Shown here in pieces: positions 1 through 32,000 of a stretch of 32,000 nt of DNA. The DNA is from Candidatus Electrothrix sp. GW3-4 (lineage in GTDB: Bacteria; Desulfobacterota; Desulfobulbia; Desulfobulbales; Desulfobulbaceae). The DNA lies in NCBI RefSeq assembly GCF_037902255.1, contig NZ_CP147990.1, positions 3,330,001 to 3,362,000 of the forward strand, read 5' to 3'. The notes under the pieces are model-generated. The model ran no database searches, had not been told where the DNA came from, and saw only the letters and a list, made by a program, of their open reading frames with translations. Both the position numbers and the translations under genes were made by a program. Each line of letters starts with the position of its first letter. Position 1 is the stretch's first letter.

Positions 1-2228
1 TTATTGCCGGGATTGTACTGGCCTGGAAGGTCCATCTGCTGGCCCTAATCCTGCTCGGCCTGGGGCTTTACCGCCTGATCCTTCAGTTCCTGCCGAAAAA
101 AATTCTGCCCGTCCTCACCCGGCTGGAGAACTGGCTGGTCATCCTGCTGGTCATGGTGCTGCTGGCCCGGAGCTGGCAGCCTCTGGGAATTGAGAAAGGT
201 GCATGGGCCAATTTCTTCTTTGTCGGCCTGCTCATCGGCGGCCTGCTGGGATCGTTCCAGGTCTTTCAGTGGCTCTACCCGCTCCTGTTGCGCATCTTTC
301 TCCGCTGGAAACTGATCTTCCTGATCTTCCCCCTGCTGATCGTCATCGGCGGAGCAATGGTCTGGCTCGGTGTGCCCAAACTCACCGGCTGGCTGCCGGA
401 TTCTATCCGCCGCACCAAACCCATGATGACCCTGGCCCACAGCTTCCCCGGTCTGGGCCGGGAGTTCATGCCTGCCCTGGATGAGGGTTCGTTCCTCTAC
501 ATGCCCACCACCATGCCCCATGCCGGGCTGACCGAGGTACAGGAAGTCTTGGCGGCTCAGGATCGGGCCATCACCGCCATCCCGGAGGTAGAATCGGCTG
601 TGGGCAAGCTGGGCCGGGCCGAGACCCCGCTGGATCCTGCGCCGCTTTCCATGATCGAGACCATCATCAATTATCATTCTGAATATCTGGAGGATGCAGA
701 CGGAAAACGCCTCCTGTTCGCCTGGCGGGCGGACAGAAAAGATTTCTGTCGCAGCCCGGAAGGGGTGCTGCTCAAGGCCGGGGATGGCATGCCCTATCTG
801 GTCCGGGGACGCTTTGAACGGGATGAGCGCGGGTGGCTCATCCCTGATCCTGAGGGAAGGCCCTTCCGGCTCTGGCGAACCGCCCTTGATCCGGCCATCA
901 ACCCGGAGCGCGAGGCCTGGGCAGGCATTCAGACCCCGGACGACATCTGGAACGAGATCGTCCGGGCCGCCGAGATCCCCGGTGTGACCTCGGCTCCCAA
1001 ACTCCAGCCCATTGCTGCCCGCATCGTCATGCTCCAGAGCGGCATGCGCGCGCCCATGGGCATCAAGGTCAAGGGACCGGACCTGGCCACTATCGAGCAG
1101 GTGGGGCTGGACCTGGAACGATTGGTCAAGCAGGTGCCCTCGGTTTCACCCCTGACCGTGCTGGCCGACCGGGTGGTGGGCAAGCCCTATCTGGAAATCG
1201 TTATCGACCGCGAGGCCATCTCCCGGCACGGGATCAAGCTGGGCAGGGTGCAGGAGGTGATTTCTGCGGCAGTGGGCGGCAAGATGGTCACTATGACCGT
1301 GGAAGGCCGGGAACGCTATCCGGTACAGGTGCGCTATCAACGCGAGCGGCGCGACTCTCTGGAGGCACTGAGCCGCATCCTGGTCACCGCCTCCACCGGC
1401 GAACACATCCCCTTGGCCCAGCTGGCCGACATCCGCTATGTGCGCGGCCCGCAGATGATCAAGAGCGAGGACACCTTCCTGACCGGCTATGTCCTGTTTG
1501 ACAAAAAAAAGGGCTTTGCCGAGGTGGATGTGGTGGAGCAGACCCGCCAGTTTCTCCAGGAGAAGATCGACAGCGGCGAACTGCGCATCCCGCCGGGTGT
1601 GTCCTACACCTTTGCCGGGAATTACGAGAACCAGATCCGGGCCCAGAAACGGCTCTCCGTGATCCTGCCCCTGGCCCTGCTGGTGATCATGCTCATTCTC
1701 TATCTCCAGTTCCGCTCTCTGGGCACGACCATGATGGTCTTCTCCGCCATCCTGGTGGCCTGGTCCGGCGGCTTCCTGATGATCTGGCTCTACGGACAGG
1801 ACTGGTTTCTGGATTTTTCCCTGTTCGATACGGACATGCGCAAACTCTTCCAGGTCCACGGTATCAACCTCTCCGTGGCGATCTGGGTGGGCTTCCTGGC
1901 CCTGTTCGGTATTGCCACCGATGACGGGGTGCTCATGGCCACCTATCTGGACGAGTCCAGGGCCCGCCTCAGGGATAGGGAGGGCAGAACCCGGCAGGAG
2001 ATCCGGGACATGGTCCTGCACGGGGCCCAGCGGCGCATCCGCCCGGCCCTGATGACCTCGGCCACCACCATCCTGGCCTTGATCCCCATCCTGACCTCCA
2101 CCGGTCGGGGCTCGGATATTATGGTGCCTATGGCTATTCCCTCCTTCGGTGGGATGGTCATTGCTATGCTTACCGTCTTTGTCGTGCCCGTGTTGTACTG
2201 TTGGGTGGAGGAGAGGAAAGCGGGATGA
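1..2228 (+). CDS. CusA/CzcA-family heavy-metal efflux RND transporter permease, C-terminal ~740 aa (5' end lies outside the window)
   Basis: The frame-3 ORF is open from base 3 with no upstream stop. It has 12-TM RND hallmarks: hydrophobic blocks LILYLQFRS and FGIATDDGVLM, and a C-terminal PSFGGMVIAMLTVFVVPVLY. GC is high. Confidence 0.85.
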   Translation, partial: IAGIVLAWKVHLLALILLGLGLYRLILQFLPKKILPVLTRLENWLVILLVMVLLARSWQPLGIEKGAWANFFFVGLLIGGLLGSFQVFQWLYPLLLRIFLRWKLIFLIFPLLIVIGGAMVWLGVPKLTGWLPDSIRRTKPMMTLAHSFPGLGREFMPALDEGSFLYMPTTMPHAGLTEVQEVLAAQDRAITAIPEVESAVGKLGRAETPLDPAPLSMIETIINYHSEYLEDADGKRLLFAWRADRKDFCRSPEGVLLKAGDGMPYLVRGRFERDERGWLIPDPEGRPFRLWRTALDPAINPEREAWAGIQTPDDIWNEIVRAAEIPGVTSAPKLQPIAARIVMLQSGMRAPMGIKVKGPDLATIEQVGLDLERLVKQVPSVSPLTVLADRVVGKPYLEIVIDREAISRHGIKLGRVQEVISAAVGGKMVTMTVEGRERYPVQVRYQRERRDSLEALSRILVTASTGEHIPLAQLADIRYVRGPQMIKSEDTFLTGYVLFDKKKGFAEVDVVEQTRQFLQEKIDSGELRIPPGVSYTFAGNYENQIRAQKRLSVILPLALLVIMLILYLQFRSLGTTMMVFSAILVAWSGGFLMIWLYGQDWFLDFSLFDTDMRKLFQVHGINLSVAIWVGFLALFGIATDDGVLMATYLDESRARLRDREGRTRQEIRDMVLHGAQRRIRPALMTSATTILALIPILTSTGRGSDIMVPMAIPSFGGMVIAMLTVFVVPVLYCWVEERKAG

Positions 2229-2279
2229 GCCTGGATTTACTTCTTTACCTGCACAGAATGATTGCTGTATAGTGAGATT

Positions 2280-2700
2280 ATGATGAAGATATATCTTGAT
2301 AACTGCTGCATTCAGCGACCGCTTGATGACAGAACTCAGCTGAGGATTGCGGTAGAGGGTGAAATCATCCTGAACATTCTCTCGCTGATTGAAGCCGGGC
2401 AGATCAGGCTGCTTTCATCTGAAATCTCGCTTTATGAGGCGGAGAAAATCAGCAATACTTTTCGCAGAGAATTCACACTGAAGGTGCTGGACGAACGAAG
2501 CGAATTTACCCCGCTCAAGGATATTCAACGAGTTCGGAATCAAACCGATAGATGCCCTTCATCTTGCATCGGCAGAAGTGCTGAAAGCTGATTTTTTCTG
2601 CACCTGCGACGATAAATTTTTGAAAAAGGCGAAAGGAATAGACGACCTCGGAATCAAAACTGTTTCAATCCTTGAACTGTTACAGGAGATGGAAAGATGA
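2280..2700 (+). pseudogene. PIN-domain (VapC-like) nuclease, frameshifted near 2520
   Basis: The N-terminus is MKIYLDNCCIQRPLDD. The C-terminal half (FGIKPIDALHLASAEVLKADFFCTCDDKFLKKA...) continues in another frame and ends at TGA 2698-2700. Confidence 0.7.
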
Positions 2701-2910
2701 GTGCTACAGCGGCAACGTTGAATGATATAAATATCAAAGCAATCGCTTTATTAAGCAGCAAGCTCGGAACGGCGGACACCATCCGCTTTCTGAATCAGTT
2801 CACAACCGGATTTGGCGATTGATTACACGGAAGAAAGAAGAAAAGTGTTTGATAAGATGAGTCTGGATGAAATTGTGAGTGAAATAAAGGAACAGAGAAA
2901 ACAAATCTGA
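2697..2910 (+). pseudogene. small PIN-associated protein (possible antitoxin partner), frameshifted
   Basis: An ATGA overlap joins it to the PIN stop. MSATAATLNDINIK...FTTGFGD runs to a stop, then DYTEERRKVFDKMSLDEIVSEIKEQRKQI follows in another frame. A homologous tail lies at 19993-20105 (-) without the 4-nt indel. Confidence 0.5.
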
Positions 2911-3036
2911 AAAATACTCCAGGATATAGCCTTGCACGACCAGCACCAGCTCCCGTTTATCGGCCAAGTAGGGCGCATGGTATTCTGAGCAGCTCGTTCA
3001 TACAGGGGGATCAGGATAAACGACTCTTTCTTCTTG

Positions 3037-3924
3037 TTAGTCGTCCGAGCGCTCTTGTCCAATCTCCTTAATCTCTTCTTCTGATAGGCCCGTCAACTGA
3101 GCAATCATTTTGATATCAATTCCTTGCTGAATTCCATTACGGACTATCTCTCTATCTCTTTCATTCTTACCTTCTTCTTTTCCTTCTACTCTCCCCTCAT
3201 CAAAAGCGGTATCAAGGGAGTTTTTCATGTCCCGATAATATTTCAGACTCTTCTCATAAGAACGCACTTGGTCCGGGGTAAAGCGTGCAATCTCCGCAGT
3301 ATCAAAGAGCTGCTCAAACACCTGTTCCCGCAGCATGTCCGGTATTCGTTCCAGCCGATTCAGGTTCCTGATAACGTACAGCCATTTATCAAACCGAGTC
3401 TTCAGCTCATCCAGTTTTTTGCTGAATTTGGGCATCTCAAGGTAGATGAAGGTCAGCTTGTCATAAAATACCCGGTTGGTTTCAATATCAGACAGCTTAA
3501 CATCATAGCGGTACTTTTCCGGTTGGTTCTTATCCTCGTCAAAGACAAAGTCCAGGATAGCCACCGTATAGACAGCCTTGAGTTTGAAATTCCAGTCGCC
3601 TCGTTCCGCCTGTTCACGGATGGGAAAGGTGGAGTAGTAGAGTGCTCGGTCCTTGAAAAAATTCTGTTTGCTCTTCTGGAGTTCGACAATGAATTTCTCA
3701 CCCCGTTCATTCTCGCAGTAGAGATCGAAGATCGCCTTGCGGTCGATATCGGTGTCACCGAGCTGTTCGGTCTTCAGATAGGTCAAATCCCGGATCTCTC
3801 CCTGTTCCTCTTTCAGCAGCTCGTTGAGAAAATCCAGGAGCAGGTTCTTGTTCGGCTCTTCGCCGAAGATCTTTTTAAACCCGTAATCGGTGAACAGGTT
3901 GATATAGCGTTCTTTGCTGGCCAT
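3037..3924 (-). CDS. Rpn-family recombination-promoting nuclease / PD-(D/E)XK putative transposase (YhgA-like)
   Basis: 295 aa. The N-terminus YINLFTDYGFKKIFGEEPNKNLLLDFLNELL, plus DLYCENERGEKFIVELQ and AVYTVAILDF, are characteristic of the Rpn/TIGR01784 family. Confidence 0.8.
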   Translation of the reverse strand: MASKERYINLFTDYGFKKIFGEEPNKNLLLDFLNELLKEEQGEIRDLTYLKTEQLGDTDIDRKAIFDLYCENERGEKFIVELQKSKQNFFKDRALYYSTFPIREQAERGDWNFKLKAVYTVAILDFVFDEDKNQPEKYRYDVKLSDIETNRVFYDKLTFIYLEMPKFSKKLDELKTRFDKWLYVIRNLNRLERIPDMLREQVFEQLFDTAEIARFTPDQVRSYEKSLKYYRDMKNSLDTAFDEGRVEGKEEGKNERDREIVRNGIQQGIDIKMIAQLTGLSEEEIKEIGQERSDD

Positions 3925-4196
3925 TATGTATGTTTTTTACAGGTTGCCGAGTATTCTAGTGCAATTGAGCACAACGCACTCTTTCTTCATGATCAATGTC
4001 AGCAGTATATTCCTCTTTTCCCGGAAGTACAACCGGTGCTTTTGGGCAGGGAATGTATCGGGGAGCGAGGAGGTGTAGTTTGTGGTTTTATCCTGAACGA
4101 GAAGCTCGGGGCTGTGGCGCGGGAGGTTGGGGTGCTGACGAGATGAAAAGGGATATGTAATTTTTTCTGCAAGGTGTTTGAGCGAGCTGATCTGAT

Positions 4197-4223
4197 AAAT
4201 TCCCTTGAGGCGCAAGGGAATTT
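4197..4223 (+). terminator. perfect 11-bp stem / 5-nt loop hairpin (AAATTCCCTTG-aggcg-CAAGGGAATTT) followed by ggccTTTT
   Basis: Read directly from the sequence. No convincing + strand gene lies upstream, so its function is uncertain. Confidence 0.3.
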
Positions 4224-4259
4224 GGCCTTTTAAGACAGCAGTCTATCAGAAAGTTATTC

Positions 4260-4287
4260 TTGACAAAAAAATCATAATTGTCATACT
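4260..4287 (+). promoter_or_regulatory. sigma70-like promoter TTGACA-16-CATACT, now pointing into the IS4 copy A terminus
   Basis: Hexamers read directly. The downstream target is interrupted by the IS at 4388. Confidence 0.3.
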
Positions 4288-4420
4288 GTTCGGATCATAG
4301 CAGCACGGAATACGGGGCTCGTTAATTGGTTTTTCGTGTTCGCGTTTTTTTGACTCTTACGTTGTTGGTGGAAAACATGGTCTGTCCCAATGGCACGACC
4401 TTAAGCGGATGACCACAAAA

Positions 4421-5892
4421 CTACACAGCTTGTTCTCTTGGTACTGTCAAACGAGGATACGCCTTTGGACGACGCTTCACAGCCCGTGGTTCACTGCGCC
4501 CCGGTCGATTTCCTACCCTATGTCCGGCAACTGCCCTTAAAAGAGCACTATACAATTCAGGGAGTTTCTTCTTGGCTGCCAAGCTTATTTTATCTCTGAA
4601 TGCTTCAAGGGTTTGTACGGTTCCTTTAAAGCTTATTTTTCTTGGCAAAATCTCAAACAAAGAAGCTGACTGAGCGATTACTGTACGTATTAGATTGTAA
4701 GCAAGGAGATGAACCCCGATTTCCTTACGAATCATCTCCGGTGTTTTGCACCGCAGAACATCCATTTGGAGAGTCTCCTTGATTGAGCGTAAATCTACTT
4801 CGATAAACCACCGTTTGCCATAAAGACCAGCGAGTTCCTTTTTGCTGACTTCCTTTGGGTCCAGCAAGGTGGATGAAATAACTTTCCCTTTCGCTTTTAT
4901 TTCACGGATGGTCATTGTTTCAGGCATGGCATTATACGTTGCTTCATTCATCCACTCAGGACGTGCAGGTTTGCTCCAGGAAACCAAGTGATCTAGTGCT
5001 AAGTCATGACTAAATTTTAGGGTTAGCATTTCCAGACCAAATCGAGAGATGGAACAATTACGGAAACGATCAACCCTAAATTTTAGCTTTTACAGAGCAC
5101 TAGTGACCCAAGGCGTATTCCTCTACGAAAATCCGACTTTCGCCTGGCGTGAAGCTGAAAAACGACATCCACCCCTTTCTGTTGCAACATGGCAATCAAA
5201 AAATAACTACAGTAATAACGATCGGCCAACAGAATATCACCTGTAACCAAGCTGTCGACAATCTGTCGTAACAATGCGTGTTCCCCTGTTTCCTTGCCTT
5301 GATACGGACCAACCGCATAATCCAATACAGATCCGCAAGAAAGAGAAATTATTGCAACCAGCCTGACAATCGGAAACCCCAACCCCTTTTTTTGACCGGA
5401 AACCTAGGGAAAGGCATCTTGGTTTTCAGGGGTATCAGGCATAGAAATCGTTGTGCCGTCAACCAATTTAACAGAACGGCCTTTCCACTTCCAAGCCTCT
5501 TCCGATTGGTCATGTAAATCTCGACCGATCTTGCTCAGCAATCTCGTGATCAGCTTTTCCGGGAGACGCATTCTGGCTCGACAATATGGACTCGTATCCT
5601 GAGAACAAGGCGTTTCATCCTGCGCTATTCTGTCCGCCAGTACGCGGACTACCGCATCTCGACAAGAGTGATCTTGGCTTAAAACCTGAGAAATAAAGGC
5701 CTGTAAAGTCACAATAGGGGTGAAAACCCTACTGCGAAACTTAGGAGTTTCCTCCTCTACAACCTTGTGTATGTAATCGGCAGAGAGTATATCACTGAAA
5801 GGCAGCTTATATGATTGACAAAAGCGAGCTTTCAGGTTGTTAATTTGGCGAACGATTTTTTTTTGATTGGTTTTAAAAATGTCATATATCAC
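4421..5892 (-). pseudogene. IS4-family transposase, copy A, disrupted by a CAG->TAG nonsense change (near 5405) and a 103-bp insertion
   Basis: Three ORF pieces (5404-5892, 5083-5382, 4421-5029) are colinear with copies B and C. Copy C reads ccccag where copy A reads ccctag. Confidence 0.9.
4997..5099. mobile_element. 103-bp MITE-like insertion inside IS4 copy A, flanked by a CTAG duplication
   Basis: The intact copy reads gtgatCTAGtgaccc. Copy A reads gtgatCTAG[103 bp]CTAGtgaccc. The ~30-bp imperfect TIRs have the core CTAAAWTTTAGGGTT. Confidence 0.75.
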
Positions 5893-6039
5893 ACTTGATT
5901 TTATTGATCTGAAAAGCTTATTCTTACAAAGAATTAGTAACGGTGTCTATACGTTATGTCATCTGACGCTAATTTAATCTGCTAAAGACCATAACTGAAA
6001 GATATTGTTCAGTTAAAAGTCTTAAGGTCGTGCCATTGA

Positions 6040-6931
6040 GGGGTTGGGGTTTCCGATTGTCAGGCTGGTTGCAATAATTTCTCTTTCTTGCGGATCTGTA
6101 TTGGATTATGCGGTTGGTCCGTATCAAGGCAAGGAAACAGGGGAACACGCATTGTTACGACAGATTGTCGACAGCTTGGTTACAGGTGATATTCTGTTGG
6201 CCGATCGTTATTACTGTAGTTATTTTTTGATTGCCATGTTGCAACAGAAAGGGGTGGATGTCGTTTTTCAGCTTCACGCCAGGCGAAAGTCGGATTTTCG
6301 TAGAGGAATACGCCTTGGGTCACTAGATCACTTGGTTTCCTGGAGCAAACCTGCACGTCCTGAGTGGATGAATGAAGCAACGTATAATGCCATGCCTGAA
6401 ACAATGACCATCCGTGAAATAAAAGCGAAAGGGAAAGTTATTTCATCCACCTTGCTGGACCCAAAGGAAGTCAGCAAAAAGGAACTCGCTGGTCTTTATG
6501 GCAAACGGTGGTTTATCGAAGTAGATTTACGCTCAATCAAGGAGACTCTCCAAATGGATGTTCTGCGGTGCAAAACACCGGAGATGATTCGTAAGGAAAT
6601 CGGGGTTCATCTCCTTGCTTACAATCTAATACGTACAGTAATCGCTCAGTCAGCTTCTTTGTTTGAGATTTTGCCAAGAAAAATAAGCTTTAAAGGAACC
6701 GTACAAACCCTTGAAGCATTCAGAGATAAAATAAGCTTGGCAGCCAAGAAGAAACTCCCTGAATTGTATAGTGCTCTTTTAAGGGCAGTTGCCGGACATA
6801 GGGTAGGAAATCGACCGGGGCGCAGTGAACCACGGGCTGTGAAGCGTCGTCCAAAGGCGTATCCTCGTTTGACAGTACCAAGAGAACAAGCTGTGTAGTT
6901 TTGTGGTCATCCGCTTAAGGTCGTGCCATTG
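6040..6931 (+). mobile_element. IS4-family IS, copy B, 5'-truncated (starts mid-transposase directly against the IRL of copy A)
   Basis: ORF 6044-6898 equals the C-terminal 284 aa of the same transposase. The IRR ...CTTAAGGTCGTGCCATTG ends at 6931, inside an R repeat tail. Confidence 0.9.
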
Positions 6932-6949
6932 GGGTATAGAGTTATATGA
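6932..6949 (+). repeat. R0: 3' tail of an MNT-pseudogene repeat, the rest removed by IS4 copy B
   Basis: gggtatagagttatatga is identical to the end of R4 (15020-15037). Confidence 0.7.
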
Positions 6950-6983
6950 GATTATACATCAAGTTATCGACAGCCTCGGCACG

Positions 6984-7436
6984 TCATTCATGCTGCGCCG
7001 CTCCCGGATTTACCGTCAACAGCAGATTCTCAAATGGTTGATGGTTCTTCCAGCGATAGGTATGAAAGTCGCGTTGATCCGTTGATAAAATACGTCCATG
7101 CCCAAGATATTCCGCCAAAACCACCAGCGACGCATCAGCCAGATCCATTGGCAGATCAGCGTATTTTCGCATCAGTTCGGCAACCCGCTCTGAATGTTCC
7201 GTATTCAACTCAAAAACGGAAAACACGCCCTGCCGATATTTTTCAATAAACTTCTGCTGCGCGGAAATCCCGGCTCTTGCCAGCAGTAAATGACAGGTTT
7301 CCGTCATCACCGCACAGGTCGTAATCATCCGCTCATTTTGCTCCGATAATTCGGCAAGACGTTGTTTCGCCAATTGGTGATGCTTGTCTTTTGGATATGC
7401 CAAGGCAACCCATAAACCGGTATCAGCGATAACCAT
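6984..7436 (-). CDS. vapC: PIN-domain toxin VapC (copy 1)
   Basis: 150 aa with PIN acidic residues (MVIADTG..., MTETCHLL, DLADASLVV, STDQRDF). It overlaps the upstream antitoxin by 14 nt. Confidence 0.85.
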   Translation of the reverse strand: MVIADTGLWVALAYPKDKHHQLAKQRLAELSEQNERMITTCAVMTETCHLLLARAGISAQQKFIEKYRQGVFSVFELNTEHSERVAELMRKYADLPMDLADASLVVLAEYLGHGRILSTDQRDFHTYRWKNHQPFENLLLTVNPGAAQHE

Positions 7437-7692
7437 ATTTTTTCTCTAAAATTTCGGTCAGCTCGTTTTTATAGGTTTGTGAAAGGCGGGTTTCATCACT
7501 GTCGGCACAGCCGATAAAATCCGACTCCAGCAACAGTTTCAGGGGATTTTCCAGCCTTCTGGATTTGGATGCACCTTGATACCGTTGAGCAATCAAAACG
7601 CGCAACGCAGCTTCAATGACAGCCTGAGCGGATTGCAGCCCACTGACTTGTTGCGCTCTTTTCAAAAGCATATCATTTATATTCAATTGCAT
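7423..7692 (-). CDS. vapB: VapB-type antitoxin (copy 1)
   Basis: 89 aa. The N-terminus MQLNINDMLLKRAQQVSGLQSAQAVIEAALRVLI is typical of VapB/DUF2191 antitoxins. An AAGGAGG SD lies 5 nt upstream. Confidence 0.75.
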   Translation of the reverse strand: MQLNINDMLLKRAQQVSGLQSAQAVIEAALRVLIAQRYQGASKSRRLENPLKLLLESDFIGCADSDETRLSQTYKNELTEILEKKYGYR

Positions 7693-7796
7693 GACATCCT
7701 CCTTGCAACCTTGAGACGGCTGCTGTCTGCCAGCCCTTGCGGACGGAATCTCTTCAATCCTAGTGTTCTTTTATGCAGGCCTTTTTCCATATCCTT

Positions 7797-7825
7797 ATGG
7801 TAACTTATTTGGTTAATCAGGTCAA
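7797..7825 (-). promoter_or_regulatory. outward (cassette-sense) promoter TTGACC-17-TACCAT embedded antisense in the first codons of R1, facing vapBC copy 1
   Basis: Hexamers at 7825-7820 and 7802-7797 on the minus strand. Conserved at 15885-15913 and 30149-30177. Confidence 0.45.
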
Positions 7826-8175
7826 GATCCTGCATCAGGTGCGGGGGGAGGCGCATCGTCTGCTTCCTGATGCGAAAGTCATTCTGCACGGTTCCCCTGT
7901 CCGCCAATGCAACCCGGCAAGACTCTGACCGGGATTTTCTGATCATCGCTGATCATCCGTTGGACAGGGAGAACATAACAAAGCTGAAGGGTGGGCTGTA
8001 TGATATTGAACTGGAAAATGATGAGGTGGTGAGCAGCATTATACGGAGCAGGCAGGAATGGTCTTCGCCTGAATACGATGCGTTGCCGTTCAAAAAGGCG
8101 GTGGAGAGAGAAGGTGTAGAATTGTGAACTACAAGGAAGAGATAATCCGGTACCGGGTTGAACGTGCTGAAGAAA
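7797..8175 (+). repeat. R1: near full-length MNT (minimal nucleotidyltransferase) pseudogene plus the first ~17 codons of its HEPN partner
   Basis: Translates as MVTYLVNQVKILHQVRGEAHRLLPDAKVILHGS, then a +1 shift, then ..ATRQDSDRDFLIIADHPLDRENITKLKGGLYDIELENDEVVSSIIRSRQEWSSPEYDALPFKKAVEREGVEL*. A GTGA-coupled start follows: NYKEEIIRYRVERAEETFQE. Confidence 0.8.
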
Positions 8176-8179
8176 CCTT

Positions 8180-8488
8180 TCAGGAATCCTGTATCAGGAT
8201 TCCGTTTTTTATTATTTCTTTCAGAAAACCTCCTTGGTCATGTTTTGTTTCGAGAAGAACCGGTTCAATCCTGTCGTCCACTTCTCTCCTGATTCTCCAG
8301 AGCAGCGGTCTTGTGGAAAAATAATCCCCCTCCATTTCATCCACTATTATTGCGACATCCACATCGCTGTCTTCCCGTTGAGTTCCTCGCGCATAAGAAC
8401 CGAACAGCATCATTTTATCAAATGACATATATTGTGACAGGAGACGCTTATATTGTATCAGTTTCCTTATAGCCTCTTTTTTATCCAT
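8180..8488 (-). CDS. nucleotidyltransferase (MNT-type antitoxin) of a HEPN/MNT pair
   Basis: MDKKEAIRKL...MMLFGSYARGTQREDSDVDVAIIVDE contains the canonical GS-x9-DxD motif. The start was chosen at the internal ATG that overlaps the HEPN gene end. Confidence 0.85.
   Translation of the reverse strand: MDKKEAIRKLIQYKRLLSQYMSFDKMMLFGSYARGTQREDSDVDVAIIVDEMEGDYFSTRPLLWRIRREVDDRIEPVLLETKHDQGGFLKEIIKNGILIQDS
8183..8210 (+). terminator. rho-independent terminator-like hairpin GGAATCCTG-tat-CAGGATTCC followed by GTTTTTT, at the R1/cassette junction
   Basis: A perfect 9-bp stem plus a T6 run on the + strand. It overlaps the last codons of the convergent MNT gene. Confidence 0.45.
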
Positions 8489-8874
8489 TGTTGCAGTTCC
8501 TTTGCATTTGTAAGTATCTCTTTGCAGCGTTCTTCCGTTAAACTTTTCATCAGTTGCTCTTTGTGCGTCGGGTATCTGCACTCAATATTCATCGGTTCGA
8601 GCATGTCGATAAAAAGTTTCTGGTTCTCTGAAAAAGCATCATAAATTTCCGCTTTCTTTGCGAGGTAAGACAAACTGTGGGAAAAAGGAGCCGGTTTGCC
8701 GTTGCCTTTCACATAACAGGCTTTAAGTATCTTTTCAACAGACTGGTGAGCCATAAAGCCGACATAAAGATACCGCCCGCTTTTCAGCATAGCTCGGGCT
8801 GTTTCAATATCATATTCTGACAATTCAACCCAATATTGTACTTGATCAGTCATCTCATTATAACATTTCTTCAT
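8467..8874 (-). CDS. HEPN-domain protein (toxin of a HEPN/MNT pair)
   Basis: 135 aa. WVELSEYDIETARAMLKSGRY..AHQSVEKILKA...ECRYPTH matches the HEPN fold signature with an R-x-x-x-H type motif. Confidence 0.8.
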   Translation of the reverse strand: MKKCYNEMTDQVQYWVELSEYDIETARAMLKSGRYLYVGFMAHQSVEKILKACYVKGNGKPAPFSHSLSYLAKKAEIYDAFSENQKLFIDMLEPMNIECRYPTHKEQLMKSLTEERCKEILTNAKELQQWIKKRL

Positions 8875-8925
8875 GAGTAATGGGGGCGACGGACTGAGTT
8901 TCCCCTTCTGCGGAAATTTTTTTTT

Positions 8926-9022
8926 GTTTTATCCCCTTACAATCGCATTATCCTCAGTATATTCAGTTTTCCACGAAATTTCAACGGTTACAGTTTAGCG
9001 GATTGAGCATTTGCCTGATGAA
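8926..9022 (-). promoter_or_regulatory. U1: conserved promoter/5'-leader module (TTGAAA-17-TATACT) upstream of the HEPN/MNT cassette
   Basis: -35 at 8984-8979 and -10 at 8961-8956 (minus strand). About 75-80% identical by eye over ~100 bp to U2 at 14580-14680. Confidence 0.5.
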
Positions 9023-9155
9023 GTGCTTTTGTTCCGCTGGCGCAACCGAAGAAAAGACGGCTCGAAGTGTTCCTAAATAAATTAGTGGGGCCGGGTTCAA
9101 CGCCCTTCCTGTCGGCCCTGCTGATCATGCCCGGCCTGCCGGAAAATGGGAGACG

Positions 9156-9272
9156 GAGCACCGCGATCCTTTTGATCGGATGCCTGCGGCGCAGGCGAAA
9201 CTGGAAAATGTTGTTCCGGCAGGCGTTGACAAAGAATTGAGGCGATTTCCTGTTCAGATCATGAGGAAATAA
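9156..9272 (+). pseudogene. C-terminal relic of a PIN/VapC gene
   Basis: EHRDPFDRMPAAQAKLENVVPAGVDKELRRFPVQIMRK* carries the HRDPFDR..AQA motif of VapC C-termini. The upstream part is frameshifted and absent. Confidence 0.6.
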
Positions 9273-9302
9273 AGAAGGGCCGATATAATGCGTACGGGCT
9301 GC

Positions 9303-9592
9303 AAAAGGTTCCCGTGTCGCCAATGCAACCCAGCAGGACTCTGACTGGGATTTTCTGATCATCTTTGATCATCCGCCGGACAGAGAGATCATAACAGAGC
9401 TGAAGGATGGGCTGTATGATATTGAATTGGAGAATGATGAGGTGGTGAGCAGTATTATACGGAGCAGGCAGGAGTGGTCTTCGCCTGAATACGATGCCTT
9501 GCCGTTCAAAAAGGCGGTGGAGAGAGAGGGGGGAGAGCTGTGAATACAGGAAGGGCATAACCCGCTACCGGCTTGAACGCGCTGAAGAAACC
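9303..9592 (+). repeat. R2: 5'-truncated MNT pseudogene repeat plus a degenerate HEPN start; the only copy with G-S and DxD in the same frame
   Basis: GSRVANATQQDSDWDFLIIFDHPPDREIITELKDGLYDIELENDEVVSSIIRSRQEWSSPEYDALPFKKAVEREGGEL*. There is an in-frame TAA immediately upstream and no start codon. Confidence 0.8.
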
Positions 9593-9652
9593 AATTATTT
9601 GCGACAGTATAGCCCACATTCCGCACGTTGACACATAAAAAAATATTTTATA

Positions 9653-9699
9653 ACCTGCTGCCTCAAAAAGACATTTAATAAATCAACCAGGCAGCAGGT
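9653..9699. other. perfect 11-bp inverted repeat ACCTGCTGCCT-(25 nt)-AGGCAGCAGGT
   Basis: Read directly. It lies between the R2 end and the IS1634 terminus, preceded by TTGACA at 9628. Confidence 0.4.
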
Positions 9700-9765
9700 A
9701 TGGAAAACAACACAACGATTTTACCACAGGAATGCTCAAGTAAACTCCTCAATCACTTGGGCCTA

Positions 9766-11151
9766 GTACAGCTCAGCGTAAATTAAACACTGCTTTTTTG
9801 CACAATAATATTGTATCATGAATCCTTTTTGATTGCGTATATTGACAACAATCTTGCAACACATGGATTCGAAAATGCCTACACCCAAATCGCCATCAAT
9901 TGCTGTTTCCGAACAACAGAAAGAAATTTTGTCAAAAATAGCTCGACAATCAACAGCTGATTTTCGTGAGGTAAGTCGGGCTTCTTTAATATTGGAGATT
10001 GAGAAAGGAAAACCGAACTCAAAGATTGCAAAAGTCATGAGTTGCAGTATCGACAAGGTTAAACATTGGAGATACAAGTGGCTGGCCAACCAAGATACTT
10101 TAATGCAAATAGAGACTGATCCCCAAAATGCCAATCAGTTGGAAAAAAGTATTCGAGAAGTTTTAAAAGATAATCCGCGTCCGGGAGCACCAGTAACTTA
10201 TTCTTCAGAACAATATTGTCAGATTTTAGCAGTTGCACTGGAGCATCCCGAAGAAAGCGGTCGTCCAATTTCTCAATGGAGCAGTAGGGAATTGGCGGAT
10301 GAATGCAATAAGCGTGGGATAACCTCTGGAATTTCGGACCGTCAAGTGGGCCGATTTTTAAAAAGAAACCGATGTGAAACCTCATCATAGTCGGTATTGG
10401 CTCAATCCCAATCATGACAATGAAGAACTGTTTGTTTTAGAAGTGAAAGATGTCTGTGAAACATACCACGAAGCTCCCCGAAAGGCGGTAATAAACGGCA
10501 GGCGAACCATCAGTATTGATGAAAATACCGGAATACAGGCTCTTGAGAGGAAAAATCCGACAAAAAAGATAGAGCCGGGAAAGCCGGAGCGGATTGAGTT
10601 TGAGTACATCAGGCACGGAACACTCTCGCTCATTGCAAACTTTGACGTAGTGACCGGTGAAGTCGTCTCTCCCAGCATAGGAGACACTCGGGACGAACAT
10701 GATTTTTGCGAACATATTCGAAGCCTTATATTAAGCGATCCGGAAACTCGGGAGTGGGTCTTTGTGGCTGATCAGCTCAATACTCATAAGTCGGAATCAC
10801 TTGTCAAGTTGGTCAGTGAATTATGCGAAATAAAAGATAATTTAGGCGTCAAAGGGAAACAAGGCATTTTGAAATCAATGAAAAGCAGAGCCGAATTTCT
10901 CAGGAAGAAAGACCATGCAATTCGCTTTGTTTATACCCCAAAACACTGTTCATGGCTCAATCAAGTAGAAATTTGGTTTGGTATTCTTACTAAGAAAATC
11001 ATTAAAAGAGGTAATTTTACATCAAAAAAAGATCTCAGGAGCAAATTGCTCGACTTTATTGATTACTTTAATGCGACAATGGCAAAACCATACAAATGGA
11101 CATTTAATGGGTTGCCGTTAAAAGCATAGGGTTATTTGCGCCGCGCTGTAC
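9766..11151 (+). mobile_element. IS630/Tc1-mariner-family IS with a TA target duplication
   Basis: The empty site gggccTAgtcgcgg is visible in copy 2. Here it reads gggccTA[GTACAGCTCAGCG...CGCGCTGTAC]TAgtcgcgg, with imperfect IRs GTACAGC. Confidence 0.9.
9863..11129 (+). CDS. IS630-family transposase, split into two ORFs by a +1 shift in the run TTAAAAAG (~10358-10365)
   Basis: The N-terminal HTH part is ORF 9833-10390. The DDE part (ORF 10374-11129) has KPHHSRYWLNP, HGT.SL, QLNTH and SWLNQVEIWF. The shift could be a programmed frameshift, a mutation or a homopolymer error. Confidence 0.8.
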
Positions 11152-11162
11152 TAGTCGCGGGT

Positions 11163-12743
11163 ATGTATGACGAACTCGGACTTGGGGAGCTGATTGACAG
11201 TCTGATTCATCAGGATAAAGAAAAGCGAGTTGTCTCAGTTGGTCAGGCAGTTAAGGCAATGGTTCTTAACGGGTTGGGCTTTGCGAATCGGGCATTGTAT
11301 CTGACCCCGCATTTTTTCCAGGATAAACCGGTAGATCGACTCATCGGAGAAGGCATTGAGGCCCAGCACCTGAACGATACTGTTTTGGGCCGGGCCTTAG
11401 AAGTGATTTACGAGCATAATCCCGAAGAGTTATATTCGCAGCTTGCAGCTAGGGCAATTGGTCGTCTAGGGCTGCTGGCACGTTTTGGTCACTTGGATTC
11501 AACGAGTTTTCATACCGACGGTCGCTATCCAGCCAACGGATCAGAAGAGGAAGAAGGTGTTATTCGGATCACAAAAGGCTACAGCCGTGATCATCGTCCG
11601 GATCTGAACCAGATCGTGTTGCAGCTCATTTGCGAACGACAGGCTGGCATCCCGCTTCTGATGAAGCCGTTAAGTGGTAACAGTAGCGATAAAACAGATT
11701 TTCGGGAAACAGTGCAAGCGCATATTGATCAGATGAAAAACGATTTCAGCCTGGAATATCTGGTTGCGGATAGTGCGCTCTATACAGCGCAAACATTAAA
11801 AGAACTGAGCATGATATTGTGGATTTCCCGTGTACCGGAGACATTGAATCTGTCCCAGGAGATCATCCATGAAGTAGCTTCAAATCTGATGCAGGATCCT
11901 GAAAAAGCAGCATCTCGCAGTCTCGGGGTAGTTTATGGCGATGTCAGGCAGCGCTGGTTGGTTGTCTATTCGCCTGAAGCATATCAACGGGGACGCAAGA
12001 CCGTAAACAAAAAATGCCTCAAGCTGAGCACAAATGAATCCAAGCAATTCGATAAATTGTGCAAACAGGATTTTGCCTGCGAGGCCGATGCATTGAAAGC
12101 ACTGTCCCGTTTTGAAAAAAAGCTGAAAATACTCTCAATTCATGACGCTCGTGTTGTTGCTTTACCTCGCCATAAGGGCAAAGGACGGCCAGCCAAGGGC
12201 AAGAAACCGGACTTTTATGTTTACCGCATTGAAGGCAACCCAGCCTCCCTGCTTCAGGAGAGAACCCGATTGTTGGAACGAAAAAGCTGTTTTATTCTTG
12301 CAACGAATCAGTTGGACTGCGAAGAATTGTCCGACGAGGAACTCTTGAAAGTGTACAAAGATCAGCAAAAGGTTGAACGGGGTTTTCGTTTCCTCAAAGA
12401 TCCTATGTTTATGGCTTCAACGCTTTTTTTAAAATCCCGAAAACGTATCATGGCCCTGATGATGGTTATGACGCTTTGCCTCCTGGTGTACGCCGCGTTG
12501 GAATATCGCATCAGACAAGCGCTCGAAATAAATAATGAAACATTTCCCAACCAGAAAGGAAAACCTGCCCCTAACCCTACTGCTCGTTGGGTATTTCAGT
12601 TTTTTTCAGGAATTCACCTGCTGCTTGTCGGCGGAATGCAACAGCTGGTCCTGAATTTAAATGAACATCATTTGCGTCTGCTGAAGCTGTTGGGTGGGAG
12701 ATATGAAAAATTATATTCTGGAAATGGACAGAGGGTATGCTGA
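11163..12743 (+). CDS. IS1634-family transposase (intact copy)
   Basis: MYDELGLGELIDS..., HLDSTSFHTDGRY, ITKGYSRDHRPDLNQ, YLVADSALYT and KVERGFRFLKD. The start was chosen at the first ATG downstream of the IS630 junction. Confidence 0.85.
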   Translation: MYDELGLGELIDSLIHQDKEKRVVSVGQAVKAMVLNGLGFANRALYLTPHFFQDKPVDRLIGEGIEAQHLNDTVLGRALEVIYEHNPEELYSQLAARAIGRLGLLARFGHLDSTSFHTDGRYPANGSEEEEGVIRITKGYSRDHRPDLNQIVLQLICERQAGIPLLMKPLSGNSSDKTDFRETVQAHIDQMKNDFSLEYLVADSALYTAQTLKELSMILWISRVPETLNLSQEIIHEVASNLMQDPEKAASRSLGVVYGDVRQRWLVVYSPEAYQRGRKTVNKKCLKLSTNESKQFDKLCKQDFACEADALKALSRFEKKLKILSIHDARVVALPRHKGKGRPAKGKKPDFYVYRIEGNPASLLQERTRLLERKSCFILATNQLDCEELSDEELLKVYKDQQKVERGFRFLKDPMFMASTLFLKSRKRIMALMMVMTLCLLVYAALEYRIRQALEINNETFPNQKGKPAPNPTARWVFQFFSGIHLLLVGGMQQLVLNLNEHHLRLLKLLGGRYEKLYSGNGQRVC

Positions 12744-12779
12744 ATGTGGGGTGTGGCAAGAATCTCTTGATATACTTTT

Positions 12780-13076
12780 TTAGTTTCTGTGACCTGACAA
12801 CGCCCGCAACACAGCTTTCGGTTCCTTTGCCACAACATTCAGCAGTACACGCGCCGGACCTCGCGGAGTGCGGTCACCCCGTTCCCAGTGGCGAAGTGTC
12901 CCCAAGCTGATACCGAATGCGGAAGCGAATTCCGCCTGGGTCATTCCTATATGCTGACGAACCGCCTTCACATCCGGCTGTGTAACCTCATGCACAACAG
13001 CCTTTATCGGTTTTCCTTTCGCAAAATCAATAGATTCACGTAGTCCTTGCTGAATACTCTCAAATGCGCTGCTCAT
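12780..13076 (-). CDS. XRE-family HTH antitoxin (HigA/NadS-like)
   Basis: MSSAFESIQQGL...GMTQAEFASAFGISLGTLRHWERGDRTPRGPARVLL. Its ATG lies 1 nt after the toxin stop. Confidence 0.8.
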   Translation of the reverse strand: MSSAFESIQQGLRESIDFAKGKPIKAVVHEVTQPDVKAVRQHIGMTQAEFASAFGISLGTLRHWERGDRTPRGPARVLLNVVAKEPKAVLRALSGHRN

Positions 13077-13077
13077 C

Positions 13078-13443
13078 TCACGCCCCTCTTTGTTTACTTC
13101 CATATGTCGCCAGCAGTTCTTCGGTTAATTTGGCCAGCATGTTCCGCTCCGCTTTGCTGATGTTCGCCTTTTCGGATTTTCCGAACAAAGTCAGCAAAAA
13201 CAACGGGTATTGCTCACTGTGAAAATAGTAGATGACCCGGACACCGCTGCTTTTTCCCGTGCCTTCGCGTTTCCAGCGCAGTTTCCGAATACCGCCTGTA
13301 CCCTGAAGGAGTACACCTGCCTCTGGATTGGCTGCAAGATATCGGATCAGATTTTCCCGCTCCGGGGTACGCAGCAATTTTTCCGCACGTCGGATAAATC
13401 CCGGGAGTTCGACTACTGTGTTCATAGGGATATTGTAATCCAT
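13078..13443 (-). CDS. RelE/HigB-like toxin (toxin-first operon with the XRE antitoxin)
   Basis: MDYNIPMNTVVELPGFIRRAEKLL..GGIRKLRW..GKSSGVRVIYYFH..LFLLTLFGKSEKANIS. The upstream part of the 175-aa ORF is read-through from antisense R3. Confidence 0.75.
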   Translation of the reverse strand: MDYNIPMNTVVELPGFIRRAEKLLRTPERENLIRYLAANPEAGVLLQGTGGIRKLRWKREGTGKSSGVRVIYYFHSEQYPLFLLTLFGKSEKANISKAERNMLAKLTEELLATYGSKQRGA

Positions 13444-13540
13444 TGGATTACTCTTGACAAGAAGGGAGGTATGCCTTGGCGTAAAAAAGGTCAGTGAGAG
13501 GAACGCGGTGTTATGTCGATTTTCCCGTCGTGACCTCTCT

Positions 13541-13786
13541 TTCTGCACGGTTTCCGTGTCCGTCAATGCAGCCCGGCAGGACTCTGACCGGGATTTTCTG
13601 ATCATCTCCGATTATCCGATGGACAGGTAGGTCATAACAAAGCTGAAGGATGGTCTGTATGATACAGAACTGGATAATGATGAGGTAGCGAGGAGTATTA
13701 TACGGAGCAGGCAGGAATGGTCTTCGCCTGCATACGATGCGTTGCCGTTCAAGAAGGCGGTGGGGGGAGAGGGGGTAGAATTGTGA
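13541..13786 (+). repeat. R3: 5'-truncated MNT pseudogene repeat, with an internal TAG and the shared +1 frameshift
   Basis: ttctgcacggtttccgtgtccgtcaatgcagcccggcaggactctgaccggg...gtagaattgtga. Homology stops exactly at the MNT stop codon. Confidence 0.8.
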
Positions 13787-13805
13787 CAGTCTCTTATGCA
13801 GGCTC

Positions 13806-14318
13806 TCACGTAATCATGTCTTCATTGTGTTGTGCTAAAAGCGAATTAAGCAACCTGATGGAATAAAACCGTTTGTTTGTCAACAGCATGTCAAAAAGCG
13901 GCTTGAGGGCAGGGATAAGGTTTTTATCTCGGGCAACGGATAATATTCCCAGCGTACCGATGCAGTTTATGCCGAAGTTTTCGGCAATTGCACGGGCCTT
14001 TCTGTCATCAATCAACAGAAAATCGGCTTCTGATTCTTTGTAGAGGAGCACACATTCCGATTCTCCGTAATCCATCAGAGGCGTCAGGGTGTTCAGTCCT
14101 TTGATCGGTTTGATTTTATCGCGGAAGAAGCGGTAGATTTGCGCATAGTAATCGGTTTTTTCGTCAAGAGTGATCTCCTGCCAGACGGCATTCGGAATAG
14201 AGATGTTATCAAACAACGCATTGAGCATCTCCAGCTGATCAATAACGGCCAGTGAAAATATTGCGCCGGAATCCGCAATAACAAGTCCGTTTTTCTCACT
14301 TGAGCTTCGCGATGTCAT
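13806..14318 (-). CDS. DUF3368-family PIN-like protein (putative toxin)
   Basis: 170 aa. LVIADSGAIFSLAVIDQLEML..., LLIDDRKARAIAENFGINCIGTLGIL. It overlaps the UPF0175 gene. Confidence 0.7.
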   Translation of the reverse strand: MTSRSSSEKNGLVIADSGAIFSLAVIDQLEMLNALFDNISIPNAVWQEITLDEKTDYYAQIYRFFRDKIKPIKGLNTLTPLMDYGESECVLLYKESEADFLLIDDRKARAIAENFGINCIGTLGILSVARDKNLIPALKPLFDMLLTNKRFYSIRLLNSLLAQHNEDMIT

Positions 14319-14556
14319 CCATAACCTCGGCGGCTGTCAGATTGGATATTGGGATCTCGTTTTCCGACAGGACAGTCTCAAACTGCAACCGGGAAAGACC
14401 GGCGATCTGCGCGGCTTTTCCGACAGTCAGTTTCTGTGCTTTATAGAGCTGAACTGCCAGAGCAAGGCGAATGCGCTGCCGCAGTTCGTTTTCCGTCTCA
14501 TTTAAGGCAAGGAGGATGTCGGCGGGGAAATCTACAGATATTGATTGCGTATTCAT
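14296..14556 (-). CDS. UPF0175-family protein (putative antitoxin of DUF3368)
   Basis: MNTQSISVDFPADILLALNETENELRQRIRLALAVQLYKAQKLTVGKAAQIAGLSRLQFETVLSENEIPI. A GGAGG lies upstream of this ATG; the track start is a TTG 18 nt further up. Confidence 0.7.
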   Translation of the reverse strand: MNTQSISVDFPADILLALNETENELRQRIRLALAVQLYKAQKLTVGKAAQIAGLSRLQFETVLSENEIPISNLTAAEVMDDIAKLK

Positions 14557-14579
14557 TATGTTATTAACCTCCAAAGCTC

Positions 14580-14680
14580 CTTTTGTTTTATTCCCTTACA
14601 ATTACATCATTCTCAGTATATTCAATTCTTCCCGGAATCTCAACGGCTCCGATTCAGCGAATTGAAAATTCACCTGATGA
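14580..14680 (-). promoter_or_regulatory. U2: conserved promoter/5'-leader module (TTGAGA-17-TATACT) upstream of the UPF0175/DUF3368 cassette
   Basis: -35 at 14643-14638 and -10 at 14620-14615 (minus strand). Homologous to U1. Confidence 0.5.
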
Positions 14681-14766
14681 AAAATAACCCTGTTTCCAGA
14701 TACGCATATTTTTCTGTGGCGGCTCTTTGATGATCCGCATCTGCCTGCGGAAAGAGCGTATCGACT

Positions 14767-15037
14767 GATTCCTGGTGCGAAGGTGATTCTGCACGGTTCC
14801 CGTGTCCGCCAATGCAGCACGGCAGGATTCTGACTGGGATTTTCTGATCATCGCTGATCATCCGTTGGACAGGGAGAACATAACAAAGCTGAAGGATGGG
14901 CTGTATGATATTGAATTGGAAAATAATGAGTTGGTGAGCAGTATTATACGGAGCTGGCAGGAATGGTCTTCGCCTGATGAATACAATGCCTTGCTGTTTA
15001 AAAAGGCGGTGGAGAGAGAGGGTATAGAGTTATATGA
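14767..15037 (+). repeat. R4: MNT pseudogene repeat with a divergent 5' region
   Basis: ..LIPGAKVILHGSRV, then the +1 shift, then ANAARQDSDWDFLIIADHPLDRENITKLKDGLYDIELENNELVSSIIRSWQEWSSPDEYNALLFKKAVEREGIEL. The stop is lost through a 2-nt insertion. Confidence 0.8.
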
Positions 15038-15071
15038 GATTATACATCAAGTTATCGACAGCCTCGGCACG

Positions 15072-15524
15072 TCATTCATGCTGCGCCGCTCCCGGATTTA
15101 CCGTCAACAGCAGATTCTCAAATGGTTGATGGTTCTTCCAGCGATAGGTATGAAAGTCGCGTTGATCCGTTGATAAAATACGTCCATGCCCAAGATATTC
15201 CGCCAAAACCACCAGCGACGCATCAGCCAGATCCATTGGCAGATCAGCGTATTTTCGCATCAGTTCGGCAACCCGCTCTGAATGTTCCGTATTCAACTCA
15301 AAAACGGAAAACACGCCCTGCCGATATTTTTCAATAAACTTCTGCTGCGCGGAAATCCCGGCTCTTGCCAGCAGTAAATGACAGGTTTCCGTCATCACCG
15401 CACAGGTCGTAATCATCCGCTCATTTTGCTCCGATAATTCGGCAAGACGTTGTTTCGCCAATTGGTGATGCTTGTCTTTTGGATATGCCAAGGCAACCCA
15501 TAAACCGGTATCAGCGATAACCAT
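15072..15524 (-). CDS. vapC: PIN-domain toxin VapC (copy 2, identical to 6984-7436)
   Basis: The protein is identical to copy 1. Confidence 0.85.
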   Translation of the reverse strand: MVIADTGLWVALAYPKDKHHQLAKQRLAELSEQNERMITTCAVMTETCHLLLARAGISAQQKFIEKYRQGVFSVFELNTEHSERVAELMRKYADLPMDLADASLVVLAEYLGHGRILSTDQRDFHTYRWKNHQPFENLLLTVNPGAAQHE

Positions 15525-15780
15525 ATTTTTTCTCTAAAATTTCGGTCAGCTCGTTTTTATAGGTTTGTGAAAGGCGGGTTTCATCACTGTCGGCACAGCC
15601 GATAAAATCCGACTCCAGCAACAGTTTCAGGGGATTTTCCAGCCTTCTGGATTTGGATGCACCTTGATACCGTTGAGCAATCAAAACGCGCAACGCAGCT
15701 TCAATGACAGCCTGAGCGGATTGCAGCCCACTGACTTGTTGCGCTCTTTTCAAAAGCATATCATTTATATTCAATTGCAT
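15511..15780 (-). CDS. vapB: VapB-type antitoxin (copy 2, identical to 7423-7692)
   Basis: The protein is identical to copy 1. Confidence 0.75.
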   Translation of the reverse strand: MQLNINDMLLKRAQQVSGLQSAQAVIEAALRVLIAQRYQGASKSRRLENPLKLLLESDFIGCADSDETRLSQTYKNELTEILEKKYGYR

Positions 15781-15884
15781 GACATCCTCCTTGCAACCTT
15801 GAGACGGCTGCTGTCTGCCAGCCCTTGCGGACGGAATCTCTTCAATCCTAGTGTTCTTTTATGCAGGCCTTTTTCCATATCCTT

Positions 15885-15913
15885 ATGGTAACTTATTTGG
15901 TTAATCAGGTCAA
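15885..15913 (-). promoter_or_regulatory. outward promoter TTGACC-17-TACCAT antisense within R5, facing vapBC copy 2
   Basis: Same sequence as 7797-7825. Confidence 0.45.
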
Positions 15914-16220
15914 GATCCTGCATCAGGTGCGGGGGAGGCGCATCGTTTGCTTCCTGATGCGCAAGTCATTCTGCACGGTTCCCGTGCCCGCCAATGCAAC
16001 CCGGCAGGATTCTGATTGGGATTTTCTGATCATCGCTGATCATCCGTTGGACAGAGAGATCATAACAAAGCTGAAGGATGGTCTGTATGATATTGAACTG
16101 GAAAATGATGAGGTGGTGAGCAGTATTATACGGAGCAGGTAGGAGTGGTTTTCTTCTGAATACGATGCGTTGCTGTTTAAAAAGGCAGTGGAGAGAGAGG
16201 GGGTAGAATTGTGAACTACA
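15885..16220 (+). repeat. R5: near full-length MNT pseudogene repeat (internal TAG) plus ~3 codons of the HEPN start
   Basis: MVTYLVNQVKILHQVRG...DSDWDFLIIADHPLDREIITKLKDGLYDIELENDEVVSSIIRSR*. Homology ends at gaattgtgaactaca. Confidence 0.8.
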
Positions 16221-16321
16221 GATTTAATTTGACTCCGACCCCTTTTATCCGAGTGGGGGCTTTTGCCGAATTCGGAGACCTCAGAACTCATTTTTTGTCC
16301 CGGCTTAAGTGGGTACCCTCT

Positions 16322-16683
16322 CAATGTGCATATACCGATATTTGGGGGGCTGTAAATAATCCGCCCTGAGTTATGGCTAATTCATAATAATCAGATTGAC
16401 CGTCTATAAAAAAAACGCCTTTGTATAATTTGCGTTGCCCATCATTTTTATATGAGTAAGTAAAATTATATTGACCACCTATGCAGTCACCAGAGATATA
16501 TCCTTTATCTGAATCTGTATTCGCAATTAGTAGGCCACCTCCTCCTTGAAAGTAAATACCTGTAGGCGGAGTAACTTCAAGTCTTGGCCTTCCCTCTAGT
16601 TCATTTAATATATTAATGTAAAGAGTAGCAGATTTTTTGCACTCATTAATTGGAGCTACGGACTGTTGTGATTTACTGGCAGA
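16322..16683 (-). pseudogene. 3' part of a low-GC gene of unknown function, with its 5' end removed at the IS3 boundary
   Basis: A 120-codon open frame without a start codon (SASKSQQSVAPINECKK...GGGGLLIANTDSDKGYISGDCIGGQYNFTYSYKNDGQRKLYKGVFFIDGQSDYYELAITQGGLFTAPQISVYAH*). It is absent from the ORF track because it lacks an initiator. Confidence 0.45.
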
Positions 16684-16807
16684 TTATAATGGACCCCTAT
16701 TCTTGGACAGCTATTTAAGGTAGATTTTTTTCTAAAAATGCTGAATGTATTTTGGTGCGCTTGGCACGAGTCCGAAATTCATACAGCCACTACCGGAGAA
16801 TCTACGC

Positions 16808-17086
16808 ATGTCACGTAAAAGAAGAGTTCACTCAGCAGCATTCAAAGGAAAAGTTGCCCTTGAAGCATTGAAAGAATTGAAGCCAATCAATGTATTAGCC
16901 TCCCAGTACGAGATTCAACCAAACCAGATAAGCACCTGGAAAAAGCAGCTCAAAGAAGGAGTGACCGAAATATTCAGCAAAAAGCGCGGTAGAGCCAAAG
17001 AGGACTCCAGTAAAGCTGAAAAACGCTTATACGAGGAAATCGGTCGCCTGAAAATGGAGCTGGACTGGCTGAAAAAAAAAGTCTGA
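16808..17086 (+). CDS. IS3-family transposase OrfA (HTH)
   Basis: MSRKRRVHSAAFKGKVALEALKE...ISTWKKQL plus a leucine-zipper tail. It ends in the A9 slippery run. Confidence 0.9.
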   Translation: MSRKRRVHSAAFKGKVALEALKELKPINVLASQYEIQPNQISTWKKQLKEGVTEIFSKKRGRAKEDSSKAEKRLYEEIGRLKMELDWLKKKV

Positions 17087-17912
17087 GTCCTTTTCGGATC
17101 CCCTTGATTTAATTGACTCTCAGCACAAGTCGATTAGCATCCAGAAGCAATGTGAGCTACTCGGCATCAGCCGATCCCGCTACTACTACAAGCCTGCGGT
17201 TGAAAGCGAGCTGAACCTCAAATTGATGCGAATTATCGACGAGATCTACACGGACTGCCCTTTTTACGGAAGCAGACGGATGGTCATTGAGCTGGAACGA
17301 CGTTCTTTTCACGTAAACAGAAAACGGGTTCAACGGTTAATGCGCCTCATGGGGATTGAGGCAATTTATCCTAAGCCGAAGCTAACGCAACGGAATAGTG
17401 AACATAAGGTCTATCCTTACCTCTTGAGGAACATCTTGATTGATCGTCCCAATCAGGTCTGGAGCACCGATATCACGTATATTCCGATGCAGGACGGTTT
17501 CATGTACCTGACGGCAATTATTGACTGGTACAGCCGCTACATCCTGAGCTGGCGCATATCCAATACGATGGATAATGACTTTTGCCTTGAGGCTCTTGAC
17601 GAAGCGTTAACTCAAGGATTACCCGACATTTTCAACACAGATCAGGGGGTGCAGTTTACGAGCAGGCAGTTTACACAACGCCTGACAGATGTTGATGTGC
17701 AAATCAGCATGGACGGCAAGGGACGGGCGCTGGATAATATTTTTGTTGAGCGTCTTTGGCGGACGGTAAAGCATGAAAATATCTATCTGAAAGACTACCA
17801 AAACGGCAGTGAGTTACACCACGGTCTGGAAGAATATTTTTCTTTTTATAATACTCGGCGGCCTCATCAGTCTTTGGGGTACAGGTTCCCTGAAGATATT
17901 CATTATTCCTGA
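17072..17912 (+). CDS. IS3-family transposase OrfB (rve integrase core), expressed as OrfAB by -1 frameshift on the A-run at 17072-17080
   Basis: QKQCELLGISRSRYYYKP, WSTDITYIPM, LTAIIDWYSR, NTDQGVQFTS, ERLWRTVKHE. Confidence 0.9.
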
Positions 17913-18022
17913 AGAGATACACTTCAGTCAAATAGAGGAGAAAATCATCAGATAAGCGAGTTTGTTGTTAGCCCAAAATCTATCTTAAATTATGCCAAAT
18001 TTTGTGTTGACGATGGGGTCCA

Positions 18023-18594
18023 CTTTAGATGAACCAAATAATTTTGGTGGGCTAATAACATTCGAAACTACTGCGCCAGCAATAAAAAGTTTCCCGAAAT
18101 CACTAACTTGTTCTAAGACATCAGGAGGTCTTTCCTTTTTTCTTTTGATTTTTTCTTCATACTGTCTTCTCCTTTCGTTTTCTTTCTTCTTTTGTGCATC
18201 TGCTAATCGCTGAAGCCTTTCCGCCTTTTCTTTTCGCTTAATCTCTTCATTCTTCCGTATGTTATTATTAATTACTAAAAGCGATTTGGAGGCACGATTT
18301 TTCAACCTTGGGTTCAAATCAATTGCTTTTTCAAAAAAAAAATTTGGCTTCGCTATAATCACCGAGTTCCCAAGAGGCAAAACCTGCCTGTAAATTTAAA
18401 TGCGCTTCATTTGGATATAGTTGAATCCCTTTTTCGTAGATTCTTAATGCCTCAGCATAATGTTCATTCGACATATATCTGCTTCCCCTCCTAAGAAAAT
18501 CTTGTACAGTTGCGGCATAAGATGTGTTCAAAAAGGTAAATATCAAAAAAAAAGCATTTATTGCTATGAATTTAATACTGTATATCAATTTCAT
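18023..18594 (-). pseudogene. secreted TPR-repeat / charged coiled-coil protein, frameshifted in an A10 run and 3'-truncated by IS3
   Basis: Signal peptide MKLIYSIKFIAINAFFLIFTFLNTSYA. The TPR sequence YAEALRIYEKGIQLYPNEAHLNLQAGFASWELGDYSEAKFFFEKAIDLNP spans the two ORFs 18331-18594 and 17985-18380. Confidence 0.6.
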
Positions 18595-19865
18595 TATTTA
18601 TACAGCCCAGAATAAGGTTCATATATTTTTTTATATCGTATGCCTGTTTTGTAAAAAGCAAACGATATCTTTTTATTGGGTAAGTAATACATTCTTACTA
18701 GCTCGAACTCTCCATTCTTATCTATATCACAAAATATATTTTGATCTGCACGATATTTTTTAGTGCGATATTCAACTTTAGGTATAGGGATATTTAATAC
18801 ATTTTTCCCTTTTACTTCTTTCAATATCATTTCTTGGCTATTTTTTCTATTAATACGCAAATTTTTTTTCTTTCCATCAAGTTCGTCAATAAAAAAAACA
18901 CCTCTTTTAAAGAGTTTGCTGTGTTTTTGCATGATGGTATTTGATCTATCCATATTATTATAAACTATTTGGCCTTCCTCATTGAAAAGTCCTGAACTGT
19001 TGTTTTTATCAAATAAAGGATATTCTCCTGTACTATCCCCTTTTTCTAAATAAGCAATTCGATATGATGTCTGTTTGGATAAACAATCATTATTTGTAAA
19101 CTTAATAAGTGATTTCATGAAAAGAAGTTTATGTTTTCCTGCATAATAAACGCGATCTGGATGTATTTCCCATAATGAGTTACCACTGTTTGTTTTTCTT
19201 TTAGGAAAAATAATTTTACATCTTTCTCTAATTTCAAAACTTCTATTCATGGGCAATAGGTCGTAAAATGAAATACTAGAAACATAATGAGAATGTTTAG
19301 TTTCAGTATAATTTGATTTAGCGAAAATAGGATTCATCCCTTGAGGTTGTAACATTGCCATTACTGGACCCCATTTTGACTTGCTATGTAGAAATTTAGA
19401 ACCAAGATATTCTGCTTCCGTTCCACCAATTGTCAATTTTTTTTCAAAATCAATTCTTTTAGCCCTGCCTTTTGTACTAATTTTAGCAATTTTTGCTATT
19501 ACTGTCGAAAAGGTTGGGATATCAATGAGTACATTATTTAGTTCGGGAATACTGTGGATGTCACGACCATCCAAGTTGAAAAGTGTATCTCCTTCGTTGA
19601 TTCCCTTTGTTTTTGAAGCAATTACACGAACACCATATGGGATTAAGTGACCAATCATTTTTTTTTCGTCAGGTTTCATATCCCTTACGGTAATCGTTCC
19701 AATTGATACAGTGCCAGTAGTTGACCTCTGAATATCCTCCTGCCCTTTGGCGTTTACTGGTAAGCAATTATAACCAAACAAGAAATATATAATAAAGAGG
19801 AAAGATATAAGGAAGAAATGAACAGATATCGGTCGTCTTGATGGAGTAAATTGAACCTCAGTCAT
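18594..19865 (-). CDS. membrane-anchored/secreted PDZ-domain protein with an uncharacterised C-terminal domain
   Basis: 423 aa with an N-terminal TM/signal (VHFFLISFLFIIYFLFGY). The PDZ-like segment is YGVRVIASKTKGINEGDTLFNLDGRDIHSIPEL. A TAATG overlap joins it to the next gene. GC is low. Confidence 0.6.
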   Translation of the reverse strand: MTEVQFTPSRRPISVHFFLISFLFIIYFLFGYNCLPVNAKGQEDIQRSTTGTVSIGTITVRDMKPDEKKMIGHLIPYGVRVIASKTKGINEGDTLFNLDGRDIHSIPELNNVLIDIPTFSTVIAKIAKISTKGRAKRIDFEKKLTIGGTEAEYLGSKFLHSKSKWGPVMAMLQPQGMNPIFAKSNYTETKHSHYVSSISFYDLLPMNRSFEIRERCKIIFPKRKTNSGNSLWEIHPDRVYYAGKHKLLFMKSLIKFTNNDCLSKQTSYRIAYLEKGDSTGEYPLFDKNNSSGLFNEEGQIVYNNMDRSNTIMQKHSKLFKRGVFFIDELDGKKKNLRINRKNSQEMILKEVKGKNVLNIPIPKVEYRTKKYRADQNIFCDIDKNGEFELVRMYYLPNKKISFAFYKTGIRYKKIYEPYSGLYK

Positions 19866-19992
19866 AATAGATTTACCTTTTCTGAGTAAAATAACAAGGG
19901 TCGGCTCTTTATTGGGCGGTCAAGAATGTATTCCCAATGTATCATAACTGATGAGCAGTGTGCAACCAGCAATAACCAACAAGTTGATTATG

Positions 19993-20105
19993 TTAGTCCT
20001 GCTTTCCCTGCTCTTTTATTTCACTCACAATCTTATCCAGACTCATCTTATCAAACACCTTTTTTCTTTCTTCTGTGTAGTCGCCGAATCCCATCGTGAA
20101 CGGAT
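19993..20105 (-). pseudogene. C-terminal relic of the GFGDYTEER small-protein family (homolog of 2697-2910)
   Basis: ..NPFTMGFGDYTEERKKVFDKMSLDKIVSEIKEQGKQD*. The upstream part is not conserved. Confidence 0.5.
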
Positions 20106-20128
20106 TGGGTGAATTAGGGACAGACCAT

Positions 20129-20811
20129 CAATGGCACGACCTTAAGACTTTTAACTGAACAATATCTTTCAGTTATGGTCTTTAGCAGATTAAATTAGCG
20201 TCAGATGACATAACGTATAGACACCGTTACTAATTCTTTGTAAGAATAAGCTTTTCAGATCAATAAAATCAAGTGTGATATATGACATTTTTAAAACCAA
20301 TCAAAAAAAAATCGTTCGCCAAATTAACAACCTGAAAGCTCGCTTTTGTCAATCATATAAGCTGCCTTTCAGTGATATACTCTCTGCCGATTACATACAC
20401 AAGGTTGTAGAGGAGGAAACTCCTAAGTTTCGCAGTAGGGTTTTCACCCCTATTGTGACTTTACAGGCCTTTATTTCTCAGGTTTTAAGCCAAGATCACT
20501 CTTGTCGAGATGCGGTAGTCCGCGTACTGGCGGACAGAATAGCGCAGGATGAAACGCCTTGTTCTCAGGATACGAGTCCATATTGTCGAGCCAGAATGCG
20601 TCTCCCGGAAAAGCTGATCACGAGATTGCTGAGCAAGATCGGTCGAGATTTACATGACCAATCGGAAGAGGCTTGGAAGTGGAAAGGCCGTTCTGTTAAA
20701 TTGGTTGACGGCACAACGATTTCTATGCCTGATACCCCTGAAAACCAAGATGCCTTTCCCCAGGTTTCCGGTCAAAAAAAGGGGTTGGGGTTTCCGATTG
20801 TCAGGCTGGTT
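20129..20811 (+). mobile_element. IS4-family IS, copy C, 3'-truncated by insertion of another IS
   Basis: IRL CAATGGCACGACCTTAAG lies at 20129. The transposase N-terminus (ORF 20275-...) is identical to copy A until ggctggtt at 20811. Confidence 0.9.
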
Positions 20812-22676
20812 AAGGGTGTTGAAAAGTACCCCTGCATAGAGCAATTTCAGTTGTCCGAGATGCTCAATAAGCATTTTTTTCGTTTGTTAGTGTCACTGCA
20901 ATCTGATGTCGAGCACTTTCCAGGCGGAATTCAACCTTTTTCAAAAAGCCACTATGGGCAAGGCTCTATTTTTGGACAAGCCGACTGTCAGAAACAGCAA
21001 AAATGAACAAACGGGTATTTTTGTAGCTGTAATAATTTAGATTATTGTTTTGGTCCTTCTGCTATGTTGCCATTTTGAAGAGTGGCAGTTGCGGTGACTT
21101 TTTAGCAGGTATTTTTTTGCGGGTTCCTATCATTTTCAACAATAACAAGGAAATACTGCTGAGCGTACATCGAGCTGTGATCGCGGACTGACCGCGAACC
21201 CGAATGGTTTCAAGGCCGGTTTGATGTTTTAACAGGTTGAAAGGTCGTTCAGAATTTTTGCGAATATCGTGTGCCTCCTGTATCTGCTCGACATGGTAAG
21301 GTATTCGCTGGAAAAAGCCTCTGTCTAACGGTATGCATCGACATTGCGGACAGCTTCCTTCGAGAAGACATTCACCTGTATTTGCAGCACATTTATACTC
21401 GTGATGATTCCCTTCGACGCCTGCATACTCCATAGGAACAGAACATTCATCATGGCAGAAAACAGTGCCTTTGACAGCATCAACATTATCCGGTGTAGAT
21501 ACTGTAGAACAGGGTGGAGTTGTCACGTATACACCTGTTTTATTGTATAATGATCCGTCATTGTCATGATAGGCGGTATCGGCGGTGATGAGTTTCATCT
21601 TAACCCCCATAGCCTGCGCCACATCGACCAAAAGCGAAAGAAAGTGACTATCATGGTGATTTGCCGGTGCAAGCAAAGATATGATCGGAAAACTATGATC
21701 AGTTTCAGCGTCAATTGCAGTTAACGTATGCAGACGATAGCCGACTACGTACACAGATTTGTCACGCTTGTTGCGTCGTTTTCCACAGTCGCTGTCGAGA
21801 TCATTGTAAATGCGTATATTTTGACCATTGATATTCAATGAAGCCAGGGGGATTTTACATTCATTGGCCAGTTCGGTAGAGTCCACTCCGTGCAGGATAT
21901 GGTCACCAAGCATCCCGGACTGCAAAAAATGATGCAAAATATAAACCGTAATATTAATCTGTTGGACAAATGTGAGGGAATTACGGAATTTGCTAAGCTG
22001 AGTATGGTCGATCATTGTTTTTTCACGCAATGACAATCCGATAAAGGCGCGATTCTGTTTGCGGTCAAGGCCGAGGTATTCTTCATCACAGAATTTTCGG
22101 TAGCTGATTTCTGGATACTTGATCGTCTTGAGCAGTTCGGCACGGAACATGTTGTGAGGGAAAAAGTCCCGCATAGCAGGACTATAGCCGTCATAAGCTA
22201 ACAGGCGATTGATAATTTCGTTGTCAAGCAGCTGGTCGATAAACTGGAGCTCTTCATCTTTGATATATTTGGCGAAACGCCTTTCGCCAAAAAGCTTTAT
22301 GATACTGTTATTTTTTGATTCATTGACAATATCGGCCATCTGATCAAGGCTGATAATCCCCTTTGTCGGAACCTGTTGCTCCACGCCGAGCAGCTGATCT
22401 GGGGTGGCTGAAATATCCTGCTTGAAATCATACTCGCCCGCGACCTGCGCGAGGACTTTTCGAGAGATTTCCTTTTTGGTCTTACGGTTCAGCCGGTTCC
22501 AATTAGGATAGTTTTCCTTAAGCTCTTTTTGTACGAGACGTTTGATATTTTTATTATGCATAATGCCTGAAATGGGTAACGAATTAACATTATTAACTTT
22601 TCGTCATTATACAGGGTTTTTTTCGACTTAAGCAACTGTTTTTGTGTAATATTGAAGTGTTCTTTTCAACACCCTT
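20812..22676 (-). mobile_element. IS5/IS1182-like IS (1865 bp) with terminal IRs AAGGGTGTTGAAAAG
   Basis: The inverted repeats at 20812-20826 and 22662-22676 bracket a single transposase gene. Confidence 0.8.
21062..22561 (-). CDS. DDE transposase, IS5/IS1182 superfamily (family not resolved)
   Basis: 499 aa. A DUF772-like N-terminal region (IDHTQLSKFRNSL), then HGVDSTEL, LITADTAYHDNDG and SERPFNLLKHQ. Confidence 0.75.
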   Translation of the reverse strand: MHNKNIKRLVQKELKENYPNWNRLNRKTKKEISRKVLAQVAGEYDFKQDISATPDQLLGVEQQVPTKGIISLDQMADIVNESKNNSIIKLFGERRFAKYIKDEELQFIDQLLDNEIINRLLAYDGYSPAMRDFFPHNMFRAELLKTIKYPEISYRKFCDEEYLGLDRKQNRAFIGLSLREKTMIDHTQLSKFRNSLTFVQQINITVYILHHFLQSGMLGDHILHGVDSTELANECKIPLASLNINGQNIRIYNDLDSDCGKRRNKRDKSVYVVGYRLHTLTAIDAETDHSFPIISLLAPANHHDSHFLSLLVDVAQAMGVKMKLITADTAYHDNDGSLYNKTGVYVTTPPCSTVSTPDNVDAVKGTVFCHDECSVPMEYAGVEGNHHEYKCAANTGECLLEGSCPQCRCIPLDRGFFQRIPYHVEQIQEAHDIRKNSERPFNLLKHQTGLETIRVRGQSAITARCTLSSISLLLLKMIGTRKKIPAKKSPQLPLFKMAT

Positions 22677-22706
22677 TCAAACAAAATTATTGTGATCCAT
22701 AGGTTC

Positions 22707-24327
22707 CACCCCACATTCAGCATACCCTCTATCCATTTCCAGAATATAATTTTTCATATCTCCCACCCAACAGCTTCAGCAGACGCAAATGATGTTCATT
22801 TAAATTCAGGACCAGCTGTTGCATTCCGCCGACAAGCAGCAGGTGAATTCCTGAAAAAAAACTGAAATACCCAACGAGCAGTAGGGTTAGGGGCAGGTTT
22901 TCCTTTCTGGTTGGGAAATGTTTCATTATTTATTTCGAGCGCTTGTCTGATGCGATATTCCAACGCGGCGTACACCAGGAGGCAAAGCGTCATAACCATC
23001 ATCAGGGCCATGATACGTTTTCGGGATTTTAAAAAAAAGCGTTGAAGCCATAAACATAGGATCTTTGAGGAAACGAAAACCCCGTTCAACCTTTTGCTGA
23101 TCTTTGTACACTTTCAAGAGTTCCTCGTCGGACAATTCTTCGCAGTCCAACTGATTCGTTGCAAGAATAAAACAGCTTTTTCGTTCCAACAATCGGGTTC
23201 TCTCCTGAAGCAGGGAGGCTGGGTTGCCTTCAATGCGGTAAACATAAAAGTCCGGTTTCTTGCCCTTGGCTGGCCGTCCTTTGCCCTTATGGCGAGGTAA
23301 AGCAACAACACGAGCGTCATGAATTGAGAGTATTTTCAGCTTTTTTTCAAAACGGGACAGTGCTTTCAATGCATCGGCCTCGCAGGCAAAATCCTGTTTG
23401 CACAATTTATCGAATTGCTTGGATTCATTTGTGCTCAGCTTGAGGCATTTTTTGTTTACGGTCTTGCGTCCCCGTTGATATGCTTCAGGCGAATAGACAA
23501 CCAACCAGCGCTGCCTGACATCGCCATAAACTACCCCGAGACTGCGAGATGCTGCTTTTTCAGGATCCTGCATCAGATTTGAAGCTACTTCATGGATGAT
23601 CTCCTGGGACAGATTCAATGTCTCCGGTACACGGGAAATCCACAATATCATGCTCAGTTCTTTTAATGTTTGCGCTGTATAGAGCGCACTATCCGCAACC
23701 AGATATTCCAGGCTGAAATCGTTTTTCATCTGATCAATATGCGCTTGCACTGTTTCCCGAAAATCTGTTTTATCGCTACTGTTACCACTTAACGGCTTCA
23801 TCAGAAGCGGGATGCCAGCCTGTCGTTCGCAAATGAGCTGCAACACGATCTGGTTCAGATCCGGACGATGATCACGGCTGTAGCCTTTTGTGATCCGAAT
23901 AACACCTTCTTCCTCTTCTGATCCGTTGGCTGGATAGCGACCGTCGGTATGAAAACTCGTTGAATCCAAGTGACCAAAACGTGCCAGCAGCCCTAGACGA
24001 CCAATTGCCCTAGCTGCAAGCTGCGAATATAACTCTTCGGGATTATGCTCGTAAATCACTTCTAAGGCCCGGCCCAAAACAGTATCGTTCAGGTGCTGGG
24101 CCTCAATGCCTTCTCCGATGAGTCGATCTACCGGTTTATCCTGGAAAAAATGCGGGGTCAGATACAATGCCCGATTCGCAAAGCCCAACCCGTTAAGAAC
24201 CATTGCCTTAACTGCCTGACCAACTGAGACAACTCGCTTTTCTTTATCCTGATGAATCAGACTGTCAATCAGCTCCCCAAGTCCGAGTTCGTCATACATA
24301 CCCGCGACTAGGCCCAAGTGATTGAGG
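22707..24327 (-). mobile_element. IS1634-family IS, copy 2 (uninterrupted ends, frameshifted transposase)
   Basis: Same termini as copy 1. It abuts the IS66 end directly at 24327/24328. Confidence 0.85.
22717..24299 (-). pseudogene. IS1634-family transposase, copy 2, with two +1 homopolymer indels
   Basis: T7 in copy 1 versus 8 in copy 2, at 23031-23038 and at 22854-22861. This splits the ORF into 22926-24317, 22796-23089 and 22729-22926. Confidence 0.85.
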
Positions 24328-26060
24328 GTAACCGTTCAGACCCCTCTCATTTTTTTACGCAGCAAGAGGCAGAGGAGGTACATCCAGCCCCTGACGCCGA
24401 GCCGTGATAACCTCGGCGAGATATTTCCACGGACAGGCGTTGCGCTTCCTACACGTATCAATCACACTTGCAAGTATGGCGAACACACGACTGCCTTGAT
24501 CATTACGGGTACCGTGGCTTAGTTTGCGCGCAATAACCCAATGACGTAGCGCTTGCTCCGCCTCATTATTGGTCAGGGGCCACGTCGGATTCGACAACAC
24601 ATGAAAAATAGTGTCCCAGTCGTTGAGAAATTCTCTGGCCAGCTCGCGTGTTTTTTTATGCGTTGAATCCCGATATTTCATGCAGCATTCCTTAAATTCG
24701 CCCAGGAATTCTCTGTATACTGGCAAAAGGTCCGTGGGTGGTCCCTCGCGAGCCTTGTAAATTACATCCATCAACTCGGTGAGCACCTCGTGGGCCTCGG
24801 TGCCGAATGTGCGGGGATCATCGCTCAAGCTCTGTTTCAAGCCTTTTGTCTTGCGCAGTAAATGCGCCCAGCAGCGGAGCCTGTTGAGGAATGTACGATA
24901 GGCCTTGTAGCCGTCGGTCATCAGCAACCCCTTAAAGGTTTGGCCCAGCACATAATCAAGTACTTTCCGGCTGCGAAAGCCAATGATGTAAAAGGTGACT
25001 TTCAGCGAGGTAAAGACCCATAACCACTGTTTCTTGCCCCACTCCTTCCAGGATGTCTCATCCACGAACAAGATCAGTGATTCACGCACCTCCTCAAGAA
25101 ACTCCTCGGTAAGGGGAGAAACGGCGCGGCCAGCTTCATGGATACATTGATTGATCGTGCCGATGCCCAAATCCAATCGCAGCCAATCTTGCAGAAATTC
25201 CCGGATGCGGCGGCGAGAAAGGCGCATGCGCTTGGAGAGGCACACGATCAGAGCGGTCAATTTTGGGCCGACCATGTGCCATTGGCTTATTTCAACCCCC
25301 CAGTCTTCGTTTTTTTCGAGACGATGGGGCATAAGCCGATTGACATGACCACAGCCGCCGCACGTCGTGTCTCCGTAGATATGCTTGGTGTTGATCACCT
25401 CTATTCCCGGGCCGGTGGCATCGCCCACCTCAATATCAACGACATAATGACCGGTGCGAGCGATGAAGTCGCATGTTTCGTCCAGCTCAAGGTTACAAGC
25501 CAAGCAGGTGTCTGCTTTGTGAATGATGGTGTCGTGTACGGGAAGTTTTTGCGTTCGACCATGCCCGGTGGTGCCGGGTTGCTTGCCGGGTTTGTTGCCC
25601 TTGGGGCGATCATCAATATTTTTGGGGGAATCCTGCTGGTCGGACTTGTCCGCATCTTCATCATGCTCGACGGACTCCTCGTCAGAATCGTCGAGTTCTA
25701 TGTGCGTGGCTTCGACTTGCTCTTCATCCGGTTCCTCCTCGTCGGCTTGAGCGTCGGCATCAAACCGGGCCCAGGGGAAATTTGAGCTGGGAGGCATGGA
25801 GCTGTTTTCGGAATTTTGACCCAGCCGTTCGTGAAGTTCTTTGAGGTCATCAAGAAAGAGCAGGCACAGCTCCTTTGCACTCTTACCGGGCAAGGTGTCA
25901 ATAAACTGCTTATCTATTTTTAGCAACTCTTCTCTGGACAGGTGCATGCGAACTCAGAACGTGGATAGATCTCGTAAAAAACGTTGTGACCGTTAAACTA
26001 TCGTGATCCTCTTTTTTGTCCAGTTCTTTTTTGTGTGGAATGAGGGGGGTGAACGGTTAC
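24328..26060 (-). mobile_element. IS66-family IS, single-ORF (ISBst12-like) type, copy 1 (1733 bp)
   Basis: The ends are GTAACCGTTCAGACCCCTCTCATT and its inverted partner AATGAGGGGGGTGAACGGTTAC. There are no tnpA/tnpB accessory ORFs. Confidence 0.85.
24355..25947 (-). CDS. IS66-family transposase
   Basis: 530 aa with an acidic linker, a zinc-finger-like CGGCGHVNRL, then LFVDETSW, LLMTDGYKAYR, RCWAHLLRK and NNEAEQALR. Confidence 0.85.
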   Translation of the reverse strand: MHLSREELLKIDKQFIDTLPGKSAKELCLLFLDDLKELHERLGQNSENSSMPPSSNFPWARFDADAQADEEEPDEEQVEATHIELDDSDEESVEHDEDADKSDQQDSPKNIDDRPKGNKPGKQPGTTGHGRTQKLPVHDTIIHKADTCLACNLELDETCDFIARTGHYVVDIEVGDATGPGIEVINTKHIYGDTTCGGCGHVNRLMPHRLEKNEDWGVEISQWHMVGPKLTALIVCLSKRMRLSRRRIREFLQDWLRLDLGIGTINQCIHEAGRAVSPLTEEFLEEVRESLILFVDETSWKEWGKKQWLWVFTSLKVTFYIIGFRSRKVLDYVLGQTFKGLLMTDGYKAYRTFLNRLRCWAHLLRKTKGLKQSLSDDPRTFGTEAHEVLTELMDVIYKAREGPPTDLLPVYREFLGEFKECCMKYRDSTHKKTRELAREFLNDWDTIFHVLSNPTWPLTNNEAEQALRHWVIARKLSHGTRNDQGSRVFAILASVIDTCRKRNACPWKYLAEVITARRQGLDVPPLPLAA

Positions 26061-26457
26061 ATAATTTTGTTTCAAAAGACAGCCGAAAGACTGCCGGTGA
26101 TCGGCCCCTTGCTGCGCAATATAGCGGCAGTCCAGTTTGCCCAATATTTTTCTCTGCTGACAGCCACAGGCTTTTCCTTTAAAGAATCTCTTGAAGTTGC
26201 TGCCGATTCTGTCATGAACCCGCGTTGTTCAACCCTACTCAAACGGCTCGCCAGAAAGACGGCAGGTATTGCCGACCTGGCAGCACAGATGAGGCAAAGT
26301 CGCCTGTTCCCGGAAATACTGATCCAAACAGCGGCAGTAGCCAAGACAGAAGAACAGCTTGGTACAGCAATGGGCGAAGCGGCGTCCTTTTACAGCAGAA
26401 ATATCAGCAAAGTCGCCACAAAAAAAACGGGTATGCTGGATATACTCGTATTACTTA

Positions 26458-28064
26458 CTCTACAGTCGTAAGTTCTCGGCTGACTTGCTGAGATTGTAAA
26501 ACGATCATATAATCATAGGCTTCTTCAAAAAAAGAAGCGGTGATTATATGATCAACTATTTGTATGACTCGTTAACAAGCTTTCGTACTGTTTTTTCCCG
26601 TGACAAAACCTGGCTTATTTTTGTCATGATTGTTCTCGGTTTTATTGGCAGCACAGAAATGGTCGGTGTCAGTTCTTTCTGCCGTTTCTGGTTGTTAGAA
26701 ATACCGGGCTATCACACGTTAAATCATTTTTTTCGTTCTTCGGCCTGGACTCTGAACGAATTACTGAATCATTGGTTCTTCTTTGTGAGTTCAAGTGGGT
26801 TATGTATGACCTCACAAGGACGTATCGTCACACTGGGAGACCATACTGTCCTCTCGCGAGACGGACGAAAAATGCCTGGAGTTGTTACGTTACATCAGGA
26901 CAGCGACACACAAAGTAAGCCCAGTTATTTCCGTGGGCAATGCTGGGGGGCTCTTGCTGCGGTTACCGGCGTTGCTCCCCATATGTTCGCTTTGCCGCTG
27001 ATGTTGCAAATGCATCAAGGATATCAACATTTGGGGAAAGAAAACAATGACAATGTACCAACTATGGGAGAATGCATGGTTGATATGGCTCTATTTTTTG
27101 CACTGAGGACGAACCAGCCTTCTCTATTGGTTCTGGACGCTTTCTTCTCTACAAAAACAGTTTTTAACCGAGCCAAAACGATATACTCATTGACTCTTCA
27201 GCAGCCTTTGGTGGAAATTATTGTCCGGGCAAAAAAGAATTATGTCGCTTATTTTCAAGCAGATCCAAAAGACTATAAGGGATCAGGTTGCTACGCAAAA
27301 TACGGTGAAAAAGTTCATCTGATGGAGATTTTTGACCATCAGAGTTGTTTTGCTACAGTTGAAGCACGTATCTACAATAAGGTTGAAACGATCAAGCTGT
27401 ATCATCTTGATTTACTGTGGCAGCCTTTGCGCACCACTCTTCGTTTTGTTTTTGCCGAAACATCTCATGGTCGTATTGTGCTTATGTGTAGCAACGTATC
27501 ACAGGACCCACTGGCAGCAATTGAACTGTACTGCCTTAGGGTACGAATTGAAACCATGTTCGATATGCTTAAAAATGTTATCCATGCATTTCAGTGTCAT
27601 TTCTGGTCAAAAGGGATGCCAAAACACTCCAGAAAACCCAGAAGAAACAGCGAACTCATTACTCCGAAACCGAAAAACCTACAAGCCATTCAACGATGCT
27701 GGGATGCGACAGAAGGGTTTGTGAATATTGGTGCAATCACCTTGGGATTGCTCCAGTTGGTCGCAACGCTGTTCTCCACGGAGATTTGGCATCAGTATGA
27801 AGGGTTCCTCAAGACACGTTCACGGGAAATACCTTCTGAACGAACAACGAAAAATGTTCTTGCCGGTTTGCTTATGCGTGATTTTCTCAATGTCGCTCCC
27901 AGTGCAATAATGCGAAAAATCCGCTCCACGATTTTGAAGGGTAAAATTGAGGATAAGATTTTTCGAGATTCAAACGTGTGGACCAGGAAAGCAGCATAAC
28001 CCAACGCAAATACTAAAGGCAGCTTTAATTGATCATAAACCGTTGAGAACTTACGACTGTAGAG
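26458..28064 (+). mobile_element. IS4-family IS (ISPepr1-like by size and TSD) inserted in pilC with a 7-bp TSD TTACTTA
   Basis: Perfect 20-bp IRs CTCTACAGTCGTAAGTTCTC. TTACTTA occurs at 26451-26457 and 28065-28071. Confidence 0.9.
26548..27999 (+). CDS. IS4-family DDE transposase
   Basis: 483 aa with a Y-2-R-3-E-6-K motif (YCLRVRIETMFDMLK), plus LGDHTVLSRDG and LVLDAFFS. Confidence 0.8.
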   Translation: MINYLYDSLTSFRTVFSRDKTWLIFVMIVLGFIGSTEMVGVSSFCRFWLLEIPGYHTLNHFFRSSAWTLNELLNHWFFFVSSSGLCMTSQGRIVTLGDHTVLSRDGRKMPGVVTLHQDSDTQSKPSYFRGQCWGALAAVTGVAPHMFALPLMLQMHQGYQHLGKENNDNVPTMGECMVDMALFFALRTNQPSLLVLDAFFSTKTVFNRAKTIYSLTLQQPLVEIIVRAKKNYVAYFQADPKDYKGSGCYAKYGEKVHLMEIFDHQSCFATVEARIYNKVETIKLYHLDLLWQPLRTTLRFVFAETSHGRIVLMCSNVSQDPLAAIELYCLRVRIETMFDMLKNVIHAFQCHFWSKGMPKHSRKPRRNSELITPKPKNLQAIQRCWDATEGFVNIGAITLGLLQLVATLFSTEIWHQYEGFLKTRSREIPSERTTKNVLAGLLMRDFLNVAPSAIMRKIRSTILKGKIEDKIFRDSNVWTRKAA

Positions 28065-28160
28065 TTACTTATTATCGGCCTATTGGTCGGTATACTGGTT
28101 ATTAGCATGTATCTGCCAATTTTCACTATGGCTGACGCAATATAACGTGAGGATGACAGC

Positions 28161-28679
28161 ATGAGCAAAGTACCGATTGTCAGAAATAGCAAAATGGTCG
28201 GAAGCATGCAGGGATTCACCTTGATAGAGCTGATGATTGTCATCGCAATCATGGGTATTCTCTCTACCATCGCTATCCCATCGTATCAGGACCGGGTGAT
28301 CAGAGCGCAGCTGACCGAGGCGTTCAATATGGCAGAATTCGCTCAACAGGGCATAGAGGAGTATTACAAGGAAATACAGCAGCTGCCGGTGAACAATGTC
28401 GCCGCAGGCCTGCCTCCAGCAGAAAAAATTGTCGGTAATTATGTGACCAGTCTGACAGTTGACCAAGGCGGCGTGATCAATATCAGCCTTGGAAATAGAG
28501 CAAATAAAAACATTGTCGGCAAGATGGTCAGTCTGCGTCCCGCTATTGTTGAAGATGAACCGACAGTGCCGATTGCCTGGGTGGGCGGCTATGCTTCAGT
28601 GCCGGAAAAAATGACTGTGCAGGGAGAAAACAAAACAAATGTTCTACTCCGCCACCTGCCGATGAGCTACCGTTATTAA
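28161..28679 (+). CDS. pilA: type IV pilin (prepilin with a GFTLIELMIV N-methylation motif)
   Basis: MSKVPIVRNSKMVGSMQG|FTLIELMIVIAIMGILSTIAIPSYQDRV. A GAGGA SD lies 7 nt before 28161. Alternative starts at 28194 or 28206 would give a short type IVa leader. Confidence 0.85.
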   Translation: MSKVPIVRNSKMVGSMQGFTLIELMIVIAIMGILSTIAIPSYQDRVIRAQLTEAFNMAEFAQQGIEEYYKEIQQLPVNNVAAGLPPAEKIVGNYVTSLTVDQGGVINISLGNRANKNIVGKMVSLRPAIVEDEPTVPIAWVGGYASVPEKMTVQGENKTNVLLRHLPMSYRY

Positions 28680-28716
28680 AATTCGTATCCTTGGAGAACT
28701 TGCCAAGACTACATTT

Positions 28717-28975
28717 CCCTCCACCGCCTTTTTGCACGGCAAGGTATCGTATTCAGGCGAAGACCACTCCTGCCTGCTCTGTATAATGCTGCTCACTACC
28801 TCATTATTTTCCAGTTCTATATCATACAGCCCATCCTTCAGCTTTGTTATGATCTCTCTGTCCAACGGATGATCAGCGATGATCAGAAAATCCCGGTCAG
28901 AGTCCTGCCGGGCTGCATTGGCGGACACGGGGACCGTGCAGAATTACTTTCGCATCAGGCAGCAGAGCAACTGCC
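28717..28975 (-). repeat. R6: MNT pseudogene repeat, truncated at both ends, immediately downstream of pilA
   Basis: The reverse complement reads ..RAVALLPDAKVILHGPRV, then the +1 shift, then ANAARQDSDRDFLIIADHPLDREIITKLKDGLYDIELENNEVVSSIIQSRQEWSSPEYDTLPCKKAVEG. Confidence 0.8.
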
Positions 28976-29015
28976 CGTCCTGTTTACGGCAGCAGTCGTT
29001 TGACCATTCTTCGAC

Positions 29016-29070
29016 TTGCATGTTCACATTTTGTGTACTATAATTTATACATAAAAAAATTGCATAGTAC
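29016..29070 (+). promoter_or_regulatory. strong sigma70-type promoter TTGCAT-17-TATAAT with an overlapping 7-bp inverted repeat GTACTAT...ATAGTAC (likely HigA operator)
   Basis: -35 at 29016-29021 and -10 at 29039-29044. Inverted-repeat arms lie at 29035-29041 and 29064-29070, about 45 nt upstream of higB. Confidence 0.55.
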
Positions 29071-29087
29071 GAACCCGAAAATCCAAC

Positions 29088-29399
29088 ATGCATGTAATTT
29101 CCCGCAAACCGTTTAATGATGCAGCTAAAAAATACCCGAACAATGCCGGTGCCATTGATGCCCTGTATAAAACTTTAAGAAACGGCTCGTTTGAATCTCC
29201 TGCCGCCCTTCGGGAATTATTCCCCAGCCTGGACAACTTCAAGTATAAAGACAAGTGGTGGATCATTGATATAGGTGGCAACAACTTGAGACTTATAGCT
29301 TTCATTGAGTTTCGAGATAATCGGATGTACGTGAAACACATCGTGCCGCACAGCGAATACGACAAGCTCTGTAAAAAATATGCCAAGGAGGCTGACTGA
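29088..29399 (+). CDS. higB: HigB-family mRNA interferase toxin
   Basis: MHVISRKPFNDAAKKYPN...FPSLDNFKYKDKWWIIDIGGNNLRLIAFIEFRDNRMYVKHIVPHSEYDKL matches the HigB_toxin family pattern. Confidence 0.85.
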   Translation: MHVISRKPFNDAAKKYPNNAGAIDALYKTLRNGSFESPAALRELFPSLDNFKYKDKWWIIDIGGNNLRLIAFIEFRDNRMYVKHIVPHSEYDKLCKKYAKEAD

Positions 29400-29824
29400 T
29401 GGATTTTTCGTGTATAAAGACAAAGGCTGACGATTTGTTCAGGGAAGCCGGTTTTCTCAGCAGCATCAACACGGAAGCTGAGTATGAACAGGCATTGCAC
29501 CTGATGGAAGAGCTGATTGAGGAGTATGATAAATACGTTCCTCTAATTGAAATGCTCTCCGCTTCCATTGAACGATGGGAGCATGAATCGGATGAATTTA
29601 CTCAATTTAATCAAAGGATTGATGGTCTGGACGACGGGGTTGCCGTGCTCAGAACCCTGATGGATCAGTATCGCCTCAAAACTGATGATCTGCGTGAGGA
29701 GATCGGCGGCAGGAGTCTGGTCTCCATGATCCTGAACGGATCACGCAAGCTCACCCGTGATCATATTCAGGCCCTTTCGGATCGGTTCCACCTTTCACCG
29801 TCGGTCTTTTTTAGCAGGGCATAG
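29399..29824 (+). CDS. higA: HigA-type HTH antitoxin
   Basis: 141 aa with a C-terminal HTH (LKTDDLREEIGGRSLVSMILNGSRKLTRDHIQALSDRFHLSPSVFF). An ATGA-type overlap joins it to higB. Confidence 0.8.
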   Translation: MDFSCIKTKADDLFREAGFLSSINTEAEYEQALHLMEELIEEYDKYVPLIEMLSASIERWEHESDEFTQFNQRIDGLDDGVAVLRTLMDQYRLKTDDLREEIGGRSLVSMILNGSRKLTRDHIQALSDRFHLSPSVFFSRA

Positions 29825-29860
29825 ATCAATCAAATACATGAGGTTGCACAAGCCGGATCG

Positions 29861-30177
29861 CCCTCTCTCTCCACCGCCTCTTTGAACGGCAACGCATCGT
29901 ATTCAGGCGAAGACCATTCCTGCCTGCTCCGTATAATGCTGCTCACCACCTCATCATTTTCCAGTTCAATATCATACAGCCCACCCTTCAGCTTTGTTAT
30001 GTTCTCCCTGTCCAACGGATGATCAGCGATGATCAGAAAATCCCGGTCAGAGTCTTGCCGGGTTGCATTGGCGGACAGGGGAACCGTGCAGAATGACTTT
30101 CGCATCAGGCAGCAGACGTGTACTTCTTCCCGCACCTGATGCAGGAACTTGACCGGATTAACCAAATAAGTTACCAT
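29861..30177 (-). repeat. R7: near full-length MNT pseudogene repeat; 229 bp are 100% identical to R1 in inverted orientation
   Basis: The reverse complement of 29881-30109 equals 7866-8094. The 3' end is cut just before the MNT stop (…VEREG|DPACATSCI*). Confidence 0.85.
30149..30177 (+). promoter_or_regulatory. outward promoter TTGACC-17-TACCAT antisense within R7, facing the MNT/DUF86 cassette
   Basis: -35 at 30149-30154 and -10 at 30172-30177. The same module lies upstream of both vapBC copies. Confidence 0.45.
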
Positions 30178-30314
30178 AAGGATATGAAAAAATGCCCCGC
30201 ATATAAGATGAAACCGGAGAAGAACGTCATGGTTACAGTGTGCAGACAGGAAATCGCGGAATGGCTTCTGATGGAATACCATGCCGCTCTGCATACAGTC
30301 TGCGAGGAAATGAA

Positions 30315-30611
30315 ATGAAAACCGATCTTCCTGCAATCAGAAAAAAATTGGCACAGCGTCTTCCCTTGCTGACAGCGCAATACAAAATTAAATCGCTGGC
30401 GCTGTTCGGTTCTTACGTCCGCCACGAGCAGAACGATGCCAGCGACTTGGATATCCTGATAGAATATCAGGAAATTCCTGACCTGATCAGCTATATCGAG
30501 CTTGAAAACAGTATGTCCGATCTTCTGGGCATCAAGGTCGATCTGGTTATGAAAGACGACCTGAAACCGAGAATTGCCAAGCGCATCCTGGCGGAAGCAG
30601 TGCAGGTATGA
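30315..30611 (+). CDS. nucleotidyltransferase (MNT antitoxin) of an MNT/HEPN(DUF86) pair
   Basis: MKTDLPAIRKKLAQRLPLLTAQYKIKSLALFGSYVRHEQNDASDLDILIEY carries the GS-x9-DxD motif. A GAGGAA SD is present, and an ATGA overlap joins it to the next gene. Confidence 0.85.
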   Translation: MKTDLPAIRKKLAQRLPLLTAQYKIKSLALFGSYVRHEQNDASDLDILIEYQEIPDLISYIELENSMSDLLGIKVDLVMKDDLKPRIAKRILAEAVQV

Positions 30612-30785
30612 AGAAAAGCCGGTATTACGAGGATTACCTTGAAGATATTGTTGAGCAAATAAGGTTAGTTCGACGTTTCATCAGCGGCATGACGTATGAG
30701 CAGTTCAGTGCGGATGAGAAGACTGTCTATGCCGTGATTCGGGCTATTGAAATAATCGGCGAGGCGACAAAGAACATCCCGGAGC
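30608..30785 (+). pseudogene. DUF86-type HEPN toxin, 3'-truncated by IS66 copy 2 before the R-x4-H motif
   Basis: MKKSRYYEDYLEDIVEQIRLVRRFISGMTYEQFSADEKTVYAVIRAIEIIGEATKNIPE, then the IS66 terminus GTAACCGTTCAGACC at 30786. Confidence 0.8.
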
Positions 30786-32000
30786 GTAACCGTTCAGACC
30801 TCTCTCATTTTTTTTACGCAGCAAGAGGCAGAGGAGGCACATCCAGACCCTGGCGCCGAGCCGTGATGACCTCAGCGAGATATTTCCACGGACAGGCGTT
30901 GCGCTTCCTACACGTATCAATCACACTTGCAAGTATGGCGAACACACGACTGCCTTGATCATTACGGGTACCGTGGCTTAATTTGCGCGCAATAACCCAA
31001 TGACGTAGCGCTTGCTCCGCCTCATTATTGGTCAGGGGCCACGTCGGATTCGACAACACATGAAAAATAGTGTCCCAGTCGTTGAGAAATTCTCTGGCCA
31101 GCTCGCGTGTTTTTTTATGCGTTGAATCCCGATATTTCAGGCAGCATTCCTTGAATTCGGCCAGGAATTCTCTGTATATTGGCAAAAGGTCCGTGGGCGG
31201 CCCCTCACGAGCCTTGTAAATCGCATCCATCAGCTCGGTGAGCACGTCGTGGGCCTCGGTGCCGAATGTACGGGGATCATCACTCAAGCTCTGTTTCAAA
31301 CCTTTTGTCTTGCGCAGTAAATGCGCCCAGCAACGGAGCCTGTTGAGGAATTTACGATAGGCCTTGTAGCCGTCGGTCATCAGCAACCCCTTAAAGGTTT
31401 GCCCGAGCACATAATCAAGTACTTTCTGGCTGCGAAAGCCAATGATGTAAAAGGTGACTTTCAGCGAGGTAAAAACCCATAACCACTGTTTCTTGCCCCA
31501 CTCCTTCCAGGATGTCTCATCCACGAACAGGATCAGTGATTCACGCACCTCCTCAAGAAACTCATCGGTAAGGGGAGAAGCGGCGCGGCCAGCTTCATGG
31601 ATACATTGATTGATCGTACCGATGCCCAAATCCAATCGCAGCCAATCACGCAAAAACTCCCGGATGCGGCGGCGAGAGAGGCGCATGCGCTTGGAGAGGC
31701 ACACGATCAGAGCGACTAATGTCGGGCCGACCATGTGCCATTGGCTTATTTCAACCCCCCAGTCTTCGTTTTTTTCGAGACGATGGGGCATAAGCCGATT
31801 GACATGACCACAGCCGCCGCACGTCGTGTCTCCGTAGATATGCTTGGTGTTGATCACCTCTATTCCCGGGCCGGTGTCATCGCCTACCTCAATATCAACG
31901 ACATAATGACCTGTGCGAGCGGTGAAGTCGCATGTTTCGTCCAGCTCAAGGTTACAAGCCAAGCAGGTGTCTGCTTTGTGAATGATGGTGTCGTGTACGG
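30786..32000 (-). mobile_element. IS66-family IS, copy 2 (partial, runs off the window end)
   Basis: Same terminus as copy 1. The transposase ORF 30814-31962 is open through to base 32000 and highly similar to copy 1 (only scattered substitutions in the visible protein). Confidence 0.85.

Follow-up and report, generated by a model that had tools for sequence, protein, structure and literature searches.

A toxin–antitoxin island of cable bacteria with a dead MNT gene as its direct repeat, and cassettes that may move by homologous recombination

In the genome of Ca. Electrothrix sp. GW3-4, a 32,000-nucleotide stretch of DNA (the whole of which was analysed and is here called the window) carries toxin–antitoxin (TA) cassettes that alternate with copies of a single recurring repeat, which raises the question of what the repeat is and whether it moves the cassettes. 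Our preferred reading, to which we give a probability of roughly 0.55, is a TA island specific to cable bacteria, set on direct repeats of a dead minimal nucleotidyltransferase gene (MNT(-HEPN')), in which homologous recombination between repeats moves cassettes without any integrase. No description of such a system was found in the literature searched.

Self-BLAST and a repeat search recovered seven repeat copies in the window, five on the + strand and two on the − strand, sharing a core of approximately 245 bp with pairwise identities of 84.9–95.4% and, in the alignment, ragged ends on both sides. A first-pass annotation had listed six copies on the + strand; R1–R5 were all recovered in place, and the R0 tail (6932–6949, +) is real, comprising the final 18 bp of one copy, identical to the R4 tail (15020–15037). 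These 18 bp form the start of a 1202-bp duplication (6932–8133 = 15020–16220), and the remainder of R0 was removed by an insertion sequence (IS) end at 6933. R1 (7767–8186) is a recombinant MNT relic of nearly full length, frameshifted by +1 and retaining the first 63 nt of HEPN, and R5 (15828–16220; annotated WGN25_14930) is likewise near full-length, frameshifted and interrupted by an in-frame stop. R2 (9307–9595) is 5'-truncated, retains 57 nt of HEPN and is the sole window copy without the +1 C; R3 (13538–13786) shows the strongest decay of all, including an in-frame stop, and has a left junction that is the same in three species, and R4 (14749–15037) is a further relic. Two relics on the − strand were missing from the earlier list: R6m (28716–28966), in cluster 2, with 37 bp between its 3' edge and the end of a gene for a type IV pilin, and R7m (29861–30208), the sequence donor or partner of the right half of R1.

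The window cassettes alternate with the repeats and run antiparallel to them, so the layout proposed earlier (repeat–cassette–repeat, uniform polarity, ragged edges, a gene relic as repeat) was borne out. All two-gene cassettes previously placed on the − strand of cluster 1 were confirmed by Pfam: vapBC copy 1 (6984–7692; VapC 6984–7436, VapB 7423–7692; PIN and VapB_antitoxin) and the identical copy 2 (15072–15780), a HEPN + MNT cassette (8180–8874; HEPN 7e-24, Polbeta/NTP_transf_2), an XRE antitoxin + RelE/HigB-like toxin cassette (12780–13446; HTH_3, RelE) and a DUF3368 (PIN-like) + UPF0175 cassette (13806–14574). The HEPN + MNT cassette is unrelated in sequence to the repeat and has orthologues of 94–95% identity in E. 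laxa and YB6; the spacer upstream of it (8875–9302) holds a PIN-gene fragment and a promoter-like element (8922–9022) that is common to the UPF0175 cassette (14581–14681), the orthologues of which in E. scaldis and E. aestuarii are 92% identical. The array is interrupted, as noted before, by an IS pair on the + strand (9833–12753), with Pfam confirming the transposases of an IS630-family element (9833–11129; DDE_3) and an IS1634-family element (11136–12753; DUF4277 + DDE_Tnp_1); a second, inverted IS1634 copy lies at 22707–24311. Antiparallel to R6m and R7m, a HigB + HigA-like cassette occupies 29088–29824 on the + strand (HigB_toxin 1e-23, weak HTH_3). On the same strand, a Pfam-supported MNT + HepT cassette (30240–30958), whose 3' part is replaced from ~30782 by a copy of the duplicated IS66, is the orthologue of the first E. 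aestuarii array cassette (96.7% to L007 3343–3888).

The origin of the repeat became apparent from a homologous pair that is intact in Ca. Electronema sp. PJ (MNT at L002 644–991, HEPN at 988–1395, 4-nt overlap), carrying NTP_transf_2 and HEPN domains and also present in metagenome contigs. This intact pair, the search for which the first-pass annotation had suggested, confirmed that the core is a C-terminal MNT part followed by a GTGA-coupled HEPN start, and shows that the repeat descends from a real MNT–HEPN pair whose HEPN toxin has since been lost. The further statement that the core comprises two thirds of an MNT gene fails for R1, R5 and R7m, which hold nearly the whole gene with the +1 frameshift. 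At every locus examined the HEPN remnant measures at most ~64 nt, the loss beginning after about nt 52–64. In a tree the relics form one clade, separate from intact MNT genes, and the +1 C is found in ~20 of 24 copies from six species; NTP_transf_2 is still matched by three copies from other species that do not have the frameshift. Within the window, two of the seven copies have in-frame stops and two others have lost the ATG. The recent evolution of the relics has been neutral, with private mutations distributed 30:22:23 over the codon positions and a synonymous fraction of 0.20 compared to 0.28 expected under neutrality (p=0.16), and a signature of purifying selection is still visible in older variants common to the relics. 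pN/pS is 0.36 in the MNT frame versus 0.70–0.96 in the other five frames.

Recombination has recently taken place inside the repeat. The sequence from 6932 to 7842 matches 15020–15929 without a mismatch in 911 bp and then shows 24 mismatches in the next 291 bp, while R1 from ~7880 to 8090 is 100% identical to R7m, 22 kb away on the opposite strand. Mismatch positions and 20-bp-bin profiles thus place a crossover zone at 7843–7879, left of which R1 has the identity of the R5 unit and right of which that of R7m, making R1 a recent recombinant. The perfect tracts of 911 bp and ~210 bp could in principle be polishing artefacts of long-read assembly.

Comparable arrays were found in metagenome contigs and in six other, independently assembled cable-bacterium genomes, the array being a conserved trait of these bacteria. 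It lies beside the same AcrB-type gene in GW3-4 and in four of the six (E. scaldis, E. aestuarii, E. aarhusensis and N3), E. scaldis and E. aestuarii also having the far-side glycosyltransferase gene in common, and the flanks of the YB6 and E. laxa arrays could not be tied to the AcrB site. The comparison of cassette order between relatives that had been proposed earlier revealed that neither content nor order is fixed among the seven genomes. E. aestuarii has a different first cassette from E. scaldis, swapped at breakpoints that fall within the flanking repeats or next to them, and also an additional, repeat-bounded vapBC unit. The order is c'-TumE-RelE-HEPN/MNT in YB6 and HEPN/MNT ... RelE-c in GW3-4, a permutation for which deletion alone is insufficient to explain both. 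Array segments of E. aestuarii and E. scaldis are 96–97% identical and their left flank 91%, the AcrB of each being 87–90% identical to that of the window, and the XRE-RelE cassettes of GW3-4 and YB6 share 99.5% identity (3 mismatches over 12791–13461) in a tract that stops at the cassette borders, outside the repeat core. These high array identities may reflect DNA that was recently exchanged between species. Of about a dozen cassette types, almost all run antiparallel to the repeat; only the x82-PIN139 pair (L011, L019) is clearly parallel to it. GW3-4 itself is rich in IS elements, and its cluster 1 has the opposite orientation to that in other species.

The repeat edges are specific to the cassettes. 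In R1 coordinates, the repeat ends at 356 beside Fic in all five sequences and at 388 beside DUF3368 (3/3), and starts at 140–143 beside RelE, again in 3/3 and with an identical junction sequence; the edges of the TumE cassette lie at 380 and 39 in YB6 as well as in N3, two genomes in which its outer neighbours differ. Each cassette has its own pair of edges, namely the end of the upstream repeat and the start of the downstream one, and this pair travels with it across species and neighbourhoods, which makes every repeat chimeric between the cassettes on its two sides. Exceptions are the repeat upstream of the HEPN/MNT cassette, which stops at three different points in three genomes, and a vapBC137 cassette without its own repeat on one side. 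For those cassette types where both edges were measured, the downstream start precedes the upstream end, giving an overlap of 205–380 bp that fits what Campbell-type products require.

We infer cassette mobility from this comparative anatomy. RecA-type general homologous recombination between two flanking repeats would delete a cassette or loop it out as a circle consisting of the cassette and the overlapping repeat fragment, which could re-insert in Campbell fashion: one crossover with any further repeat copy would suffice, whether that copy belongs to the same array, to a different part of the genome or to the DNA of another cable bacterium. Re-insertion would regenerate a truncated repeat on either side and keep the cassette polarity, and unequal crossing-over and gene conversion between repeats would give rise to duplicated cassettes and hold the repeats close in sequence. 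Selection would not act on the repeats as gene or RNA; they would provide only portable homology, whether as an adaptation or a by-product. The same anatomy arises in Campbell-type insertion-duplication, where a circle with an internal gene fragment recombines with the chromosomal gene into two truncated, overlapping copies; here the process would be natural and repeated, with a pseudogene as homology and circles that are proposed. Silent-cassette and shufflon-like loci exchange variant segments of one gene, whereas the Electrothrix array would move whole TA operons. A scaffold of this kind, on which cassettes are shuffled, duplicated or lost, was the first candidate put forward in the first-pass annotation, and it is favoured by the recombinant R1, the conserved edges with differing neighbours and the varied order. 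Counting against it are the exceptions among the edges and the high-identity tract of GW3-4 and YB6 that stops at cassette borders. The first capture of the cassettes and their antiparallel orientation remain unexplained by it, and some patterns could come from differential loss of a long ancestral array combined with IS-mediated rearrangement.

The latter possibility leads to a second reading, plausible in part and as a whole rather doubtful, in which the array is a passive graveyard of decayed tandem MNT–HEPN paralogs with other TA genes inserted by chance, inherited vertically and altered by deletion and IS rearrangement, the repeats having no special role. It accommodates the second relic directly after the intact PJ pair, the coding signature kept in shared variants, the many junctions that are orthologous across species and the many IS copies in GW3-4, including the inverted IS1634 copies. 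The repeat is also more diverged than adjacent cassettes where both were compared across species, R3 being ~13% diverged from YB6 and mismatches with E. scaldis being denser in the repeat stretch than in the surrounding cassettes (synonymous divergence of neighbouring cassettes, 0.09–0.23). It does not, however, account for a crossover falling within R1, for identical cassettes with identical edges having different neighbours by genome, for the permuted order or for the repeat-bounded swap and extra vapBC unit of E. aestuarii; furthermore, one frameshift in most copies and a single clade require amplification of the unit after pseudogenisation, or gene conversion. Decayed tandem paralogs, as suggested earlier, are probably right for the origin, given the PJ pair with its relic and the purifying-selection signature of shared variants: tandem MNT–HEPN units may have come first, after which other TA modules, by illegitimate events, would have taken the place of the stretch that runs from one unit's HEPN up to the beginning of the following MNT.

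It is less probable still that a dedicated enzyme, either an unrecognised recombinase or the linked Rpn/PDDEXK_2 nuclease, inserted cassettes serially into an MNT–HEPN target and left partial copies. An Rpn-family (PDDEXK_2) recombination-promoting nuclease/putative transposase gene (3037–3924, −; PF12784 5e-77, TIGR01784) is placed between the AcrB/PIN flank and the array, where any part played by it is conjectured, and Rpn homologues directly adjoin the repeat or an intact MNT–HEPN pair in loci L011, L017, L024, L026 and L045. In E. aarhusensis nt 54–354 of HEPN are deleted with an Rpn gene next to the remnant, and the pair is intact at the orthologous L045 site; HEPN is moreover always destroyed near nt 52–64, and Rpn proteins are reported to promote RecA-independent recombination in E. 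coli (PMC5350276). Against such an enzyme, both repeat edges are ragged and cassette-dependent, the junctions lack conserved short motifs or inverted repeats, and the overlapping duplication of 205–380 bp is unlike a cut-and-paste or site-specific product. The arrays of E. scaldis, E. aestuarii, YB6 and N3 contain no recombinase, and the earlier observation that the window lacks an integrase extends to ±10 kb around the loci fetched from the six other genomes. Serial site-specific integration, another of the initial candidates, is thus left with neither a recombinase nor a defined crossover site nor an att- or attC-like structure.

A function of the repeat itself, as an orphan antitoxin or decoy made from an N-terminally truncated MNT (85-aa ORF MRKSFCTVP...) or as a regulatory DNA/RNA element for the adjacent cassette, is very improbable. 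In its favour are the low pN/pS in the MNT frame, ORFs of 76–100 aa annotated on relics in several genomes, the three frameshift-free copies matching NTP_transf_2 and the left ends of R1 and R5, which contain a promoter-like pair of hexamers for vapB. The private mutations are nevertheless neutral, in-frame stops or a lost ATG affect window copies as described above, and the downstream ORF begins after the frameshift and is thereby cut off from the G-S motif. The repeat has no match to an Rfam family and no unusual folding or attC-like hairpins (folding z-scores −0.3 and −1.15), and its left edges vary, so the cassettes have no common upstream element.

Despite the repeat–cassette–repeat layout of uniform polarity, an integron-like (CALIN) array with attC-type sites hidden in the repeat is contradicted by cassette boundaries without imperfect palindromes, by intI not being found and by the homology of the repeat to a protein gene over its whole length, and a repeat-assembly artefact, despite the sole supporting short-read contig breaking inside repeats, by copies that differ by 5–15%, unique junctions and arrays in six independent assemblies, so that either is hardly credible.

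The integron analogy drawn earlier therefore holds for the layout and for nothing beyond it. Sedentary chromosomal integrons and CALIN, such as the Vibrio cholerae superintegron with its VCR/attC sites and TA cassettes, resemble the Electrothrix array as ordered arrays of small cassettes, many of them TA, with one recurring repeat, uniform polarity and a fixed chromosomal position at which relatives differ in content, and circle excision with re-insertion is the proposed logic in both. An attC is, in contrast, a folded site of 55–140 bp, whereas the Electrothrix repeat is a ragged-edged protein-gene relic of 250–480 bp; integrons use IntI and attI, while the array, which has neither, would rely on general homologous recombination within the repeat, and its cassettes probably carry their own promoters. 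MNT–HEPN (MntA/HepT-type) modules, in which an NTP_transf_2 antitoxin gene overlaps a HEPN toxin gene by 4 nt, are the source of the repeat, but the array copies, with the toxin deleted after ~60 nt and the antitoxin frameshifted or truncated, are not working TA modules. TA and defence islands are alike in holding unrelated type II TA pairs, Fic and Rpn-type genes at a variable hotspot between conserved genes and in being enriched in IS elements, but to our knowledge none of those described has one pseudogene repeat that recurs between its genes with edges that depend on the cassette. Genes other than TA genes also adjoin repeats, encoding Fic, an Rpn nuclease, a pilin and a subtilase.

Self-comparison of the window revealed one repeat family with seven members, five on the + strand (R1, 7767-8186; R2, 9307-9595; R3, 13538-13786; R4, 14749-15037; R5, 15828-16220) and two on the - strand (R6m, 28716-28966; R7m, 29861-30208). 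When aligned, these copies were found to share a core of about 245 bp with 85-95% identity and to be ragged at both edges, and a further remnant, the R0 tail (6932-6949), is truncated by an IS end and opens a 1202-bp duplication (6932-8133 = 15020-16220). The genes between the repeats form small, adjacent or overlapping pairs with Pfam domains typical of type II toxin-antitoxin (TA) toxins and antitoxins, and are predicted to comprise in cluster 1 (R0-R5) a PIN/VapB cassette present in two copies together with HEPN/NTP_transf_2, HTH_3/RelE and DUF3368/UPF0175 cassettes, and in cluster 2 (R6m and R7m) HigB/HigA-like (HTH) and NTP_transf_2/HepT cassettes. Cassettes of both clusters are oriented opposite to the repeat, and cluster 1 is broken by IS630- and IS1634-type transposase genes. 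The first-pass annotation had described a repeat-cassette-repeat layout of uniform polarity with ragged edges, type II TA pairs between the repeats, and an interruption by IS630 and IS1634; the self-comparison and alignment, the Pfam domains and the recognition of transposase genes of both types, respectively, bear this out, and the observation of a repeat-punctuated TA array is solid.

The repeat had been proposed to derive from a gene pair encoding a minimal nucleotidyltransferase antitoxin (MNT) and its HEPN toxin, and an intact parental pair of the kind to be looked for was indeed found in Ca. Electronema sp. PJ (locus L002), where the homologous sequence comprises an MNT gene (644-991, 115 aa, NTP_transf_2) and a HEPN gene (988-1395, 135 aa, PF05168) overlapping by 4 nt. 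The repeat aligns to an MNT gene over its whole length. The window copies differ from the intact gene by an additional C (+1) between the G-S (GSRV) and D-S-D motifs, with the sole exception of R2, whose left edge falls at that point; across six species, the insertion was present in about 20 of 24 copies. All window relics are frameshifted or 5'-truncated, two of the seven have in-frame stops, and their ORFs gave no significant Pfam match. An intact G-S...D-x-D nucleotidyltransferase gene was found only in the homologues L002 644-991, P0001-P0022 and L045, the last being a cable-bacterium locus with an intact MNT-HEPN pair. BLAST of the full PJ HEPN gene against all loci showed that no relic is followed by more than about the first 64 nt of HEPN, and detected full-length HEPN only at L002, L016 (partial), L017, L021, L022, L028 and L045. 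With neither an intact MNT nor an adjoining intact HEPN, the window relics fail as an MNT-HEPN TA module, and in a neighbour-joining tree the relics all fell into one clade with the intact MNT genes outside it. The core was found in cable bacteria only, as judged by a strict 24-mer pattern scan of one genome per species in which three species matched. Searching at the protein level gave some 20 intact MNTs of 115 aa and some 50 shorter ORFs, one sequence being 100% identical to window 15885-16139, and all matches with a named source belonged to cable-bacterium assemblies of Ca. Electrothrix, Ca. Electronema or 'Desulfobulbus'.

Comparable arrays were identified in six other genomes, those of E. 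scaldis, E. aestuarii, E. aarhusensis, 'Desulfobulbus sp. N3', YB6 and E. laxa. The array adjoins a PIN pair and an AcrB-type gene in the window (153-3000) and at the loci of E. scaldis (L005), E. aestuarii (L007), E. aarhusensis (L009) and N3 (L042), while no AcrB gene was found near the array of YB6 or E. laxa (L006 and L008); a glycosyltransferase gene on the far side is common to E. scaldis and E. aestuarii. Cassette order and content, which the first-pass annotation had suggested comparing between genomes, both vary among cable bacteria, and rather than being fixed and identical across relatives the orders differ among the five genomes listed here: HepT/MNT, DUF3368, vapBC137, vapBC150, Fic and vapBC in E. 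aestuarii; XRE/RelE, DUF3368, vapBC137, vapBC150 and Fic in E. scaldis; a DUF3368 relic, TumE, XRE/RelE and HEPN/MNT in YB6; TumE, Fic and PIN in N3; and vapBC150, HEPN/MNT, the IS interruption, XRE/RelE, DUF3368 and vapBC150 in GW3-4, with HigBA and MNT/HepT in the inverted cluster 2. The orders of YB6 and GW3-4 cannot both be derived by deletions alone. Across six genomes, 25 of the 27 genes directly downstream (right-hand) of a repeat were antiparallel to it, and x82-PIN139 (L011 of E. aarhusensis, and L019) was the sole clearly parallel TA cassette. Non-TA neighbours of the repeat comprised Fic, Rpn/PDDEXK_2 nuclease, type IV pilin (window 28161-28679), subtilase and IS630. A metagenome scan yielded 28 loci (about 18 close relatives), mostly on short contigs that are informative for neighbour types and not for array order. 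In cable bacteria, the array is an old feature, though a fluid one.

To compare the repeat edges, all copies were mapped to R1 coordinates, with position 1 at window 7740. The upstream repeat ends and the downstream repeat begins at 356 (5/5 sequences) and 151 (2/2) for Fic, at 388 (3/3) and 112 for DUF3368, at 381-388 (6/6) and 1 for vapBC150, at 380 (2/2) and 39 (2/2) for TumE, at 375 and 120 for HigBA, and at 438 and 140-143 (3/3, identical junction sequence) for RelE; downstream of vapBC137 it begins at 142 (2/2). Most of these cassette-specific edges are kept in two to five genomes, the exception being the repeat upstream of the HEPN/MNT cassette, which ends at three points in three genomes. 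Since the edges are specific to the neighbouring cassette, each repeat is a chimera with its left edge from the left cassette and its right edge from the right one. Wherever both edges of a cassette type were measured, the start of the downstream repeat lies well before the end of the upstream repeat, giving an overlap of 205-380 bp. Overlapping truncated repeat copies that flank cassettes, with edges that travel with them (HEPN/MNT excepted), are what is expected of the cassette platform proposed here, one that works by homologous recombination of the Campbell type: a circle consisting of a cassette and an internal repeat fragment would produce the observed overlapping edges by a single crossover into a resident repeat, and the same circle would form again if the two copies that flank the cassette recombined.

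Exchange within the repeat is recorded in the 1202-bp duplication, of which 911 bp (6932-7842) have no mismatches and the next 291 bp, within the repeat, have 24. We calculated the chance of such clustering as about (291/1202)^24, or about 1e-15, assuming a uniform distribution of mismatches. R1 is identical at about 7880-8090 to R7m, a copy on the opposite strand at a distance of 22 kb, and the two differ to the left of this tract. Identity to the R5 unit on the left and to R7m on the right marks R1 as a recent recombinant, the crossover having fallen at about 7843-7879. On this sequence record, homologous recombination within the repeat demonstrably occurs. The arrays of E. aestuarii and E. 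scaldis are collinear and 96-97% identical, compared to only 91% in the left flank; the first cassette is swapped between them, homology being regained within or next to the repeats on either side, and E. aestuarii has an extra, repeat-bounded vapBC unit. The XRE/RelE cassette (12791-13461) differs from its YB6 counterpart (L006 10330-11000) by three mismatches in about 670 bp, whereas the adjoining repeat and flank are about 13% diverged and another region shared by the two genomes (2229-3000) is only 85-87% identical. A near-identical cassette beside a diverged flank points to recent exchange between the GW3-4 and YB6 lineages, and the cassette looks like a recent transfer between species. 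The breakpoints of this exchange lie at the cassette borders and not in the repeat core.

The anatomy of the arrays lends good support to recombination between repeats as the main engine of cassette turnover, a reading to which we assign a probability of roughly 0.55. Its chief rival is a passive graveyard, in which decayed tandem paralogs were rearranged by ordinary processes. Tandem units did exist, as a second, older relic directly follows the intact pair in PJ, and the edges of most cassettes recur between genomes, but we consider the graveyard the less likely account. If recombination between repeats does drive turnover, the array may tentatively be seen as an integrase-free analogue of an integron, in which a dead antitoxin gene would provide a universal homology site and looped-out TA/defence cassettes would re-insert at other copies, circulating within the genome and between Electrothrix species, with Rpn-type nucleases perhaps supplying the initiating breaks; this extended scheme is a doubtful one.

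The first-pass annotation had likened the array to an integron or CALIN. The overall layout and the co-orientation of cassettes stand, the latter being the only one of the defining features tested that is present, while attC palindromes and IntI were not found. The attC sites of integrons and CALINs are imperfectly palindromic, about 55-140 bp long and able to fold as single strands, in contrast to the present gene relic with ragged ends, and attC identity was rejected given the whole-length MNT homology and the lack of both inverted repeats at the cassette boundaries and a folding signal. An intI tyrosine recombinase with attI is required for an integron and not for a CALIN. The reported absence of an integrase from the window was confirmed, as neither intI nor attI was found there and the large ORFs encode transposases, Rpn, AcrB or pilin or are without family match; a linked recombinase beyond it, also envisaged, was not found within +/-10 kb at the loci of E. 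scaldis, E. aestuarii, YB6, E. laxa, E. aarhusensis and N3. Broadly classed, the array is a TA/defence island. No description of a pseudogene-punctuated TA array, or of one from cable bacteria, was found in the searched literature; the E. scaldis genome paper catalogues repeats only above 99% identity and leaves toxins unmentioned.

We also considered that the repeat might encode a functional truncated MNT protein. Pooled over pairwise comparisons of repeat copies, pN/pS was 0.36 in the MNT frame versus 0.70-0.96 in the other five frames, and 0.06-0.18 in functional cassette genes. Mutations private to one copy were distributed 30:22:23 by codon position and were 20% synonymous versus 28% expected under neutrality (p=0.16), whereas variants common to several copies were 53% synonymous (p=3e-4). 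A functional protein was therefore rejected: the pooled value is due to old shared variants only, the relics evolve neutrally now, and the repeat is a neutral pseudogene. The older variation stems from functional ancestors or was imported by conversion from functional alleles. In both cross-species comparisons made, the repeat had diverged more than the adjoining cassettes; R3 and its YB6 counterpart differ by about 13%, and the synonymous divergences of cassettes are 0.09-0.23. A MITE or IS was rejected because the ragged ends differ between copies and terminal inverted repeats are lacking, a known RNA family because the whole window gave no Rfam match at gathering thresholds, and a plasmid origin because R1 was unmatched in distant BLASTN against 72,556 plasmids; the core showed no stronger folding than shuffled sequences (z-scores of -0.30 and -1.15 for the two strands). 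An assembly artefact is dismissed by the 5-15% divergence between copies, the unique junctions and the recurrence of the layout in six other genomes.

Regarding the origin of the relics, the intact MNT-HEPN pair at L045 adjoins BrnTA and the Rnf operon, and the orthologous site of E. aarhusensis (L011) retains an intact MNT but has lost nt 54-354 of HEPN, with an Rpn gene next to what remains, so that loss of the toxin came first and decay of the antitoxin later. Another module would then have replaced the HEPN gene of one unit through the 5' part of the MNT gene of the next, leaving overlapping edges. Genes for Rpn-family recombination-promoting nucleases (PDDEXK_2, TIGR01784) recur beside the repeat or an intact MNT-HEPN pair at several cable-bacterium loci, namely in the window (3037-3924, -), beside the internally deleted HEPN gene at L011 (10774-11697), and at L017 (1035-1598), L026 (2308-3225) and L045 (1454-2389).

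Should the repeats mediate cassette traffic, they would represent a second, enzyme-free route to an integron-like organisation of accessory genes, a case of a pseudogene kept and amplified as a recombination substrate, and a concrete, testable handle on the growth and turnover of TA islands; should they be scars only, the arrays would be a well-documented but ordinary instance of TA-island decay. Cable bacteria are uncultured multicellular filaments with IS-rich genomes, and the comparison identifies a hypervariable locus in them that is a possible strain marker and documents recent gene exchange between their species.

The IS4-family element to the left of the array (4386-6933) is a partial palindrome, in which 4386-4998 and 5100-5387 are 100% matches to the reverse complements of 6321-6933 and 6039-6326, and its segment 5356-6042 recurs in reverse at 20125-20811 (99.7%); the pattern points to an IS that is nested or rearranged, or to a fault of the assembly at this place. 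An IS1634 pair (11151-12753 and 22707-24311) is inverted with 99.8% identity, and an IS66 pair (24324-25541 and 30782-32000) is direct with 96% identity. Relative to the AcrB flank, and compared to E. scaldis and E. aestuarii, cluster 1 is inverted and cluster 2 is in the ancestral orientation; thus, the two clusters probably arose from one array that was split by an IS-mediated inversion. The G+C content is 62% in the AcrB gene region (window 1-2000) versus 42-49% in the array, and falls to 32-34% at 18000-20000, where two ORFs on the - strand, of 423 aa (18594-19865) and 131 aa (17985-18380, lysine-rich), gave no significant Pfam or NCBIfam match and one sub-threshold NCBIfam hit.

The glycosyltransferase gene at the array end of E. 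aestuarii and E. scaldis sits between fragments of a single repeat copy that do not overlap (R1 coordinates 129-178 and 199-424; L007 1768-1816 and 2922-3144; L005 4607-4655, 5761-5824 and 6040-6219) and therefore appears, from this arrangement, to have been inserted into a repeat. Another repeat copy in E. aestuarii is split by a 225-bp insertion (7003-7226). Upstream of the unrelated HEPN/MNT and UPF0175/DUF3368 cassettes lie two 79% identical copies of a 100-bp element (8922-9022 and 14581-14681), both with a promoter-like TTGAAA/TTGAGA-17-TATACT on the - strand; YB6 and E. laxa have copies as well, and the element may be a shared promoter region left from cassette replacement. The type IV pilin gene (28161-28679, +; Pilin and N_methyl domains) occupies a cassette-like position, with 37 bp between its end and the 3' edge of R6m, and a T2SS-F/PilC-type gene fragment (26016-26471, +) lies nearby between transposase genes. 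Finally, a strong terminator-like hairpin (8183-8212, +; GGAATCCTGTATCAGGATTCC followed by a T run) lies exactly where the HEPN' stub of R1 meets the convergent MNT gene at its 3' end.
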